Shown here piece after piece: positions 1-64,000 of a stretch of DNA of 64,000 nt. The stretch lies in contig OZ237741.1 of the NCBI GenBank assembly GCA_965178125.1, forward strand, positions 1 to 64,000, written 5' to 3'. Source of the DNA: Bilabrum cf. latius (lineage: Eukaryota). Position numbers and translations under genes: made by a program. Numbering within the stretch: position 1 is the first letter of the stretch; every line of letters starts with the position of its first letter. A model generated the notes under the pieces. That model had not been told where the DNA came from and searched no databases. It was given only the letters and a program-made list of their open reading frames with translations.

Positions 1-488
1 GGCTGGTCCAGGGCTGGTCCAGGGCTGGTCCAGGGTCCGACCAGGGCTGGTCCAGGGCTGGTCCAGGGCTGGTCCAGGGTTGTGACCAGGGCTGGTCCAG
101 GGCTGGTCCAGGGCTGGTCCAGGGCTGGTCCAGGGCTGGTCCAGGGCTGGTCCAGGGTCCGACCAGGGCTGGTCCAGGGCTGGTCCAGGGTCCGACCAGG
201 GCTGGTCCAGGGCTGGTCCAGGGCTGGTCCAGGGCTGGTCCAGGGCTGGTCCAGGGCTGGTCCAGGGTCCGACCAGGGCTGGTCCAGGGTCCGACCAGGG
301 CTGGTCCAGGGTCCGACCAGGGCTGGTCCAGGGTCCGACCAGGGCTGGTCCAGGGCTGGTCCAGGGTCCGACCAGGGCTGGTCCAGGGTCCGACCAGGGC
401 TGGTCCAGGGTCCGACCAGGGCTGGTCCAGGGTCCGACCAGGGCTGGTCCAGGGTCCGACCAGGGCTGGTCCAGGGTCCGGCCAGGGT
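1..488. repeat. 11-bp minisatellite with two interspersed unit variants (GGGCTGGTCCA / GGGTCCGACCA); runs off the window start
   Basis: Directly visible tandem array. Confidence 0.97.
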
Positions 489-504
489 TTGTCCAGCAAT
501 GGAC

Positions 505-555
505 GGTCTCCGGGGTTCGAGTCCCGTTGGGGCACATTTTATTTTTATTTTTTTA
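505..555 (+). other. Possible tRNA 3'-end / B-box remnant followed by a T-rich tract
   Basis: CGGGGTTCGAGTCCCGTTGGGGCA then TTTTATTTTTATTTTTTT. The T-arm is imperfect and no 5' half or A box is found. Confidence 0.35.
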
Positions 556-765
556 TGGCTGGGGCCCGGGCCCCCACGACTGGAGAACCGACCCAACATC
601 GTCGGTCCCGGGTCTGAGACCGAGTGGGCGGGCCCGTGTCCCTTTTTTTTTTTTTGGCGCTCGAGCTTCCCCTGGAGTACCCGTGGGTCTCGTGCCCGTG
701 TTCCCTGCCGCATCCAAGCGCCTGTTCGTGGCCTCACCTGTGTTCCCCTGTCACCGCAGAGTACC

Positions 766-2334
766 ATGGCCGCCGCAAAGAGCTACAGCGTCAAGCACAC
801 CAGCAAGTCTCGCCCTATCGTGGCCGCCCTAGCTTCAGGCGTCGCCACGTCCGCGGCCAAGCAGGTCCTGCTGATCTCCCTCGTGGGCCTCCACCAAGAC
901 TGCGGGTTGCTCTGCGGGTCTACCGAGCACTACAAAGGGACCAAGAAGGCGGGCATCAAGGCATGTGTGGATGCCATCCTGGCGCTGGATGAGTCGAAGC
1001 TGCCACCTGGCGTGCTAAATGCGCTGAACCGCCGCCTGTACCCGGCCGCATCAACCAGCTCCGGCTCACCAGGCTTCAGGGTGATGAAGCAGCTGCTCAT
1101 GGGCCTGCGCGAGTGCGACTACTCGGTGTCCAAGAACCCGTGGTTTAAGGCAGGCATGGACGGGCTACGGAAGACCCACAAAGACACAGTTAAGTTCATC
1201 TGCGACAACGGAGCTGGAACGGCCTCTGTGCGTGCATGCGGAGGCATGAAGGCTGTGCTCCAAGACGTGTTCGACGGGCCGATGGAGTACTCTGCTGGAC
1301 CAGCCGCAGGAGATCAAGGTGGCGCTTCGGGAGCCGATACAACTGCGACGGGTAGTGCACCGCGTTCTCGGAAGGGCAAGCGGAGACCCATGTACGATGA
1401 AGACGACGACGAGGATGGCGACGACAACGGCGCCTACACGGCCCGGAGAGTACGGGGTGAGCCGGATTCCGACAACTCAGAGTCCAGCGGATCGGAGAAG
1501 AGCGAGCATGGTAGTGTCTCCAGTGGGTCCAGCGACTCATAGACCGATCGAGCATACGCCGATCTTCTCAGGGCCAAGCGGGCGGCGGAGGCTAAGAGAA
1601 AGGACAAGGCCAAGGCCAAGGCCAAGGCCTTGGCAAAGGCTGCGGGCAAGTCGAAGGGCAAGTCGAAGGGCAAGGCGATGGGCACGGCTGCCGAACCGGC
1701 AGAACCAGAGGGCAGGGAGTCGGATGAAACCGTACCTCGGTCTAAGAGGCAGCCCAAGCGATCGGCCGTCCTCGGACGAGGCTACGGTGGAGGAGCTGGC
1801 CGCGCCATTGACCAGGAGAAGAGGGGAGCAAGTGGCGCAAGGAGTGGAGCAGCAGCATCACTGCCTCGACAGGACTCTGAGGAAGATGAAGAGGAGATCG
1901 GTGGTCGGTACCACGCAGACGCAGCCGGAGAGGAGGACGAGGATGAAGCTCCGATAGGGCTCGTGCAGCAGGACGAGGAGGATGGGGACGAGCTGGATGA
2001 GGAAGAAGAGAACGAGGCCCAGAACCAGCAAGACGACTCTGAGAACGACGGTGGAGTGGAGGACAACGGCTTCACCGACTAGCAGCGGCACCTGGTGGAC
2101 CGCATTCTCACTGCCTGCGATGACACCGCGCTGGGCGTCAGCCGGACTGTCGACGACATGGTCGAGGACGTGCAGGAAACAATTGCAGAGAGGGACCACG
2201 GATTGGGCATGCTCGCAGACCTGATGACGGCCCTCGAGAAGACGGCGGAAGGAGATCTCAATGCGGCAGACGTGGACGCTGTGGAGGCGCTCCTGGCAGC
2301 TGTCGGTGCGGAACCCTCCTCCGATGACGAGTGA
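766..2334 (+). CDS. Hypothetical ~522-aa protein with Lys-rich and acidic low-complexity C-terminal half (needs TAG=Gln)
   Basis: ORFs 82-1542, 1630-2082 and 2095-2334 are in one frame, separated only by TAG (1540, 2080); the gene ends TGA. ATG 766 follows a plausible splice acceptor (ccgcag). No domain recognised. Confidence 0.7.
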
Positions 2335-2585
2335 AAAGCAGCCAGGCGGATGGCAATTGAGGTCAGTGGCAGCTGGGCCAGCTTGTGAGAGGAGCTTGCC
2401 AAAGTGCCAGCCAGTGACCCGTTAGGACGGAATAGTAGGAGCCAAGAGGCATTCTGTTTAGTCTTGGCTGTCAGCCGATGAATACCTTAAGTCAAAGCAA
2501 TCCATCAATCGAATACAACGGTCATGTACACAATACCCATTCTACAATTGACGAATCCACAATGCATTCTACAGAGACAAGCAAT

Positions 2586-5098
2586 TCTTCATCCGGCCAT
2601 ATCGGCGCCGCGCGACAAAAACGGATCCTAATAAAATTTTGCCCCATGTTGTGCCCCAGGACCGACCCAATGCAGTTTGAATCATCTTCATATCTACTCT
2701 GGTTGCCGAGATCTCAATTCCGTATTTTGGTCCACGAAACTCTTCATCCGGCCATATCGGCGCCGCGCGACAAAAACGGATCCTAATAAAATTTTGCCCC
2801 ATGTTGTGCCCCAGGACCGACCCAATGCAGTTTGAATCATCTTCATATCTACTCTGGTTGCCGAGATCTCAATTCCGTATTTTGGTCCACGAAACTCTTC
2901 ATCCGGCCATATCGGCGCCGCGCGACAAAAACGGATCCTAATAAAATTTTGCCCCATGTTGTGCCCCAGGACCGACCCAATGCAGTTTGAATCATCTTCA
3001 TATCTACTCTGGTTGCCGAGATCTCAATTCCGTATTTTGGTCCACGAAACTCTTCATCCGGCCATATCGGCGCCGCGCGACAAAAACGGATCCTAATAAA
3101 ATTTTGCCCCATGTTGTGCCCCAGGACCGACCCAATGCAGTTTGAATCATCTTCATATCTACTCTGGTTGCCGAGATCTCAATTCCGTATTTTGGTCCAC
3201 GAAACTCTTCATCCGGCCATATCGGCGCCGCGCGACAAAAACGGATCCTAATAAAATTTTGCCCCATGTTGTGCCCCAGGACCGACCCAATGCAGTTTGA
3301 ATCATCTTCATATCTACTCTGGTTGCCGAGATCTCAATTCCGTATTTTGGTCCACGAAACTCTTCATCCGGCCATATCGGCGCCGCGCGACAAAAACGGA
3401 TCCTAATAAAATTTTGCCCCATGTTGTGCCCCAGGACCGACCCAATGCAGTTTGAATCATCTTCATATCTACTCTGGTTGCCGAGATCTCAATTCCGTAT
3501 TTTGGTCCACGAAACTCTTCATCCGGCCATATCGGCGCCGCGCGACAAAAACGGATCCTAATAAAATTTTGCCCCATGTTGTGCCCCAGGACCGACCCAA
3601 TGCAGTTTGAATCATCTTCATATCTACTCTGGTTGCCGAGATCTCAATTCCGTATTTTGGTCCACGAAACTCTTCATCCGGCCATATCGGCGCCGCGCGA
3701 CAAAAACGGATCCTAATAAAATTTTGCCCCATGTTGTGCCCCAGGACCGACCCAATGCAGTTTGAATCATCTTCATATCTACTCTGGTTGCCGAGATCTC
3801 AATTCCGTATTTTGGTCCACGAAACTCTTCATCCGGCCATATCGGCGCCGCGCGACAAAAACGGATCCTAATAAAATTTTGCCCCATGTTGTGCCCCAGG
3901 ACCGACCCAATGCAGTTTGAATCATCTTCATATCTACTCTGGTTGCCGAGATCTCAATTCCGTATTTTGGTCCACGAAACTCTTCATCCGGCCATATCGG
4001 CGCCGCGCGACAAAAACGGATCCTAATAAAATTTTGCCCCATGTTGTGCCCCAGGACCGACCCAATGCAGTTTGAATCATCTTCATATCTACTCTGGTTG
4101 CCGAGATCTCAATTCCGTATTTTGGTCCACGAAACTCTTCATCCGGCCATATCGGCGCCGCGCGACAAAAACGGATCCTAATAAAATTTTGCCCCATGTT
4201 GTGCCCCAGGACCGACCCAATGCAGTTTGAATCATCTTCATATCTACTCTGGTTGCCGAGATCTCAATTCCGTATTTTGGTCCACGAAACTCTTCATCCG
4301 GCCATATCGGCGCCGCGCGACAAAAACGGATCCTAATAAAATTTTGCCCCATGTTGTGCCCCAGGACCGACCCAATGCAGTTTGAATCATCTTCATATCT
4401 ACTCTGGTTGCCGAGATCTCAATTCCGTATTTTGGTCCACGAAACTCTTCATCCGGCCATATCGGCGCCGCGCGACAAAAACGGATCCTAATAAAATTTT
4501 GCCCCATGTTGTGCCCCAGGACCGACCCAATGCAGTTTGAATCATCTTCATATCTACTCTGGTTGCCGAGATCTCAATTCCGTATTTTGGTCCACGAAAC
4601 TCTTCATCCGGCCATATCGGCGCCGCGCGACAAAAACGGATCCTAATAAAATTTTGCCCCATGTTGTGCCCCAGGACCGACCCAATGCAGTTTGAATCAT
4701 CTTCATATCTACTCTGGTTGCCGAGATCTCAATTCCGTATTTTGGTCCACGAAACTCTTCATCCGGCCATATCGGCGCCGCGCGACAAAAACGGATCCTA
4801 ATAAAATTTTGCCCCATGTTGTGCCCCAGGACCGACCCAATGCAGTTTGAATCATCTTCATATCTACTCTGGTTGCCGAGATCTCAATTCCGTATTTTGG
4901 TCCACGAAACTCTTCATCCGGCCATATCGGCGCCGCGCGACAAAAACGGATCCTAATAAAATTTTGCCCCATGTTGTGCCCCAGGACCGACCCAATGCAG
5001 TTTGAATCATCTTCATATCTACTCTGGTTGCCGAGATCTCAATTCCGTATTTTGGTCCACGAAACTCTTCATCCGGCCATATCGGCGCCGCGCGACAA
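2586..5098. repeat. 155-bp satellite: 16 apparently identical units plus a partial unit
   Basis: Unit start TCTTCATCCGG recurs at 2586, 2741 ... 5066; the ORF track repeats with a 155-bp period. Confidence 0.98.
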
Positions 5099-5813
5099 CC
5101 CTAACCCTAACCCTAACCCTACCCTAACCCTAACCCTAACCCTAACCCTAACCCTAACCCTAACCCTAACCCTAACCCTAACCCTAACCCTAACCCTAAC
5201 CCTAACCCTAACCCTAACCCTAACCCTAACCCTAACCCTAACCCTAACCCTAACCCTAACCCTAACCCTAACCCTAACCCTAACCCTAACCCTAACCCTA
5301 ACCCTAACCCTAACCCTAACCCTAACCCTAACCCTAACCCTAACCCTAACCCTAACCCTAACCCTAACCCTAACCCTAACCCTAACCCTAACCCTAACCC
5401 TAACCCTAACCCTAACCCTAACCCTAACCCTAACCCTAACCCTAACCCTAACCCTAACCCTAACCCTAACCCTAACCCTAACCCTAACCCTAACCCTAAC
5501 CCTAACCCTAACCCTAACCCTAACCCTAACCCTAACCCTAACCCTAACCCTAACCCTAACCCTAACCCTAACCCTAACCCTAACCCTAACCCTAACCCTA
5601 ACCCTAACCCTAACCCTAACCCTAACCCTAACCCTAACCCTAACCCTAACCCTAACCCTAACCCTAACCCTAACCCTAACCCTAACCCTAACCCTAACCC
5701 TAACCCTAACCCTAACCCTAACCCTAACCCTAACCCTAACCCTAACCCTAACCCTAACCCTAACCCTAACCCTAACCCTAACCCTAACCCTAACCCTACC
5801 CTAACCCCCCTAA
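5097..5813. repeat. Telomeric repeat tract (CCCTAA)n, ~0.7 kb, left-chromosome-end orientation
   Basis: Nearly perfect CCCTAA array with a variant unit near each end. Confidence 0.99.
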
Positions 5814-6355
5814 AGACTGTAAGGGTGGCCATGAGACAGAGCGCTGGATGGGGGTGTGGCCGGACCTGGATGGAGACTGCAAGGGTGGTCATGAGACAGA
5901 GCGCTGGATGGGGGTGTGGCCGGACCTGGATGGAGACTGCAAGGGTGGTCATGAGACAGAGCGCTGGATGGGGGTGTGGCCGGACCTGGATGGAGACTGC
6001 AAGGGTGGTCATGAGACAGAGCGCTGGATGGGGGTGTGGCCGGACCTGGATGGAGACTGCAAGGGTGGTCATGAGACAGAGCGCTGGATGGGGGTGTGGC
6101 CGGACCTGGATGGAGACTGCAAGGGTGGTCATGAGACAGAGCGCTGGATGGGGGTGTGGCCGGACCTGGATGGAGACTGCAAGGGTGGTCATGAGACAGA
6201 GCGCCGGATGGGGGTGTGGCCGGACCTGGATGGAGACTGCAAAGGTGGTCATGAGACAGAGCGCCGGATGGGGGTGTGGCCGGACCTGGATGGAGACTAC
6301 AAAGGTAATGGATGGAGACTGCAAGGGTGATGGATGGAGACTGCAAGGGTGATGG
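5814..6355. repeat. Subtelomeric 60-bp tandem repeat (~8 units) decaying into 22-bp subunits
   Basis: Consecutive 60-nt lines are identical or near-identical; the array abuts the telomeric tract. Confidence 0.96.
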
Positions 6356-6712
6356 GAGTAGTTGAGGTGGACGACGGGAGAGAGTAGAAGGATTCGTGTG
6401 GGTATGGATGGGCTAGTCAGGTCAGGTCAGGTCGCGGGGGTCAGCTTGGCTCGCCGTCATCACACTGCTGCGGTGTTGCCATCCGAGTTGTGGCCACTTT
6501 GCTAAGCATATCTGGATCGAAAGAATAACAACTCAAGGATTGCCAGGAGTTTCCACGACTCTTTTGCATACTTGCCTCCGTACCGCCTGCAGCGAGCGAG
6601 TACCAGCATTGCGATTCAGCACAGCTTGTTATCGATCGTGTGCCACGTGTCTGAGATGGCGCTGCTTGATTTGCAGCTGAGACGGGAGCCCAGGCCCCGC
6701 TGGACAGACAGG

Positions 6713-7993
6713 ATGGCTTGTATTGTAGGACTTGTGCTGCTAAGTGCTCGCTTCGCGTGCTCTCAAGTCCTGCCACTGTAGCCAGACACGTATGCCACGG
6801 AAGAAGAGGCTCTCGCTGCGTTCGACACTGCGTCTCAAACCGGAGCATTTGGAGATCTATCAAAGTCAGAGGGCGAGAAAGAGCTGCACAGCGCAATGCA
6901 TAGAGGGTATTTTGAGTTGGCATAGCACGTGGTACAGACGTACTCGAAGGCTGGCGTGGATCTAACCGCTGCTCTCTATCGTGGATCCAGCTCAATCAAA
7001 AGAAAATTGCAGGGGCTGCAGGAGAGCTTGCAATCTAAGCGTAGCAAACGAGTGTGAGGCAGCGTTGCTGGTGGCTTCCTGTTCCAGACCATGTGCCAAA
7101 CCACCGCGACTGCTTTCAACACTCTTGCGTGCCAACATGAGCTTCTTCGCAGGATCAGCCCAGCCTTCGAGTGGGCTCAATCCGTTGATGACTTGCTGCT
7201 CAATGTTAAGTTTGCGCACAAATTGGATGCTCCTGCTACTTTGGGTTGCAAAAAAGAAGGTCTGGTCATGAACGCGAGCATGCTTGTCTTCCAAGTTGCC
7301 TGCCGCGCCAAAAAGAAGCGGTTCGGGCTGTCCCTGGACCTCCTGCGAGACATTGATCCCGACAAGTCGAGCTGGTCCATGGCCAGCGTGGGGCGCGCCA
7401 CCTTTACGTTGCGAAAGAAGGAATCGGGGCCGTGGGCGAGATTGCTCCGCTCCCGTTAGAAGCTCCCCCACATGCACCGCTGGTGGGCCATGGCTGAGCA
7501 GCACGATTCGGCCCTGCGGAAGTGGAAGCCGGAGAATGCCACCGGCAATGCAACGGCGGCCATCGAACACGGCGACAAGAACAGTTCTGCCAGCAGCGGC
7601 CGCAACAGCACGACCGTGGAGCCAGCTGCATCTAGTGGCGACTCGGCAGGACAAGCGCCTGGCAGCAGCTCCGGCGAGAAGTCGAGCGAGAATTCGCCCC
7701 CTGCCCCTGAGGACAAAGGTGGGGACGAAGAGGGGCAGTCTCGGCTGGACCGCATGCTGGAGCAGATTGACGAGGACGAGGCGGCCCAGCTCAAAGAGGC
7801 GGCCAAGGCGGCGCGCATGCAGAAGCAGGAGGTGGACAGGCAGGCGCGCAAGGACAAGGCGCGCATCGACAAGGAAGCCAAGCAGGCGCGGGAGCAGGTG
7901 CGCCGCGAGGCTGCCAAGAAGCGGGCCAGCGCGAGGAAGGAGGCAGAGGCGGGTGAGGGGGAGGACCAGGAGCAGGAGGAGGAGGAGCACTGA
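6713..7993 (+). CDS. CS-domain (p23/HSP20-like) protein with putative signal peptide and charged C-terminus; intron 7054-7152; alternative ATG at 6656
   Basis: ISPAFEWAQSVDDLLLNVKFAHKLDAPATL...SWSMASVGRATFTLRK...W motif. The GTGAGG..CGCAG intron keeps frame. In-frame TAGs at 6779, ~6922 and 7457; ends TGA. Confidence 0.75.
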
Positions 7994-8106
7994 CTTGCGG
8001 GGATGGGCGACCCCCGGCCCTGCAGTGACTCCTTTGGGGCATCGCATAGCTCACCACTGGGTGCGCACTGCATGGCATGTAGTGATGCAATGTAGTGCTT
8101 GCACGC

Positions 8107-8215
8107 TTGCATGCGATGCACGACACGCAGATTGAGAAGAAGAGTATCGAACCGTACATTGCATGCGATGCACGACACGCAGATTGAGAAGAAGAGTATC
8201 GAACCGTACATTGCA
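8107..8215. repeat. 52-bp tandem duplication in convergent intergenic/3'UTR region
   Basis: TTGCATGCGATGCACGACACGCAGATTGAGAAGAAGAGTATCGAACCGTACA present twice. Confidence 0.9.
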
Positions 8216-8249
8216 GGCGTGGCGCGAGTCCTCAAGCTCAAACACGCGC

Positions 8250-9650
8250 TCAGGAAGCGCCCGACCCGCTGGCAGGGCCCCTTCCCGCCTTGCCCTTCTC
8301 CTCTGCTGCTTCCTCCTTGCCCTCCACTGCTGCCCCGGCGAACACGGCCTGCTTGACGAGCTGCGTCATCTAGGCGCGCTGCAGCTCAGAAGAGGCATCC
8401 GCCAGTGCCTTGGTCGCGCCGGGGAGGCCAACCACTGCGTCCTGCCGCATGGACCCCGCCCCGCTGCTGCCCGTGGCCGCCCGCGCCACCTCTTTCTCGA
8501 GGTCATGGCCGAACGGGAGCGCAGCCGCCCGCTCTGCCTGCCCCGCTGCGGTGGCCAGTCGCTTCTGCAGCGCGTCCCTGGTCTCCTTGTCCCTGTGCGG
8601 GGTGGAGGCCAGCACTCGGGTCCACACGAAGTCCCTGGCCAGCCCGTCGATGACCCGCTTGGAGGTAGAGCTCATGACCAGCTCGATGGGCAGCATGTAG
8701 TACGACTGCGCCACGGGGCCCCACCGGGCCTGCAGCAAGTCGTCCGAGGCGAACACCTGGCCGTCGGGCCCCAGGCGAGCCGGGGGTCTGTAGTCAGTGG
8801 GATAGTTTCTGAAGCAGGCCATCTCCGGGCGCTGCTTGGCGACACTCCTGAGGGGGTCCAGCACGATGCCCACGAAGGGGTCTCCCCGCGCCTTGGACTC
8901 GAAGTCGGTGCCCTTGCTGCTCCACGCCTCCTGACTGATCTGCCATACGTTCTGGTTCTACACATCCACACCACTGAAATAACAGTTGGATAGCTCCCCT
9001 ACCTCGAACGGATGCGAGTGGTACCATCCAATCAGTCGATCCTTCCGAGTGCTGCCAACCATGCTTGTCAGCTTTGGCATGAACTCTGTGACCTCATCTT
9101 TGTCCGCCACCACGGCCGTTTCTGACCCCTCCACTGGAAGAGGGAATGCCTGCGATCGCGCAAGAATCATGACAAAAAAGGCGTGCGCACTTGACTGCGA
9201 TCGATTCACATGGCCAGATGCCGGTGCTTCTGCCGCGGCACGCGCGCGCAGGGATCACCTCACATCCGTCACAACAATACTTTTTGTGTTATCGGGATCA
9301 ACATGTCCGAACATAAACCCGATGATCTCAATAGGTACAGGGTTGTCTTGTCGAGCAAGGCCGGCTTCCACCCCAGCCTGCGCGTGCTGCATCATCTTCA
9401 TTGCTGCCGATGCCGTCACTTGGCATTTATTAAAATAGGCTGGCCTGCAGTAGGAGTCATTCACGAGTTAACGTTGCAGATCGCGGACGCATTGCATCTT
9501 TTCTGCTAGTGTGCAGCAACACTTGCATCCGATGCCAGCGGTGAGATGGTCGTCTCACTCCTTGAACCACGGCTTCTCTAGGGAGAGTTTGTCCAACCTA
9601 TCGTCCTCAAATCCGAATGCCTTGTCACTGACCTTGGAGGGGATTGCCAT
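8250..9650 (-). CDS. CSN5: COP9 signalosome subunit 5 (JAMM/MPN+ metalloprotease), at least 2 introns
   Basis: KPW..., AAMKMMQHA, AFPLPVEGSET, GWYHSHP, FSGVDV[TAG]NQ, PFVGIVLDP, FRNYP. In-frame TAG at 8958 and 8370; ends TGA at 8250. Confidence 0.88.
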
Positions 9651-9768
9651 TTCACTTATTTAGGTGCGAGAACGTAGATCGCTCCTCGCCTCGGGCCACT
9701 CGTCACAAACTTTGAAGGGGCTTGCATCCGCGGCGGCTCATCGCAGCGGCTTCAACGCCACTGGTACT

Positions 9769-11525
9769 ATGGCTATCTCTGACGCTGGACAGTTGTTGTA
9801 CGAGCTGGGAACTCTCTGCAGACAAGGGCTCATCCTTCCATTCGAGCGTAGGATCTTGAAACGTGAGCGGAAGCAGCCGTTAGGACGCTTGCAGCCTGTG
9901 TTGCGACACATGGTACGTGTTTGCTTTGGCATCGCGCCCACTTCAACCCCGCAGATGTGGTTTTCTTGCACTGCGACGTGCTGCACGCACATCTTCGCGC
10001 AAGGCCGCTGTCAGTGCCTGCGCAGGCTCGCGAGATGCAAGCCGTTGCGTCGCAGTGGCTCGCTTCGGCATTTGAAACGCAGTGCAAGGCTAGCAAAGAC
10101 CAGTTGTAGTAGTTCTCTCAGTGTCTTCTCCGGCTTCGAAACGACGAAGCACCCGGGAACTGCAAAGGAAGCCTGGCTCGGGCGGCTGCCTTGCTCGCGA
10201 CCGGTGGTCCTAGCTACGACCGTGTTGCAAACAGCCTGATTCCCAGCGATAGGGCAAGATTGTAGGCCTTTTAGACTCGGCTGGTGGATCTAGGCGTCCT
10301 GTTTCACTTGGAGGCGGCTGCCGGCAGCGGGGTGTGGGGCGCCGAGGTAGATGCTGGCATGGCGAGCGGTGTGGGAGCTGGGTTCGACTCGGACAGCGAC
10401 GCGGGATCTGTGGCTGACAGGCGAAAAAAAGACAGGCCCGTTGTTGATGTGGAGGCCTTGAATGATGCGGATGGAGGCTTGCCATCGGCAGGTGGTTTCC
10501 TAGAGTCGGCCGGGATCGCCATCGAGGGCGAGGACGAGCAAGCGAGGGGAGGGCAGCAGCAGCCGGGGTAGGGGGAGGAGGAGGGAGGAGAGAAGAATTG
10601 GCGGGGGCAGGGGACCCCCACGCGAGGCAGCTCAGCTGGCGCAGTGCCTCCCCCGGGGCTGCCGAATGCTGGCATGTCATCCCCTCAGGGCACTGCCCTC
10701 CGCATGCGCCGCCTGAGGCAGCAGCGGCAGCAGCGGCAGGAGAAGGAGGCAGCAGCAGCCGGTAGGCTGAAGACGCCAGGGAGTGGCACGGGCTCTCCGG
10801 CGGGAAGCGGAGCCCCGCCTCGAGTCAGAACGCCAGGCTCGGGGAGCCGCGCCGCTGCCAGCCAAGCGGGCAGCCCTGCCGATGAGGAGCCGGGGTCTCC
10901 CATCCGGTCCAGGCGGCCCATCGGAGGGGCAGCCGGGAGCGCCCAGCACCCATCGGGGGCACATGCAGCGGGCGGCTTCGCCCCACCAGGCATGCCCTCG
11001 GACGAGATGGCGGTGCTGCGGGGGCTGCAGGAGGCGGGCAGCCAGGCCCCCTTGCGGCCAGCGACTCCAGACGTGAGGGGCGCGGCCCGAGCTCGGGCGA
11101 GAGCTGCAGCCGAAGGGGCACCCGGGAGGACCGGTGAGGTGGCGGCGGGTCGCGCCCCCGCCGGCGGTGAGGCTCCCTTGGAGACGGACGGGGGTGCGCT
11201 ACCCGCCGAGTCTTTGGCGCAGGCCTTCTCCACGCACTCGCTGGCGGGCCCCAGCATGCTGCCCAGCACGCCAAGGGCGGAGAGCCGCGCGCATGCACAG
11301 GCCGGGCCGTCCATCGAGGAGGGCGAGAGCACCCCTCCCGGCCTGCGCATCCGGGCGGCCAGGCCGGGGCCGGGGGCGGGGCCGGCTGCTGCCCGAGTGT
11401 CGCAAGCGGCAGGCACGGACGGGTCTGCGTCACCCCAGGGGGATGCATTGCTGAGAAGGAAGATGAGGAGAGCTCGAGCAGCTGCCGGGAATAGGTCTCG
11501 ACTGGGCGAGGGTGGGTTGCAGTGA
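9769..11525 (+). CDS. Hypothetical low-complexity (G/A/P/S-rich) protein, at least one intron; exon structure approximate
   Basis: ORFs 10284-10571 and 10644-11525 join in frame across TAG 10569; ends TGA. First exon MAISDAGQLLYELG is followed by a GTGAGC donor. Confidence 0.55.
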
Positions 11526-11855
11526 CAGCAGGAGCAAAGAGTCGGCCAGCATGCGGTGCGGTGCGGTGCGGTGCACTGCCGAGGTTGGCTGCGCCGGCGG
11601 TATCCCAAATGGGGGCGGCTGAAAGGCTGGGCATGCGGCCGTATCGAATTCTGCCGACTGGTAAGAGAGAAAGAAAAACCCAAGCATTGTTCCGCTCAAG
11701 CAGCGCCACCGCTTGGTTTTCGGATCCTCTGGATACTGGCGAACCTTCGGCTGATCGGATTTCATCAAAACGAAAGCTCGCGCCATACCGCGTCGACTCA
11801 TTCAAGCCGGCGAGTTCCCACTCCTCCGCATCCAAACATAGACCAAACGCAAGTC

Positions 11856-12197
11856 ATGCTCCGCGCAGCCCGTCAATCTATGCGAATCGTCTCTACTGTG
11901 CGCGCTTGCAGGCTTCCAGTGTACCGCCTGCCGGCTGCATACATGTGCACGGAGGTCAAGCTGCCCAAGAAGCGTCCGGGGTACCTCTCGGGGTACAACA
12001 TGTTCGTGAGGGAGCAGTCAGCCACCATCCGCGAATCTTCGCCAGAGCTTACCCAGACGGAGATCATGCGCAAGGCTGGAGCCGCCTGGAAGGCCCTCAG
12101 CGAGGCCGACAAGGAGCCTTACCAGGCCCAAGCAAAGGCAGACCGCCCCCGCATCGACGCTCTTCGCGCGAAATGGGACGAGGCAAACGGCAAATGA
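11856..12197 (+). CDS. Single HMG-box protein with probable mitochondrial presequence
   Basis: PKKRPGYLSGYNMFVRE...EIMRKAGAAWKALSEADKEPY HMG-box pattern; Arg-rich, acid-free N-terminus. Confidence 0.85.
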   Translation: MLRAARQSMRIVSTVRACRLPVYRLPAAYMCTEVKLPKKRPGYLSGYNMFVREQSATIRESSPELTQTEIMRKAGAAWKALSEADKEPYQAQAKADRPRIDALRAKWDEANGK

Positions 12198-12566
12198 GTT
12201 TGAGGATTACATTGCTGAAGACTAACGCGCGTGTAGGCGCGCGTGCATGTCACAGGACCGGGCGCCGCGTGTCTCAGGTCGTGTGCGATCTAGGATCGCA
12301 CATTCAGATTCGGCCGCGCAAGGGTTGGTATGGCCTTGAAGCCCGTGTTTGTATGTTGCCGTAGTAAATATATTTGATGTTTTGTCGGTCATTCCATGTG
12401 TGATCTGGCTAACGACTATTGAGCCTTGGTGAAGCTCGGCAAGCAGACAGAAAAACAAAGAATAGTGCCCACGAACGTCCCCGTGCAGCAGCAGCAGCAG
12501 GCCACGCAATGAACCCGCCAAATATAATCCAAGATCACAAAGTCAGGCGTGTGAGGGCCAACCTCA

Positions 12567-13720
12567 TCACCCAATGTAGCTTGCCTCGAGGTCATCGAAC
12601 GATGGCGCTCCGCCAGGCGGTGCCTGCTTGGCCCCGTGGCCGCCAGACCCTCGCGCCTGCGACGCGCGCGACTGGGAGGCAAAGTAGGTCATCGAGTCGA
12701 TTCCCACGGGACGAGGGGGGAACTGCCCGCCCTGGGCAGCCCCGGCCGGAACAGATGAGCTGCGGGCACCCGCCCGCCCAGGCGCCGGTGACGCGCCACC
12801 GCCGGCCTGGCCTGAGGCGGCGGGAGCCACCGGGGCGAACGCGTCGGGGGCCGCGAACGGATCCACGTCCGCTTCGTCTGCTCCTCCGTTGGACGCCGCG
12901 CCTCCCACGTCGCTCTGCGCCCCCGCGCCGCCGCCCTGCGACTGGGAGGGCGTCGACGCGCCGCCGTCGGTGCCGTCCAGCATGCCGCGCAGGTGCGCCT
13001 CCATCTCGGCGTCGTCGTCGTCCTCGCCGCCCTCGTCCCCATCAGCTGCACCTCCCAGCAAATCATCGTCGGCATCCTCTACGACAGCCTGCGGTGCGGG
13101 CTCTGCCACGGCCGCCGACCTGCTCGGCCGCGCGCCGCTGGAGGGTCGCGGGGCCGCGGCCGATTGGGAGGCAGGGGCCCCGGAGGGGCCCCTGCCAGGA
13201 GATGCTGGCGGTGCGTCAAACGACAGTCTTGATACTTTAGCGACAATCGCCTTCCTATACACGGGCACGGGCGCTTGCATGTCATCTACGTCAACCCAGA
13301 CTGCGATGCAAGGATAAAGTTGCGCCAACGGCTTGATGCTTGGGAGGTCCTGCTAGACATGGATATTCGACTCCATTCTTCAGTAAGTTCTCGTGTATTG
13401 AGACAATGGTGCACCAAGAATAACGCTCCCCTTCGCCACAGACCTTGGCCCGTGCGAGGCCCTTCCACGCGTGACCTAAGGTCCTAATATCGAAGCGAAG
13501 GCTACCTGGCGCATTGCTCACCATATGTCTGGCCGTACTGGGCTTTGAAGCGGAAAAAATACGTCCCGGGAAGGGGGAAGTGCTTCACAACATGATGTAA
13601 TCGCAGGGCGCCCGAAGCTGGAACCGCAAACACATTCGGGTGCGCCTCTGAATCTCCATCCTCCGGAACAAAGTATCGGATGTACGTTCTAGCAGATTTA
13701 GAGCGCTGTGCCTGCGACAT
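12567..13720 (-). CDS. DIX-like domain protein with low-complexity tail; intron 13301-13521
   Basis: IRYFVPEDGD..HPNVF..LRLHHVVKHFPLPGTYFFRFK..VWVDV..PVPVY..IVAKV; the GTGAGC..GCAG intron keeps frame; ends TGA. Confidence 0.75.
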
Positions 13721-13825
13721 GTAATGCCCTCGGGGGTGGTAATGATGCCTGAACTGGCCTTCCGTGCGGCTGCCAATAAAAAATAAAAATGACGATTGCC
13801 AAAAAAGAAAAAAGAAAAGGAAGCT

Positions 13826-13862
13826 CACCCCCTGCGGGTCTCGATCCCGCGGCCTGACGATT
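13826..13862 (-). pseudogene. 3' half (positions ~37-73) of a disrupted tRNA-Lys(CTT) gene, with Pol III terminator
   Basis: Minus strand reads AATCGTCAGGCCGCGGGATCGAGACCCGCAGGGGGTG followed by T-runs (13801-13818). It matches the intact tRNA at 14531-14603 except in the anticodon stem. Confidence 0.9.
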
Positions 13863-14023
13863 GTGGACGAGGAACACATGGCTCTCTCCACTGTCTACAG
13901 CTAAGCTGACGATTGTGTAGAAAGACCCTCCCACTGTCACGAGCAGGCTCGGTTGCACGACGCAAGCGGCTCACATGCCCGCCCAGCCAGCACCCTCAAG
14001 AGTGGCTGTGGCCCACTGGCAGT

Positions 14024-14400
14024 GGCATAGAGGCATAGAGGCATAGAGGCATAGAGGCATAGAGGCATAGAGGCATAGAGGCATAGAGGCATAGAGGCAT
14101 AGAGGCATAGAGGCATAGAGGCATAGAGGCATAGAGGCATAGAGGCATAGAGGCATAGAGGCATAGAGGCATAGAGGCATAGAGGCATAGAGGCATAGAG
14201 GCATAGAGGCATAGAGGCATAGAGGCATAGAGGCATAGAGGCATAGAGGCATAGAGGCATAGAGGCATAGTGGCATAGTGGCAGTGGCAGTGGCGGTCGG
14301 TGGCAGTGGCAGTGGCAGTGGCAGTGGGTGGCAGTGGCAGTCACAAACCAGATGGCAGTGGCAGTGGCAGTGGCAGTGGGTGGCAGTGGCAGTGGCAGTC
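14024..14400. repeat. (GGCATAGA)n, ~31 copies, followed by degenerate (GTGGCA)n
   Basis: Directly visible. Confidence 0.97.
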
Positions 14401-14530
14401 ACAAACCAGAAACAAACGCGGCTGCACGCCTCATCTACCAGCTGCATGTTTACGTGGTTGGCCGCGATCGAGCCGATCTGCCGGCCCTTTTTCGGTAAAA
14501 TGCAACAGCGAAATCGGAGCAAAAACGATT

Positions 14531-14603
14531 CACCCCCTGCGGGTCTCGATCCCGCGGCCTAGCGATTAAGAGTCGCTCGCTCTACCGACTGAGCTAAGAG
14601 GGC
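14531..14603 (-). tRNA. tRNA-Lys(CTT), intact, 73 nt
   Basis: GCCCTCT TA GCTC AGTCGGTA GAGC G AGCGA CT CTT AA TCGCT AGGCC GCGGG ATCGAGA CCCGC AGGGGGT G folds as a cloverleaf; TTTTT lies 5 nt downstream. The T-loop has A54. Confidence 0.92.
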
Positions 14604-15519
14604 TTGTGCTTCACCGGATAATTCATAATATCTAGTAATAAAGTCTGTTCAAGTTTGTATGAATCATGAGCTTTCTCGAAGGAGTAGTATCATTTCTGTC
14701 TGTATGCGGACCAAGCACTTGATTAATCTCGACTTTTACCTGATTACACGATGAAATACTCTTCATTATGTTATGTTGCTTGCTGGTGGATTGCATGTAA
14801 TTCGGCGACAGCTGGTGCTTGAAAGTGAGAAGTAGCTGGTTCGATCAGCAACATGCGCGATACGTCGCAGTGCCATCATAGTAGACGGAGTCAGCTTAGG
14901 ATTTGGGTTAGGGTTAATCGGTCTCTAGTGCGCTATATTGCCTTCTATGACCACTACATTGCTGTGGCCTGTGCAGGAAGTGGCAGTTTCAAGACGATCC
15001 ATCGCGACGCGATCTTGTGTGCCCAGAGTCCCGGACGGCGCGCAGTTTGATTCATCTGCATGTGTCAATGCTACGGTAGCTTGGATACGGGCTCAGATGA
15101 AGCTGCCACCATCGGAGCGAAGCGTGCACATTGATGTGTATTGGCCTATGCTCCATACGTCAACGTCACCGATTACCCTGCTGCCGCACAGTCCCGGGCA
15201 GCAGCGGACGGGACAGTCTCACGTTAGCTGCTGTTTACTTTGAGGCTTTACTACTGCACATTCTGAGATTTCCAACGTGTCAACCTCGTTCCACGGTCAA
15301 GGTTGCTTCCGTTCTCCTGTGAGCCAGACACCAGCTTTATTGGCAATTAGAAAGGAATTCTTACAGTGGAAGATGGCCACTCTATACTTGCTGACACCGC
15401 TTGCACATCACAGAGCTCGGTTCAGTGCGGTAGTGCGTATCGATTGACAATTGGGCAGATTGCTGCAGGGCGACTGTACATGTAGTCCAGTGTTGCAGTG
15501 TTGCAGTGTTGCAGTGCCT

Positions 15520-15808
15520 GTGGTCCGGGAGGGGCAGTGCTGCAGGGGGCAAGTGGTCCGGGAGGGGCAGTGCTGCAGGGGGCAAGTGGTCCGGGAGGGG
15601 CAGTGCTGCAGGGGGCAAGTGGTCCGGGAGGGGCAGTGCTGCAGGGGGCAAGTGGTCCGGGAGGGGCAGTGCTGCAGGGGGCAAGTGGTCCGGGAGGGGC
15701 AGTGCTGCAGGGGGCAAGTGGTCCGGGAGGGGCAGTGCTGCAGGGGGCAAGTGGTCCGGGAGGGGCAGTGCTGCAGGGGGCAAGTGGTCCGGGAGGGGCA
15801 GTGCTGTA
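15520..15808. repeat. 33-bp minisatellite (~9 units), preceded by one solitary copy of the 103-bp repeat (15424-15520)
   Basis: GTGGTCCGGGAGGGGCAGTGCTGCAGGGGGCAA tandem array. Confidence 0.95.
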
Positions 15809-16348
15809 GTGCATGTTGATCGATGTACTTGGACATCAAGATCAAAGCGACGGGGAGCAGAGGTGAGCCGGAAGACGAGGCGGGCGCAGGAGGACAGGAG
15901 ATGGAGAGGAACAAGAGGGGGACACCGGCACAGGTGACGATAGTGCGGTGTCAATGGTTTAGAACACAACTGGACGGAGAGGGTTCCAGGTGCCAGGTAC
16001 ATGGGAGACGCGAGTTGCAGCGGGCTGCATGGCCAGCCGCGCACAGAAGGCCAACAGGTGGGTGGATGGACGGTGCGCATGGCAGGTCGGCCAGGACCTG
16101 TTCGTGCAAGCTGAGAAGATAGGGTCAAGGTGGCGATGCAGGGAGCAGCGCGCACGTACCCTAGGGCGGGGAGCGGGGACGGAAAGCCATGCAGCAACGA
16201 GGCCAGTCGACTTGCATTCGGAAAGTGGTGTGTACATTCGTCGTATCCAAGCTTAACCACATTCGGGTGGGCTGCTGAGCAACCAGTCGGTCGGAGTCCG
16301 CGGGACCTGGGACAGGAATTTTTTATTTGAATTGGGGCCAGTGTGGTT

Positions 16349-18065
16349 GTGGTCCAGGGCGGGAGTGCGGTAGTGCATATCGATTGACGATTGGGCAGAT
16401 TGCTGCAGGGCGACTGTACATGTAGTCCAGTGTTGCAGTGTTGCAGTGCCTGTGGTCCAGGGCGGGAGTGAGGTAGTGCATATCGATTGACGATTGGGCA
16501 GATTGCTGCAGGGCGACTGTACATGTAGTCCAGTGTTGCAGTGTTGCAGTGTTGCAGCGTTGCAGTGTTGCAGTGCCTGTGGTCCAGGGCGGGAGTGAGG
16601 TAGTGCATATCGATTGACGATTGGGCAGATTGCTGCAGGGCGACTGTACATGTAGTCCAGTGTTGCAGTGTTGCAGTGTTGCAGTGCCTGTGGTCCAGGG
16701 CGGGAGTGAGGTAGTGCATATCGATTGACGATTGGGCAGATTGCTGCAGGGCGACTGTACACGTAGTCCAGTGTTGCAGTGTTGCAGTGCCTGTGGTCCA
16801 GGGCGGGAGTGAGGTAGTGCATATCGATTGACGATTGGGCAGATTGCTGCAGGGCGACTGTACATGTAGTCCAGTGTTGCAGTGTTGCAGTGCCTGTGGT
16901 CCAGGGCGGGAGTGAGGTAGTGCATATCGATTGACGATTGGGCAGATTGCTGCAGGGCGACTGTACATGTAGTCCAGTGTTGCAGTGTTGCAGTGTTGCA
17001 GTGCCTGTGGTCCAGGGCGGGAGTGAGGTAGTGCATATCGATTGACGATTGGGCAGATTGCTGCAGGGCGACTGTACATGTAGTCCAGTGTTGCAGTGTT
17101 GCAGTGCCTGTGGTCCAGGGCGGGAGTGAGGTAGTGCATATCGATTGACGATTGGGCAGATTGCTGCAGGGCGACTGTACATGTAGTCCAGTGTTGCAGT
17201 GTTGCAGTGTTGCAGTGCCTGTGGTCCAGGGCGGGAGTGAGGTAGTGCATATCGATTGACGATTGGGCAGATTGCTGCAGGGCGACTGTACACGTAGTCC
17301 AGTGTTGCAGTGTTGCAGTGCCTGTGGTCCAGGGCGGGAGTGAGGTAGTGCATATCGATTGACGATTGGGCAGATTGCTGCAGGGCGACTGTACATGTAG
17401 TCCAGTGTTGCAGTGTTGCAGTGTTGCAGTGCCTGTGGTCCAGGGCGGGAGTGAGGTAGTGCATATCGATTGACGATTGGGCAGATTGCTGCAGGGCGAC
17501 TGTACACGTAGTCCAGTGTTGCAGTGTTGCAGTGCCTGTGGTCCAGGGCGGGAGTGAGGTAGTGCATATCGATTGACGATTGGGCAGATTGCTGCAGGGC
17601 GACTGTACATGAAGTCCAGTGTTGCAGTGTTGCAGTGCCTGTGGTCCAGGGCGGGAGTGAGGTAGTGCATATCGATTGACGATTGGGCAGATTGCTGCAG
17701 GGCGACTGTACATGTAGTCCAGTGTTGCAGTGTTGCAGTGTTGCAGCGTTGCAGTGCCTGTGGTCCAGGGCGGGAGTGAGGTAGTGCATATCGATTGACG
17801 ATTGGGCAGATTGCTGCAGGGCGACTGTACATGTAGTCCAGTGTTGCAGTGTTGCAGTGCCTGTGGTCCAGGGCGGGAGTGAGGTAGTGCATATCGATTG
17901 ACGATTGGGCAGATTGCTGCAGGGCGACTGTACACGTAGTCCAGTGTTGCAGTGTTGCAGTGCCTGTGGTCCAGGGCGGGAGTGAGGTATTGCATATCGA
18001 TTGACGATTGGGCAGATTGCTGCAGGGCGACTGTACATGTAGTCCAGTGTTGCAGTGTTGCAGTG
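16349..18065. repeat. 103-127 bp tandem repeat (~16 units) with a variable number of internal GTGTTGCA 8-mers
   Basis: Constant ~87-bp body plus 2-5 copies of the 8-mer per unit. Confidence 0.96.
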
Positions 18066-18120
18066 GAGAGCGGTAGCAATTTATATTGTATGGGTACACA
18101 GGCAATCAGGTTGTCTAAGA

Positions 18121-21100
18121 TTAATGCCACAACTCGCGGGGTGGCGAGGCTGCGGTGGTCGCTGGGCCAGCAGCAGTTCTGTGGACATTTCTTGCGCAAG
18201 TACTTTGGCCCTCAGGCGTCCGGCGCTGCTGCAACCCGAGAAATGCGGTCATTCGCATCTGACCAGGACGTCCAGCAGCAATCTACGTCTTTGACTTGCG
18301 GCTTGTCTTTGTTTGGTTGGGGGGCGGGACTGCAGGTGTATCGTGCGTCCCCATGTTGCTTCTGCTTCGTGGAACTGTATCGGCCGATCCGCCAACTCGC
18401 CTACGCTTTGCTGGGGGCTACTCCCTGTCACGACGTGGAGGTTGGAAGCCTTCTCTTGACTGTCCAGTCCCCTTAGTAGGAGCTTGCATGTTTGATCGAT
18501 GTTTGTCGGATTCTTGGCGATGCATGGACGACGCCGCTGGTCCGCCACCACCGCTAGTCTGAAGCATGTCGCCACCCCTGGCCATTTGCGCGGCCATCTG
18601 CGCTGGAGTAGCCCGAGCCATGCCGAGCGCGGTGCCACCCTGGGCTTGCTGCTGGGGGGCAGTGCGTCCGGTCACCCCACCCAGTATCTGCAGGGCACTG
18701 CGACGTTTGCGGCTCTTCCCGGCTGAGCTCGCGGAACCTTTGCTCGACAGGTTGCTGCTCGCAGACGCAGGTCCGCTGGCGTACTGCAGTTGGCGGGCGT
18801 GGGGCAAGCAGGCACCCCTTTGCTGGTCGTCGGACTCTTGGCGATGCATGGACGACGCCGCTGGTCCGCCACCACCGCTAGTCTGAAGCATGTCGCCACC
18901 CCTGGCCATTTGCGCGGCCATCTGCGCTGGAGTAGCCCGAGCCATGCCGAGCGCGGTGCCGCCCTGGGCTTGCTGCTGGGGGGCAGTGCGTCCGGTCACC
19001 CCACCCAGTATCTGCAGGGCACTGCGACGTTTGCGGCTCTTCCCGGCTGAGCTCGCGGAACCGTCAGGGGGCTCATTACCGGAATCTCGGGCGAGCAGGC
19101 AGCATAAACGGACTGCCCTTTACCGGCTCTTCATTACTCCTGGCATCATTAAAACATGCTATAATTAATCGTAGCTGAATATTAATGAGCTTGATCTCAT
19201 TTAATGGGTGTTAATATTCGTTTGACTTTGTAAATTTACGGTAAGGCGAGGCTAACTTTTGGTGCTGCTTCGTAGCCAAGCGTCGGTCACCTTCAACGTG
19301 TCAATTGAGCTCATTTCGATAATTCAAGCAGCTTTATGGGTAAATATACATAGATTCTGGCTTGTCGTGGTATCCGTCAACCCATTGATATTCCATAAGT
19401 ACCGTATTTCCTGAGCAGGCAAGGCTGGACAAGAGTTGCAAAACCTCGCTATAGCAAGGCACATGTCCTGGGCGAATTGAACCTTATGGTATCAATTTTC
19501 ATTAAGTACTTATTAGTCTTGCGGGGTATGAGCATGTGCAGCATACTTTTTCTGGCACTGGCACCCTGGTAAGCTATCGACCAGTGGTTCGCTTGTTGCG
19601 TCAGCCTCCGGGCTTATTTGAAGCATAACGGCTGAAGCAAAGCCTGCAACACATATAATACTCATATTGGCGTAAGCATGCAGTGAGTGCGGTCAGGAGA
19701 TGTCAAGCAAGGTTGCCACGGACTTGGCGGAGGGTTGAGCAGTTGTGGAAGGGAATTGGAGCATGGCAAGCCCCACGACCCACAGCCCTGTGTATGCCCC
19801 GGTAGCGTAACCACAATCTCTTTGACATATTTACTGCCATTTGAGCATGACTGTCTTTGCGGCTTTGGTGTATGAGGCTGCACGGCAGGGGCTCGGCAAC
19901 TGCGGGCTCAGGCAGCTACTGCTCATGACACCACCACTGTTCAGACCAAAAGGCAAGGCTATGGATCGCGTGGCTAGCAGAGGAACGCTGATGACATTTT
20001 ATGGTGTTAAGTGTTGAGAGCACCGGTCCAAATCTCAGTATAGCATAGGAGGCCCAACCACACGGAAGAGCTGTGACACGTCGCGGGGGGCACCTTGGGG
20101 GGCAGGTCCATGCATCAGATATAGTACGGTTCTGATAGTCCCGCCTTACCAGATGGTTGAAGCCATAGTATTGCTGAATTAGAGGGGTTGTCGTCTGTTG
20201 ATCGTCCCATGAAATGGTCGTGCAACCCTGAGAAGGAGGCGGACGTGCCAAGCCTGCTAGCAACTGCGCGGGGGGCTGCAAGCTCTCAATTAGCAATAAA
20301 CAGGCTAAAGTAGCTACTTGCAGTCTTAAATAGTAACAGATGATGTCTGTGGGGCCTGCTAGGTGTTGTAAGTTAATATGGGCCGTTGTGGCAGCTGGGA
20401 CGCAGCTGTATTCAGCCTGGGGTCGAGGCAAACTAGGGCCCTCATGTAGAGTCGGAGGAAACTAGAACATGCACTGTGCAACCGCAGCAGTTCAACAAGG
20501 TCCTTTGCATTAGATTACTGCTACGGAAATTCATCTTAGGTCTCATGTAAAGGATGTATGCACACTATCTTTGGACAGTGCAAGTTGCTTGCCAGTCACG
20601 CTGCATCAGACGAATAACTGGATCCACATGCCCATAAAGCTCATCGTTAATACTTCATATATAAATATCACAAAATTGAGAGTATTAACCAGCAGGTATG
20701 CCGAACACGCATTGCAGGCAGAAAAAACTACAACCAGACCATGCAGCCCTCTGGCAGAAACCGGGAGGCACCAGGCTCGTGGTTGCGAGCAGCAAGCACG
20801 TGTGGATCTACAATGCTCTTTTGTACGGATAACATACTGTAGCCGCCTGATGAGGCCAATGGGTGCACAGGAAATAGGATGCAGGTGCCTCGAAAATTGC
20901 TCACAGCGGCCCGCCCACGCTCTTCACCAAACCCAGGCATCAATAACTGCAATTCGTGCAATTTCAGACCGCCATTAGTATAATTATAAATAGATTTAGT
21001 GTGAGAGAGAAGATCATGCCGATTCATCGAGGAATGAAAGCATGAACGCTATCTGAAATATATCCTCCTATGCGACCTGCCGGGGCGAATTTCGTGAATC

Positions 21101-24100
21101 CCGTGCTCGGTGGCCGACAGCTTGAACTGCACCCCCTGTATCTTCGTCAATAAGTACGTTGCAGACTTGAAATTTGCACAAAATACTATTAATGAAGTAA
21201 ATATCATATTACATTAGTTATTATTCTCTTTAATGGTTTTCAATGGTTGGAACACGGCCCCTGAAAATAGGCCCAATCGGCGATTTTTATTCCGGTAATG
21301 AGCCCCCTGACGGAACCTTTGCTCGACAGGTTGCTGCTCGCAGACGCAGGTCCGCTGGCGTACTGCAGTTGGCGGGCGTGGGGCAAGCAGGCACCCCTTT
21401 GCTGGTCGTCGGACTCTTGGCGATGCATGGACGACGCCGCTGGTCCGCCACCACCGCTAGTCTGAAGCATGTCGCCACCCCTGGCCATTTGCGCGGCCAT
21501 CTGCGCTGGAGTAGCCCGAGCCATGCCGAGCGCGGTGCCGCCCTGGGCTTGCTGCTGGGGGGCAGTGCGTCTGGTCATCATCTGCATGATGTCCGGATGC
21601 CTGCGGCTCTTCCCGGCTGAGCTCGCGGAACCTTTGCTCGACAGGTTGCTGCTCGCAGTCGCAGGTCCGCTGGCGCTCTGCAGAGTCTCCTTGAGTGAGT
21701 CAGGTAGGTGAAGCTCGGGATTCAAACTTGTCGCATACGCTGAAATTTTCAGCGCCCGCCCAGCCGGGAGTGCAAAAACAGCTCTGTACTCGTCTAGTTT
21801 AGCAGCTGCGTTTGAAGCCGCAACATGTGTAGCTGAAGCCTCCGGCATGCACAAAGAAAGCCGCATGAGCACGCATGTCCCGCCTGCGAAACCGGTCCCC
21901 GCTACGAGTGCATGCAGTGCAAGGGCGTTAGCTGCCCCCTACGCCCTGAGGTTCACTCCATCGTGAATATCACGCGCATTATTGGGTCCAGCCAGGCTAA
22001 CCTTGCCATGCTTGGTAAGGCGGCCGATGCTCGCGATCTGCGGCTTCCCAGTTTGCATGGGCGACGCTGATGCCGAAGATCGTGCCGCCACTGCCGTCGC
22101 CGCCGAAGATGATGAGTCGCGCTCGCTGGAAGGTAGTGATGTAACGCGCAGGTCAATAACCTGCACCTATACGGTCTATTGCAGCGCCGCGCGGGGTACA
22201 GCGGGTCGTTCGAGGCAGAGCTGGTCCGGGATGTCCTCGACGTTGGTTGACACGCTGACAGAAGACGAGGAGGCAGCGGTCTGTGGCTGCGATGCATCTG
22301 AGCTTGCAGCCGATGAGGCAGCGGTCTGTGGCTGCGATGCATCGGAGCTTGCAGCCGATGGGGCAACGGTCTGTGGCTGCGATGCATCGGAGCTTGCAGC
22401 CGATGAGGCAACGGTCTGTGGCTGCGATGCATCGGAGCTTGCAGCCGATGACGCAGCATTGGCCGCATCAGGCTGCATTGGTGCCTTAACAATACCTGCG
22501 ATCTGCTTGATCGTCATGCGGATGATATTGCCTGCTCGATCCTTACTCTTTGCGTCGACCTCTTGGAAGACTGCGTTGGCCAGGACAAGCCTGGAGTTGA
22601 AGAACTTGTCAGTGGTAACCGTCTGAGCGCTTCTAGGATGCAATACCTCCTACGTGTGTCCGTGGAGCTGCCGTAGCGCATCGGTAGCTCGATCGCGGGG
22701 GTAGTCCTTACTTGCAACCTCCGCAACAGTCTTTGGCAGCGTGGCACAAGCCCAAGTACCTGCACAAATGTGTTGGAACTGGGATGTCATGTCAAAGCCT
22801 GCGATCACCTTGCGAACAGTGTTCTGGGGGGACTTCTTAATGCTGTCCCTCAGCCAACTGACAGTGTTGTTGCCCGACTTGCCATTGGTGATAATGGCGT
22901 GGAGGTTGCGCACTGCCTCGTAGGCCGGCTGAGTCCAGGCATCCCCAGCCATGCATTTCGAGAGGATTGCAGCTTCCTCGACGCTGAGCACATCTTCATC
23001 AGCCAAACTGTGATTTAGACTGGCCTGGAAGTGCAATGCGATGCGCTGTGATACCGAAGGTGGCTTGGCCCCCGTCCCTCTCGCCCGTATCAGCTTGCTG
23101 ACCAGAGTCAAGAGAATAGCGACGCGCTCGACGATCTCATGCGCATCTGCGCCCCTGCTACTCGAGGCTGTGGCGGCACCAGGGTTAGAAGTGGCAAGCG
23201 CTGGCCGGACTGCCGTGCTTCGCTTCTTCAGCTGCATCGCAGCCTGCAGGTCTTCCCCGATTTTTCGTTGCAGGGCGGGTCGCGATGTCAGCATCTGAAC
23301 CTACGCCTCCCCAGCCTACGATTGGTGAAGCAAGCAGTGGGACAGGGCGGCTCGACCGGTACTATGGGAGTAGTGCCCATCTGTGCTGGCGCGCACCATA
23401 CTGAGCACCATGTGTCTCCCGCCTTCCTCCCACGCTGTTGGTTCTGGGTATCCGGGGCTCCAGCTCTTGCCCCCCATACCAACAAGAGGTCCGCTCGAGA
23501 GGAAAGCTTGGCTAATGGCGTCTCTGGCTGACTCTTGGTATAGGCATTGCATGGCATCCGTGTGATCGGAGCGGGCAATGATGACGCCGAGAGCCTCATT
23601 GCCAATGCGCGTCGCGAGCAGGGCACGGCCAATCCGGCTCGATGAGTCCACGCTGCACAAGGACGTACCCCGGGCTCCGACCCTGAAGGAGTTCATTGGA
23701 AGGGCATCACTCGTCTCATGATCATCAGTGTCGTCGTTTGGCGTTGCCTCGCCGATACTGTTCACCGCTTGTGTGAAGCCTTTGATTGGGTCGACCATAC
23801 CCTCAGGGTCCCAGAAGATTCGAGCACCAGCGAAGCACATACCAGCTTTGTCTTGACACGCACCAATCGCTCGAATAAGAGCAGAGCCAGCCTGAACGCA
23901 TCGGTTCCACGATGAATCAAGTGCTACGTGTGGTTCAACGGCATTTCTGCTTTCTACCGTTTGCTTGCCTCGCGCAGCGTTTGACGACCGGACTCCGCTC
24001 AGCATTGCATGTGCATCGCACAAGCAGCTCTCAAGCAGCTCACGGAACAGATGATGGCACGGACTGGCATGAGTTCCAGTGCGCCCAGCTCGGTTGACAA

Positions 24101-26279
24101 GTCTGAGCAGCATTGGATGCTGCGTGCTCACACGCACTTCCTTGGGAGTGTCGTTGCAGGCCTGCCCGACAACGGCTACGAGCTGGTGCTTCTGACTTCC
24201 AGAAAACGCTTCACGTGCTTTTTCAATGGAGTCTAATGTCTCCACGGAGACAATGCTGGACCTTGCACCCCCGGCTGTCGCAGACTTAGCCGAGCCGTCA
24301 GACTTGCTGGCGTGGCTCATTCCCAGTGGGTTGAACGCTGCAGTAGCAGAGGAACCTGGTTGCCTGGGCCGCGAGACAATCGTTGCACTGGTACTCGGTG
24401 CCGACTCCTTGCCAATTACTCGGGAAAGAGTTGTGCTGGAATTGCTAACGTGATCTACTAGCGACTTGAACAGCTCACGCATTGCACCAGCTGTGGCGAC
24501 ATCTTGGCGCATCCCACGACCCATAAAGTCATCGTGCGCTGCTACACGGCACGGAGGCAAGCCCTCTGCCGTTGAAACCTGAACGTTACGAACCGCGTGC
24601 TCGCAAGGTGGAGCGCCGCTAGTGCTTGATGGTGCAGTAGAGGATGAAGCCGCTGCTAGCCGACCGCCTCGACCGCTGGTCTCGGCCACTGAGCACTGGA
24701 CTACTTGAGCACACAAACGTCTAAGCTCGTGCCTCCGAGGCTGAATTGTCTTACAGACGCTGTTCATGTTTGCCATCATGCTTGCCTTTCCGGTCTTCTC
24801 GACGTGCGCGGCCGGACCTCTCTGCAGCACCATTGCCGGCCTGCCTGTTTCGGAAGGGAGCTTTCCGTCTTGGCCTGCTCGTGATGCAGATCCTGCAGAT
24901 TCAATCCCTGAGATTTGGCGTGGTTGACCCATAGCTGTCCAAGCCGCGGACTCTGGAGCATCGGACGGAGGGTTGATGGTCAGGCATCGGCCTGCTGCGG
25001 CCTCTGCCCTCTGGAGCGCACCGTCTGAGGTCAGGCGCTCACCGTTGGCGTACCAGTCCCACCCTCGGGCTGTAGGATGGTGTGCAGAGAGTGCTGCCTG
25101 TTGCTGTTGGCCCGTGGCTAGTAGCATGTTGTGAATCAAGGCACCAGCAGCAGAAGCTGGTTCGGCCTCGGTGCTGCTGCGCACTGCCAAAGCCCTACTC
25201 GCCCTGTGCACGTTTGAGCTCTGCGTGCTCATACCCACTTCTGTTGTTTGAGTATTTGGCCTCCAACATAGACCCCTTACTCGAAGTTGTCCTGTCGATG
25301 CACTCATCTTCATGCTTCGGGCAACCGCGGTAGCGGCGAGATCCTCGCTGGATGGGACTGGCTAGCCGCTTGCGGCTGCTGCTTGGCCGACTTGGCTCGT
25401 TGAACTGGCGTATTGCCTGATCTACTGCAGGGATTGTACCAAGCCGTCGTTTAAGGGTAGCACCATTGCTGCCTGCAAGTAAACACCAGACCCCCTTCCG
25501 TCGATTGCTGTGTAGTCCTCGAGCTTGATTTGGAACGGATGCTGATGGGCCGCAGTGCTGCCCTTGGAAGCGACTACGGCAAAAGCCTATTCGCGAATCC
25601 GTGCCATTGCATAGACAGCTGCAGCTCCACGGGCTGCATGTACATGCAGCGCCCACATTGCCTGTCCCATTTCTCTGCTGACACGGCCGAGGCGTCGTAG
25701 GCTCGAGAGGGCCCTTGCACAGCCAGGTGTGCCAAAGTGTAGCTCTACGTGCACGGCTCTCACGCCATATGTGGAGTTGACTGGTCCCATTCGAATATGG
25801 ACGCTGCTGCCAAATTCTGAGCAGACCTTCAGTGGTGTCGTTCGGCTCTGTAGCGAAGCTGCCAGCTCGGCCGCTTGGACTGGGTCGATGTCGGCTGCAC
25901 GTGTTGAGGCAGCCTTGTCATCGCTGACCCCAGAGTCTACTTCTCCAGGCTGTTCAGCCAAGCTTGTGCCGAACGGGCTGTGCTGGCCGGTGGTCCTTTG
26001 ATCGTTTGTGAGCTAGCTGGAGCGCGCCATTCGACTTCCGGGCACCTGCTCGGAACTGCCCAGCAGTGACGCCGCGACAGAGATTGAGCCCTTGAGGGGA
26101 TGCTATGACTCTTTAATAGATGAAGACACCCTCGAAGCAGTCACAGGCTATATACTTGGGCTTGTGCGGGCATTCAACCCTCCCCTGATTGATGATGTGT
26201 GCGCAGCCTGTGTCGACCACGTCGAAGCGGACGACGAGAAAGTTGGCTACATCGCTCCCCCCTGTGAGGTCATAGGCAT
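18121..26279 (-). CDS. Giant intronless orphan gene (~1967 aa reconstructed with TAG=Gln), interrupted by a TIR element at 19061-21313; as it stands it terminates at TGA 21240 (~1679 aa)
   Basis: ORFs 25587-25961, 23316-25313, 22650-23294, 22176-22643, 21939-22166 and 21240-21872 are in one frame, broken only by TAG, and open back to ATG 26279. Removing 2255 bp restores the frame into ORF 18418-18999, which reads on to TAA 18121. Confidence 0.75.
19061..21313. mobile_element. 2.25-kb terminal-inverted-repeat element, apparently non-autonomous or decayed
   Basis: 25-bp perfect TIR CCGTCAGGGGGCTCATTACCGGAAT (19061-19085; reverse complement at 21289-21313). The empty site CGGAACCTTT is seen in sister repeat units. 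TSD is AA, or GGAACC if the TIR is 23 bp. Confidence 0.88.
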
Positions 26280-26311
26280 ACTGTAGAGGGATGTTCTTGT
26301 TATTTGTGGCA

Positions 26312-27289
26312 GGCCTGACGATTAAGAGTCGTCCGCTCTACCGACTGAGCTAAGAGGGCTTGTGGTCATCTATCCGTCACACCATATCCAAATGAAGCTT
26401 GCAGCGCTGATGCTGCCATGCACTGTCGATGTCTTCGCATCGATTCAGAAGGAGTAACGGCCAACGGTAGCGTATTTTGGGCTTTATTTGAAGCTGCTGG
26501 AATAGGAAAACGTCTGCTGCACTTCTCAACTTCAAGCCAGCACCTGCTCTTCAATCGGATCGCAGTAGTTCCGCTACGCCACCGAGACGGCCGCGGCGCC
26601 ACCAGATTCAACTTTCGCGAACCAAGTCCCGACAGCAGCTGACCGCCCTCGCGCGACTTCGGAAACAAGCGGCTAGATCGCTCGCATTCCTCCAGTGCAT
26701 TACGGCGGAATGCGCCGCCTGGCCCGACGAGTTGCTGTGCATGGTGTGTGACAGTGGCGCTCTCGGCTCGGCCGGGTAGCTGGGGCGACTTCGGGCTTGA
26801 CACGGTGCCGCGAGCAAGGGTTTGCGCCAGGCCAGACTCTTGTCTCGCTAGTTTCTGTGCCAGGAAGCGAGCAGGCTCCCGGCTCCGGCGGCGGCGAATT
26901 CGTGCTTCGGCAGCGCGTGGCTCCGTCGGTCGGCAGCGACGGGAGCGCGGTCGTCCCGCTGCCCAGGCGGGACTCGTCTGGCGCTCTCGGCTTCGACGAG
27001 ATCCGATTCAAGCTGCAGGATGACAGCGTCGGAGATCTGCTCGCGCGAGCCGCGGAGCGGCTCGGGGTGGAGGCTGGCAGTTGCGCGGTGCGGTTCGCCT
27101 CGGACGGGTCTCGCGTGGCCCGGAGCTTGCCGCTTCGCCGGCTGCTGCAGGTGGGCTGGAGGCTGGCAGCGGCAGACACGAGCACTGAGTTCACGCCCGC
27201 CCTCCACGTGATCGTCGGCGGGGAGGACGGCTTAGGCGACACATCAGCCCGGCGGCTGCCCGCCACGTTCACCACCGCCGAGCTGCCTC
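26312..27289 (+). pseudogene. 978-bp near-identical duplicate of 28051-29028: tRNA-Lys 5' half (26312-26359, minus strand), MCU upstream region and truncated MCU 5' end
   Basis: Offset 1739 bp; CGA>TGA nonsense change at 26749 (codon 14); homology stops at 27289. Confidence 0.92.
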
Positions 27290-27887
27290 AACCCGCGGGT
27301 GGTCAGACTAGTGGTTACACTCCCTGAAACTGCCCGCGGGACCACACTGTCTGGACAATGTTGATTTTAGTATTGTGCCCGGGTCATAGTTCTGCTAGCA
27401 TGATGTTAATAGCACGATACGGTAGGACGTAGGCGTTCGGGATTAGTTGTGGTAGCGTGAAGTCCGGAAACGCTCCATTGGCCAAGTGGGGCCTACAGCA
27501 TAATGAGTTTGTGGCTTCCCTTGTTCGCTCCGGACCCCCCGATGGTGATCCACGCCCCCATTACGCCCCTTTAAGCAGCCAATTGAATCAGTTTCGGAGG
27601 AATGTGTCACGTTTCGACAATTTAGATATCATTAGGGGATACTCAGCAGGGCCTCTGGCTGCACCGCTCCGGATGGCGTGCTGAACAGCTGCTGGGCTCG
27701 ATTCTGAAGCCACTAAGAGGAGTGGGTGGTAGAAAAGCCGCTGATAGCAATTTGAATGAGTAGTCGGTGCTAAGGGAGAGGATTTCAGGGCTGTCGGCGG
27801 ACACTTATTTGCAGTTTTAGCAGGAGATGTCCGCCTTCGTGCTCGGCAACTTCCGTGCAGTGGCACAGTTTCATACCGCTCTCACCA

Positions 27888-27937
27888 GCGGCCTGACGAT
27901 TAAGAGTCGTCCGCTCTACCGACTGAGCTAAGAGGGC
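27888..27937 (-). pseudogene. tRNA-Lys(CTT) 5' half, second copy (part of a 161-bp tandem duplication)
   Basis: GCCCTCTTAGCTCAGTCGGTAGAGCGGACGACTCTTAATCGTCAGGCCGC followed by non-tRNA sequence. Confidence 0.9.
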
Positions 27938-28048
27938 TTGTGGTCATCTATCCGTCACACCATATCCAAACGAAGCTTGCAGCGCTGATGTCCGCCTTCG
28001 TGCTCAGCGACTTCCGTGCAGTGGCACAGTTTCATACCGCTCTCACCA

Positions 28049-28098
28049 GCGGCCTGACGATTAAGAGTCGTCCGCTCTACCGACTGAGCTAAGAGGGC
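28049..28098 (-). pseudogene. tRNA-Lys(CTT) 5' half, third copy, contiguous with the intact MCU locus
   Basis: Same 50-nt sequence; it overlaps the 3' half at 13849-13862 by 14 bp. Confidence 0.9.
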
Positions 28099-28448
28099 TT
28101 GTGGTCATCTACCCGTTACACCATATCCAAATGAAGCTTGCAGCGCTGATGCTGCCATGCACTGTCGATGTCTTCGCATCGATTCAGAAGGAGTAACGGC
28201 CAACGGTAGCGTATTTTGGGCTTTATTTGAAGCTGCTGGAATAGGAAAACGTCTGCTGCACTTCTCAACTTCAAGCCAGCACCTGCTCTTCAATCGGATC
28301 GCAGTAGTTCCGCTACGCCACCGAGACGGCCGCGGCGCCACCAGATTCAACTTTCGCGAACCAAGTCCCGACAGCAGCTGACCGCCCTCGCGCGACTTCG
28401 GAAACAAGCGGCTAGATCGCTCGCATTCCTCCAGTGCATTACGGCGGA

Positions 28449-30023
28449 ATGCGCCGCCTGGCCCGACGAGTTGCTGTGCATGGTGTGCGACAGTGGCGCT
28501 CTCGGCTCGGCCGGGTAGCTGGGGCGACTTCGGGCTTGACACGGTGCCGCGAGCAAGGGTTTGCGCCAGGCCAGACTCTTGTCTCGCTAGTTTCTGTGCC
28601 AGGAAGCGAGCAGGCTCCCGGCTCCGGCGGCGGCGAATTCGTGCTTCGGCAGCGCGTGGCTCCGTCGGTCGGCAGCGACGGGAGCGCGGTCGTCCCGCTG
28701 CCCAGGCGGGACTCGTCTGGCGCTCTCGGCTTCGACGAGATCCGATTCAAGCTGCAGGATGACAGCGTCGGAGATCTGCTCGCGCGAGCCGCGGAGCGGC
28801 TCGGGGTGGAGGCTGGCAGTTGCGCGGTGCGGTTCGCCTCGGACGGGTCTCGCGTGGCCCGGAGCTTGCCGCTTCGCCGGCTGCTGCAGGTGGGCTGGAG
28901 GCTGGCAGCGGCAGACACGAGCACTGAGTTCACGCCCGCCCTCCACGTGATCGTCGGCGGGGAGGACGGCTTAGGCGACACATCAGCCCGGCGGCTGCCC
29001 GCCACGTTCACCACCGCCGAGCTGCCTCGGGGCTCGGGTGCAGCGCTGGGCTCGATTCGGGGATCAGTGGGAGGAGTGGACGGCCGCGGCGGGGAGGCGG
29101 TGGATGGCGAGCTGCATGCGTATTCGGTGCTAAGGGAGAGGCTTGCGGATCTGTCGGCGGACTCGCACTCGTTGCAGGTGTCTGCCTTCACGGACATGGT
29201 GCGGGCGGTGGCGAGGGAGCATTCGCTCGGGGGCATGCACGGGTCCAGCGCGTCAGCTGGTTCCGCCAGTGGGGTGGAGATCGGGGGGGAGTCCACGGAG
29301 GCCGATGTTCTGCTTGCACAGAGGTGGCTCGAGTGGCTGCAGGCAGAGGGGGTGGTCTACCACAGGCCTCTCTCGAGGGACGATGCCCTGCGGTCCACGC
29401 TCTTCCTCGTGCACGACGAGGCCGAGGTGGTGGTGGCGGGGGGAGGGGAGACGGAGGGAGGGAGGCTGGAGCAGCTGCTGACGGGTGCTCTGGACGTGGA
29501 GGGGCGGGCCCTGCAGGGTAAGATCGACGCCAAGCGAGACGAGCAGCGAGCGCTGGTGGATCAGCTGCAGGGCATGGATGAGCTGGCCGCCTCTCTGGAC
29601 CAGCAGGCCGCGAGAGACCTGTGGCTGCGGGCCCTGGGGACGGGGGGCTTCCTGGTGGCGCAGTATGCCTTCATCTTCCAGCAGGTGTACGTGACCTCCT
29701 GGGACGTGATGGAGCCCATCTGCTACTTTCTGTCCACGGCGTACTCGGTGCTCTTCTTCGGGTTCTTCCTGGCCACCAAGAGGGAGCCGCAGCATGGGAA
29801 CATCTGGCAGCACTTCTTGCAGAAGAGGAGAGCCAAGCTGCTGGAGGCAGCCACTAAAATGACCGTGGAGGCCTTCGAGGCGGAGCGCGAGTCCCTCCAG
29901 CGGCAGATCATGACCCTGCGGACGGAGGAGCAGCTGCTGGACGCGCGGGAGCAGGGGGCCATCCGGGCGGCCGAGGCTATTCGGGCGGCCGAAGACAGGC
30001 TCGGCACGCGAGATTAGAGCTAA
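28449..30023 (+). CDS. MCU: Mitochondrial calcium uniporter
   Basis: Coiled coil-TM-SWDVMEPICYF-TM-coiled coil; Arg-rich presequence. TAG 30015 is followed by AGC TAA, so the true stop is probably TAA 30021-30023. Confidence 0.9.
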
Positions 30024-30172
30024 GAAGCGTAGGTTTGGCGACAGTGAAGCATGTTTGAGCATATATGCACACGCACTTGCATCTGGCGGCCCAGTGGACC
30101 GGCCGAGCTGCTGCATTTCCGGTTTGCGGAGTATCGGTACCCCCGCCACGTCGCCACTCACTACTGTTCATA

Positions 30173-31470
30173 ATGGCAGCAGTAGCAAGCAGCGGCGCTT
30201 CCGGTTCAAAGATCGCTGTGTCTGAGGATCCAGTGAAGCCTCTTGCTGGCACTTTTGGCTCTCTCGACATCGTGAAGGGGCCTCTTGGCCAGCCTGCAGT
30301 GAAGCTCAGCTCCGGGCACGTGATGCCCCTGCTTGGACTTGGAACGTAAGTTTTTGTCTGCTTCTTTTTGGGATCAGGTGTTATTCATGAAATGTTATTT
30401 AACCAGCACTGAACGTCGTGGTTTGGTCGAAGATGTGCTAGAGTCTAGTGTTCTGTTGAGCACCGTGATCAACCTGTTGGCTGCTGCATCCCACAACCGG
30501 CGCCGACAAACTTCATCCGTTTTCAAGGTAGCGCATTCTTTGAAATCAAGTATTTGTATCTTGCAGCTGGCGCTCTGAGCCTGGAGTCGTAGGAAAGTGC
30601 GTGCAGCAAGCTGTGCGGGCCGGATACAGGCATCTCGACTGTGCCCAGATATACGGTAACGAGAAGGAGATCGGGGACGCCCTGCAAGAGCTGTTCAAGG
30701 AGGGCGTGGTGAAGCGGGAGGAGCTTTTCATTACCAGCAAGATCTGGAACACGAACCACAAGCCTGAGCATGTCGAGGCAGCGGCCAAGTCGATCATTGC
30801 TAACCTCCAGTGCGAGTACCTGGACCTCGCTCTGGTGCACTTCCCCATCGCATTCGAGTTCGGTGGAGACGCCACCAAGCCGGGAGTGAGCAAGAAGGAC
30901 GACAAGGGCCGCATCGCGCTGGACGACGAGACCCCCTTGCACGTAACGTGGGGCGCCATGGAGAAGCTGGTCGAGGACGGGCTGGCGAGGTCCATCGGCA
31001 TCTCCAACTACAGCCTCAGGGAGACGAGGGACTGCCTGGCCTACACGAGCAAGACCCCCCCCGCCGTGAACCAGCTGGAGGTGCACGCGCACTTCTCGAG
31101 GAGGAGCCTGGTCGACTACTGCAACGAGAGGGGTGTCTCCGTGACGGCCCACACCCCCCTGGGCGGAGGAGCCGCCAACAAGGAGCTATTCGGGACCGTG
31201 TCTGCGCTGGAGGAGGAGTCCGTGAAGGAGCTGGCCGCCAAGCTGGGTCGGTCCCCCGCTCAAGTGCTGCTCCGCTGGTGCCTGCAGCGCGGCATGGTGG
31301 TCATCCCCAAGAGCACCAAGGAGGCCCGCATCATCGAGAATGGGCAGGTCTTTGACTTTGAGCTGGACGAGGAGGCCATGGCTGCGCTGGACAAGCTGGA
31401 CAAGGGGCCTGGGGCCATGGGCAGGACCAACAAGCCGCACGCATTCTGGGGCTGGGACGTGTTCGCCTGA
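30173..31470 (+). CDS. Aldo-keto reductase; intron 30346-30566
   Basis: MPLLGLGT|W, GYRHLDCAQIYGNE, LFITSKIW, YLDLALVHFP, SIGISNY, VIPKS; GTAAGT..TTGCAG intron; ends TGA. Confidence 0.95.
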
Positions 31471-31797
31471 TGGGGAGGCTGGTTGCACGGGCCCGGTGGG
31501 CCTTACTGTTGGTGCGATTACATGATTTTGTAAGTCTACGGGTTGCCTGGTTGGAGCTTACAGATTCGAAGAAATTGCTGGTCATGCTCAAACTCTGAAC
31601 CTTGCGATAGCACCGGACGGTATTCCTGCCCTCTGCCCAACCCCCCCCCCTCGCTGCCGTCACCCCTGAGGGGCTCTGGTGAATGAGCCAGCGACACGGG
31701 GTGGGAGCGACAGGGAGGCAGGGGACGTCAATACCATACCAAGCGCGGGGCAGAGTGCTGCAAGCCGCGCCGACATGAGCGCGCCAACTAGCAGCAC

Positions 31798-31865
31798 CGC
31801 CTCCATCGGGCCGCGCCCTGCCTCTTTAAATGAGGGTTGTGGGCGCGGCCGTCGTATGGGAGCGC
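31798..31865 (-). promoter_or_regulatory. Putative type II SECIS element in the selenoprotein K 3'UTR
   Basis: Minus strand: ACGAC-GGCCGCGCCC-ACAA-C-CCTC-ATTTAAA-GAGG-CA-GGGCGCGGCC-CGAT. It has a GA/GA core, a perfect 10-bp helix, unpaired AA and an apical ministem. Confidence 0.65.
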
Positions 31866-32071
31866 TTGGTGTTTCGGTGACGCGGAGGCACCAGGCATTG
31901 AGATGCCAGGCACCTTCGCGCGTGCGAAGTTGTGTCCTTAGGAACTATGGCAGGGAGTACGAGCATGATTTGCTGCCACCCTCACGCGAGAAAGCCGAAT
32001 CACCGAACGAGCTGCTTGCAAATAGTTGCAAGACAGCTGCGGCCACGGCGGTTTCTTTACGTGCGGGTGGC

Positions 32072-32555
32072 TTAGCCTCATCCGCCTCCGCCAGCCAGAG
32101 TTGACCTATCTCGCAAATCTCCCACGCCTCTTATGTTTGCTCGACCGGGCCTACCGCCCCCAGAACCGCCACTTGGATCATCATTACTACCTGCTGCCCC
32201 GCTACCTCTGCCAGCACCCCCACCGGCGGCTCTTCGCCAGCTTTGAGGGCGCGGACCTCGGCGTGAGTTTCGATCCAAGGATCCGCCAAAGCCGTGAACA
32301 TTTCCTCTAGATCTCCCCGCATCACACTGCAATTTAATATATTACTGGAATGCGATAAAACGAGCGAGGAATTTCCCCGTAATTTACGGCAAGAACAGCT
32401 CGCAACACCTTGCAGCAACTCACATCGAAAATACTTGTCACGATCACGTACGATACAGAGAAGACTTCCCAGCAAAAAGAGGTTACAGCTGTATAAGCTC
32501 GTTCATGGCACGGTGGTGGTTCGTCGACCACGACACCTCCTTTTAGGCGAGGCAT
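32072..32555 (-). CDS. SELENOK: Selenoprotein K-like protein (Sec at TGA 32078-32080, stop TAA); intron 32327-32423
   Basis: MPRLKGGVVVD..., one hydrophobic segment (FCWEVFSVSYVIVTSIF), G/R/P-rich tail, NIRGVGDL and a GGGG-TGA-G-TAA end; phase-0 GTGAGT..TTGCAG intron. Confidence 0.8.
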
Positions 32556-32734
32556 GGTATGCTTGCGCAACGTTGCAGAACCGGGCCGGGCCCGACCGGT
32601 TGTAACCGCATGATCTCAGTTGTGAAGATGAAGATATTCACGATCGTTTGAACCAAATCTTGTTCGAGGTCTCGCAGAGCCATACACTGGCATCGAAGGG
32701 TTATTTTCCCGGAGCCCATTGAATTATCATGTAG

Positions 32735-35700
32735 ATGAGCACATGGGTTATATTGTGCCCGCCTCTTCGTTACACGGCGGACCCCAAAACGTCGACGCGA
32801 CTTGCCCGAGGACTTGATCCGGATGCTCAGCCAGCAGGCAGTCGGGCGAGCCGCTCCGCTCCGCACGTACTGAGCGGTCACGATATGTATGATATGATTA
32901 TCGGGGGCATTCCGGCGGTGAGTCGAGGCGCTCTGCTGGCAAAGTTGCGCTAGCGTGATTCTCGCACATCAATTTTTGCTGAGCTAAACGCCCTATTTCT
33001 ATTCTGCAGCAAGACCCCAGTGGCCAGCAAAGCAGCGTTCCTTCCATAGCACATGTTGCTCTTCATCCTCGTTTGCACTGGATGGTCACGGACGGGCTGC
33101 TCTCGCCCGGCACGATGCTCAGCAGTATTGCTTTGAGCCAAGGGCCGCAGCTACACATTGAGGTAGAAGGTCAACGGGGCGCATCTGCAGCACTTGCACC
33201 GCCACATCTTCACGAAAGCATTGCCAGCCCAGGCTGGACTCGGCAGATTGTCATAGACCTGAAGGTTGTTGCAAGCAATCCGGTCGCGCCGGCCGAGCCA
33301 GCTGCCCATGCGCCGGGGGACAGCCCCAAGCCAATCGCTAGCTCGAGCTCTGGGTTGCTTGATGGCCCCATCGGGGTGCAGCTGGAGGCCTGCACTGCCC
33401 GGCTACCCCCCCGGGCCCAGGCCATGTACTCCCCGGAGGTGCTCAAGTTGGCGCTCGCTGGGGCCAAGCCTCTCACGGCCCGCCGCAGGTTCTATTTGGA
33501 GCCGTGGAGGGGGTCAGAAGCAGCTGAGCTGCTCCCCGGGATGCACCGTGCTGCACTCGGCTATCTTGAGACCGTCGGTCTGCTGGCCCACATGCGGCCC
33601 GAGGCAGCCGCGGCTGTGCTACGACATCTGCCCACTCTTGCAGACTACTCTGCACGCGGTCGTGCCCGGAAAGGCCGGACGCCCATGTCGCAGCACAACC
33701 AGAGGGTCAGTATGCTGCACGGTCTGTCGTCAGCTGCGGCCCTGAGTGTCCCCGCGACGGTGGAAGGGGGCCATGACTCCTTAGGCAATGGGAACAAAGC
33801 TGGGAGCAGCTCCGGCAAGAGCACCACCTCGAGCAGTGCCGCGTCTGCGGGTGCAGGACACACTGAGCAAGGCGGGTCACCCCATGGGGGATCTTCTTCC
33901 AGTTTTCATCTGCAATGTGGCCGGGCCTCGCTCGCATGCCTGTGGCTGCACCGCAGCTGCGTCTATGCCGGCAATGTGAAGGGCAGGGCGGCTGCAAATG
34001 CCGAGGCAGAGGAATGGGATGAAGGCCAGGGCAAGCAGGCGACAGGTGGGGCGAGCGAAAGGAACGGCACAGGCAGCGGCAGCAGCGGCTCTGCAGGGCG
34101 TGCCTCGAACGCTCTTTCTGGTGCCGCTGCGGTGGCCAGAGTATGCGGGGACGGGCGCTCCCAGGCGGGGGCCCTCCTCGGGTGCATCGCTGCCTCGGAT
34201 CCATACGGGCTCATGGGCGAGAGAAGCCCCTCCCCCGGGGGCATGGGGGCATCTGTGCTCAGGCGTCTGGCTGCATAGGGGGTCAGGCTGCTTGCGGTGC
34301 ACGACTGGCAGCACGTGCTCGTGGGTCGGCTGTGCGCGGTGGGCCCGCTGCGGTGCCTGGAGAAGCCGGACGAGACGGGCGTGATGGCCTGGGCTCAGAC
34401 CATTCGCATCCAGGACCACACGGGAGAGCTGGATGTCGTGCTGTGGAACGGGGCAGCCACGCGGTACGCCCGCGCCTTGCGATCCACCCCGCTTGGCACG
34501 TGTGTCGCCGTGGCAGGTGCCCGCCTTAGCGAGTGGAACGGTGTGCCACGGGCCAACCTGAACGCGTGGAGGGTCCCGGAGGCGGGAGACAGCGCATGGT
34601 TGGCGCCTGGCAAGGATGGCGGCAGCATCGTGCAGCTGCTGCTGCCGCCCGCTCTTGAGGCCACCGGGTACCTGGCCCCTCGGCTGGCACCGCAGTGGGC
34701 CTACCTGTGCCGGACTCGCCCTGACGAGCTCGGCCTGGACGGGGAGGAGGAAGGAGACCAGGCGCTCATGTCGCAGGAGGGGAGAGCCTAGGGAGCAAGG
34801 GCACGCGCTGGCTCCAAGCGCAGTCGAGAGCAGACCAGTGCGGGCGCGGGCCGACTCGCAGCCGCTGCCGTGCTGCAGGTGGCGGCTCGTCTGCCGACCC
34901 CAGCCCTGCGATTCGCGTCGATCAACGAGGCGCGGGCATCCAAGACGGGGGCCTGCATCGACTTCGCGGGCGTGGTAATGCGGGCAGGTGCGCCAGAGTC
35001 CGTCGCAGTCGGCGTGCCTCCAGTGGGCGCAGCAGAAGGGCGAGGCGCGGAGGGGGAAGGCTCCGCTGCGGATCGGCAGGCAGCTTCAGCAATGCTAGTG
35101 CATCAGTTCTCCGAGAGCAGCTTCTTGCTGGGACACCGTAGCAGCAGCAGCGCTGTAGGTTCCTTCAGGGCTGGGCGCGCCGGCGCCCTCGGGTCCGATT
35201 CGGCGGCTGTGGCCGGGACGCAGGCCTTTGACGCGGCGGAGGCGGGGGCAGCCCGCGAGAGGGGCTTCGCTGCTGCTGGTTCCGCCGTGGAGGACGGGTC
35301 GTCCCAGTCCGAAGACTTGGGGGCGCAGGGGCCCTTCGTGACGGTGCAGCGCGTGCTGGTGGCGCAGACGAGGCAGATGGCCCCCGTGGAGATGGTGGTG
35401 GACCTGGCCTGCCTGCAGGCGGGGGAGAGAGGGGACGGGCGGGTGTCGATCCAGGCGGGCGATGCCATCTGCGCGACTCGCGTTGAAGTGCTTGTCATGG
35501 GTAGCCTCGGGACCGGGCAGCAAGACGCTTTGGGTGACAGCCGTCGAGCCATCGTGGTGACTGGTCCCCTCTCCCAGGTGCTGTGCAGTCCTAGGCGGCT
35601 GCTGGAGACAGAGGGATACTCTGGCGACTCGAGGAGCGATGCTTGGCCCAACGTGTGCCCCCGCTCCATGTCCGCTCACGTGCTGCCGCTCATGTAGCCC

Positions 35701-37806
35701 GAGGCCCGCAAGGACCCCCGCTTGACCACCGAGCGGCTCTGGTGCGCGCTCGAGGCCCTGCACGCGGCATCGCTGGCCTCGCCATTCGCGCTGCAGGACT
35801 GGGACAGGGCGCGCGATGGCGGAGACTCCCCTGGCATGATCCCGGCAGTACGGGGCGCGCTCGCCGGCCCATGTGCGGCACGGCTGTGGGCGGCGCAGCT
35901 GAGGCGAAAGGAGTGGCCGGGGGCAGGAGATGCGGCAGTGAAGCCCAGCGCGCGCCGGTGCGCACGGCTGTGTCTGGCCTGGCTCTTCTCCGAGGTGACC
36001 CGTGCCCGTGAGCTGCACGACCTCATGGGCGAGGACAGCGGTCAAAGGGGTGCTGCGGCGGCTGGCAGTGTGGGGGACGGCGAGGTCGACAACGGCAAGC
36101 GGCCCAGGAGGCAAGAGGCAGGGAGTGCAGCCCATGGTGATAGTCAAGTGACACCACTGCCGGCGCAGTCAAAAGACCTCATGGCTGGCGTGCAACCTGC
36201 GGATGCAGCCGTTGTGCATGTAGACCATCCGCGGGCGCTTGCCGGTGCCCGTGCTGCCGAGGCTGGCCTGGCCCTGGCGCTGAGTCCCACCTCCAGCACC
36301 GGCGGGGCACTCATGCAGCAGCTGCTAGACGTGCCCGCGGTCCCGGCCCACGCCCTACCCGAGCTGGGAGTCAGGGACGCCGAGGTAGCCCGTGTGCTGG
36401 CGCAGCAGTCCGTCCCCGGCAGCGTGGGCAGGCTGTTGCGGAGTCACTGTCCGATCGTGAGCCCGAGGCAGGCGTTGGAGGCTCTTGGGCAGGGGAGGCG
36501 GTGGGTAGGCATGGCGCGCCGGTGCATCGTGGTGGGCATGGGCATGTCTTTAGCAGGAGAGGAGGACGATGGCCTGCTAGTGGTGCGTGTGGAGGAGCAG
36601 GAGAACAAGGAGGAGGCCGAGGCGCGGGAGCTGCTGGCGGAGATCGTGGGGTAGCCCTCTTCCACGTCGGTGCCTCGACCCGTGCCAGCACCCGCCTCCA
36701 TCGCCCTTGAAGTGGAGCACCCAGCGATGCAGGCGACGCTGCGGGACCTGTTGGCTTTTCCCATCGAGGATTCAGAAGGGCCAGCTGCTGGACCCGACGG
36801 GGAAGCGTCCTCGGACAGTGGGGAGGGATCGGATGATGACGACATCGAGACGGTGCCGGAGACTGACGAAGACGAAGACGAAGACGAAGACGAGGATGAG
36901 GACGGCGAGTATGTCGGCGGAGACTCGTCCAGCGATGAGCCACAGCCTTCTAGAGGGCGCCGCAGCAGCCCCCGGCGAGGAGGCAAGCACGCGGCCAGTG
37001 GGGGAGCAGCGGAGGGGGCATCAAGGGGAGACGAGCCGGCAGAGAGTGCGCGGGCCGGTCTCGCTGTGCTGGCCTGTCTGCGCTTCGACGGCGTGAGGGC
37101 GTGGGCGCAGGTGGAGGAGGCATGGAGCGTGCCTTCCGGTGCCGTCCGGCTGCTGCTGGAGGACATGCAGGGGCGCGGGGCGTCCTAGCTCCAGGCCCGC
37201 GTGCCTGGCCTGGGGCTCGGGCAGGGGATTGAGGACGGCGAGCCCGGAGTCAAGCTGCAGCTCGCTGCGGTGCGGCGATCGGGTGGCACGCAAGGCGAAG
37301 GAGAAGGAGAACGGGAGGGGGGAGGAGCAGAGGGGAAGAGATCGGGGGAGGACAGGAGGGGAGAGGGGTCGGCCGAACCCGTGGATCTGCTAGATCGCCT
37401 GAACCTGGATGCTAGGGAACAGAAGAAGAGGGCCCCGGTGCGGTTGCGGGCTGGCAGTCGGTCGAGGTCGAGGCCCGGGCGGAGGGACAAGGACAGGGGG
37501 AGGGGCATGGCTGGGAGGAAGGGCGGGAGAGGGAAACGGGAGGGTAGAGGAAGCGACCCCGTGGATATCCTAGGCCAGCTCGTCCTCGGGGAGGCGGACT
37601 CGAACAGCTCCAGTTCCAGCTCCAGTTCCAGCACCAAGCGGCAGCGGGCAAGGGAGGAGAGCAGGACATCGTCGGGGAGGGGAAGCGGTTCTGGGGCGCG
37701 TAGGAGGGAGACTGGCGGCGTTCTTGAGGGCCTACTACTTGACGATGGCGCATCGAAGGCGACACATCAAGCCAGTGGCATCCTGGATAGGCTCGACTTC
37801 GGCTGA
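32735..37806 (+). CDS. Large multi-OB-fold ssDNA-binding protein, RPA1/RADX-like (needs TAG=Gln; 5' end uncertain)
   Basis: Six ORFs from 33073 to 37806 are in one frame, separated only by TAG; ends TGA. Motifs: YDMIIG..LHPRLHWMV, RFYLEPW, DPYG, IRIQDHTGELDVVLWN, CIDFAGVVMRAG. Confidence 0.6.
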
Positions 37807-37932
37807 TTGAATCGTCGCCACGATGGTCGTGGCGACGAACATTCCTTTAGGTTCCTTTAACACTTGTCGCAACGTCGAGATCTTTTCGTTAGTCTAGAAC
37901 ACGATTGGACAGAGATTCGCAGCACTAGCAGC

Positions 37933-40900
37933 ATGGCGAGTCCACGTCACGTCCACAATGAAATGTTGGGTGGCTCATGTAAGACACAATTGTGGACATG
38001 GCACTCTTCTTCTGGCGCATTTCCTGTGATCCTCAATGTCTCGATGTCTTTCGTGCCACCCCATGCTTGCAGTGCCAGTGCAAAGATACTATGAAATATG
38101 CAAGAAGTAGTTGGCCTCATTTAATTTCGGTTGGGAAGACCTCGACGACCCAAGGCAACTAAAACCTACTGGGTCTGCATGTCAAAGGCATGGCCGCTGC
38201 ATTGGGATACGAGTGCAGGTTCAGCGACCAGGCTTTGGTTTCTCTGAAAAAGATCTTGAGATACTCTATTGCCCACTTGATGGCGCTGGTAAGGCAGTTA
38301 GGGTAGACGAGCTGTTGCTGACGTCGTCCAAGTCCAAGTCGTTCGTTCAGCCAAGCTGTGGCTCCGTTCTAGTGCCTTTATTCACCGTCGAATCGGTCGG
38401 TGTGCTGCCGCGCCGCTTATAGGATCAGGCAAGGTCAGCGGGCTGGCGTGAAATGGAAGCTAGGGCGGTGATTGTGGAGCATCGACCAGCGTAGCTGACC
38501 AGCGTGCTGACTTCAGGCAAATCTGCCGGGGGGCAGAAGCATTGGCCCATTCAATTGCGTCTGCTGTCAGATATCGCTGAGGGTGCATTGGCTTTGGAAT
38601 CAGCGGAGATTGCCTGCGACATCAGCCCCGAGGGGATATCGATCGATCCAGAGGACGCGGACCCGCAGCTCAGACTCAGGGAGGAAGGCGCGAGCAGCTC
38701 TCGGCCCATGCCCCGCGCAGTCATTGAGCTGGTGGGAGCCCGCAGGACCAAGCCAGATGGGCACATGCGTCTAGCAGTGGCCCGGCTGGTGCTGAGCGTC
38801 CTGTGCCCGGGCGACCCCAAGTCCATTCAAGCAACCGGGCTGCCCCTCTCACCCTCCCTGGTGCAGGGAGACCTGGGTCTGGCTCCGGCTGCTGTACGCC
38901 CGCGACTGGCGGCTCCGCTGGCTAGCCTGCTGCACCCCGACCAGGCCAAGCGCGGGGACCTGGCTGATCTGCTGGTGGTGTTGCGGCAACTGTGGCAGGA
39001 AGAGGTGCGGCGGGCGGGGGCATCCCGGTGCGTGGCAGTGCCACGGTTGGCTTAGACAAGGGCGACCGGGGCAGGGGCTGGGGCTGGGACAGGGACAGGG
39101 GCAGGGGCAGGGGCAGGGGCAGGGGCTAGTGCGCGGGCTGGGGCTGGGGCAGACGCGTTCGCAGCCCTGTTTGGTACAGGGCCAGGTTCTTTTGGAGCTG
39201 CCTCTGGTTCCAAGAGCAGCTCAAGTATCACGGTGACGGCCCGAAGCATCCGCGCAGCGACAAAGTTCACGATCGACGACCCGACCAAGATGTCAGCTGG
39301 CGAGTTCCTCACCAACGTCCGTGGGCTGCTGCAGATGGAGGACCAGCCACTGGATGAGCTAGTGGTGGTGCGGGCTGGAGTCAAGCTGGCGGACTTGAGA
39401 AGCCTGGCAGCGCAAGGGGTTCGGGATGGAGACAACATCTTCGTCCTCATTGTGCCTGCAGGGTCCAAGCCACACCCAGGTAGATTGCCTTTGCCCGCTC
39501 CTGCGCCTGCGCCTTCGCCTTCGCCTTTGCCTTTGCCTGCTCCTGCTCCTGCTCCTGCACCAGCGCCGGCACCTGCAGGCCGTGAGCCATACATCGCTGG
39601 CGCCACAGGCATGTTGGCAAGCTTGTTTCCGACTGCCACTCGCAGCTCGCTGGCATCGAGCGGCTCAACTTCTCCGGCGGCACCCGGCCAGGTTCGCGTG
39701 GCTTGGCGCGAGGACACGCCTGCGGAGTCTCACAACGAGGTGCCTGCGGGCCAAGACGGGCCTGACACCAGATGGACAGCTCTGGTAGGGGGTGCTGCTG
39801 TCGCGCAAGGCAGCAGGGGATCCGCGGTGCTGCTGACTGGACCTGCAATCGCCCATGTGCCCTGCGGGCTTGTGTCTGGCAATGCCCATTGGATGGTGCG
39901 CGTGACTGGTATGAATGCAGGCGATGAGAATGCCCTCCTAGGCATCTCACACCGCCGCTTGCTGCACCCCCTCTACAAGTCCGAGGGGAGTGGATTTATG
40001 GGTATGCGGTGCGTGGACGGGGGCACGTGGAGGGACGGCAAGCGCGGACCTAGGGTCCCTGCTCTGCGGGTGTCCAATGGCACTTATGAGTTCAAGCTGT
40101 CTTCAGCAGAGGGCTAGGGGGGCCACAATCTCACCATGTCGTTCCGCAGGAGCGGCGAGTCCGATTGGACTTAGGTGATGGATGGAATCAAGCCGCCGCC
40201 TGCAGTTGGCCAGCTTGAGCAGCAGGGGCCGGCCTCCGGCGCAGGGGCTGACGAGGCAGTGGTGTCATCCGTTCCTACTGCGGAAGGGTGGTTCCCAGCG
40301 GTTGCATCGTACGGTACAGGTCGAGTGACAATCACCGCCGAGATCCTCGAGATGAGTTTTGGGCGGGGCGCGAATGGTGGGCCCGCTCACGTGGTGCGCC
40401 CTGCACCTCCGGCCATGCCTGCCCCGCTTGGTCGGGAGCTTCCGTTGCGGTTCGACCAGCCGAACAATATCTATATAGCGAGAGGGGGGAACGGGACCAA
40501 GTGTAGCAAAGGGAAGGCCATCCTTGCCGGTCCCAGCTTTTGCGTCGTCCCAACTCGACTGGATGCCCCAGGGATCCTGCAGTGGGTGGTCAAGACGACT
40601 GGACAGAACAAAGGAGACGAAGTCACGCTGGTTGGAGTATGCAACCAGTCGGCACCTGTGCCACCGCGAGCGGCTACACTTGACTACAAGCACGAGAAAA
40701 ACAGGTTCAGGGGTATTCGGTGCTACTCTGGCGACGTCTTTGCCTATGGGAAACGGGTGTCTCGGGACGTGACCAGGGCTGTGAGGGACGGTCAAGAGGT
40801 GCTCATGGAGCTCGTGATGCCGCAGGAGGACGACTAGGGCCACTTGGGGAGGCTCTCCATGCGCATCCTGGGTCCGAGCGGCCCCGGCAAGGTGCACGTG

Positions 40901-43900
40901 CTGGATACAGCGGTCCCCAGGGGTTCATGGGCACCTACTGTCATGGCCTATGGGTCTGGACGCACCAAAGCCACGGTGGAGTTCACGCGCGTCCGAATGG
41001 AGCTGCAAGGTGCGCACTTTGGGCCAGTCAAATCGTCCTCCGCGCCACGCGTGCTCGGAATGGCTAGCGGGAAGGCTGCAACGGGTTTGCGAGCTGCAGT
41101 GGAGGCAGCTGCCGAATCCAGCGCTGACTTGGATGCAGCCGCGAAGATGCGCATGGTGCTGGGAGCTGCGCGCGAGCTCACTCTGATGCCGCTTGCCCCG
41201 GTGAATGCCCAGCTCGAGTCCTGCCGCTGGGACTAGACGATGGGGTCGGTGCGCACGATTGGCACGGACATGGCCAGCTTTACGGATTACGGAGCAGTTC
41301 GGCTATCCCACGGGATGCAGACTGGCGGCACATCTGCCATGTCCCTTCGGTTTTCAACAAACTCAAAGGGGCATGGATTCGGAGACGAGCAGGCCATCGT
41401 GGGCGTGCACGCGGGCCCGCTGCAGACGCACGACTATTCAGACAAGACCAAGGTGCGGCTCGTGGGACTGCGAGGGTACAACGGGAGGTGCTACCGGTTT
41501 GGGGATGTGGTGCAGGGGTCGAGCGATGAGCGTAAGTTCCATGGGGATGAGGAGCTGTCGTTCGAGCTGTCGTTCCCGGCGGGCACAGGGCCTGGGGTGC
41601 TGCGTTGCACGACTCCACGCGGTACGTTTGCAGTGGACGAGGCTGTGCCGCGCGGGCCAGAGTACTTCCCCAGCGTGTTCACGTACGGGGCCTGCACTGT
41701 GAGTCTGACTGCGGTCCATGGGCCCGGCCTGCCTCCTTTCGTGCCAGGGGATGGAAGCTCAGTTTCGTTCGCTCAAGGCAGCAAGGGGCACTCCATCGGC
41801 GGTGTGAGCCAGGCAAACGTGCACGGGAACGAGGTGCGGAGCGCCTCAGGGGCCGGCATGGCTCGGATCAATCAGGGCATTAATTCTGGCAAGATGACCG
41901 CGAGATTCGTGTTTGAGGGCACCAACGTAGGCAACATTGCGGTTGGAGTGGCCGAGCCCGCTCTGGTGCAGCGGGAGTCACCGGACGACGGCTGTACCCA
42001 GAGCCAGATCGAGCGGCGGTCTCTTTTTGTTGGCATCGACGTGAACTCTGGGCAGAAGTTCTCATACGGAAAGACCGCCGGGCGGATGATGTCGCAGCGA
42101 ATCACCACTGAGGACTAGAGGCGAGCGGGCATGAGCATTGAGGTAAACTTTGGCTCACCATCTTTCGCAAGCGCCCAGGGGACTCTGAAGATGCGTAAGG
42201 GGACCACTGGGGCATGGCAGCAAGTGTTTCGTCTCGCTCGGGGGCGCATCTACTGCCCTGCTGTACTGTTCACAGGCTCCAGCACCACCAGGGTGAAGCT
42301 CGTGGACTTGCAATTTGAGAACGAAGCCGGGTGTACACCGTTTGTCCCCAAGTGGCCGATTCTCACGGCGCACCAACTATTGAAAGGAGATGAGCTGCAG
42401 ACGGCACTCTCCCTGAGAGGCCTCACCGAGAGTGACCTCCCGAATGGTCTGCAGCCCACTCCTCCTCCCATGCTTGGGTACCCAGGCGTTACCCCGCTGG
42501 CAGGTATACAGGTGGACCAGTCGCAGTCTGAGACCACGCAGCGATCTGAATTGTTATGTGTCTCCACTCTTGGTCTTCGCAAAGGCACCATCAAGTTCGC
42601 AGTTGTGGTGCGGGATGGGCAGTAGAGGAAGGCCGGGCACAAAGCACGCACGTTGGTCGGTGCATATCCGTCCGGGCTGCCAGATGGTGCATCTGCGCCG
42701 CTGCCCGTGGGCATTCTGCCCTGCGAGGGTAGCGCAGTCTCGAACCGGCGCCCACTCGCTGCTATGACCACGACGGAGCACCGCGTGCCTGATGGCAGCC
42801 TACTCACGGTGTCTCTCACCAGGACGTCGCCCGCTGCCTAGACAGTGTCAGTACAAGTCGAGTCCGAGCGGAGCATCCACTCGCACGCGGCCGACGTGGG
42901 AAGGGCAGGCGCGGTGCATCTGTGCATGGGCGTCATCCGCAGCACCTGCGGACAGAGGGGCCTCAAGCCGCACGGTGTGGCCATCCTCGCGGTGGAGAAG
43001 AGCGGCGGCGCGGAAGTGGTGCCATGGCTTGGGACAGTGTCCCAGGCCGAGCGGGCGGGGTACGCCCCGTTCGGCCCCCAGCCCGACCTAGTGCCGCAGG
43101 TAAGGTCCTTGAACCCTGCGGCGGGGTTCAGCTTCGGGTGCAACGTCGCGGGCCCCCGAGCCGTGAAGATGCCAGGGGTGGCGCTGGCTACAGCGCTGGG
43201 GCAGCACAGCGCATCCACGGGCGTGTTGCGATGGACTATGCGCGTGTTGAATGCAGATGCCGGCGTGGATGTGCTTCTTGGGGTGGGGCCCAGTCACTCG
43301 GGCCAGGTGGCAGGCAACGTGGTGGGAGTCAGCATGGTCACGGGCAAGGCGCAGGGCGGGCAGCTCGCGTCGGATGGGAAGACCTTCTCATACAAAACCG
43401 CGCATTGTGCTGGCAGATCCAAGCTGGCAGATGGCCGCATCCCCGCTGGCACGGACCTCCAGTTCGACCTCGTCATGGACCCAGCCGCAATCTCCCGCTA
43501 GATGACCATCCGGCGAGCTGGGTCGAGCGACGAGGGCGCGTTTGTGCGCGTGACTAGGGTCCCGGCGGGGGCTGTGGCTCCAGCAGTCGTTTTCAAGGGA
43601 TCTGGAGCCGCGGAAGTGGAGCTCAGATCTGTTGAGTTCCAGGACGGCCCCGCCCTGGCTGCGGCTCGCGCTGCCCTGGTGCCCAAGCGCCGGCCGGGCG
43701 TGCCCCAGTGGACCGACTGCAAGGAGGACATGCGCGTGAGGGGGGAGCTCATGGCCAGTGCCACGGGATGGGGGGCAGCACGGCTGGACAAAGGACTGCG
43801 GTCAGGGGGCACAGCAGCGCACACCTTGAGGTTCTCTGTGACCACCAAGGGGCACGGGAGGGGTGACGAGCAGGCCATCGTGGGCGTGCACGCGGGCCCG

Positions 43901-44833
43901 CTGCAGACGCACGACTATTCAGACAAGACCAAGGTGCGGCTCGTGGGACTGCGAGGGTACAACGGGAGGTGCTACCGGTTTGGGGATGTGGTGCAGGGGT
44001 CGAGCGATGAGCGTAAGTTCCATGGGGATGAGGAGCTGTCGTTCGAGCTGTCGTTCCCGGCGGGCACAGGGCCTGGGGTGCTGCGTTGCACGACTCCACG
44101 CGGTACGTTTGCAGTGGACGAGGCTGTGCCGCGCGGGCCAGAGTACTTCCCCAGCGTGTTCACGTACGGGGCCTGCAGCACGACGCTGACTCAGTGGGCC
44201 GGGCAGCCCGCTGCAGCAGGAGGGCAGGCCGGCGGGGCAGGGGCACCAGGGGGTGCGGCTGGAGCCGCGACTGGCGGGGCAGCGGCAGCGGGAGGCACCG
44301 GGGCTGCTCGCGCAGGGGAAGGTTCTTCCACAGCCAGTGGGCAGCTCGCGTGGGACATGCCTTCTGCGACTGGCCTGGCCCGGCTGGCCAGAGGGGAACC
44401 TACCAAGGTGGAGTTCGTGGCGGCTGGGTGCATCCGGCTGGGGCGCGGGGTGTCCTCTGGCATCATGGGGTGGACGGTGAAGCTGCCGCGGAATACCCAA
44501 CGGCAGGTGTATATCGGCGTCAGCGAGGCCCGCATCGGAGGGTCGGACTGCACCGCCCGCTCCTCGACGATGGTGTGCTTTTGCGCGGGATCGGGGCGGA
44601 AGTTCGTCAAGGGTTAGGCCAGGGGTACGGATTCCAGGCTTTCGTGCGCAAGCGCCAGCCAGGTGACGTTCCAGCTTGAGTTTTAGGGCTCGCGCGGAGC
44701 GCTTCACGCTATTACGAGCTCTGGCAGAGCGCTTGTAGCGAATCTGCCGGCTGGTACGTACTACCCGGCGATAGCGAGCAAGGCCCGTTCGGACGTCACT
44801 CTGGTTGGTGAGCCTACAGTCATTGACTTATAA
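37933..44833 (+). CDS. ~2268-aa protein: pseudokinase + ubiquitin-like domain + ~8 SPRY/B30.2-like repeats; intron 37979-38072 (needs TAG=Gln)
   Basis: Ten ORFs in one frame joined across at least 13 TAGs, ending TAA 44831. Kinase C-lobe-like segment (DIAEGALAL..CDISPEGI..LLHPDQAKR), Ubl segment (GVKLADLRSLAAQGVRDGDNIFVL) and repeated W.V...GV....FP.V..YG modules. Confidence 0.7.
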
Positions 44834-45068
44834 GAGATGCATTACATCGTTCGTTTTGCGTTCTTGGCACGCCGTAGACCGAACGAAACATGAAGCAGAG
44901 TGATGCATAAACCCAAGTTTGGCCGTCATCTCAAATCCAAAAAGCAGCGTTCATCTATGCGCCCAACAGGCTGCCAGCGATTCCGTTGCGAAACGTACCA
45001 CTCTACTACCCTGAAGCCAGCCCAGCTGCTCTCGTCTTGCCTCGAACGGCCACCGCACGCTGTTCTCA

Positions 45069-48000
45069 TCAGTAGTACGTGTTGCGGGCCAGCCATCCGT
45101 ACTCCTGCACAATCTGCTTGTTGCGGACCATCTGCTTGGTAGTGGCGCGCATGATGTACTTGCGGATCTCATCGTACAGGAAGATGATGAGGCTGAAGGG
45201 GACCGCAGGCACCCAGTGCAGGGCGCGCAGAGGGCGAGTACCGAGGCCCTGGCCGATACCGGGCACGTAGCATAGAAGGGCCGCCAGCAGCGTCTCGAAG
45301 ATGATGCCAAAGTTCATGGCCGAGTTGATCATGCCCTGGTGGTAGATGCTGAGCCACCTGGTCTTGCAGATGAGCAGATCGGCCCACTGCACGACGACGA
45401 TGGACACGAAAAAGGCGCACTGCGCGTGGTGCAGGGCCTCCTTCTGGCTCATGCGGGAGGCCACGTCCACCGTGATGCTGCCATCGGCCAGGCGGCACAC
45501 GCCGGTGAGGGCGTCGCAGTTCCCTGCCGTAGGCTGGTTGAAGGAGGCGAACCCGAACACGTCCTTGGTGCCCAGACTGGCGCGCAAGATGTCCAGCGCG
45601 TCCTTAGAGCCACGGGCCTCGTTGTTGAAGGGATCGGCGTTAGGGGTGATGGTGAACCAGCCGGGGAGCTGGTTGCCGAAGAAGATGATGGGGGTGGGGT
45701 CACTGCCCGAGCCGGGCACGTCGCCCTGGAAGCCCTCCCTCTGGTCCCACGCCAGCCAGTCGTCGTTCCAGAACGGAGACACGAAGGCCTGGTAGGGCGT
45801 GTAGGGGATGTAGCCAGCATCAGCCAGGGCCTGGGTGGACTCGCGGGTCATGACGAACTGGTCTCCGGTGGCCTCGCCGTAGGTGGAGGGGTCCTCGATG
45901 TCCCAGCCGCTGCTCGGGTCCCGGTCGATGCGCAGGTTCTTGGCGGGGAAGGTGCACGTGTCCACGAAGCCGTTCAGACCGGCGTCCCACAGAGTGTAGC
46001 CGGCCTGGATCGCGGCAAAGTTGTCCTGAGACCCGTCAAAGGTAGCACCAGTGGTGTCGCGCATGCGGCCTCCGGTCACGCGGCACCAGAGGGTCTGCTT
46101 GCCCCAGTTGTCGAAGGCGCCCAGCCCGGGGAGGATCTCCGGCGGATACCCGTAGTCGTTGAGCACAACCACCCAGGTGAAGAACCCGGCCGTGGCCTGG
46201 ACCACACCGATCTGCAGGTAGGCGAAACTGATGAGCTTCTTGGTCACCAGGCGATCCACGTCCGAGTCACGGGCGGGGCGGCGCATGATGTCTGCCTCCT
46301 TGTTCTCCCAGGCCATCGAGATGGCGGGCACCATGTCCGTGCCCAGGTCGATGCACAGGATGAGCACGGTGGACAGGGGCAGCGGGGTCTGCACGGTGAT
46401 GAAGATCAGGAAGGGGGTAATCTCGGGGATGTTGGACGACAGCGTGTAGGCGATCGACTTCTTGAGGTTGTCGAAGATGAGCCGGCCGCTCTCCACGCCG
46501 CGCACGATGGACGCGAAGTTGTCGTCGATCAGGATCATGTCAGCGGCGCCCTTGGTCACCTCGGTGCCGGCGATGCCCATGGCCACTCCGATGTTGGCGG
46601 TCTTGAGGGCGGGGGCGTCGTTCACACCGTCGCCGGTCACGGCCACAACCTCGTTCTCGTCGTTCTGGAAGCGCTCCACGATCTGCAGCTTCTGGTCGGG
46701 ACTGGTACGGGCAAACACGATCTCGTCGTGGTCGAAGATGTAGTCCCACTTGGAGTCGGGCGTGTCGGCCTCGAAGCTCCAGCCGGGCACGGCAATGGCG
46801 CGGGTCTCGCCCACCTCGACGAGCTCGTCGTAGTCGTTGGGCTGCTCGACGCAGGGGTCGTACGACACCTGCTCTACGTTGCCATCCGCGTCCTTGCGCT
46901 CGAGGGTCTGCTTCATGTCGCCGATGCGGAAAGTGCTGCTCGAGAAGATGTTGACCATCCTGGCGATGGCGGCGGCGGTCTTGGGGTGGTCGCCGGTGAC
47001 CATCACCACGCGGATGCCGGCGGACTGGCACTGCAGCACGGCGTCGGGCACGGCGGGGCGCGGGGGGTCGATCAGCGCGGTGATGCCGATGAAGACGAGC
47101 TTCTTGGTTACCAGCTTGTTGTGTCCCTCGATCTGCTTCTTGGCCATCTCGTACTTGGCAACGTCGTCCTCAGAGGCATCTCCGGCGGGGGCATCAGGGG
47201 CCTCGAGCGACTCGTCGATGGCCTACTCGCCCATGGGGAAGTTGCGCACGGTGGGGGAGAACATGCTCGGCACGGCAGCCTTGCCCTTGGTGCTTCCCTT
47301 GTCGTCCGAGCCGGACTGCGCGGCGGCGTTGCCCTGGGCCACTGCATCGCCGGAGCCGCTGATGGAGGCGAACTCGTAGTCCACGCCGGCATCCTCGCAG
47401 TCCTGGCGGGTCATGTCGTACTTGGCGAATCCGAGGAGGCGGCGACCCTTGGCCATGAGCCCGTTGACGGTCACGCGGAGCTTCTTGCGCTCCTCCTCCG
47501 AGATGGGCACCACTTGTCCGTCCTTGACCATGTGGCTGCAGCGCTCCACAATCTTTTCCTGGGCGCCCTTCATGTACACCGTGTAGGGAGTGTCCTCCCC
47601 GTCCGAGCCGGGCTTGCCGCGGGTGTTCTGCACCACCACGACGTGGTACTTGTTCTTGGACTTGAAAGGGATCTCGGCCACCTTGGCGGCCTTCTCGGCC
47701 CTGGTCCGGGCGATCTTGTCCTCGTTGAAGAGGGAGCAGATGTCGCCCGCGTCCGTGGGCATGCGGGCGCGGTACAGGTCGTCGTGCGTGTAGAGCGCCA
47801 TCTTGATCATGGCCGTCTCGGAGGCGTCGCCCTCCACGTCCCACAGGATCTCGGGCACGGCGCCCTCGGCGGCCACCTGGTAGAAGGGGTTCCGGGCCAC
47901 CGTGGTCCCCTCGATGAGCTCCAAAGAGCCCGACTTAAACACGGCCGCCGTGTTCATGGTAAGCGCGTCCCGGAAGAAGGGCCACGTGGCGTCGGCGGGG

Positions 48001-49919
48001 TTGAATGCGTTGATCTTGGCGTCCTTGGACTCGACGAAGGGAGAGCGGTACAGCTCGTTGTTCATCACGATCTCGGCGATGGTCATACGGTTCTGCGTGA
48101 GCGTGCCCGTCTTGTCGGAGCAGATGCACGTGGTGGACCCCAGGGTCTCCACGCCCTCCATGTTCTTGACCAGCACGTTCTTCTCCGCCATGGCCTGCGA
48201 GGTCAGGGCCAGCGCCACCGTCACAGTGGCCAGCAGTCCCTCGGGCACGTTTGCCACGATGATGCCGATCATGAACACGAGGTTGCTGATGATGTCGGTG
48301 CCCAGCGCGGCCCCGATGATGAAGAAGGTCACGCCCAGGAAGATGGCCACGGCCGACACGATGCTGATGAAGTGGTGGATCTCCTTGTTGATGGGGGTCT
48401 GCTTGTCGTCCGTCTGCTGGGTCAGCAGCGCGATCTTGCCGATGAAGGTGTCGTCGCCCGTGTAGAGCACCACGCCCACGGCGTCGCCCTCGGCCACGTC
48501 GGTCCCGAAGAAGGCCATGTTGATGGCCTCCTTGGCATCATCGCGCTTCTCCTGCTCGGCCTTGCGAGTGAGCGTATCCGACTCGCCCGTCAGGGGGGCG
48601 TTGTTCACCTTGAAGTCGTTGGTCCACAGCAGGCGCACGTCGGCGGGCACCTTGTCACCGGTCCGCAGGTAGATCACGTCACCGCGGATCAGGAACCGCG
48701 TATCGAACTTGGGCTCCGTGGGCACGTTGGGCTTGCCGTCCCTCTCGATCTGAGAGGAAGCCACCCCGTCCGCGACCTCCCTGGTGGTCCAGGGGGCCCT
48801 GTCGGTGGCCACGCGCACCTCGTTGGCCATGAGCTTGGAGAACTGGGCCATCAGGTTGGCCGACTGGGCGTTCTGGGAGAACGAGAAGATGCCCGTCACG
48901 AGCACCACCACGGCCAGCACGATACCCAGGTACAGCTGCGAGGGAACGAGTCGAGTGGGAAGAGAGCGCAACGGTTGAGGATGTTGACCAGACACGAGCA
49001 CCAATCCGTGGATCATGGATACGATCTTACGTTGTCGTAATCTTGACGAAGACCAAATCCAATGAAGCACAGCAGCGAGCCGCCCCAGAGCAGCAGCGCG
49101 AAGAAGCCTGTCAGCTCCTTGATGAAGGCCCACACCCAGTGCTCCTCGCCTACCTGAGACAACTGGTTCAAGTGTGCCTCATCGAATTCGTAAGTGGCAG
49201 CCTTCCGCTACTTCCACGAAACAACTACGCGGTCAGTCATGTCCCCCTTCTTGTCCATCTGTGAAACTTGGCAAGGTGGCAGGCTCAAATTCACGAAGTC
49301 TCCGCGTAGCAAGCGAACGGACACGGCGATAGGCCTTGTCCACGGAGATACATTGGCACATTGCTGTTCCAAATCACTGAGGTGCAGAACATGATACTAT
49401 ATGCGCATGAATACCACAGGCGCTGCTCTGTAGAGTGCTCACCTGGAACGAATAGTTGGGGATCCCGGTGCCGTACTCCGTTTGGCCAACGGTTTTGTCC
49501 TGATCACGGAAATCCCTCTTCAGGACTTCTTCCAGCTCCTAGTATGTGAGTTTATGCTCCTGTGATGGAAGGCGAGCGCATTGAAATGGCAAGGCAGGTG
49601 CGAGGGCAACAACGGAAATGACGTCGCGAGGCGCCTACTGCAAAATCGCCTCACCATCGTGTCATACTTGACCTTTGACAGCCTCTCCTTCTCAGCATCC
49701 GCAGAGTCATCTGCAGGTAGAAGGATTATGGGGCGTTCATAGCAGTAGTACGGCGATACATGCACCCCAGAGCTTGCAGCGATACGGGCGCGTGCGCGAC
49801 TATATAACGACCTCACCCTCGCTGGCATTCTGGGCAGATCTGCGCGCTTCACGGCGCAAATTCCTTGTAAGCCGGGGGTCTCGCTTGGCGAGAACGGCCT
49901 CATCCTCAGTAGAGGACAT
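45069..49919 (-). CDS. P-type IIC ATPase (Na+/K+-ATPase alpha-like), several 5' introns
   Basis: TGES, VANVPEGLL, CSDKTGTLTQNRM, MVTGDHPKTA, TGDGVNDAPALK, DLGTDMVPAIS and C-terminal TYY. One in-frame TAG at 47223; ends TGA. Confidence 0.95.
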
Positions 49920-50086
49920 CTTCACGGGCAACGAGCACCCGATCACTGGGGCTCCTGGCGCTCGTCAACTCTTATTTATAAATTAACGCAACTTAAGTTT
50001 GTAAAGTGCGTATTCAAAATACAGACTGGCTGGCTGCGGATGCGAACTGCTACGATTGGTTCTGTAGGTAGAATTCTTGTACAAAC

Positions 50087-51546
50087 ATGCAGGTCAATTT
50101 GCTAAGACCGCTAGGTAGAATAGCTCGAACGCTTGGGCTCGCAATTCATAGGGCAGGGCTCGCTTTGCAAGGATCTGAAGGGTATGCGGAGCGATGTGAG
50201 TGCTATGCGTCAATTACAGTTCCCAGGGATGCGATTAGTTTGTCCTCAGTGGTAATTTTTAGCAAAAACCTCGTAAAATATTGTACTTTGCGCAGTGGTC
50301 CCGTCTACGCGCGTTGTGACGCACGGGGGTAAGTCCCTGGAGACAGGCTACACGGCGTATGTAGCCCGAAGCGCCGCAGTCATCGGGGATGTCACTCTCA
50401 AAGAGGGAGCTACTGTTTGGTATGGCACCACAGTTAGGGGAGATCGGTCCAGCGTCGTAGTAGGCACTGGCTCTTCGGTGTTGGATGGGGTTAGCGTTTC
50501 GACGACAGCCGGCAAGGTTGTGATTGGAGACTCTGTTACAATCGGTAAGACGAGCACAATCCTACGAATTTCTCCTTCAGCATTCGGATTTCTAAGCTCT
50601 TTGCATCGCGTGTGCCCCCTTACCTCACCACTGCACCGCAGCCCCGGGTTCCCACCTGGACTCTTGCGTGATTGAGGATGGCGCTATGGTGGGCATGGGG
50701 GCCAGAGTGCTCGCGGGGGCAGTCGTTGGAAAGGATTCGTACATTGATGCCGGGGCAGTGGTGGGCCCCGGAGAGGTGGTGCCCGGAGGCTCCTTGTGGA
50801 CGGGCAACCCAGCCAAGGAGCTGCGCAAGCTGACGGTGGACGAGATGTCCTTCCTGCGGAACCAGGCCGCCGTATATGCCGAGCTGGCCGTGGAGCACAT
50901 GAAGGAGGAGAGCAAGGGGGCGGACGACGTCCTGGAGGACGAGCTGGTGGTCGAGTTCAAGCGCAGGGCGGGCATGCCCTTGTCGAGGCCCCTAGAGGAC
51001 GAGACGGACGAGTACAAGGCTGCCCTCGAGTACAAGGGCATGATGCAGATGCCCAAGGACACTGGGCTGTTCAGGGAGGTCGAGTACGACGACGACGGCA
51101 TGCGGGCCCAGCTGCAGGCGGAGGCCATTGCCGCGGACCAAGACGAGGAGCAGTTCTTCGACCACGCCATGCGCTTCCAGAAGGTCGCCGCTCTGTTTGA
51201 GACATTGGCACGCATCCCTGGAGACAGGGCTGGGGAGAGGGAGGCCTACATCGGCGAGCTGGATGCCAGGGACGAGGTGGCGGCTGCGTACGCGCAGGAT
51301 GTGCTGCGTCGGTGCCTCGAGGCGGAGGGCGACGAGGCCAAGCAGGTGGCCATGGAGCGGGAACTGGCCATGTTGGACCCGAGAAAGGCCACCAAGCACA
51401 GCTTTAGCGCATCTGAGGAAAGAGTAGCGCTTGCGGCACACGCCAAAGATGCTGGCATGCTGGCGGAGGGCGAGGGGGCCGCCAGCGCTTCGCAAATCCC
51501 AGCCTCAAGCAGCAGCGGAGCTGCTGCTGAGGTGACGAGGCAGTGA
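50087..51546 (+). CDS. Gamma-carbonic-anhydrase-like protein (left-handed beta-helix; mitochondrial complex I type), 2 introns
   Basis: SAAVIGDV, VWYGTTVRGD, CVIEDGAMVGMGA, LWTGNPAKELRKL; amphipathic N-terminus. Confidence 0.88.
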
Positions 51547-51925
51547 CGTCGATTTCCACTCTATGCCACATAAACCGTAAATGTCTGCCTTCTAGACTGG
51601 GTACTACTGGTAGCCGTTGCGACCATCCTGTGCTAGAGTTCCGTCGTGGCGTCTGGCAGAGTACCAAACGAGGACGAGTGCCCAGCAGTGTACTGCCAGT
51701 TCATCTCTTGATAAAGACTAGTAGTTTACTAATCCCCTCTTGTAAGTCAAAATTCAGCCGACCTGCCACCGGCAGCTCTAGATATAGAGGATTTGTGAAA
51801 TCCGGTCGTTCTGCGCTGACAACATGCTCCATTTCCCTGAAAATCAGCGAAAACACTCAAGTACGGATTAGCGCAAGACCTTTGAAAGCTTTCGTAGACA
51901 CGGGTATTTGTTGGTAGCTGTGGAA

Positions 51926-53041
51926 ATGCAAGGGGATGGGCCCCAAGGGAATGATGATTAGGGCGATGTAGTCATGGAGGAAGAAATGGACAGGGAGTAT
52001 GAGCCTACGCAGCAAGAAATCAAAGAGTATGCAAAATTTTTAGGAATGGACCCGGAAAGCGATGAGGACAAGGAATTGCTGTGGATCGCGAAGCAGGGAC
52101 TAAAAGCACCACTTCCTCCCGATTGGAAGCCGGTGAAGTGCAAGGACACAGGAGATTTTTACTACTTCAACTTCAAAACAGGGGAGAGCACGTGGGATCA
52201 CCCGGTGGATGAATACTTTAGGTCGCTGTTCAAAGAGCACAAGAGCAAGGGTGGCCAGAACGGCGGGAAGGCGGAAGGTGCGGGTAGTGCTCGGGCAGGC
52301 GCGGAGGCGGCAGGTGCAGGTGCAGGTGCAGGCGCGGAGGCGGCAGGTGCAGGTGCAGGTGCAGGCGCGGAGGCGGCAGGTGCAGGTGCAGGTGCAGGTG
52401 CAGGAGCAGGTGCAGGTGCAGGTGCAGGTGCAGGTGCAGGTGCAGGTGCAGGTGCAGGCGCGGAGGCGGCAGGTGCAGGTGCAGGTGCAGGCGCGGAGGC
52501 GGCAGGTGCAGGTGCAGGTGCAGGCGCGGAGGCGGCAGGTGCAGGTGCAGGTGCAGGTGCAGGTGCAGGTGCAGGTGCAGGTGCAGGTGCAGGTGCAGGT
52601 GCAGGTGCAGGTGCAGGTGCAGGTGCAGGTGCAGGTGCAGGTGCAGGTGCAGGTGCAGGTGCAGGTGCAGGTGCAGGTGCAGGTGCAGGTGCAGGTGCAG
52701 GTGCAGGTGCAGGTGCAGGTGCAGGTGCAGGTGCAGGTGCAGGTGCAGGTGCAGGTGCAGGCGCGAAGGCGGCAGGTGCAGGTGCAGGTGCAGGCACAGG
52801 CGCGGAGGCGGCAGGTGCAGGCGTAGGCGTAGGTGCAGGTGCAGGTGCAGGTGCAGGTGCAGGTGCAGGTGCATCTAGACGTGGATCGGGTGGATGTGAG
52901 GCAGATTCAGGCTAGGGTAGCCGAGGCGGTGGGGATGGAGATGCAGCTGGTGTCTCGGGCGGGGGGCTACACAGGACTGACACAGCAGCCACCGCTAATG
53001 GGATGGATGCTGATGACATTGGCTGGGCCATGCTAGTGTGA
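51926..53041 (+). CDS. Short CEP164-like WW-domain protein with a long poly(Gly-Ala) tract
   Basis: YEPTQQEIKEYAKFLGMDP..LLWIAKQGLKAPLPPDWKP..YYFNFKTGESTWDHP; in-frame TAG at 51959 and 52913; ends TGA. Confidence 0.75.
52296..52873. repeat. (GCAGGT)n hexamer array with GCGGAGGCG interruptions, coding poly-GA
   Basis: Directly visible. Confidence 0.95.
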
Positions 53042-53457
53042 TGCCATGGTCCTTCACGAGTGCAGTTATTGTGTGCTCATCTGGCAGGCATTTGAGCCTC
53101 CTAGGTCATGAAAAAACGCGGGACGTGCACCCCAACTGGGTCGTATCGCATCTCTCGAACCGTGTACAAGATAGTGTGATGTGCTCGATGCGCTCCGGAA
53201 TGGGTCGCGTAGGGCCACTGGCCTATGTTGCCCTGTACATGAGACGTGGGCCGAAACTGAACCGTAGAGGCGCTGCCGCCGAGAGTATCTACAGGTCTTG
53301 TCTAATGCTGATAAGAAGCACGCATGTTTGCTGGCATCTGGGCCAACGCTGGCCAGTCGCCGGCGGGTATCCCTCGAACGGACCATGATGACGAGTGGCC
53401 CTTGCCGTTGATCAAAGTGAAGCTATCCCCATCTAAACGAGAGTGATCTTGCCCAAA

Positions 53458-56400
53458 ATGGCGGAAGTTGACGGATAGGTTGTTTTAGAGGAAGAAATTG
53501 ATCCTGATTATGAGCCGACGGCTGACGAAGTAAGAGATTACGCCGAATGGCTTGGCATGGACCCAGACGAAGACAAAGAGTTGCTTTGGATTGCTCGGGA
53601 GGGCCTGAAGGTGAGCACTGCGAGATAGAAATTCAAGATTTTATTATAAGACTTAACACATAGTGACTTCCACGATGATGCACTATCGTATCGCAGGCCC
53701 CACTTCCCGACGACTGGAAACCGTGCAAAAATAGCAATACTGACGAAATTTACTACTATAACTTTAGAACCGGGGAGAGTGAATGGGATCATCCATGTGA
53801 CCAGTATTATAAGGCGCAGTACAAGAAGCACAAGGCGCAACTTGCTGCCAAGCAGAGTAGAAACAGTGATGGGCAGAAGCGAGAGCGCGAAGAAATGCGA
53901 GAAATTCTAAGCTCTCAGCGAATTAGAAAGGCGCCCGAGCCTGTGCGCACAACCGATAGTGAAACCGCTGGCAAGAAATCGTCGACACCGACTAGATCTC
54001 GTGCTAATTCTAAGGAGAGGGGCAGTAGGGCTCCGTTGGGCAGCATCAGCGAAAGCAGCAGCCCTGCGGCCCGAGGCTCCGGATCTACCCCTCTCGCCCC
54101 ACTCGGGTCACTGGGCGGGGGTTCGCTGTCCCGACACGGAGCATCCGGTGCGCTGCCTCCCCTGGGTGGAACCTCTGGTTCGAAGGCCAAGCCAGTGCTG
54201 GGCCAGCTGCCTCCAGTCAGCGCCAAGGGAGCATCCACTGGCAGGCAGATCGAGCAGGGCAGAGCCAAGGACAAGGACAGGGACAAGAGCAGGGACAGGG
54301 ACAGGGACAAAGATAGCGCTAGAGGGAAGGATGCCAGCTAGCACAAGAGGAGTCACAAGAGTGGACCTGTCGGCAAGCGAAGAGACAGAGACAGGCCGGG
54401 GAGTGACAGCGACACCGATGACAGCGGTGGAGGCTCGGGGCAGAGGGGTGGCGATGAGGCCGACGACGGGGTGCAGGCAGTGGTGGCACGCGCTCAAGCC
54501 ATGGACAGAAGGGAGCAGGGGCCCACTAGAGATGAAAGCGAACGGAAGCAAGCAGTCCTGTCCCAGGAGCTCCAAGCTAAGCTGGAGGGGATGCGGCGGG
54601 AGTGGGCGGAGAGGGAGGTCGAGGAGGAAAGTACGGCAAGGAGGAGACTGGAGGAGCTGCGGCTTGACCAGAGGAAAAAGCTAGCCGATGAGGAGGAAGA
54701 GGGGAGAAGGCGGCTGCATGAGGCGCGGGAGGATTGGGAGCACAAGGTGGACGAGGCGAAGGAGAAGGGGCGCGAGAAGCTTGACAAGGAGCTGTCGCTC
54801 GCCAGTGAACGGCTGGAAAAGGCAGCGGAGCAGTCGAGGGACCGCATGGACAAGATGCGGGCTGAGTGGGACGAGAGGGAGGAAAAGGCGAGAGAAGCAG
54901 CAAAGCGGCGCGCTGACGAGCAGCAGCACAAGGAAGAGGAGGCTAAACAGGCCGTGGAGCGGCTGGGCAAGGAGCAACGCGAGGCCGAGCAGAAATGCCG
55001 GTAGGCGAGCGAAGAGGCCAAGCGTTTCGAGAAGGAAGCGGCTGCGAGCGAGCAGAAATTGGAAGAGATCAGGGGCGTGGTGAAAGCTGCGCAGGTGGAG
55101 GCAGAGTAGGCCAAGGAGGAGGCAGAGCGGGCGCGGGAGGAGGCTCGCATTGAGAGGGCCAATGCCGCCGCGCCCGCAGTAGAGCCTGCGGTTTCATCGA
55201 AGTTGCTGCAGCAGATTTCAGACTAGGCCGCCAAGATCGATGAGCAGGCGAAGCAGATCGACGAGCAGACCACCAAGATCGATGAGCAGGCGAAGCAGAT
55301 CGACGAGCAGACCACCAAGATCGATGAGCAGGCGAAGCAGATCGACGAGCAGACCACCAAGATCGATGAGCAGGCGAAGCAGATCGACGAGCAGACCACC
55401 AAGATCGATGAGTAGGCGAAGCAGATCGACGCGCATACCACCAAGATCGATGAGTAGGCGAAGCAGATCGATGAGCAGACCGCCACGATCGATAAGCATT
55501 GCAGCATCATTGATGCACTGCAGCGAGCAGCAGGCGAGCAGGACACCTCGGTGCATGAATTGTAGAGCCAACAGACTTCCATTAGTGCTGAGCACAAGGC
55601 TGCTGTGGACGAGGCTGATAGACTGCGCGACGAGGTGGCCGGGCTACGGGAGGAGCTGGCCCAAAAGGTGGCCCAAGAGGCTGCGGTGAGAGAGCTTACG
55701 GCCCGTGAGTCTACTCTGCAGACCAAGGAGCGGGAGGTGCAGGCCCGTGAGTCTACTCTGCAGACCAAGGAGCGGGAGGTGCAGGCCCGTGAGTCTACTC
55801 TGCAGACCAAGGAGCGGGAGGTGCAGGCCCGTGAGTCTACTCTGCAGACCAAGGAGCGGGAGGTGCAGGCCCGTGAGTCTACTCTGCAGACCAAGGAGCG
55901 GGAGGCGCAGGCCCGTGAGTCTACTCTGCAGACCAAGGAGCGGGAGGTGCAGGCCCGTGAGTCTACTCTGCAGACCAAGGAGCGGGAGGTGCAGGCCCGT
56001 GAGTCTACTCTGCAGACCAAGGAGCGGGAGGTGCAGGCCCGTGAGTCTACTCTGCAGACCAAGGAGCGGGAGGTGCAGGCCACCCCATCGCTTGCAAGCT
56101 CTGATGAAACGAACGAGCTGCGAGCCAAACTGGCTGCCACAGAGGCGAGGGCGGCTTCGGCATCTGCGAGGCTGTCCGAGGCGAATGCAGCTGCCGCCAA
56201 GGCGCAGTAGAGTCAGCAGCGCACCATTGACAGGCTTCAGTAGGACCTGGGTACCGCATCAGAGGCTCGCTCTAGGCTGAAGCAGCAGCTGGAGCAGGCC
56301 AGCCGTGAGGTGGAGGATCTGCAGCAGCGCGTGGACGCTGCCTCGGCTTAGACCGACTCTGCCACTAGCAGCGCAAGCCAGGACAAGGACCAGGGCCAGA

Positions 56401-58709
56401 AAGAGCTAGAGAGCGAGGTGCGTACTCTCAAGCTGTAGCTGGAAGACGCCCGCACGGATGCAGATGCGGCCAACGACCAGCTCAACATGCTGCGGCGAGA
56501 GACTAGGCGGCTGGAGGACGAGCTCGAGGCCGCAGAGCAGAGAGCCGACCGGGCCGGACAGGCCAGCTCAGAGGACAAGAGCGCCACTGAAGCGGCGCTC
56601 AAGGAGGCGAAGGAGGAGGCGTCCTAGGCGGCTGCACGGGCCGCCGCGGCTGAGTCTGCCCTGCAGCGGGAGCAAGGTCGCGCAGGGGCAGCCCACGATC
56701 GGCTCCAGAAGGAGGAGGAGCACGTCGGTACTCTGCAGCTGGAGATACGGCGGCTTGAGAGGCAGCTGAAAGAGGCTGCACCATCGAATGTGCCCCAGGG
56801 CGTGGCGCCCCCAGAGAGACAGGCTCAGGCCACACCCGTGTGGTCACCTCGAGGCAAGCGAGCTGGCACTGCAGAGGAGTCCAAGTCACCCGATGCCGTG
56901 GAGAAGCTCATGGAGCGCATGTCCCGCACCGGGGCTCCCTGGCAGTGGCCCTCTTGGCGTCTGGACGCGCTGGTGCGGTGCAGCCGGGAGGAGCACCTCG
57001 TGGACAGGGCGGGGGCCTGGCTGCAGAAGGAGCAGCGGGCCTACTCGCGGGTCAGGGAGGCCTTCGTGGCGGCGAGGGACGACTGGAGGCACCGACGGAG
57101 GGTGCTACAGTCCGCTGCACCCTCAATGGGCCCAACTGCGAGCGCGGGTGCAACCTCCCGGGCACAGGCAGAGGGCGCCGAGCTCAACGTGCTGACGGAT
57201 CGCTTGAACGCACGGCTCTACCGGCTGCGAGCGATCAAGTCGTGGACGCAGTCGGCCACCGAGACCGTGTATGGCTTGCGGGCCGCGTGCCATGACCAGT
57301 AGTGGGAGGGGCAGAGTGGCTCGGGCGAGGGGACCTCCCAGGAGCACTGGGGTCCTAGCGACGGAGGCAAGTGGGCTGCTGCCGGGGCGACTCCTCAAGC
57401 CAGGACCAGCGGCAGGGCAGGCGACCTGCGGACCGTGTCTCCGCCCAGCCGGCCCCGTGGCCTCCATGGCACAGACGAGCGAGCAGGCCCCTCCGGCTCC
57501 ACCTCCTCGGAGGGCAGTTCCTCCGTCGTTCCCTCGTGGGCTCCCTGGGCGGCAGCCTGGCTGTATCGCCTGGATGAGGCCCTGAGTGACCTGAGCAGCA
57601 CGGCGGCGAGGTCTGCAGCCGAGTGCCAGGACAAGCACGGGCATCCTGGCTTCAAGCACCTCGGCCGGCTGGCAGGGATGGTGGGCCCGGTGTCCCCCAG
57701 CCTGGAGTGGTGCGTGCCCTTCTTGGCCGAGGACGATGCAGAGCACGAGCAGCTGCAACCGCTTGACACAGGTATTGAGAGAGCAGTCGGCAGTGGGGCA
57801 GGTAATCCAGGAGCAGAAGTTGATGCCGTAGATGGCCCAGCGACTGGTCTCAGAGACAACGGGGCGCTTGGTATAGGCGGGAGTGGTGCAAGCTCAGCTG
57901 GAGCCGCATCGCAAAGCGAGGTCCTGCGGTAGTTGCTGGCTTCCGGGCTGGTGGTGCTGCACCCTTCTCTTGCCGGTGGTGGTCGTAGTGGGGCAACCAC
58001 ACAGCAAGCCCAAGCTGTACGCAGCGATGCGGGGGCACCGCACCCTCGCCCCCCCACGCATGACCAGGGGTCTGGTCAGCACAGCCCCCATCTGCACTGG
58101 ATACACCCTCAGCACACGCAGCACCAGCACGCCCCGCAGCGAGGCCAGAGTCACCCCTATGGGCACGCTTCCGTTGGATACGGGTTCCAGCCGACCGCGG
58201 CCCATCCCCCTGTTGTGCCTCACGGTATAGCTGCAGCGTTGGCGGCAGCCACAGGGGGCCAACACGGCCACACTGCCGTGCCCCCACCGGCACTCCCACC
58301 GCGGGGCCGCAGACAGGACGACTTCGATGGTGGCCATCCCGGCTCTGGCTCTGCTCCCGAAGTTGGAAAGTCCCCGCCTCGGTCAACGTCCCCGCTGGAG
58401 CTGCGGCCCACCACCGGAGCGGAGAGGGCTGTTTCCCAGGGCCACGGCAGGGGCAAGGGGCAAGTCGGGGTGGATCTGTCCAAGGGGTCCCCAAGCAGGG
58501 ACTCAGCACGGCGGGTCCTAGCCTCCCACGGGCGTTGGCTGGCCCGCGTGCGGTCCAAGCTGGAGCTGCACGAGGCCACGAGGGCAAAGGGCAGGGCAGG
58601 TGAGAGTGCGGGCAGCAGTGCCCGGGCGCGAAAGAGGGAGAGGGCTCTCCTCCGAAGGGTGGGGGCCGAGCTGTAGGGGGGCGAGGTGGTGCTCAACAAA
58701 AGGGGGTGA
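53458..58709 (+). CDS. CEP164: CEP164-like centriolar protein, WW domain plus long coiled coil, ~1721 aa; intron 53611-53696 (needs TAG=Gln)
   Basis: G[TAG]VVLEEEIDPDYEPT..WIAREGLK|APLPDDWKPC..YYYNFRTGESEWDHPCD. One frame to TGA 58707 with many TAGs. 42-bp coding repeats at ~55233-55480 and ~55701-56080. Confidence 0.8.
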
Positions 58710-58818
58710 CACTAGATCTAGCGAGGGTGGGGTCGGGTGGGCTGGGGTGGTATCTTGGTGTGCATCTCATGATCTGGGGATCTGATCCAGTATCTGAATA
58801 CACAGAGTGTCATGCAAT

Positions 58819-60359
58819 TCACGTTCGCCTCTTCTTCTTCCTGGGCTTGGATTCTTCCTCCTCCTCCTCATCCTCCTCCTCGCCACCATCGTCCGTGTCC
58901 TCGATGGCCTCGTCCTCATCCGCAGAGCTCTCGTCCTCATCGGAGGAAGCAGCACCCGCCCCTGATGCGGCTGCTCGCCGAGACCTGCCCCCACCCTTCC
59001 CCCTCCCCTTGCCCTTGCCCTTCCCCGCCGCAGCCGCCCTGCCTCCCCTCCTGTTCTCATCCAGCTCCTTGGGGTGCGCCTTGCACCAAGCCACTCCGTC
59101 GGCGGTCTGGTCCCGGTTGCCCCTGTGCCTCAGCAGCGGCGCCTTAAGGCCCTCCTTCTCCACGAGGCTCCTCCAGGCCACCTGATCCAGCGCCAGGATG
59201 GACTGCAGCGCCTGCTGAGAGGCCGTGTCGATCTCGGCCAGGCCGCCCTGGTTGGTCTTCTGCGCGTAAATGACCGGCCTGCCGCTGGGCGCGATCTCAA
59301 CGAGGGCCCTTCCCTCCTTGATCAGAAAGGAGAAGTAGAAGAGGTTCTCGATCGTCTGGGAGAAGGACCACGGGTTCACAAGGGCCCCCACGAGGTCCAG
59401 CCTGCGCTCCCTTCGCTTGGGGTTGTCCGGGGTGGGCCGCAGGTCCATCACCTCGGTCTGGCGGAGGGCGTCCTCCAGCTGCTCGGCAATCTCCAGGTGT
59501 CGCCGTGCACCCGCCGCCTCTGCCTCCTCCACGTCATTCTCCGCCTCGAGGGTGAGCTTCTGGCCAGGGCCGTCACCCTTGGGGAGGCGCGGCCTTCTGA
59601 TCGAAGACCGCTGCTTCACGAGGTCCGTGCGCTGTGCCGCGGATCGAGCAAAGGTGCACATGGGAGGAGAGCGCCACAGGCGTCCCGAGACACGTCCAAT
59701 GCGGGACCAGTCCAGACCTTCACCGTCTTCGGACGGAAAGTGCTTCCTGAATCCAGCCACGAGGGCCGGCACGGAAAGCTGCGGGCCAAAATGGAGGATG
59801 ACACAATCATCGCCGGATCAACAACGTTGATATACCCAAAAAATACAACAGCGATGCTTCAAAGGGACTTACGATTGCTGCGTACGATCGCATGCCAGCG
59901 ACCGATTTGGACAAGCAGTCCGAAGCAAGGTCCGCCGCCTCTGTATCCAAAACGCCAGCTCTCATGGACTTAACTGCAATATTTCATAGATAATTTAGAA
60001 CAGTTTGAGCTAGGTGGAGGTGAGATTGATGACTTGCAAGTGACCAGCAAGGGCGGCAAGAGCGCTTACTCTGTTTCGACTTGACCCTCCCATCAACCCG
60101 TGTGACAACTTTCTCCAGCTTATGAATGTTTCTAATATCGCTCAACTCTTCCCTATCCTCTGCGTCGATATATTGCCGAAGGAACGGTAGGAAAGTACTC
60201 GCGCACTTGCCTGAGCATGAATTCGAAATATCATCTTGTTTGACACATCTCACTTGTCAAAATACCAATATCCTTGAAAATGGCCTTTCTGGTCGCTCTT
60301 TCATCATATTCTTCATCAACTGCAACGGTTTTAGCGCTCTTCTTTCCCTTGCGCGGCAT
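58819..60359 (-). CDS. NSE4: SMC5/6 complex kleisin NSE4/EID3-like, with 5' introns
   Basis: LDWSRIG and LVNPWSFSQTIENLFYFSFLIKEGRA motifs; ends TGA. Confidence 0.85.
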
Positions 60360-60553
60360 GGTGGGGCGCTTTTTGTGTCGTGCGAGCAACACGACGGATG
60401 GGCGGCATGACGAGTGAGCTGCAGCGAACCAGGCCGTGACCGTTTCAAGCACGATTGGGCGGAAATGTGTTGGTTCAAACCCCAAAATACCAATTTTGTA
60501 GCTTCTGAAGACTTCAGCCGCTCGAAATCCCGATTGTGTAATTCTACATTGTA

Positions 60554-63078
60554 TCACTTCTTGCGGCGCCTCCTCCCGCCCGCCTTCTTGCTGCCACGCG
60601 CCCCAGAGGAGCCCCCCTTCCCCGAAGATGCCGCCGCCGCCCCAGTCCCAATCTCACCCGCCTCATCCTTCTTCCTCAGATCCAGCTGCTTCTCCACCGC
60701 GCTGCTCACGTCGCCGCCGCTCCCCTGCGCCCCCACGGCCCCAGCCTTGCGCAGCAGGTCGGCGGGCACGGCCTTGCCCAGCGCCTGCGCCTGCAGCACC
60801 TTCTTCCTGGCCTTCTTGATCTCGGCTTCCTGCAGGTGCTTGGGCACCCACCGCTCCCTATTAGGTGGAGGCAGCTCGTCCCCGGGGTCCCTCCCCAGCT
60901 TCTACCGCAGCTAGACCAAGAAGGCCTCCCGCCGACGCGCCCGCCGCCGCAGCACCGTGGTCCTTGTCATTGGCGGCCGGCGCCGCATCCCGGTCCCGCC
61001 CGCCAGCACCGCCTCCACGCCCGCACCCAGCCCCAGCTCACCCGCCACGCTGTCAGTCTCCCCTGCACCACCCCCTTGCGTGCTGCCTGCCGTGCTGCCT
61101 GCCACCGACAGGGTCTCTAGCCCGCCCATCCCGGGGCCTGCGATGCTGCCTGACCGCAGCCACCGGCGAGGCACACCCCCGCGCTCCAGATCCTCCACTC
61201 CGGCCCCCAGCCCTGCCCCCGAAGCAGCTACTACCACCGAGTCCGCGGCCTGCTGCCGGCCCAGCAGCGAGGCCCACGCCCCCGCGAACGAGCGGGCTGC
61301 AGCTGCCACCCGGGCCTCGGCACCGGCAGCCGAGCCGGCCCACGCCTCCGCACACTCGGCCCCTTCCCGAGCCTTGCCCGCCAGCATAGCCACCGTCCCG
61401 CCCACGCGAGCCGCCCCGCGGCCCGAGGCACCGCCCCCGGCACCCTTCGAGGCCTGTGCCAGCACCGCTCCCAGAGCGCTCCCGTCGCCCTCGGAGCTGG
61501 CCGCCTGGGCGCGCGCTGCCACGAGCGCGGGTGCCTGCGACTCCCCCCCCGCGCCCTCCGCCAGCCTCGACAGCTCGGCAAAGGCCTCTCCGTGGTCCCC
61601 AGCTGCCTGCAGAGCCGCGGCCCGAGCCAGCCGCACGCGGGCCGCGCCTCCGTCCACGGCGCCCGCCTGCCCCCGCCGCGCCCCCGCGTGCGCCTGCATG
61701 CCCGCGAACCCCACCCCCGAGCCGCCCCCCGTGGCTCCTCCTTCCTTGGTCGCCAGCGCACGCTCCAGCGTCCGGGCGGCCTCCCTCGCCGCGGCCTCCT
61801 CTGCGCCCTCCCTCTGTGAGGCCTTGCGCCCCGCAGACCGTCGCTTATCGTCAGCCGCCGCAGTGGCCCGCACCAGCCAGGGCATGGCCGCCCCCTCCAG
61901 CTCCAGAGCCAGGGCATCGCCAGCGTCGCTTCCCTTGGACGAAGAGGAGGAAGACGAAGCCTTCCCGCCCTCGGGTCCACTCGTCACACCAAGCAGCTGC
62001 TTGGCCTCCGCCAGAAGCCCGCAGCGGACAGCGGCAGCCGCACCCGCGAGCCGAGCCGCCTGCTGCTGCCCCGGAGTGAGCCTGCCCTGCAGCTTGCTGG
62101 AAGCCAGCAGCCGCGCCTGCCGCACCCCAGCCGCAGCCGCCCTAGAGGGCAGGACCGCCCCGAAGTGCGCGGCCCTGGCCCTGGCCAAAGAGGCCAGCCC
62201 AGGGAGGGAGGCGTCCACGGGCCTCGAGGCCTCGACCTTCTTGAGCATGTCCCGGGCGGCCTCGGCGTATCTGGCCCGGGCCAGCAGCACCCCACGCAGC
62301 AGCCTGGGGAGGGCCAGGCTGCCCTCCACAGTCTTGGGGGCGCTGCCCTTGGCGGCGAGGACAGAGGCGCGGAGGGTGGCGGCCGAGTGGGCCAGGCGGG
62401 CCGCAGCCCGGGGGTCGCGGTCGGCCACGGCGCATGCGCCCGCGTAGGCCGCGTCCCAGTGCTTGGACTGCTCCTCGTCTGCCACCGCCGGAAGGGAGGC
62501 GGTGTCGGCGCCCTTGCCGGCGCACACGAGGGATGCGGACGCGTTGATCTCAATGAGCCTTTCCTGCTCTTCGGAACCTTTCACGATGGCCGCGTATCGA
62601 TCGGCAGCTTCCCTGAACTGCCCGGAGCGGTACAGCGACTGGGCCACGAGGCGGCTCGGGGCTCCGGTCGGTGACTGGTCCTCCGCAGCACCGGCAGCTT
62701 CGATGGCCTCGTCGGACTTACCCAGCTTGTACAACGAGTAGCCTCGCTCAAACTGCAGCGGGACGCCCGCCTTCTCGGCTGCCTGGCAGGCCGAGACAGC
62801 CTCCTGGAATTTCCCCAGCCCAATCAGAACATCAACCTTCGTCGTATGCACGTCCGCATCGGCCGCGTACTTTGCAGTAGCAAGGACTACGAGATAAGCT
62901 CAAGAGAAGCACGGAATACTATAAAACAGTTGGCCCCGATTGCCCTGCATTGCCCAGCAACACCGGCGCCCACGCTCGGGTCCATCTTACGCTAGTTACA
63001 CACAGCGACCGCCCCATCATCATCATTGTCATCAAGACATTGCACCAATTGCTTCAGATCTTCTTCTACTTCAGCCAT
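60554..63078 (-). CDS. SRP72: Signal recognition particle subunit SRP72; one 5' intron
   Basis: N-terminal TPRs (FERGYSLYKLG, AQSLYRSGQF). The C-terminal basic stretch and PPPNRERWVPK motif are reached only across TAG 60911 and 60902; ends TGA. Confidence 0.85.
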
Positions 63079-63204
63079 GCTCTCAGCAGCGCAGAAACCA
63101 GTGCATCAATCGACGAGTGTGAATTTATTCATGAAGTAACGTGCTATTTATCATGTTGCCGCGAAGCGGGACGTGAAGCACCCTAGCACCTGTATAATAA
63201 TAAA

Positions 63205-64000
63205 ATGTTGGCCCGCTTTGCCCGCAGTGCGACCAAGGTGAGTTAAGTTATCGCGTGGTTGTGTTGATTGTCGTCTGTGTTGCCCCGGACTGCCCAGCCA
63301 GCAGGTGGTGCGAAGCGTACCACTGTGATCAATGCGGGCATTGCTGCACGACTGGCAGGTCGGAAGCCTTTAATGTACCCATGCTATGCACTACTACTAT
63401 AATGCTTATTGACTGGCGGGTATGCGCACTCAGTACATGCTGTTCACAGTTCATTTGCCGGGAGGCGTGGCCAGCACACGTCACGTTGTGCACTGGGTCC
63501 GACCTCCCCGCTGGCATGTCGCGTGCGCTGTAACACGCCCTATAGCCAGCCAAAAATGCCTCGTTCGTGTACGTTCAAGAATTTACCTTCGCAGACGATC
63601 CGCCCTATGGCCTCTATGGCCGGTTCCCGCAGGTTTATGTCTGCGCGATCCGTGAGATCCAGGCTGCAAGTGTTCTTGCGACCCACCGTCTCGCGTTATT
63701 GTCCCTACTGGTATTGTCACTGTTTACTACTAGATTGCTCCGCTGGCGCTGCCACGGCACTGGACTCCATGACGGCTCTCCCCAGCAAATTCGTTCGTGA
63801 CTGCCTGTGTTGACCCGCTTGCTCGCCACTTTCGTCTCGCAGGCCCTGACGGAGCGCCTGCACGAGCTGGTTCCCGTGAAGCAGACCGAGCTCAAGGAGA
63901 TGATGGCTGAGCACGGCGACAAGAGCCTGGGTGAGGTGACCGTGCAGCAGGCAGTGGGCGGCGCCCGCGGCATCAAGTGCATGCTGTGGGAGACCTCCCT
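63205..64000 (+). CDS. CS: Mitochondrial citrate synthase, 5' part (2 introns; continues past the window end)
   Basis: Last exon reads HGDKSLGEVTVQQAVGGARGIKCMLWETS; the presequence is encoded by two short exons. Confidence 0.88.

Follow-up and report, generated by a model that had tools for sequence, protein, structure and literature searches.

Organization of the locus

The window, i.e., the whole analysed stretch of 64,000 nucleotides, contains an interval of about 12-14 kb bounded by parts of a tRNA-Lys(CTT) gene and placed between two conserved genes of a GC-rich eukaryote, a left flanking gene and the gene of the mitochondrial calcium uniporter (MCU). The following features were distinguished:

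12570-13729, minus strand: left flanking gene ("DIX-like"), 5' end toward the tRNA, delimited by tblastn of L001 frames
13826-13862, minus strand: 3' part of tRNA-Lys(CTT), from anticodon-loop A37/38 to the discriminator (family D13)
13849-13862: left copy of the duplicated core GCGGCCTGACGATT, with 12 nt common with 26312 and 14 nt with 27888 and 28049
13854-13917: exact 12-nt direct repeat CTGACGATTGTG (copies at 13854 and 13906), spanning the junction of the tRNA and the interval and bracketing 40 nt
13957-14410: microsatellites, (GGCATAGA) x32.5 and (AGTGGC)n
14531-14603, minus strand: intact paralogous tRNA-Lys(CTT) with an AGCGA/TCGCT anticodon stem and its own T5 terminator (ARAGORN, Rfam)
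15424-18138: satellites, with a 33-bp unit x8.7 (15520-15806) and a 103/111-bp unit x about 16 (16214-18138)
18124-26321, minus strand: giant gene, interrupted by the transposon of the next line
19056-21317: nested multi-copy DNA transposon with 25-bp perfect terminal inverted repeats (19061-19085 and 21289-21313)
26312-27289: copy A, composed of a tRNA 5' part (26312-26359, minus strand), the upstream flank and the first part of MCU
26312-26359, 27888-27937 and 28049-28098, minus strand: three 5' parts of tRNA-Lys(CTT), each overlapping the 3' part
27686-27802, plus strand: old, decayed MCU fragment, 71% identical to 29041-29162 (E 4e-12; D12 and D14)
27826-28147: 161-bp tandem x2 (units 27826-27986 and 27987-28147, 97%)
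28197-30023, plus strand: MCU gene of the right flank (Pfam PF04678, E 6.7e-20)

Both flanking genes have counterparts on L001, a metagenome contig of a relative. In tblastn searches, positions 910-1143 (minus strand) of L001 matched window positions 13729-13541 with 74.6% identity over 63 aa, positions 579-872 matched 13313-13185 (72%) and positions 48-401 matched 12869-12570 (47%). The left gene was assigned to no Pfam family, and its likeness to DIX was judged by eye. The MCU gene shares 291 identical residues with that of L001 in an alignment of 483 columns. The loci L002-L080 are distant MCU genes (26-49% identity), and a Protein Atlas search with MCU returned MCU clusters only.

Around the nested transposon, a join test shows up to 7 bp of duplicated target sequence (CGGAACC). 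The unitig depth of the element is approximately 4x, and it displays numerous variant letters as well as loose ends that lead into other loci. Its terminal repeats are the sole inverted pair found in a repeat search of positions 12000-31000, which revealed no terminal inverted repeats at the ends of the interval. The likeness between these two ends was not significant, and their sequences carry neither a poly(A) nor a simple-repeat tail. The motif TGACGATT occurs 22 times (0.96 expected); the 103-bp satellite accounts for 16 of these through a single word of its unit, and the tRNA 5' parts account for 3. One copy, at 13790, is placed just past the T runs (13800-13822) that follow the tRNA 3' part on the minus strand.

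Copy number was assessed with unitigs from four sequencing runs carrying sequence of the window (X1-X4, all from one sample and one study). The comparison covered positions 18200-29800, and unitigs cannot show long-range order. Unitig depth over 22422-26341 was 37.6 in run X1, compared with 35.7 over the flank (28999-29800), and the ratio was the same in X2-X4; since the two depths are equal, this part of the interval is present in a single copy. The whole of 18200-29800 is single copy, except for the nested transposon and copy A, the latter at 2x depth over 978 bp. No empty allele was seen in the single sample, and no joints are listed in the unitigs of 18200-29800.

A split tRNA-Lys(CTT) gene and its duplicated core

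The only intact tRNA gene recognized in the window by ARAGORN is the tRNA-Lys(CTT) at 14531-14603 (minus strand), located 705 bp from the 3' part. Rfam cmscan scored it at 63 bits and found, in addition, three truncated tRNA matches at 26256-26359, 27877-27937 and 28038-28098 (30.6-33.3 bits). On the plus strand, 13826-13862 agrees with the 3' end of the intact gene at 31 of 31 bases and then runs on into an anticodon stem of the TCGTC variant. Positions 1-48 of the tRNA are contained in the 26312 copy of the 5' part, and positions 1-50 in the 27888 and 28049 copies. The overlap of 12 or 14 bp between the 3' part and the 5' parts, noticed in an earlier sequence-only reading, was confirmed by these searches and by exact common words: GGCCTGACGATT (12 nt) at 13851 and 26312, and GCGGCCTGACGATT (14 nt) at 13849 and 28049. 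Thus, a direct repeat of the att-core type, identical to part of the target tRNA, is present at both ends of the interval. An alternative repeat, the 6-bp TTGTGG at 13861 and 26304, would require a pre-existing 18-bp duplication in the tRNA.

When the 3' part and the 28049 5' part were joined in silico across the core, ARAGORN called a tRNA-Lys(CTT) of 73 nt, as had been proposed for the joined halves. Both split parts carry the anticodon stem GACGA/TCGTC, which differs from that of the intact internal gene (AGCGA/TCGCT) by a double compensatory difference. The chance that two separately truncated fragments would match in order, strand, overlap of 0-20 nt and stem variant was estimated, by argument, at a few percent. 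An intact copy of the split variant is represented in the reads by a 23-letter loose end before 28049 (run X2). In split or permuted tRNA genes that are expressed as halves, every half is transcribed from a promoter of its own and a complementary leader and trailer pair the two. The present arrangement does not conform to this, as the parts overlap by 12-14 nt and do not abut at position 37/38. Local alignments of the sequences beside the two halves, direct and inverted, revealed no complementary leader and trailer above shuffle level (179 and 183 of 1000 shuffles, respectively, reached the score).

The three 5' halves listed in the sequence-only reading are all present, but they are not independent, being products of local duplication at the right junction. 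Copy A (26312-27289) is 99.7% identical to 28051-29028 over 978 bp, and each unit of the 161-bp tandem is composed of 62 bp of unique sequence, a tRNA 5' part (27888-27937 or 28049-28098, minus strand) and 49 bp of the upstream flank. A duplication is also visible at the left junction, where the repeat CTGACGATTGTG spans the boundary of the tRNA and therefore marks a local duplication made at or after insertion; by our estimate, about 0.001 exact 12-nt repeats of this kind are expected in 200 bp.

Contig L001 carries the same left gene, MCU and an aldo-keto reductase gene. The left gene and MCU are separated there by approximately 400 bp, containing one intact tRNA-Lys(CTT) of the GACGA/TCGTC variant, which is identical to the 5' parts at 48 of 49 positions and to the 3' part at 34 of 37. 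No additional tRNA fragment was found in L001. As the flanks are adjacent in this contig, about 14.9 kb is extra in the lineage of the window, which, together with the complementary tRNA parts and their direct duplication of 12-14 bp, bears out this part of the earlier description of the interval. With respect to both flanks, the tRNA of L001 has the reverse orientation; L001 therefore does not represent a plain pre-insertion state, and the two arrangements are not linked by integration or excision alone. The sequences flanking the L001 tRNA were compared with those flanking the window pieces in inverted and collinear orientation, and none of the six comparisons rose above shuffle level (the score was reached by 49 to 499 of 500 shuffles).

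The long gene of the interval

The long gene is a single frame solely with TAG as a sense codon, as in the relative. Segment 21243-26321 comprises 1693 codons with 13 in-frame TAG, and in silico removal of the nested transposon leaves the frame open for 1981 codons, up to a TAA at 18121-18123. The lineage appears to read TAG as glutamine and to keep TAA and TGA as stops, which would change gene calling throughout the assembly. Other long frames contain 5 to 15 TAG per 1607-2267 codons; this similar usage indicates that the long gene evolved under the code of the lineage and is not freshly foreign. The GC3 of the gene is 0.59, compared with 0.70-0.90 in the neighbouring genes, and its C-terminal part is built of 324-bp (108-aa) repeats.

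A phmmer search against 1.84 billion representatives gave three matches, two of them real (P0003 and P0004, 45 and 39% identity), both reported on one 3806-bp contig. The label of giant orphan gene is thus not upheld: homologs exist, and the gene is unbroken only if TAG is a sense codon. A word-based search with the 681-aa TAG-free part of the protein found no homolog, the whole protein had no match among shorter proteins, and no locus among the viral contigs (viral_contigs) matched the pattern of the long gene. The single match in a PDB sequence search (E 0.35) was irrelevant, and an AlphaFold2 model of residues 660-1240, computed with no alignment input, had a mean pLDDT of 36.8.

Pfam searches of 27 frames in or beside the interval (E up to 0.01-1) detected no recombinase, transposase, reverse transcriptase, HUH or endonuclease family, with the qualification that the profile set contained no Dada-specific profile, so that a very distant Dada relative could escape. 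This agrees with the earlier remark that no DDE transposase is recognizable.

Origin of the interval and comparison with known systems

The reading that we prefer, with roughly an even chance of being correct, is that DNA was inserted once, in a rearrangement at a broken tRNA-Lys gene whose repair left a short duplication. In the ancestor, the short spacer separating the divergent left gene and MCU would have contained a single tRNA-Lys(CTT). This gene would have been broken, in the lineage of the window, at a point between its anticodon and variable loops, and a large stretch of DNA joined into the break, where end joining or replicative repair may have filled the staggered ends and so left the 12-14 bp direct duplication of tRNA sequence at both junctions. 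The inserted stretch, now 12.4 kb to the first 5' part, contains a very long gene, fast-evolving and specific to the lineage, together with an intact tRNA-Lys paralog. Subsequently, the satellites would have expanded, the multi-copy transposon landed in the long gene, and the right junction with the MCU 5' region been duplicated at least twice, giving the old copy of about 71%, the 161-bp tandem and the 978-bp copy or gene-conversion tract at 99.7%. The function of the tRNA may be covered by the intact paralog and by one or more intact copies of the split variant elsewhere in the reads. The CTGACGATTGTG repeat, since it includes the junction, fits templated patching at a repaired break. The data show directly that the tRNA is split, that its core is duplicated, that the interval is extra relative to L001, that 18200-29800 is single copy as described above, and that duplications and a transposon were added later; the repair mechanism, the order of events and a separate inversion to explain the opposite orientation of the L001 tRNA are inferred.

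Several observations weigh against a one-off event. The tRNA of the relative lies on the opposite strand, so at least one further rearrangement is needed. The 26312 and 28049 junctions lie at most 2 nt apart in the tRNA, and a second duplication of 12 nt is present at the left junction; recurrence of this kind at one site resembles specific cutting more than breakage at random. Both tRNA fragments still match the functional sequence in every letter, whereas the adjacent MCU fragment has decayed to 71%, which requires either a recent split or gene conversion from paralogs. The GC3 of the long gene, below that of all its neighbours, would fit a different history too.

Decay of a tandem tRNA-Lys array is an unlikely alternative. 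According to this explanation, the ancestor carried two or more tRNA-Lys genes around the long gene, of which one lost its 5' part and another, independently, its 3' part, and the relative lost the interval by recombination between tRNA copies. Five tRNA-Lys pieces on one strand within 14.3 kb, including the intact gene so close to the 3' part, and the many local duplications of the region are in line with it, as are weak tRNA-like remnants adjoining both fragments: 13863-13930, which resembles tRNA positions 6-29 at the 1.3% tail (25 of 1882 windows), and 26254-26273, which resembles the tRNA 3' end at the 5% tail (79 of 1580). These remnants, however, are not significant against shuffled sequences (41 and 98 of 1000 reach the score, respectively). 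Moreover, two independent truncations within the array would have to yield, by coincidence, complementary parts that overlap by 12-14 nt and agree in order, strand and stem variant. The relative has a single tRNA with no fragment, and an inversion would still be required.

The sequence-only reading inferred a site-specific, possibly undescribed eukaryotic element, moved by the long protein or in trans. Such an element would take tRNA-Lys(CTT) as its target and either cut it with a stagger of 12-14 bp or use an att-like core of that length. The clean complementary halves with their direct core, the unoccupied site in L001, the breakage of the tRNA at nearly the same position twice (26312 and 28049), the second duplication at the left junction and the intact tRNA-Lys within the interval are all features that such an element would explain; the long gene would suit it as well, being compositionally distinct (GC3 0.59) and family-less, with a diverged homolog in another organism. 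Against it stand the lack of any recombinase, transposase, reverse transcriptase or HUH family in the tested frames, the lack of terminal repeats and the single copy by unitig depth within 18200-29800. The two real homologs, both on one 3806-bp contig, do not amount to a widespread family, the relative has its tRNA in the other orientation, and the long gene has itself been struck by a transposon. The claim is not supported, and we regard such an element as improbable. Its most specific form, judged very improbable, is an undescribed eukaryotic integrative element that would recognize tRNA-Lys(CTT), cut it at positions staggered by 12-14 nt in the region from the anticodon loop to the T stem, use the long, helical, family-less protein, which has a 39-45% homolog in a related organism, as its integrase or nuclease and carry a replacement tRNA-Lys; repeated cutting would then have left its traces in the near-identical break point at 26312 and 28049 and in the second duplication of 12 nt found at the left junction.

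An insertion by target-primed reverse transcription or by a cut-and-paste or cargo transposon that has since lost its enzyme is likewise very improbable. Target-primed insertions have long duplications of variable length, with 12-14 bp within the usual range, and the nested transposon indicates that transposases are active in this genome, but the ends lack a tail, no reverse transcriptase or endonuclease was found in the tested frames, and the sequence is unique by unitig depth. An assembly artefact, with two loci misjoined via tRNA-Lys repeats and a true locus containing an intact tRNA, is very unlikely: the reads do hold an intact split-variant tRNA (the loose end in run X2) and the four runs represent one sample, probably the source of the assembly, with unitigs blind to long-range order, yet within 18200-29800 the unitig 22422-26341 carries the junction of the interval and the tRNA, extending 30 nt past 26311/26312, the unitig 27260-27878 includes the end of copy A, and depth is even across interval and flank and doubled over the 978-bp duplication, as assembled.

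If the interval arose by a one-off rearrangement, it is a clean natural case of a tRNA gene serving as a site of breakage and insertion in a compact eukaryotic genome, with an ancestral-like state kept in a relative and a later history (satellite growth, transposon, junction duplications) that can be read from the sequence. The junction duplications would, in that case, have placed a copied MCU promoter region beside the start of the long gene. If, instead, a specific nuclease stands behind the recurrent break point, this would be the first known eukaryotic element to integrate within a tRNA gene while producing a long, att-like duplication.

Prokaryotic prophages, ICEs and genomic islands can integrate into tRNA genes by means of a tyrosine integrase. 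Like these, the interval is bounded by a short direct repeat derived from the tRNA and contains a tRNA, and the site is unoccupied in a relative, although with the tRNA in opposite orientation; unlike them, it lies in a eukaryote, encodes no detected integrase and restores the target tRNA at neither end. Its core corresponds to the 3' side of the anticodon stem and the variable loop, and its interior consists of satellites and one long, cellular-looking gene.

The retrotransposons TRE, Ty1 and Ty3, which target tRNA genes in compact genomes, are known to insert beside, not inside, these genes and encode a reverse transcriptase and an integrase. With them the interval shares the tRNA gene as a landing site, but the insertion lies inside the gene and neither enzyme was found in the tested frames. 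Use of tRNA genes as landing sites in gene-dense genomes is described for Dictyostelium TRE and yeast Ty1/Ty3 (PMC5006619).

Dada DNA transposons are eukaryotic elements, some of them from a protist (Perkinsus). They insert inside specific tRNA or snRNA genes, are 4.7-11 kb long without terminal inverted repeats, produce 6-7 bp duplications, encode a DDE transposase with a C/DxxH motif and occur in several copies per genome (PMC3706591). The interval resembles them in its eukaryotic host, in its position within a tRNA gene and in the lack of terminal inverted repeats at its ends; it differs in the duplication of 12-14 bp, in the lack of a DDE protein among the tested frames and in the single copy at 22422-26341. 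Polinton-like viruses are 14-40 kb long, reside in protist genomes, in some cases with tyrosine recombinases, and have long terminal inverted repeats, capsid genes and duplications of 4-6 bp or none; no tRNA genes are reported within 1 kb of their insertions (PMC12220804). Their size range is similar, but their long terminal inverted repeats, capsid genes and short duplications are absent from the interval.

Theta-mediated end joining and microhomology-mediated replication repair breaks with short target duplications and templated filler. Insertions of this type are matched here by the one-off, enzyme-less, unique DNA, by the short direct duplication at the junctions and by the nearby junction-spanning 12-nt repeat. 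Three features are unusual for such insertions: an insert exceeding 12 kb, tRNA halves that complement each other cleanly, and break points that nearly coincide at two junctions.

The split tRNA-Lys(CTT) gene and its counterpart in a relative

The window has a single intact tRNA, the minus-strand tRNA-Lys(CTT) gene at 14531-14603 (ARAGORN; 63 bits in Rfam), and four partial tRNA-Lys(CTT) copies lie on the same strand: a 3' part beside the left gene (12570-13729, minus strand) and three 5' parts near MCU (mitochondrial calcium uniporter gene; 28197-30023, plus strand). Between them lies the interval.

Interval and tRNA parts (window coordinates)
13826-13862, minus strand: tRNA 3' part, anticodon loop (A37/38) to discriminator base, T runs after it
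13957-14410: microsatellites
15424-18138: satellites, 33-bp unit and 103/111-bp unit
19056-21317: 2.26-kb DNA transposon, inside 324-bp (108-aa) repeats of the long gene
26312-26359, 27888-27937 and 28049-28098, minus strand: tRNA 5' parts, extending to tRNA position 48 or 50

The 3' end of the first part is identical to the intact gene at 31 of 31 bases. The 3' part and the 5' parts have a common core, GGCCTGACGATT (12 nt) or GCGGCCTGACGATT (14 nt), and a scripted join of the halves across it yielded a 73-nt tRNA-Lys(CTT) by ARAGORN. The anticodon stem is GACGA/TCGTC in the 3' and 5' parts and AGCGA/TCGCT (two base pairs exchanged) in the intact gene between them. Core match, ARAGORN call and stem form bear out the sequence-only reading of a split tRNA-Lys gene with a shared 12/14-nt core and joinable halves. 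An exact 12-nt repeat spans the left tRNA/island junction (13854/13906). The leader CACAA is also present at the intact gene (14604-14608), and for 28038-28105 the source-sample contigs contain further tRNA-Lys(CTT) loci with different flanks and a common 5' leader, ACCACAA.

When metagenome contigs were scanned with MCU protein, 80 loci were recovered, among which L001 (7541 bp) is the only close relative, the other 79 being distant (26-49% identity). This contig and the window are collinear to the left and to the right of the tRNA site, and the match extends to about window position 33987.

Matches between L001 and the window
L001 48-1143, window 12570-13729: left gene, 47-75% amino-acid identity in three pieces
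L001 1551-3044: MCU
L001 3800-4738, window 30544-31467: aldo-keto reductase, 76%

The left gene-MCU spacer of L001 measures about 400 bp and holds one intact tRNA-Lys(CTT) (1223-1298) and no tRNA fragment. The stem of this tRNA is of the GACGA/TCGTC form, and its sequence agrees with the 5' parts at 48 of 49 positions and with the 3' part at 34 of 37. The window therefore carries about 14.9 kb (13729-28626) where L001 has 0.4 kb; the tRNA site of this extra DNA is undisrupted in the relative, and the DNA is bounded by the halves of a tRNA of the orthologous type. In L001 the tRNA shares its strand with MCU, whereas every tRNA piece of the window is on the opposite one, so that at least one further rearrangement separates the two states; the tRNA flanks compared in both orientations matched only at shuffle level.

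Positions 26312-27289 (copy A: tRNA part, upstream flank and first part of MCU) repeat 28051-29028 with 99.7% identity over 978 bp, a 161-bp tandem (27826-27986/27987-28147) shows 97% identity, and an old copy of MCU 29041-29162, AT-decayed and 71% identical, lies at 27686-27802. The right junction and the MCU 5' region were therefore duplicated more than once, and the three 5' parts are copies of one junction. The 99.7% tract, which ends where homology ends, may reflect recent gene conversion. The MCU 5' region and its upstream spacer are present twice, as the 978-bp tract, 396 unrelated bases and then the 71% fragment; the arrangement resembles an old MCU 5' duplicate of which recent gene conversion has overwritten a part.

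Contents of the interval and the long gene

From left to right, the interval comprises the 12-nt junction repeat, microsatellites, the intact tRNA-Lys, satellites and a long minus-strand frame. Throughout 14-28 kb the GC content is 53-59%, versus 60-70% outside. None of the three minus-strand frames of the 103/111-bp satellite (16214-18138) contains a stop codon, and the resulting ORFs, 571-907 codons long, are spurious; the word TGACGATTG occurs in every unit and also at the tRNA/island junction. The transposon carries perfect inverted repeats of 25 bp at its termini (CCGTCAGGGGGCTCATTACCGGAAT), and up to 7 bp of its target is duplicated; it has about four times the surrounding unitig depth, many variant letters and loose ends into other loci. 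No transposase was recognised in it (19056-21317), and it is therefore probably non-autonomous.

The long gene (21243-26321, minus strand) has 1693 codons, including 13 TAG, and is one frame only with TAG as sense, a reading adopted because of the in-frame TAG codons of L001. With the transposon excised in script, the frame is open for 1981 codons, to TAA at 18121-18123. The sequence-only reading took this gene for an orphan, which it is not: a phmmer search of 1.84 billion representatives with the TAG-free part of its protein (681 aa) gave three matches, two of them real homologs (45% identity over 282 aa, E 3.6e-47; 39% over 105 aa). The third, a bacterial repeat protein, was rejected as spurious. 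For both homologs the longest contig recorded is 3806 bp, and the two probably share one contig; standard-code gene calling on a TAG-containing gene would yield just such a pair of short fragments.

No Pfam family of recombinase, transposase or reverse-transcriptase type was detected in 27 frames within or beside the interval, a PDB sequence search with the long-gene protein gave one irrelevant match (E 0.35), viral contigs contained no match, and a single-sequence AlphaFold model of part of the protein (pLDDT 36.8) was too low for use. Nothing in these predictions speaks for a mobility enzyme. GC3 of the long gene (0.59) is below that of every neighbouring gene (0.70-0.90), and its TAG use is similar to theirs. 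Its CAA:CAG ratio (21243-26321) is 35:56, neighbouring genes having far fewer CAA. A copy of the MCU/tRNA spacer sits directly upstream of its first ATG (about 26279).

TAG as a probable sense codon

In L001 and window-wide, TAG appears to act as a sense codon, probably for glutamine, with TAA and TGA kept as stops. The L001 MCU and reductase genes (1599-4741) contain seven in-frame TAG codons and terminate in TAA and TGA; at three of three conserved columns with TAG in L001, the window has Q. For the window itself, the indications are indirect. Frames of 2267, 1693, 1676 and 1607 codons depend on reading through TAG; when TAA or TGA is read through instead, the longest remains at about 1255 codons. 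Open stretches of at least 100 codons beyond the stop of a frame of at least 200 codons follow TAG in 15 of 41 cases, TGA in 7 of 39 and TAA in 1 of 10. With TAG as sense, MCU would end at TAA (30021-30023) and not at TAG (30015). Inside the 2267-codon frame (38030-44833, TAG read through), several 10-nt words at a constant 2481-bp offset (41385-41642, 43866-44123) suggest that this gene contains a large internal duplication.

Origin of the interval and comparison with known systems

The explanation rated highest, at roughly even chances, is a one-off repair-mediated insertion, since no mobility enzyme was recognised, there are no terminal repeats at the interval ends, and the sequence is single-copy by unitig depth at 22422-26341. 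In the simplest history, a resident tRNA-Lys gene received a single insertion that left the 12-14 bp duplication, and local duplications, satellite growth and the transposon hit came afterwards. Independent decay of a tRNA array, which would make the parts its remnants, ranks second and is unlikely. A real site-specific element, the mobile element of the sequence-only reading, is doubtful and comes third. In its favour, the break point is near-identical at two junctions, a second 12-nt duplication stands at the left junction, and both tRNA fragments are pristine beside an MCU fragment decayed to 71%; the same absence of a recognised enzyme and of terminal repeats, and the single-copy sequence, tell against it. 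A degenerate transposon or retroelement is still less probable.

An assembly artefact is the least probable of all. The window sequence was present in four runs of one sample only, and in their unitigs, compared over 18200-29800, no joints were seen. Unitig 22422-26341 includes the island/tRNA junction (26311/26312) and unitig 27260-27878 the end of copy A; depth is equal in island and flank and doubled across the 978-bp duplication. A loose end before 28049 shows that the split variant also exists as an intact tRNA somewhere in the reads.

For cryptophyte polinton-like viruses, the authors report no tRNA genes near insertions (PMC12220804). Dada transposons are described as inserting within tRNA genes of animals and Perkinsus, with 6-7 bp duplications and an encoded DDE transposase (PMC3706591). 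By that description the interval differs from Dada, its duplication being 12-14 bp and no DDE transposase having been recognised. Prokaryotic tRNA-targeting islands require an integrase, whereas none was found in the interval; what the interval has in common with these islands is the core-repeat anatomy.

Follow-up and report, generated by a model that had tools for sequence, protein, structure and literature searches.

The 64-kb window analysed in this study, that is, the whole stretch of 64,000 nucleotides, contains one complete tRNA-Lys(CUU) gene and the pieces of a second, and the complete gene lies within a long insert that separates the pieces of the other. In the whole window, ARAGORN predicted a single tRNA, tRNA-Lys(ctt), at 14531–14603 on the minus strand with the anticodon ctt at position 34. 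The Rfam tRNA model RF00005 matched this gene with 63 bits against a gathering score of 29, and its minimum free energy (MFE) fold is a four-armed cloverleaf of −28.7 kcal/mol with the anticodon stem AGCGA/UCGCU (hereafter the AGCGA type). The 5' leader CACAA at 14604–14608 (−), read directly and confirmed by alignment, is common to the split copies described below. On the tRNA strand, a five-T run at 14521–14525 follows 6 nt past the 3' end, which we take to be a Pol III-type terminator. The A-box region appears to match the consensus, and the T-loop AUCGAGA, which the split copy also has, appears to deviate from the B-box consensus. In both Lys(CUU) genes, this T-loop places an A at the usual T54 of elongator tRNAs; A in place of T54 is a trait of eukaryotic initiator tRNAs. 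Both genes also have the acceptor-stem wobble pairs G1.U72 and U5.G68.

The second tRNA-Lys(CUU) gene, with GACGA in its anticodon stem (the GACGA type), is found in pieces. Its 3' part, corresponding to linear nt 37–73 of the tRNA, lies at 13826–13862 on the minus strand and is followed by T-runs on the tRNA strand; the 30-nt 3' part of the intact tRNA recurs exactly within it, at 13826–13855. The 5' part (nt 1–48, including a 12-bp core) together with its leader is present three times on the minus strand, at 26312–26364, 27890–27942 and 28051–28103, where the 5' part and leader of the intact tRNA recur with 2 mismatches at 26332–26364, 27910–27942 and 28071–28103. The 12-mer GGCCTGACGATT starts at 13851, 26312, 27890 and 28051; it terminates the 3' piece (core at 13851–13862) and opens each 5' piece (the first at 26312–26323), forming a 12-bp direct repeat. 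This core represents linear nt 37–48 of the tRNA, namely the last two bases of the anticodon loop, the entire 3' strand of the anticodon stem and the variable loop. By exact-word location, the intact gene instead has GGCCTAGCGATT at 14556–14567 (+), a variant with two central mismatches against the duplicated core. Both junctions of the insert carry half a gene only, and the target tRNA gene is regenerated at neither. The 30-nt 3' part had no exact match (0) among metagenome or viral contigs.

The three 5' halves were also reported by Rfam (27877–27937, 28038–28098 and 26256–26359, all minus strand) with 30.6–33.3 bits, just over the tRNA threshold; the adjoining foreign sequence offers a partial acceptor strand by chance. 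Annotation pipelines may therefore report such split halves as tRNA genes. Two other origins of the arrangement were set aside: a giant tRNA intron or a permuted tRNA by the 12.4-kb span with its T-runs and by the normal order of the halves, and a retroelement primer-binding site by a 3' part that lacks the CCA complement and retains its genomic trailer.

The window is eukaryotic, as seen from a mitochondrial calcium uniporter (MCU) gene, a P-type ATPase, WW and Nse4 domains, the T-run terminators and a GT..AG stretch. The MCU gene, at 28449–30017 (+), belongs to the right host flank of the insert and was identified by Pfam PF04678 (E 6.4e-20) with a GC3 of 0.82; a homology search with its ORF found nothing. 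The best named relatives of the P-type ATPase are from stramenopiles, with 43–44% identity, and metagenome proteins reach up to 73%. This Na/K-type ATPase occupies two adjacent ORFs, 45069–47147 and 47223–49016 (−), which are 75 bp apart; this suggests either a frameshift or a short intron.

Separating the 3' piece from the first 5' piece, the insert (13863–26311) is 12,449 bp long, with a GC content of 0.56 versus 0.63 to its right, and tandem arrays with units of 8, 33, 103 and 45 bp fill much of it. Concerning its coding capacity, the Pfam scan at curated cut-offs covered 25 of the 35 stop-to-stop ORFs of at least 90 aa, in addition to 13971–14447; the other 10 ORFs lie in the arrays at 16.2–19.2 kb or outside the insert. 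In this set, the curated cut-off was not reached by any family; recombinase, integrase, transposase, reverse transcriptase (RT) and nuclease domains were all absent, and the three sub-threshold matches (YezG-like, P5CR_dimer and DUF5585) are unrelated to mobility. The GC3 values of the insert ORFs range from 0.49 to 0.65, versus 0.82–0.93 for the MCU, ATPase and Nse4 genes, and codon periodicity is lacking from ~9 kb to 28.4 kb. A 214-aa insert ORF had 0 relatives among 1.84 billion representatives, and a 665-aa insert ORF gave no usable Atlas match. The two ends of the insert have neither inverted nor direct similarity to each other (best local scores 14–18), and the insert has neither terminal inverted repeats (TIR) nor long terminal repeats (LTR). 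Additionally, an Rfam search of 12500–29000 with E up to 1 detected no RNA gene beyond the tRNA and the three halves. The insert is thus without coding capacity in these analyses and without any visible means of moving itself.

Part of the insert next to the tRNA appears to be transcribed. When 14400–15420 was compared with the contigs of runs X1, X5, X6 and X7, contigs of X5 and X6 matched parts of 14709–15420 without differences. In the RNA-like sets X5 and X6, the AGCGA tRNA itself is covered by no contig, and X7 gave no match at all; as small RNAs do not show up in contigs, this speaks neither for nor against expression of the tRNA. A 152-nt GT..AG stretch at 14825–14976 (+) is skipped in the X5 contig, with support from a loose end in X6, and is probably an intron of the transcript. 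These data suggest that 14709–15420 belongs to a spliced transcript of the plus strand, without a convincing reading frame. The skipped stretch contains a two-unit telomere-like sequence, GGGTTAGGGTTA, at 14905–14916. Two ideas considered earlier were dropped on this evidence. A trypanosomatid telomere-associated element is at odds with the GT..AG joint and the two-ORF ATPase, both of which point to introns; a strain lacking the island, which had been inferred from word shares of 0.39 and 0.28, is at odds with the X5 and X6 matches to 14709–15420.

The junctions provide the main evidence that the tRNA gene was split in a specific manner. The 5' halves abut two unrelated neighbours at the identical base, one ending in ...TGTGGCA at 26311 and the other ending in ...CTCACCAGC at 27889 and again at 28050. 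Since two unrelated sequences are joined at the same base, the site was hit specifically. The first 5' half, whose left neighbour is the ...TGTGGCA sequence, opens a 978-bp duplicate at 26312–27289 (+) that is 99.7% identical to 28051–29028; this copy begins right at the core and takes in the upstream flank as well as the first part of the MCU reading frame. It is followed by ~600 bp of unrelated sequence at 27290–27889, which ends in ...CTCACCAGC at the core and forms the second junction type; neither ARAGORN nor Rfam found a tRNA in this remaining part of the second joined sequence. The second 5' half lies within a 161-bp tandem duplication (27826–28151), and the third is continuous with the full MCU gene flank. 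The second junction, with the MCU-side flank, is also present in a contig of X5, a run labelled as a different organism. This right-side pattern could be produced by a circle, consisting of core, 5' half, flank and element end, that re-entered at a core; alternatively, it could result from two successive insertions with a restored gene between them.

A further feature of the left junction is the motif TGACGATTG, which consists of the right part of the core plus G, the first base of the insert. In the window, it is found 19 times on the plus strand and 0 times on the other strand. Besides the left junction, 17 further copies are in the insert and 1 is just outside it, all in the orientation of the core. 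Sixteen copies are accounted for by the 103-bp tandem array at 16348–18065 (+), with the motif in each unit, and the copy outside the insert, at 13790–13798 (+), is 28 nt beyond the 3' end of the split gene and 65 bp left of the junction. The longer 12-mer CTGACGATTGTG spans the left junction at 13854–13865 and has a second copy 52 bp inside the insert, at 13906–13917 (+). For the corresponding 8-mer, ~1 occurrence was expected in the window and 22 were found, 16 of them belonging to the one tandem array and so not independent. A chance origin of the two extra TGACGATTG copies within 125 bp of the junction is unlikely.

The preliminary description of this locus stated that the intact tRNA is identical to the split one, including the leader CACAA, except for a swap of two anticodon-stem pairs, and this was confirmed by our alignment. 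Joined by their coordinates, the halves give 73 nt, of which only linear nt 27, 28, 42 and 43 are not the same as in the intact gene (4/73). The pairs 27–43 and 28–42 are G-C and A-U in the split gene and A-U and G-C in the intact gene, so that the exchange of GACGA/TCGTC for AGCGA/TCGCT preserves pairing, as had been described; the joined split copy adopts the cloverleaf of the intact gene as well, with −28.6 kcal/mol against −28.7 kcal/mol. The A-box and B-box regions of the two genes are identical, and all differences are in paired positions and compensated. This compensatory change does show selection for a paired stem. The split gene itself is real, although its 5' halves number three rather than the one of that description. 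The same description placed the change exactly at the integration core; the mismatches do fall within the 12-bp core, but the core spans the whole 3' strand of the anticodon stem, so that any difference in this stem must coincide with it. Under simple nulls, the chance that two changed pairs both fall in the anticodon stem is ~0.05 (21 pairs) to ~0.10 (15 freely varying pairs). The two mismatches are located in the middle of the repeat, where an exchange dependent on homology would presumably be most sensitive to them.

Outside the genes, the leader CACAA is shared, similarity ends there on both sides, and only a T-run is otherwise common. With flanks sharing only CACAA and a T-run, the two genes are not recent segmental copies. 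Such unrelated flanks are as would be expected of old paralogues rather than of a recently captured and edited copy. Isodecoders are tRNA paralogues that have the same anticodon and a different body. The two genes resemble isodecoder genes in their anticodon, their identical A- and B-box regions, the compensated paired differences and the unrelated flanks; they differ from the usual case in that the AGCGA gene sits between the halves of its sister gene and the differences coincide with the duplicated insertion site. In our reading, the AGCGA gene is a real isodecoder, probably functional and apparently a single copy.

Copy number could be gauged roughly from contigs of the source sample. Four runs of one sample contain 96% of the sampled words of 21001–31000. 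In X1, the AGCGA tRNA is flanked on either side by a single contig with a depth of 30–32, like the neighbouring sequence, and as far as contig depth, a rough guide, can tell, this gene and its surroundings are about single copy. A 53-nt contig of X1, containing the core, the GACGA 5' part and the leader, has a depth of 171; the GACGA 5' part is ~5–6 times deeper, roughly indicating ~5–6 copies, with the reservation that depth is not copy number, and 3 of these are in the window. Therefore, intact GACGA genes may exist and a rescue may be unnecessary. Among the contigs listed, which do not include one spanning 14560–14578, the AGCGA gene has no second context and no loose end at the core, and 'single copy' and 'never interrupted' are weak statements for this gene. 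The source contigs contain no repeat of the part of the insert that bears the tRNA, and therefore no family of such islands was seen there.

A separate 957-nt contig of X1, with a depth of 27.8, carries a full-length Lys(UUU)-like tRNA gene, which has a T-rich trailer of its own. This gene has 6 differences over 72 aligned positions compared with the Lys(CUU) gene, including G to A at 14570, which gives the anticodon TTT. Another difference is A to G at 14561, with no listed change at 14562, an absence on which the reading of the stem depends. As judged from this paralogue, the anticodon stem appears to be variable within the Lys family. The lysine isoacceptors are unusually alike in the source organism.

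Several known systems were compared with this locus. Site-specific non-LTR retrotransposons such as R2 and SLACS/CZAR target multicopy RNA genes with nucleotide precision and produce target duplications of variable length. The nucleotide-precise use of a multicopy RNA gene is shared by the present insert; a retrotransposon of this type was nevertheless excluded, as there is no RT or endonuclease among the ORFs scanned and no A-rich or fixed 3' tail, and the junctions are without an A or T run. Such elements of multicopy RNA genes are mentioned in the compared part of PMC3706591, which together with PMC8869645 also describes the Dada DNA transposons. In the passages compared, Dada elements are inserted at fixed positions inside eukaryotic tRNA genes, including the anticodon arm, and are found in protists (Perkinsus); they lack terminal inverted repeats, have short sub-terminal repeats that are also present in the target and are proposed to aid recognition, produce 6–7 bp target duplications and encode a transposase (PMC3706591, PMC8869645). 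The insert described here likewise occupies a fixed base of a small multicopy RNA gene without TIR, and the TGACGATTG copies near its left junction are comparable to the sub-terminal repeats in those passages. In contrast to the Dada elements as presented there, the duplication is 12 bp rather than 6–7 bp, though the true duplication may be shorter and extended by matching element ends; no transposase domain was seen, for which Pfam may lack a Dada model; and the repeats are direct, not inverted. Further, the present insert contains a spare of the target gene, which the compared passages do not mention for Dada (PMC3706591, PMC8869645). Among the systems compared, Dada is the closest eukaryotic precedent.

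The other comparison is with the islands in tRNA and tmRNA genes of prokaryotes, including archaea, which according to the part of PMC4383910 (Islander database) used here encode a tyrosine integrase and use sequence at the island edge to rebuild the gene that they split. Site-specific entry near the anticodon arm, a block of identity at both ends and a displaced gene fragment are features that the insert shares with these islands as they are described there (PMC4383910). It differs from that description in that no integrase was found, the gene is rebuilt at neither junction, a whole tRNA lies 668 bp inside and the host is eukaryotic (PMC4383910). A full-text literature search found no paper on an insert in a eukaryote that splits a tRNA gene and brings along a target-variant spare of it, an absence that is not proof. 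An insertion in the anticodon arm with a 12-bp duplication fits none of the families compared.

The explanation that we favour, at about even confidence, is that the AGCGA gene is an ordinary old isodecoder of a GC-rich eukaryote, located within a site-specific, non-autonomous insert, and that it probably escapes interruption through its mismatches. A cutting and joining activity encoded elsewhere would act site-specifically on the GACGA type, in which one exact base has been used by at least two sequences. The AGCGA gene would be an old paralogue kept by selection on tRNA function, whose two pairs may have been swapped via G.U intermediates. It would stay whole since two central bases of the 12-bp target differ in it, which would reflect survivorship rather than an adaptation of the insert. 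Some observations are uncomfortable for an ordinary isodecoder: the sole differences between the two genes fall in the duplicated target (chance ~0.05–0.10), and the intact variant is within the insert itself with no other AGCGA context in the source contigs, as rescue and immunity would predict. Additionally, the one-orientation TGACGATTG copies suggest that insert and target are specifically related and that the insert is not passive filler.

Passive filler would be expected if no mobile element were involved, namely if the tRNA-Lys site were fragile or prone to nuclease attack, its breaks being repaired with filler DNA and local duplications and the AGCGA tRNA arriving as a passenger from another locus. 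The surroundings are compatible with such a history. The region from ~9 to 28.4 kb shows no coding signal and lies 8 kb away from several satellites and an array of 118 AACCCT units; the right side is pieced together from the 978-bp flank duplicate, the 161-bp tandem copy and the 600-bp unrelated piece; the 9–12 nt of identity of CTGACGATTGTG at the junction and 52 bp inside could act as microhomology; and a spliced transcript and a Pol III gene are present in the insert, as in ordinary chromosomal DNA. However, random repair is not expected to leave a clean 12-bp duplication at each end or to form two independent junctions at the very same base, and the one-orientation motif is hard to credit to chance even with 16 of the 22 copies of the 8-mer (~1 expected) in one array. 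We consider break repair an unlikely account of the locus.

The preliminary description had proposed that an element with its own targeting destroys the gene and complements it with a resistant copy, that is, rescue plus self-immunity. In this proposal, a site-specific mobile element would destroy tRNA-Lys(CUU) genes while carrying a recoded, functional spare that is immune to its own machinery. Agreement with it is found in the site-specific split, with a site used at least twice, and in the compensatory isodecoder, an intact variant 668 bp from the left end inside the insert, whose only differences are the two central bases of the 12-bp repeat and their pairing partners. The single-copy-like depth, the lack of an interrupted form among the contigs listed and the TGACGATTG copies, 17 further times in the insert and once outside in one orientation, are also in its favour. 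Against it, integrase, transposase, RT and nuclease domains are absent from the ORFs scanned, the insert lacks coding periodicity, TIR and LTR, and its status as a self-propagating element with its own targeting is not supported. The tRNA-bearing part is not repeated in the source contigs; the second joined sequence, 27290–27889, is without a tRNA in what remains of it; and the ~5–6 depth-equivalents of the GACGA 5' part, with 3 in the window, leave room for intact GACGA genes. The claim that the tRNA was recoded for immunity, instead of being an ordinary old paralogue, is likewise not supported: the flanks of the intact gene are unrelated to those of the split gene beyond 5 nt, and variation in this stem is also seen in the Lys(UUU)-like paralogue. 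Taken as a hypothesis, rescue plus self-immunity is neither refuted nor shown; it survived weak tests without positive support, and we regard it as quite improbable.

In its strongest form, the locus would be a eukaryotic counterpart of the prokaryotic islands, in which a non-autonomous element with TGACGATTG-type recognition and a 12-bp core brings a recoded spare that is both functional and immune, while the gene is not rebuilt; this is very doubtful. The least probable explanation is an arms race on the host side, in which an agent erodes GACGA genes and AGCGA is a resistant host allele located in the insert incidentally: the compensatory swap keeps the composition and energy of the stem, the site has been hit repeatedly and the variant is uninterrupted in what could be seen, but with one variant gene, selection for resistance is indistinguishable from compensated drift, variation in the stem is found in the Lys(UUU)-like gene too, and the position of the variant between the two halves is left unexplained.

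Mobile DNA in multicopy RNA genes is thought to be tolerated since spare copies exist. If an insert does bring a target-proof spare, a selfish element would be paying its cost in a new manner, and this would be a natural example of the recoding of a gene to escape a site-specific enzyme. This adaptive account of the spare tRNA is unproven. If the AGCGA gene is ordinary isodecoder variation and intact GACGA genes exist elsewhere, its position is a coincidence of little consequence. In any case, it is unusual for a eukaryotic tRNA-Lys gene to be split site-specifically with a 12-bp repeat; even without the rescue reading, this is a rare eukaryotic example of nucleotide-precise, repeated insertion into a tRNA anticodon arm with a 12-bp duplication. 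The responsible enzyme, if found, could be of interest for targeted integration.

Some other features of the window deserve description. Just past the 3' end of the split tRNA, an ORF piece at 13505–13720 (−) tentatively resembles DIX domains in language-model features (score 0.94, 216/256 features); Pfam finds nothing in it, its GC3 is only 0.57, and it may be a decayed host exon. At 5097–5807, 118 units of AACCCT, which is complementary to the telomere repeat TTAGGG, form an internal array flanked by a 155-bp satellite (2586–5098, 16 copies, 99–100% alike) and a 60-bp repeat (5814–6306, 8 copies). This region looks like a chromosome end buried in the contig and could be an interstitial telomere, a fusion or a join made in assembly. 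Where the window bears genes, a 331-bp direct repeat with 98% identity occurs at 41366–41696 and 43847–44177, 2.5 kb apart, and ~90 GCAGGT units lie at 52310–52873 within the ORF carrying the WW domain.

Follow-up and report, generated by a model that had tools for sequence, protein, structure and literature searches.

Integration at tRNA genes is known from bacterial genomic islands and from the tRNA-targeting elements of some eukaryotes, and some superfamilies of terminal inverted repeat (TIR) transposons make short target duplications when they insert. The PIP-box, a PCNA-interacting peptide, has the consensus Qxx[LIM]xx[FY][FY]. With regard to the genetic code, passages of PMC5304391 cite Amoeboaphelidium for a change of UAR to glutamine, and the rhizarian exLh and Iotanema are cases of code change from PMC5304391 itself. 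The listings and abstracts of the literature on UAG reassignment indicate no GC-rich eukaryote with a TAG-only glutamine code.

Here we describe a locus that touches on each of these systems, within a window of 64,000 nucleotides (the whole stretch of DNA that was analysed). We consider it probable that the locus is a lineage-restricted nuclear host gene for a protein of ~1967 aa, mostly of low complexity, that has lately been broken by a multi-copy, non-autonomous TIR transposon.

A long reading frame with TAG as glutamine

With TAG read as glutamine, positions 21240-26279 of the reverse strand form a single open reading frame of 1679 aa, which contains 13 in-frame TAG codons and neither TAA nor TGA. 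Under translation table 11 the gene is fragmented, the biggest piece being 665 aa long (23316-25313, reverse strand). Translation with TAG as glutamine therefore bears out an earlier note on this DNA, which had described one frame with at least 13 TAGs that is invisible under the standard code. Over the 1655 codons of 21314-26279, the coding frame has 13 TAG, 0 TAA and 0 TGA, and the five remaining frames have 25-45 TAA plus TGA apiece; from base composition, the probability of finding no TAA or TGA in 1655 codons is 1.2e-16. Excision of 2255 nt (19061-21313 plus 2 nt) yields one frame of 1967 aa whose sole stop is terminal, so the ~1967-aa frame does stay in register once the TIR element is removed, as had been claimed. 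This restored frame has no internal TAA or TGA in its 1967 codons, and the severed 3' part is still open over 312 codons. The frame is made up of the following parts.

21314..26279, reverse strand: 5' coding part, codons 1 to about 1656, with 13 TAG and without TAA or TGA; the homolog fragments align here
21240..21313, reverse strand: end of the transposon, into which the frame runs on for 23 foreign residues (VRGLITGIKIADWAYFQGPCSNH) before a stop that terminates the present 1679-aa product
18121..19060, reverse strand: 3' coding part severed by the transposon, open to the TAA at 18121-18123, with 2 TAG, both within 18121-18999

Similarity to a tRNA-Lys 5' half ends at 26312, 33 nt from the ATG at 26279, in agreement with the distance previously given between start and tRNA junction. 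This ATG is only a putative start, because TAGs crowd the 5' end (4/13 fall within the first 89 codons) and a tRNA-like remnant overlaps the first codons.

Six host ORFs, including those for MCU, SRP72, a P-type ATPase and a WW-domain protein, together contain 37 TAG, 0 TAA and 0 TGA in frame over 8233 codons. Inside the repeat of 53679-58706, both TAGs (2/2) stand at positions where sister copies carry Q. Judged from its ORFs, the host is evidently a GC-rich eukaryote in which TAG encodes glutamine and TAA and TGA are the stops. The TAG density of the gene, 13 per 1679 codons, is similar to that of host genes. The frame represents a genuine gene of great length, in a eukaryote that decodes TAG as glutamine.

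Protein composition and homologs

The protein is rich in Ala, Ser, Gly and Gln and largely of low complexity. A few blocks are conserved (about residues 95-310, 337-611 and 862-966), the middle of the chain (~700-1270) is more hydrophobic, and the C-terminal third is repetitive and basic. Its repeats and short motifs are listed below.

22266..22457, reverse strand: 45-nt (15-aa) tandem repeat, 4.3 copies of ASSDASQPQT(V/A)ASSA
21314..21683, reverse strand: copy one of a 324-nt (108-aa) repeat, on the upstream side of the insertion
18408..19060, reverse strand: copies two and three of the 324-nt repeat, with the basic cluster SRKRRSA in each
18394..18417, reverse strand: PPAKRRRV, a basic NLS-like cluster, residues 1870-1877
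18238..18261, reverse strand: QMRMTAFL (residues 1922-1929), similar to a PIP-box but not matching its strict consensus, 38 aa from the C-terminus

All of these had been reported before, and each was recovered: the four 15-aa repeats at ~22270-22450, the three ~108-aa repeats as three copies of the 324-nt unit, and both motifs at their positions near the C-terminus. Besides the tandem repeats, no internal domain repeats were detected (best E 0.13).

An exhaustive HMMER search against 1.84 billion representatives (threshold E<=0.001) returned four matches, three of which are collinear fragments: P0002 (4.9e-31), which has a longer cluster mate, P0005, as well as P0001 (1.1e-46) and P0003 (5.3e-14). 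Identities to the gene product amount to 112/284 for P0005, 121/279 for P0001 and 42/105 for P0003, with sharp conserved blocks; the homolog fragments, 39-43% identical, cover residues 45-310, 337-611 and 862-966. For each of P0005, P0001 and P0003 the longest contig is 3806 nt, and this shared length would fit a single gene that gene calling with the standard code has cut at its in-frame TAGs. The contigs of the relative that encode P0002 and P0006 have 8690 and 1555 nt. In the protein searches, the family was found in two organisms only, the present host and one relative.

A word-index protein search with the whole 1679-aa frame gave no match among proteins of 923-2939 aa, and the same search with P0001 matched only P0001 itself. 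Pfam returned no family for the gene product and no match for P0005 or P0003; for P0001 there was only a sub-threshold DUF3761 (E=0.062). Searched by sequence against solved structures, P0001 had no match and P0005 weak matches only (best E about 0.1), and neither P0005 nor P0001 had a usable match in the ESM Atlas. AlphaFold2 models of the fragments, folded as single sequences, reached a mean pLDDT of 43.0 (P0001) and 41.5 (P0005), too poor for a fold search. Among pattern matches for loci related to P0001, 0/33 were confirmed in metagenome contigs and 0/1 in viral contigs, and no piece of the gene that could represent a paralog occurs elsewhere in the window.

The earlier description of the gene as an orphan does not hold in the strict sense. 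It belongs to no known (Pfam) family, its homologs lack matches among solved structures and in the ESM Atlas, and it has long low-complexity stretches, all as in the taxonomically restricted ('orphan') genes of protists and algae. Unlike strict orphans, however, it has three collinear homologous fragments, at 39-43% identity, in the contigs of a relative. From composition and basic clusters only, we infer a putative large scaffold-type protein with a present or past role; the basic clusters suggest that it may be located in the nucleus.

A recent transposon insertion

The gene is interrupted by a mobile element with the following features.

19061..21313, no strand assigned: non-autonomous TIR DNA transposon, 2253 nt, GC 48%, without a transposase domain
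19061..19085, forward strand: left terminal inverted repeat, CCGTCAGGGGGCTCATTACCGGAAT
21289..21313, reverse strand: right terminal inverted repeat, the perfect complement of the left one

The TIR arms are complementary at 25/25 nt, with 0 matches expected by chance. The transposon lies inside the 324-nt tandem repeat, at the first of the unit boundaries in the C-terminal array of 108-aa repeats, and its flanks rejoin to the intact repeat GCTCGCGGAACCTTTG, with a target duplication of 2 nt (AA) up to 6 nt (GGAACC). We class the element as non-autonomous because its three longest ORFs (262, 239 and 181 aa), searched for a transposase, have no Pfam family. Perfect 25-nt TIRs, a short target duplication, the lack of a transposase and copies with other flanks are shared with non-autonomous TIR DNA transposons in general; at 2.25 kb, however, the element is bigger than a typical MITE, and its duplication is AA (up to GGAACC) rather than the TA of Tc1/mariner.

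Within the window there is one copy of the element only. No RNA run is listed for this sequence. Contigs from four sequencing runs (X1-X4), whose kind is unknown or probably DNA, show that the element is multi-copy at different sites: a 2380-nt contig of X1 runs from the element end at 19061 into unrelated sequence, further loose ends at the element borders occur in X4, and two sequence versions of 19431-19588 are present in each of X1, X2 and X3. The junction at 19061 is bridged by contigs of X2 (18993-19144) and X3 (18836-19239), and the insertion is shared across these two runs. No contig joining 19060 to 21316, as expected of an empty site, was listed for any of the runs (4/4), but contigs drop rare variants, so such an allele may still exist. 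The insertion is recent, with identical TIRs, 267 nt on each side that are 100% identical repeat copies, and a 3' part that is still open.

The ancestral product would have had ~1967 aa with a few conserved blocks, until the TIR transposon, in the recent past, entered the first junction of the 108-aa repeat array. Since the frame stops 23 codons into the transposon, the predicted present product has 1679 aa and would be missing the last ~310 residues. PPAKRRRV and QMRMTAFL are encoded downstream of the transposon, so both would be absent from it.

Native, decaying or foreign origin

The gene has GC1/2/3 of 0.60/0.56/0.59, against a GC3 of 0.70-0.82 in neighbouring host genes, and a CAA:CAG ratio of 34:55, against 1:26 to 17:62 in those genes; it lies in a repeat-rich stretch of lower GC. 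A codon make-up unlike that of the neighbours would be equally expected of a foreign, a young or a weakly selected gene.

One alternative is that the frame was decaying or functionless before the insertion, belonging to a lineage-specific gene that was young or dying and only weakly constrained by selection. GC that is flat over the codon positions, TAGs that are dense at the 5' end, low complexity along much of the length and an upstream region replaced, 33 nt from the ATG, by a duplicate of the neighbour's 5' region all agree with such a history. We regard it as unlikely, given 0 TAA/TGA across 1967 codons and conserved blocks held in common with the relative at E values down to 1e-46.

It is distinctly unlikely that the gene is not native but the cargo or relic of an invader using the host code, for example an endogenous virus or a large transposon. 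No viral or mobile-element domain was found by Pfam in the gene product or its homologs, the viral contig collection gave no relative of P0001, and the TAG density matches that of host genes. Although six neighbouring host genes have another codon make-up, satellites, the transposon and duplicated segments flank the gene, and the family is known from two organisms only, ~40% identity with conserved blocks and variable linkers is consistent with ordinary divergence between related species.

For a host gene lately broken by a transposon, the reading that we prefer, vertical inheritance is likely, as is synteny with the relative. Use of the host code, which the earlier note took as a mark of long residence in an island, is exactly what a vertically inherited host gene shows.

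tRNA fragments and C-terminal motifs

The earlier note further proposed that the protein is a nuclear, replication-associated factor, docking to PCNA by a C-terminal PIP-box and possibly serving the mobility or maintenance of a tRNA-Lys-integrated island (about 14.6-26.3 kb). The features that bear on this proposal are as follows.

14531..14603, reverse strand: complete tRNA-Lys(CUU) gene, the other island end in the earlier note
26312..26359, reverse strand: truncated tRNA-Lys(CUU), 5' half, one of three copies within 2 kb
26312..27289, forward strand: duplicate of 28051-29028, 99.69% over 978 nt, with the truncated tRNA, the upstream region and the first ~200 MCU codons

As in tRNA-targeted islands, a whole and a partial tRNA share the same orientation, about 11.7 kb apart, and GC and GC3 of the gene are below those of its neighbours. 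In contrast to such islands, the partial tRNA here is a 5' half, is not identical to the whole one, is present in triplicate (26312, 27877 and 28038) and lies in duplicated host DNA. Between this half and the whole tRNA at 14531, 4/48 positions differ, and these make up two compensatory anticodon-stem pairs; because the differences are compensatory, the copies are not a duplicated att site. Contigs of X4 show the same 5' half running on into a full tRNA 3' half elsewhere. The supposed tRNA junction at 26312 turns out to be the edge of the 978-nt, 99.7% duplicate of the MCU gene 5' region, and does not divide an island from unique host DNA; nor are there identical direct tRNA repeats at the two ends. 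Neither the gene nor the six other ORFs scanned, three in the element and three at 14.6-18.1 kb, contain a recombinase, integrase, transposase or replication domain. In this Pfam scan, which covered ORFs of 160 aa or more, the satellite ORF at 15364-18105 had a chance match only and two ORFs at 14755-15866 had no match. The tRNA half next to the gene thus appears to be part of a local segmental duplication of the MCU 5' region and not an integration site.

The motifs fare similarly. As in PIP-box proteins, there is a string near the C-terminus, QMRMTAFL, in which positions 1, 4 and 7 are Q, M and F; position 8, however, is L, and the strict consensus has 0 matches in 1967 aa. Of 2000 shuffles, 3.3% contained a relaxed form that admits L, and 33% a form slightly wider still. 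Beside KRRR there are two RKRR clusters; KRRRV at 1873 fits the monopartite NLS pattern K-[KR]-x-[KR], which arises in 47% of shuffles, and there are 3 runs of four K/R where 0.2 would be expected, two of them being copies of one repeat. Every contig that bridges the insertion site has both motifs cut off by the transposon, and the relative carries homologs at about 40% identity. On these grounds a PCNA-docking island factor is very improbable, and the gene probably has no part in any mobility. Just as improbable is a variant in which the repeat-rich DNA of lower GC between the tRNA-Lys gene and the tRNA half (14.5-26.3 kb) would be the remnant of a new tRNA-Lys-targeting eukaryotic element and the protein its own factor, clamp-tethered by a non-canonical PIP-like tail, with later duplications and the transposon having blurred the borders.

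Implications

The locus cautions against proposing a mobile island on so weak a basis as a short motif with a tRNA fragment close by. The gene itself is ordinary; what stands out more in the window is the genetic code that the host uses. A reassigned stop codon conceals long genes from standard gene callers, and the present gene is an example: under table 11 the copy in the window appears as short ORFs, and public protein collections contain the copy of the relative only in the form of three short pieces. With this gene, a lineage whose rare code reassigns TAG alone gains one more conserved family, as yet unnamed. By removing the C-terminus, the transposon has made a natural truncation with which the role of the repeat-rich tail could be probed.

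A long reading frame containing TAG codons

With table 11, in which TAG is a stop, the region 18121–26279 (−) breaks into fragments, the largest of 665 aa, and reading TAG as a residue restores a single 1679-aa ORF (21240–26279, −) with 13 TAG codons. The 1655 codons of this coding frame that lie upstream of an inserted element contain no TAA and no TGA; the other five frames of the same stretch carry 25 to 45 TAA plus TGA apiece, and the probability of so open a frame, given the base composition, is 1.2e-16. Excision of 2255 nt yields one 1967-aa frame with a terminal TAA at 18121–18123 and two more in-frame TAGs in its 3′ part. The earlier note had described a gene hidden under the standard code, readable with TAG as glutamine and continuous once the element is removed, and this observation was correct and well read. 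It extends to the 15-aa repeats (22266–22457, period 45 nt, 4.3 copies), to three repeats of ~108 aa, here recovered as three 324-nt repeats, to the motifs PPAKRRRV and QMRMTAFL, present where they had been placed, and to the 33 nt between the ATG and the end of tRNA similarity.

Genetic code and host genes

The window is eukaryotic nuclear DNA, and Pfam identifies the following genes.

Host genes identified by Pfam
28416–30014, +, mitochondrial calcium uniporter (MCU)
45072–49178, −, P-type cation ATPase (intronless, 1369 codons, 1 TAG)
51746–53038, +, WW-domain protein
53679–58706, +, WW-domain protein
60557–62899, −, SRP72

Several frames of 1300–2300 codons appear when only TAA and TGA are stops. 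Across six host ORFs (8233 codons) we counted 37 in-frame TAG, no TAA and no TGA, with a CAA:CAG ratio of 53:318; were TAA a glutamine codon as well, about six should stand in frame, but there is none, so TAG alone is reassigned. Both TAGs inside the repeat KIDEQAKQIDE of 53679–58706 align with Q of the sister copies, which supports TAG as glutamine. Host frames terminate at TGA or TAA (for example 32983–37803, 38030–44830, 45072–49178 and 53679–58706). In a eukaryote whose DNA is GC-rich (about 60%), with long ORFs and apparently few introns, a switch of TAG alone to glutamine is rare.

The ORF at 38030–44830 (2267 codons, 14 TAG), which has long near-identical internal repeats and no Pfam match, is another large unnamed host protein. 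At 45015–49178, an antisense (+) frame of 1341 codons is as open as the ATPase gene itself.

Relatives and make-up of the protein

The 1967-aa protein belongs to no Pfam family, and a word-index search returned no relative of similar length. An exhaustive HMMER search with residues 130–1329 gave four proteins at E≤0.001.

Proteins from the homology search, with the target residues that they align to
P0001, 282 aa, E 1.1e-46; residues 337–611, identity 121/279
P0002, 183 aa, E 4.9e-31
P0005, 324 aa, longer cluster mate of P0002; residues 45–310, identity 112/284
P0003, 105 aa, E 5.3e-14; residues 862–966, identity 42/105
P0004, 1263-aa repeat protein, matches in 11 short stretches

P0004 was set aside as a low-complexity match, judging from its sequence. 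The three real matches are nameless and come from Logan assemblies; for P0005, P0001 and P0003 the longest contig is 3806 nt in each case. These three are collinear with the target, and the alignment shows sharply conserved elements, among them HVELHFG, EDYT..DGRGSGVYLQ, LCWRP, AGALI.NMLLATGQ and AWE.GG, with variable linkers between them. This is how a single conserved gene of a related organism looks, its frame presumably chopped by a standard-code gene caller. The gene is therefore real and lineage-restricted, and the proposed "orphan" status does not hold in the strict sense.

The protein is rich in Ala (15%), Ser (13%) and Gly (8%), with a more hydrophobic middle (~700–1270) and a basic, repetitive C-terminal third; besides the tandem repeats, no internal domain repeat was found. 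An Atlas search with the homologs gave no usable match, and PDB sequences matched P0001 not at all and P0005 weakly (best E about 0.1). Single-sequence AlphaFold models reached a mean pLDDT of 43 (P0001) and 41.5 (P0005), and none of these approaches yielded a fold.

Some features leave room for a foreign origin, weak selection or a start further downstream. The codon make-up is unlike that of the neighbours (GC3 0.59 versus 0.70–0.82; CAA:CAG 34:55), 4 of the 13 TAGs fall within the first 89 codons, the first codons overlap a tRNA-like remnant, and the region upstream is a duplicated segment. We nevertheless read the target as a host gene.

A TIR element severs the frame

A perfect 25-nt inverted repeat (arms 19061–19085 and 21289–21313), with none expected by chance, bounds a 2253-nt element of 48% GC, present once in the window. 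Its flanks read ...GCTCGCGGAA/CCGTCAGG... and ...CCTGACGG/AACCTTTG...; comparison with the intact sister repeats, GCTCGCGGAACCTTTG, shows that it interrupts an otherwise intact repeat. The target duplication is AA, or up to GGAACC when ambiguous bases are counted. None of its three longest ORFs (262, 239 and 181 aa) has a Pfam match, so the element is non-autonomous.

We aligned contigs of four public sequencing runs (X1–X4) to the stretch. In X1, a 2380-nt contig passes from unrelated sequence into the left end of the element, precisely at 19061; more loose ends lie at the borders in X4; and X1, X2 and X3 each contain two versions of 19431–19588. The element thus occupies several sites. Contig depth, which is not a copy number, is higher over the element than over the gene. 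Contigs of X2 (18993–19144) and X3 (18836–19239) bridge the 19061 junction, so the insertion is common to these near-identical genomes. It is also recent, because the TIRs are identical to each other, the 267 nt on each side are 100% identical repeat copies, and the severed 3′ part is still open over 312 codons. The frame now enters the element and stops after 23 codons at 21240, giving a 1679-aa product that lacks the last ~310 residues.

Some X1 and X3 contigs carry element versions missing 178 nt (19240–19417), with ends GT..AG on the + strand; the missing piece would be an intron if X1 and X3 are RNA, and otherwise marks a deletion variant among copies. In one X3 contig the target's C-terminal repeat is short by exactly one 324-nt unit (18511–18836), either a copy-number variant or an assembly collapse.

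The PIP-box-like motif and the supposed tRNA island

The earlier note had suggested a nuclear, replication-associated protein with a PIP-box-like (PCNA-binding) motif, possibly a mobility or maintenance factor of a tRNA-adjoining island (~14.6–26.3 kb). Nothing in the 1967 aa matches the strict PIP-box pattern. For QMRMTAFL to fit, L has to be permitted at the last position, a post-hoc pattern found in 3.3% of shuffled sequences; relaxing it slightly more raises this to 33%. K[KR]x[KR] turns up in 47% of shuffles, and runs of four basic residues number 3 against 0.2 expected by chance, two being copies of one repeat. Both QMRMTAFL and PPAKRRRV lie behind the transposon and are therefore absent from the present product; the homologous fragments end at residue 966, short of both.

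ARAGORN predicts a single tRNA, Lys(CUU) (14531–14603, −), and Rfam three further weak matches (26256–26359, 27877–27937 and 28038–28098), which all represent one truncated tRNA-Lys 5′ part and share its upstream flank. Two lie within a 161-nt tandem repeat (27826–28151), one per unit; the third opens a 978-nt stretch (26312–27289) that is 99.69% identical to 28051–29028 and comprises the MCU upstream region and first ~200 codons. Since this duplicate begins at 26312, the supposed junction is the edge of a local host-DNA duplicate. A short 84% match between 27753–27802 and 29113–29162 suggests an older MCU 5′ duplicate, homogenised at its 5′ end.

The truncated copies were rejected as a duplicated attachment site, as their four differences from the tRNA at 14531 form two compensatory anticodon-stem pairs. 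They come from another tRNA-Lys gene, and in X4 contigs the truncated 5′ half runs on, elsewhere, into a 3′ half that matches it. The stretch from 14.6 to 18.1 kb consists only of satellites (8, 33 and 103/214 nt); the ORFs scanned there gave no real domain, and no recombinase was found. A PCNA-binding factor of a tRNA-integrated island is thus not supported.

Tandem repeats are dense from the tRNA-Lys gene to the target's stop, and a subtelomere-like structure (4000–6306) lies inside the window.

Tandem repeats
4000–5098, 155-nt satellite, 7 copies, flanking the telomere-type array
5097–5807, interstitial telomere-type array, (AACCCT)x119
5814–6306, 60-nt satellite, 8 copies, flanking the telomere-type array
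14024–18065, dense repeats, including (GGCATAGA)x32
15520–15806, 33-nt array
16348–18065, 103/214/428-nt satellite, leaving all three (−) frames open

Overall, the target is a host gene of restricted lineage in which TAG reads as glutamine, and a non-autonomous TIR transposon, present in multiple copies, has recently cut it short. Our best guess is that it encodes a large scaffold-type protein, which may be nuclear.

What the first reader, a model, noticed from the sequence alone, without database searches (positions are those of the whole stretch)
55224..55480. Nuclear genetic code variant: UAG read as glutamine while UAA and UGA remain stops
Seen: in a 42-bp coding repeat (KIDEQAKQIDEQTT) the same position is CAG at 55245, 55287, 55329 and 55371 but TAG at 55413 and 55455. 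Across the window, same-frame ORF fragments are broken only by TAG, including in conserved genes (CSN5 8958, P-ATPase 47223, SRP72 60902/60911, CS-domain 7457). Reconstructed genes end in TGA or TAA. TAG 53476 aligns with the Gln of the QLVLEE motif of human CEP164. Established: UAA and UAG usually change meaning together, and uncoupled UAG-only codes are rare (for example UAG=Gln in the fornicate Iotanema spirale). I recall a report for the bicosoecid Bilabrum, which should be checked before claiming novelty. Inference: genome-wide UAG>Gln reassignment.
Basis: partly seen in the sequence, partly recalled or inferred. Interest (0 to 1): 0.92.

Follow-up and report, generated by a model that had tools for sequence, protein, structure and literature searches.

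The report
TAG stop codon read as sense
In this GC-rich protist DNA the usual stop codon TAG sits inside conserved, expressed genes and must be read as an amino acid, probably glutamine, while TGA and TAA still end genes: a rare change of the genetic code.

Summary
In the 42-bp coding repeat, CAG stands at 55245, 55287, 55329 and 55371 and TAG at 55413 and 55455. Fifteen ORFs (12,782 codons) hold 63 in-frame TAG. TAA (2) and TGA (13) occur there only as the last codon.

In a codon-usage test that ignores stops, 11-16 stops lie between two stretches of the same best coding frame. All are TAG.

Runs X6-X8 give spliced contigs with GT..AG introns. These contigs carry 14 of 19 TAGs of the CEP164-like and SRP72 genes unchanged.

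So UAG is a sense codon here (about 0.97), and TGA is the main terminator.

Which amino acid it encodes is not settled. For Gln: the CAG/TAG repeat, a Gln-rich column in the P-type ATPase (14 of 33), and the spread of TAG within and between genes. For Ser: the CEP164 column (50 of 67) and the CSN5 column. My odds are Gln 0.7, Ser 0.15.

TAA as a stop rests on only two ORF ends.

No tRNA(CUA), eRF1, 18S rRNA or whole genome was available. The taxon is unresolved; the nearest named relatives are stramenopiles.

UAG=Gln-only codes are known from Iotanema and some ciliates. Eight literature searches found none in a stramenopile.

The parts
55231..55498 (+). 42-bp coding tandem repeat (6.4 copies) inside the CEP164-like gene. 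CAG at 55245, 55287, 55329, 55371; TAG at 55413-55415 and 55455-55457.
53458..53610 (+). CEP164-like gene, exon 1 (ATG at 53458). In-frame TAG at 53476-53478. Followed by an 86-nt GT..AG intron, 53611-53696.
   Evidence: (joint 53608/53695, cut +2)
53697..58709 (+). CEP164-like gene, exon 2: WW domain plus long coiled coil. 15 in-frame TAG (54339, 55002, 55107, 55224, 55413, 55455, 55563, 56208, 56241, 56349, 56436, 56625, 57300, 57930, 58674). Ends in TGA at 58707-58709.
45069..49178 (-). Main exon of a Na/K-type P-type ATPase. In-frame TAG at 47223-47225, between the nucleotide-binding and phosphorylation domains. The conserved C-terminal YY is followed directly by TGA (45069-45071).
49031..49258 (-). 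Upstream (first coding) exon of the same ATPase, 76 codons from an ATG. In-frame TAG at 49208-49210, in the column that is Gln in 14 of 33 homologues. GTAAGA follows the exon.
60554..62886 (-). SRP72 exon 2. In-frame TAG at 60911-60913 and 60902-60904, upstream of the ...RERWVPKH... motif. Ends in TGA.
62991..63078 (-). SRP72 exon 1 (ATG at 63078). In-frame TAG at 62992-62994, just before the 104-nt intron.
   Evidence: (joint 62886/62991 in X6, X7, X8)
8250..9254 (-). CSN5-like JAMM/MPN protein, last exon. In-frame TAG at 8958-8960 (inside the JAMM motif) and at 8370-8372. Ends in TGA.
7058..7993 (+). p23/CS-like ORF (weak homology). In-frame TAG at 7457-7459. Ends in TGA.
28446..30023 (+). 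Mitochondrial calcium uniporter (MCU). TAG at 30015-30017, two codons before the TAA stop at 30021-30023.
38030..44833 (+). ORF-C: 2267-aa lineage-specific protein of repeated domains. 14 in-frame TAG. Ends in TAA. A 93%-identical 125-aa database protein ends exactly before TAG 41234.
21240..26321 (-). ORF-A: 1693 codons, 13 in-frame TAG, no family. The first ~100 codons may be non-coding.
32983..37806 (+). ORF-B: 1607 codons, 5 in-frame TAG. Weak OB-fold hits only.
51926..53041 (+). Second CEP164-like WW gene (paralogue). In-frame TAG at 51959 and 52913.

Best explanation
The organism translates UAG as an amino acid instead of stopping at it. TGA, and apparently TAA, remain the terminators. 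The amino acid is most probably glutamine, which would make this the code tabulated as NCBI table 15.

Shown: TAG lies in frame inside conserved and transcribed genes, and conserved protein continues in the same frame after it. No TAA or TGA does so.

Inferred from established knowledge (PMC5304391, passages read): a tRNA with anticodon CUA reads UAG but not UAA. For Gln it would arise by one anticodon change in a copy of tRNA-Gln(CUG). eRF1 would have weakened recognition of UAG. Neither molecule could be looked for here.
For: (1) Codon counts. 15 ORFs with 12,782 codons hold 63 TAG. TAA (2) and TGA (13) appear only as the last codon.

(2) Stop-blind frame test. Scoring codon usage without regard to stops, the stops flanked on both sides by the same best coding frame were TAG 11-16, TAA 0 and TGA 0 over five settings. 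10-14 of them lie outside the training genes.

(3) Homology continues across TAG.
- ATPase: NFPMGE before TAG 47223, then the P domain and the membrane domain after it, aligned to 14 homologues. 12 of the 14 end in YY where the window has YY followed by TGA.
- CSN5: TAG 8958 lies inside the JAMM motif, and the alignment runs on to residue 221.
- SRP72 and CEP164.

(4) RNA. X6, X7 and X8 show 7 joints with GT..AG or CT..AC ends that X1 lacks. 13 of 19 TAGs of the CEP164-like and SRP72 genes lie in listed pieces of these runs with 0 differences. TAG 62992 lies within the 81-102 nt beyond the 62886/62991 joint. No differing letters were reported in any run, and no joint removes a TAG.

(5) A 93%-identical database protein (P0121) spans exactly the stretch from the first Met after TAG 40835 to the residue before TAG 41234. 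The relative therefore appears to keep in-frame stops at the same places.

(6) For Gln specifically.
- CAG and TAG stand at one repeat position.
- The ATPase exon-1 column is Q 14, L 4, M 3, E 3, S 0 of 33.
- Human CEP164 has Q at TAG 53476.
- The per-gene fit of TAG counts is Q -30.0, S -29.6, L -37.1, E -39.7, K -41.2, Y -53.2.
- Within the CEP164-like gene, TAG falls 1/11/3 over three segments, like Q (17/68/34; lnL -11.9) and E (-11.1) and unlike S (39/44/64; -17.1).
- Adding by hand gives Q -40.4, S -44.1, E -49.1.
Against: Amino acid.
- The two TAGs in well-conserved columns align with Ser: the CEP164 column is S 50, Q 5 of 67, and S in 27 of the 30 nearest homologues. The CSN5 column is S in human and Arabidopsis.
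- The closest ATPase relative (82-84% identical) has Lys at 47223.
- The window's own paralogue has Asp at the CEP164 column.
- A BLOSUM mixture over six columns gives S 2.63, E 1.72, Q 1.46, which is no real discrimination.
- The TAG-bearing repeat copies also carry amino-acid changes, so CAG>TAG need not be silent.

UAA as stop.
- Only MCU and ORF-C end in TAA. If TAA were read through, in-frame TGA follows after 7 and 19 codons.
- With CAA:CAG = 19:116 in the first training set, only about 2 in-frame TAA would be expected beside 11-16 TAG (my calculation). Finding none is therefore weak evidence.

General.
- The window holds no tRNA(CUA): the only tRNA is tRNA-Lys(CUU). eRF1 and the whole genome are also missing.
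- The tool marks X6 as 'probably DNA', although it carries spliced contigs.
- X1 may be the source of the assembly and is not independent.
Confidence: 0.7

Rival explanations
1. UAG is a sense codon but encodes serine, read by a tRNA-Ser(CUA). Seryl-tRNA synthetase does not read the anticodon (my knowledge). UAA and UGA remain stops.
For: - The CEP164 column at TAG 53476 is Ser in 50 of 67 homologues, and in 27 of the 30 most similar.
- The CSN5 column at TAG 8958 is Ser in both PDB species shown.
- Ser has the best summed column score (2.63) and a per-gene fit as good as Gln (-29.6 against -30.0).
- UAG=Ser with UAA kept as stop is reported for Scotinosphaera (PMC11687900, passage read).
Against: - The ATPase exon-1 column has Ser in 0 of 33 and Gln in 14 of 33.
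- Within the CEP164-like gene, TAG is concentrated in the coiled coil, where Ser is relatively scarce (lnL -17.1 against -11.9 for Gln).
- The repeat shows CAG/TAG, not TCG/TAG.
- The window's paralogue has Asp, not Ser, at the CEP164 column, so that column is not fixed in this lineage.
Confidence: 0.15
2. UAG is a sense codon for another residue: glutamate, lysine, leucine or something else.
For: - Glu fits the within-gene spread best (-11.1) and is second in the column score (1.72).
- Lys stands at the 47223 column in the nearest relative.
- One alignment of the ORF-C repeats puts TAG 40172 in a Leu column.
Against: - Per-gene fit: E -39.7, K -41.2, L -37.1, against Q -30.0.
- Column scores: L -2.8, Y -2.7, W -3.9.
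- The Leu column disappears when that repeat is aligned to a model built without it.
Confidence: 0.08
3. Both UAG and UAA encode Gln (the common UAR code, table 6). TAA is simply too rare in this GC-rich genome to appear in frame within 64 kb.
For: - A-ending codons are strongly avoided: CAA 19 against CAG 116, and AAA 5 against AAG 153, in the first training set.
- The stop-blind test would expect only about 2 TAA.
Against: - None of the 12,782 codons of the 15 ORFs is an internal TAA, against 63 TAG. This count is partly circular, because the ORFs are bounded by TAA or TGA.
- MCU and ORF-C end at TAA. The coding score collapses after TAA 30021, and the sequence after both TAAs turns visibly richer in A and T (my reading).
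- Making TAA a sense codon does not lengthen the long ORFs.
Confidence: 0.04
4. TAG is still a stop. The interrupted genes are pseudogenes, assembly errors, or cases of occasional read-through or RNA editing.
For: None specific. No proteomic evidence is available.
Against: - Only one of the three stop types is in frame.
- Essential genes are affected (ATPase, SRP72, CSN5).
- Spliced RNA keeps the TAGs with no differing letters reported.
- Four runs agree with the window.
- A 93%-identical relative appears to keep the stops at the same places.
Confidence: 0.03

Closest known systems
Iotanema spirale (Fornicata): UAG=Gln, UAA the main stop (PMC5304391; abstract and passages read)
   Same: UAG alone is reassigned, and UAA and UGA are kept as stops. 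The expected mechanism is a tRNA with anticodon CUA plus a changed eRF1.
   Different: Unrelated lineage: here the nearest named relatives are stramenopiles. The main stop here is TGA (13 of 15 ORFs), not UAA. Gln is not proven here, and eRF1 could not be inspected (Iotanema has T32G in the GTS motif).
Phyllopharyngean ciliates (two lineages) and Protocruzia tuzeti: UAG=Gln only (PMC11687900; discussion passages read)
   Same: The same codon table, with the UAG and UAA meanings uncoupled.
   Different: Those are ciliates. This window is GC-rich (55-66% per 4 kb) and intron-poor, and its ATPase groups away from any named alveolate in my sample.
NCBI translation table 15 ('Blepharisma nuclei; some phages: TAG=Q', as the translate tool names it)
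   Same: It reads every long ORF of the window open and ends them at TGA or TAA.
   Different: A table is a description, not a lineage. The phage use of code 15 is a separate phenomenon (PMC9523058, abstract seen in the listing).
UAR=Gln codes (table 6: many ciliates, Ulvophyceae, Hexamita, Streblomastix, an aphelid; list in PMC11687900)
   Same: A stop codon is reassigned to glutamine, presumably by a mutated tRNA-Gln.
   Different: In those codes UAA is a sense codon too. Here no TAA is in frame, and two ORFs end in TAA.
Scotinosphaera: UAG=Ser with UAA kept as stop; rhizarian exLh: UAG=Leu (PMC11687900 and PMC5304391)
   Same: UAG alone is reassigned.
   Different: A different amino acid. 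Ser remains my second choice here (0.15). Leu is disfavoured.

Membership tests
UAG=Gln-only nuclear code (table 15 type) | UAG occurs in frame inside conserved coding sequence, and homology continues after it | tested here: met
   ATPase, CSN5, SRP72 and CEP164. Stop-blind frame test: TAG 11-16, TAA 0, TGA 0.
UAG=Gln-only nuclear code (table 15 type) | The TAG codons are present in mature mRNA (not spliced out, not edited) | tested here: met
   14 of 19 TAGs of two genes lie in contigs of runs that show spliced joints. No differing letters were reported. The runs are contigs whose RNA label is a guess.
UAG=Gln-only nuclear code (table 15 type) | UAG is decoded as glutamine | tested here: inconclusive
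   For Gln. Against: Ser columns, Lys, Asp. The column mixture does not separate S, E and Q.
UAG=Gln-only nuclear code (table 15 type) | UGA remains a stop | tested here: met
   13 of 15 ORFs end in TGA. For the ATPase it comes directly after the C-terminal YY shared by 12 of 14 homologues. There is no internal TGA.
UAG=Gln-only nuclear code (table 15 type) | UAA remains a stop | tested here: inconclusive
   No internal TAA. Two ORFs end in TAA, and the sequence changes after it. The test has low power in a GC-rich 64-kb window.
UAG=Gln-only nuclear code (table 15 type) | UAG is not used as a terminator | tested here: inconclusive
   0 of 15 ORFs need TAG as their end. However, TAG lies 2 codons before the TAA of MCU and 10 codons before the TGA of the CEP164-like gene, and those C-termini are not conserved.
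UAG=Gln-only nuclear code (table 15 type) | A cognate tRNA-Gln with anticodon CUA | not testable with these tools
   The window holds only tRNA-Lys(CUU) and three tRNA-Lys-like fragments. No genome is held.
UAG=Gln-only nuclear code (table 15 type) | eRF1 domain 1 altered (GTS, NIKS and YxCxxxF motifs) | not testable with these tools
   No eRF1 gene was found among the ORFs scanned. No genome is held.
UAR=Gln code (table 6 type) | UAA in frame in coding sequence as well as UAG | tested here: not met
   0 internal TAA against 63 TAG in 12,782 codons. 0 TAA in the stop-blind test.
Codes with all three stops as sense (Condylostoma, Blastocrithidia, Amoebophrya types) | UGA and UAA in frame in coding sequence | tested here: not met
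   0 TGA and 0 TAA internal.

The most novel reading that the evidence does not exclude
This is an independent and so far undescribed origin of an uncoupled UAG reassignment, with UAA and UGA kept as stops. It lies in a heterotrophic stramenopile-related protist, a supergroup branch for which my eight literature searches found no departure from the standard nuclear code. A bolder variant is that the encoded residue is serine rather than glutamine. By the passage read, that would be only the second nuclear UAG=Ser code.
Probability: 0.45. Interest if true: 0.78.

Novelty: new member of a known kind. Interest (0 to 1): 0.62.

Why it matters
Nuclear codes in which UAG and UAA mean different things are few. 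The two papers I read list Iotanema, a rhizarian, Scotinosphaera and some ciliates. Each new origin tests the idea that release-factor constraints couple the two codons.

A culturable, GC-rich, intron-poor flagellate with this code would give a genome in which the tRNA(CUA) and the eRF1 changes can be read directly.

There are also practical consequences:
- Gene callers run with the standard code cut this organism's proteins at every TAG. Database entries such as P0121 (125 aa out of a 2267-aa ORF) show this.
- The DNA turns up in runs labelled as four different organisms (A-D). Its fragments may therefore be mis-annotated in other organisms' assemblies.

Tried and rejected
Tools that were closed or had nothing to work on:
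- Whole genome: none is held.
- The look-up of encoding contigs: closed, not called.

Sequencing runs:
I laid 53100-64000 instead, as the message advised.
- No listed run holder is on record as RNA. The RNA nature of X6-X8 is inferred from spliced joints only.

Searches for relatives:
- ORF-C against the 5.8-billion protein set found nothing at near lengths and one 125-aa protein among shorter ones.
- The representatives search with 1200 aa of the CEP164-like protein found 1986 hits but no close relative (best 40% identity overall). It gave no orthologous TAG columns beyond the N-terminal region.
- A metagenome scan with the ATPase gave 10 loci at 47-59% identity. Seven have no in-frame TAG in the ATPase frame. 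Three have one, in a frame that runs past the match end, which I read as their true stop without checking. I take them as standard-code organisms, of no use here.

Attempts to identify the amino acid:
- A self-BLAST of the window for paralogous TAG columns found only the 42-bp repeat, plus a 978-bp duplication whose copies both have TAG.
- Alignments of the ORF-C internal repeats disagree between methods: MAFFT variants and iterated HMM against a leave-one-out HMM. Their TAG columns (L, P, A, T/E, K/D) are not used.
- Window-wise and kernel tests of local amino-acid density were uninformative. The uniform model beat all residues in 5 of 6 runs and ranked second to third in the sixth. Calibration recovered the true residue in only 28-41 of 100 trials for six residues, and 73 of 100 for Ala.
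- A PDB search with the CSN5 C-terminus gave no hit.
- The merge test on stops with long open flanks on both sides was confounded by long open non-coding frames in GC-rich DNA.

Other:
- Searches used one gene (CSN5) in a wrong frame. They are replaced.
- The ATPase tree (quick search only; the careful search did not finish) puts the window in a clade of 14 unnamed sequences. The taxon is therefore not resolved.
- No Pfam family was found for ORF-A, ORF-B, ORF-C, ORF-G or ORF-K, even at E<=1 beyond weak OB-fold hits.
Full report
**1. What is in the sequence**

The window is eukaryotic nuclear DNA. GC content is 55-66% per 4 kb, and introns are few and short.

The finding's coordinates hold a 42-bp tandem repeat: 55231-55498, 6.4 copies, 95% matches. 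It lies in the coiled-coil part of a long gene. At one fixed place in the unit, copies 1-4 have CAG (55245, 55287, 55329, 55371) and copies 5-6 have TAG (55413, 55455).

TAG 53476 is codon 7 of a first exon that RNA contigs join to the main exon across an 86-nt GT..AG intron.

**2. Genes**

Families supported by Pfam or PDB:

| Gene | Coordinates and strand | Support |
|---|---|---|
| Na/K-type P-type ATPase | 45069-49178 (-) | five families, best E 5.6e-35 |
| SRP72 | 60554-62886 (-) | Pfam, PDB |
| MCU | 28446-30023 (+) | Pfam |
| CSN5-like JAMM protein | 8250-9254 (-) | CSN5 E 2e-17 |
| Two adjacent CEP164-like WW genes | 51926-53041 and 53458-58709 (+) | WW domain; PDB CEP164 |
| Aldo-keto reductase | 30544-31470 (+) | Pfam |
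| Gamma-carbonic-anhydrase-like protein | 50596-51546 (+) | Pfam |
| Nse4 | 58819-59817 (-) and upstream exons | Pfam |
| Citrate synthase (start only) | about 63.2 kb (+) | my reading of the translation |

The 'CS domain' label is weak: E 0.031 to a plant p23-like protein.

Three very long ORFs have no family even at E<=1, apart from weak OB-fold hits: ORF-A (21240-26321, -), ORF-B (32983-37806, +) and ORF-C (38030-44833, +).

**3. TAG is read through**

(a) ORF lengths. Reading TAG as sense gives six ORFs of 1000 aa or more. The standard code gives one, and so does reading TAA or TGA as sense.

(b) Codon counts. In 15 ORFs (12,782 codons) there are 63 TAG. The only TAA (2) and TGA (13) are the last codons. 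This count is partly circular, because the ORFs were bounded by TAA or TGA.

(c) Stop-blind test. To remove the circularity I scored all six frames by codon usage with stops ignored. The training set was six homology-supported genes. I then counted stops whose 30-80 codons on both sides score best in the stop's own frame. Over five settings the result was TAG 11-16, TAA 0, TGA 0. Of these, 10-14 lie outside the training genes. TAG is only 985 of the 3105 stop trinucleotides on both strands.

(d) Homology runs across TAG.
- In the ATPase, TAG 47223 follows the conserved NFPMGE. The invariant P-domain and membrane segments follow it, aligned to 14 homologues.
- A second TAG, 49208, lies in the first coding exon.
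- In CSN5, TAG 8958 sits in the JAMM motif (...SGVDV-TAG-NQ...), and the alignment continues for 120 more residues.
- SRP72 has three TAGs: 62992, 60911 and 60902.

(e) Relatives. A database protein 93% identical to ORF-C (P0121, 125 aa) begins at the first Met after TAG 40835. It ends at the residue before TAG 41234. A related organism therefore appears to have in-frame stops at the same two places.

**4. The TAGs are in mRNA**

Four coded runs were laid on 53100-64000.

X1 shows no joints. X6, X7 and X8 come from two studies and carry two organism labels. They show seven joints with GT..AG or CT..AC ends, so they contain spliced, RNA-derived contigs:
- 53608/53695
- 59778/59873
- 59973/60070
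- 60159/60254
- 62886/62991
- 63235/63593
- 63651/63843

An eighth joint (57196/59162; GG..CC ends, 21 nt on its shorter side, one run) looks like an artefact.

Of the 19 TAGs in the CEP164-like and SRP72 genes, 13 lie in listed pieces of these runs with 0 differences. TAG 62992 lies within the 81-102 nt beyond the 62886/62991 joint. The other five (54339, 55413, 55455, 55563, 58674) are in no listed RNA piece; 110 pieces were not shown. The two repeat TAGs are covered by X1 pieces with 0 differences.

No run shows a differing letter, and no joint removes a TAG.

Caveats: these are contigs, the RNA label is the tool's guess, and the tool marks X6 as 'probably DNA'. X1 may be the assembly's own source.

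**5. Which stops remain**

TGA ends 13 of the 15 ORFs. In the ATPase it follows the C-terminal YY that 12 of 14 homologues share.

TAA ends MCU and ORF-C. After TAA 30021 the coding score falls. After both TAAs the sequence turns visibly richer in A and T (my reading). If TAA were read through, TGA follows in frame after 7 and 19 codons.

A-ending codons are rare here: CAA 19 against CAG 116. Finding no internal TAA next to 11-16 TAG in the non-circular test is therefore weak evidence by itself. The UAR=Gln rival is unlikely but not excluded (0.04).

**6. Which amino acid**

Homologue columns:

| TAG | Column in homologues |
|---|---|
| 53476 (CEP164-like) | Ser 50, Gln 5 of 67 representatives; Ser in 27 of the 30 most similar. 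Human CEP164 is one of the Gln minority. The window's own paralogue has Asp. |
| 8958 (CSN5) | Ser in human and Arabidopsis CSN5 |
| 49208 (ATPase exon 1) | Gln 14, Leu 4, Met 3, Glu 3, Ser 0 of 33 |
| 47223 (ATPase) | variable; Lys in the 82-84% identical relative |
| 7457 (p23-like) | Glu and Val |

A BLOSUM62 mixture over six columns gives S 2.63, E 1.72 and Q 1.46, against L -2.8, Y -2.7 and W -3.9. The residue is therefore polar, but S, E and Q are not separated.

Two composition tests help:
- Across 15 genes, TAG counts follow Gln content (lnL -30.0), Ser (-29.6) and His (-28.4). They fit Leu (-37.1), Glu (-39.7), Lys (-41.2) and Tyr (-53.2) much worse.
- Within the CEP164-like gene, TAG falls 1/11/3 over the N-terminal, coiled-coil and C-terminal thirds. 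This matches Gln (-11.9) and Glu (-11.1) but not Ser (-17.1) or His (-21.4).

Gln is the only residue that does well in all three measures. My hand sums are Q -40.4, S -44.1, T and A -45.0, E -49.1. The measures are crude and not fully independent.

The repeat adds one or two CAG>TAG events. The same two copies also carry four amino-acid changes and one silent change (my reading), so the event need not be silent.

Gln is also the commonest outcome of UAG reassignment, and it needs only one anticodon change in tRNA-Gln(CUG) (PMC5304391).

My estimate: Gln 0.70, Ser 0.15, other residues 0.08, UAR=Gln 0.04, TAG not a sense codon 0.03.

**7. Mechanism**

This part is inferred, not shown.
- A tRNA with anticodon CUA pairs with UAG but not with UAA.
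- eRF1 would recognise UAG less well.

The window has only tRNA-Lys(CUU) at 14531-14603 (-) and three truncated tRNA-Lys-like copies. It has no eRF1 gene among the ORFs scanned and no rRNA. No genome is held.

**8. Organism**

The best named relatives of the ATPase are all stramenopiles:
- Platysulcus tardus, 47%
- Cantina marsupialis, 46%
- Heterosigma akashiwo and brown algae, 43-44%

In a quick tree, the window sits with an 84%-identical unnamed sequence inside a clade of 14 unnamed sequences. That clade is sister, at a midpoint root, to the clade holding the named stramenopiles. 'Stramenopile-related heterotrophic protist' is therefore a lead, not a result.

The stretch is held at shares of 0.63-0.99 by runs under four organism labels in four studies. 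This would fit an organism that travels with other cultures.

[quoted passage not shown] That is a parallel, not a link.

**9. Literature**

- UAG=Gln with UAA kept as stop is reported for Iotanema spirale, Protocruzia tuzeti and two phyllopharyngean ciliate lineages.
- UAG=Leu is reported for a rhizarian and some ciliates.
- UAG=Ser is reported for Scotinosphaera.

(Sources: PMC11687900, discussion passages; PMC5304391, abstract and passages.)

Eight full-text searches found no report of a non-standard nuclear code in a stramenopile.

Nine papers in the library mention Bilabrum. I searched the main text of four for 'genetic code' and a codon term. None mentions a code, and 'TAG' matched only 'tagged'. 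The supplementary text S1 and the annotated transcripts of PMC9733931 could bear on this, but supplements are closed.

**10. Verdict**

The codon table most likely equals NCBI table 15.

The kind of code is known, and the lineage appears new: a new member of a known kind.

Three things stay open: the amino acid, the status of UAA, and genome-wide validity.

Noticed in passing
window 30015-30023 and 58674-58709: In two genes a TAG lies very close to the real stop: MCU ends ...TAG AGC TAA, and the CEP164-like gene has a TAG 10 codons before its TGA. A leftover or position-dependent terminator role of UAG near 3' ends cannot be judged from two cases.
   Followed up: partly
window 14531-14603 (-); 26256-26359, 27877-27937, 28038-28098 (-): One intact tRNA-Lys(CUU) and three truncated tRNA-Lys-like copies with the same anticodon arm. 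The copies lack most of the T arm or carry a 50-nt insert.
   Followed up: partly
window 26312-27289 and 28051-29028: A 978-bp duplication at 99.7% identity. It includes the 5' part of the MCU gene and the tRNA-like fragment, so a truncated second MCU 5' end lies about 1.7 kb upstream.
   Followed up: no
window 2583-5098, 5097-5807, 5814-6306, 16348-18065, 1-496: Large satellite arrays: a 155-bp unit in about 16 copies at 99.9% identity, then a hexanucleotide array, then a 60-bp array; an array of roughly 100-130-bp units at 16.3-18.1 kb; and short-period repeats at the window start. Several give long spurious ORFs.
   Followed up: no
window 51926-53041 and 53458-58709 (+): Two adjacent paralogous CEP164-like genes, 67% identical over the N-terminal 48 residues. 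The first carries a long Gly/Ala tract encoded by repeats at 52262-52873. Both have a TAG within three residues of the conserved VV(L/M)EEE motif.
   Followed up: partly
window 38030-44833 (+): ORF-C is a 2267-aa protein made of at least seven copies of a roughly 200-aa domain with no Pfam family. It includes a 331-bp internal duplication at 98% identity (41366-41696 and 43847-44177).
   Followed up: partly
window 45069-49178 (-): Relative to animal pumps, the P-type ATPase carries long insertions between its domains and in an extracellular loop. It belongs to a clade of 14 unnamed environmental sequences. A named relative in the sister clade is annotated as the Heterosigma Na-ATPase.
   Followed up: partly
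window 63200-64000 (+): Start of a citrate synthase gene with two introns (63236-63592 and 63652-63842, from the RNA joints) and the highest contig depth in the laid region. It has no TAG in its first ~80 codons, in line with TAG being rare in highly expressed genes (the ATPase has 2 in about 1350 codons).
   Followed up: partly
window 18505-19062 and 21311-21683: A dispersed repeat of about 300 bp at 92-94% identity. One copy overlaps the 3' part of ORF-A.
   Followed up: no
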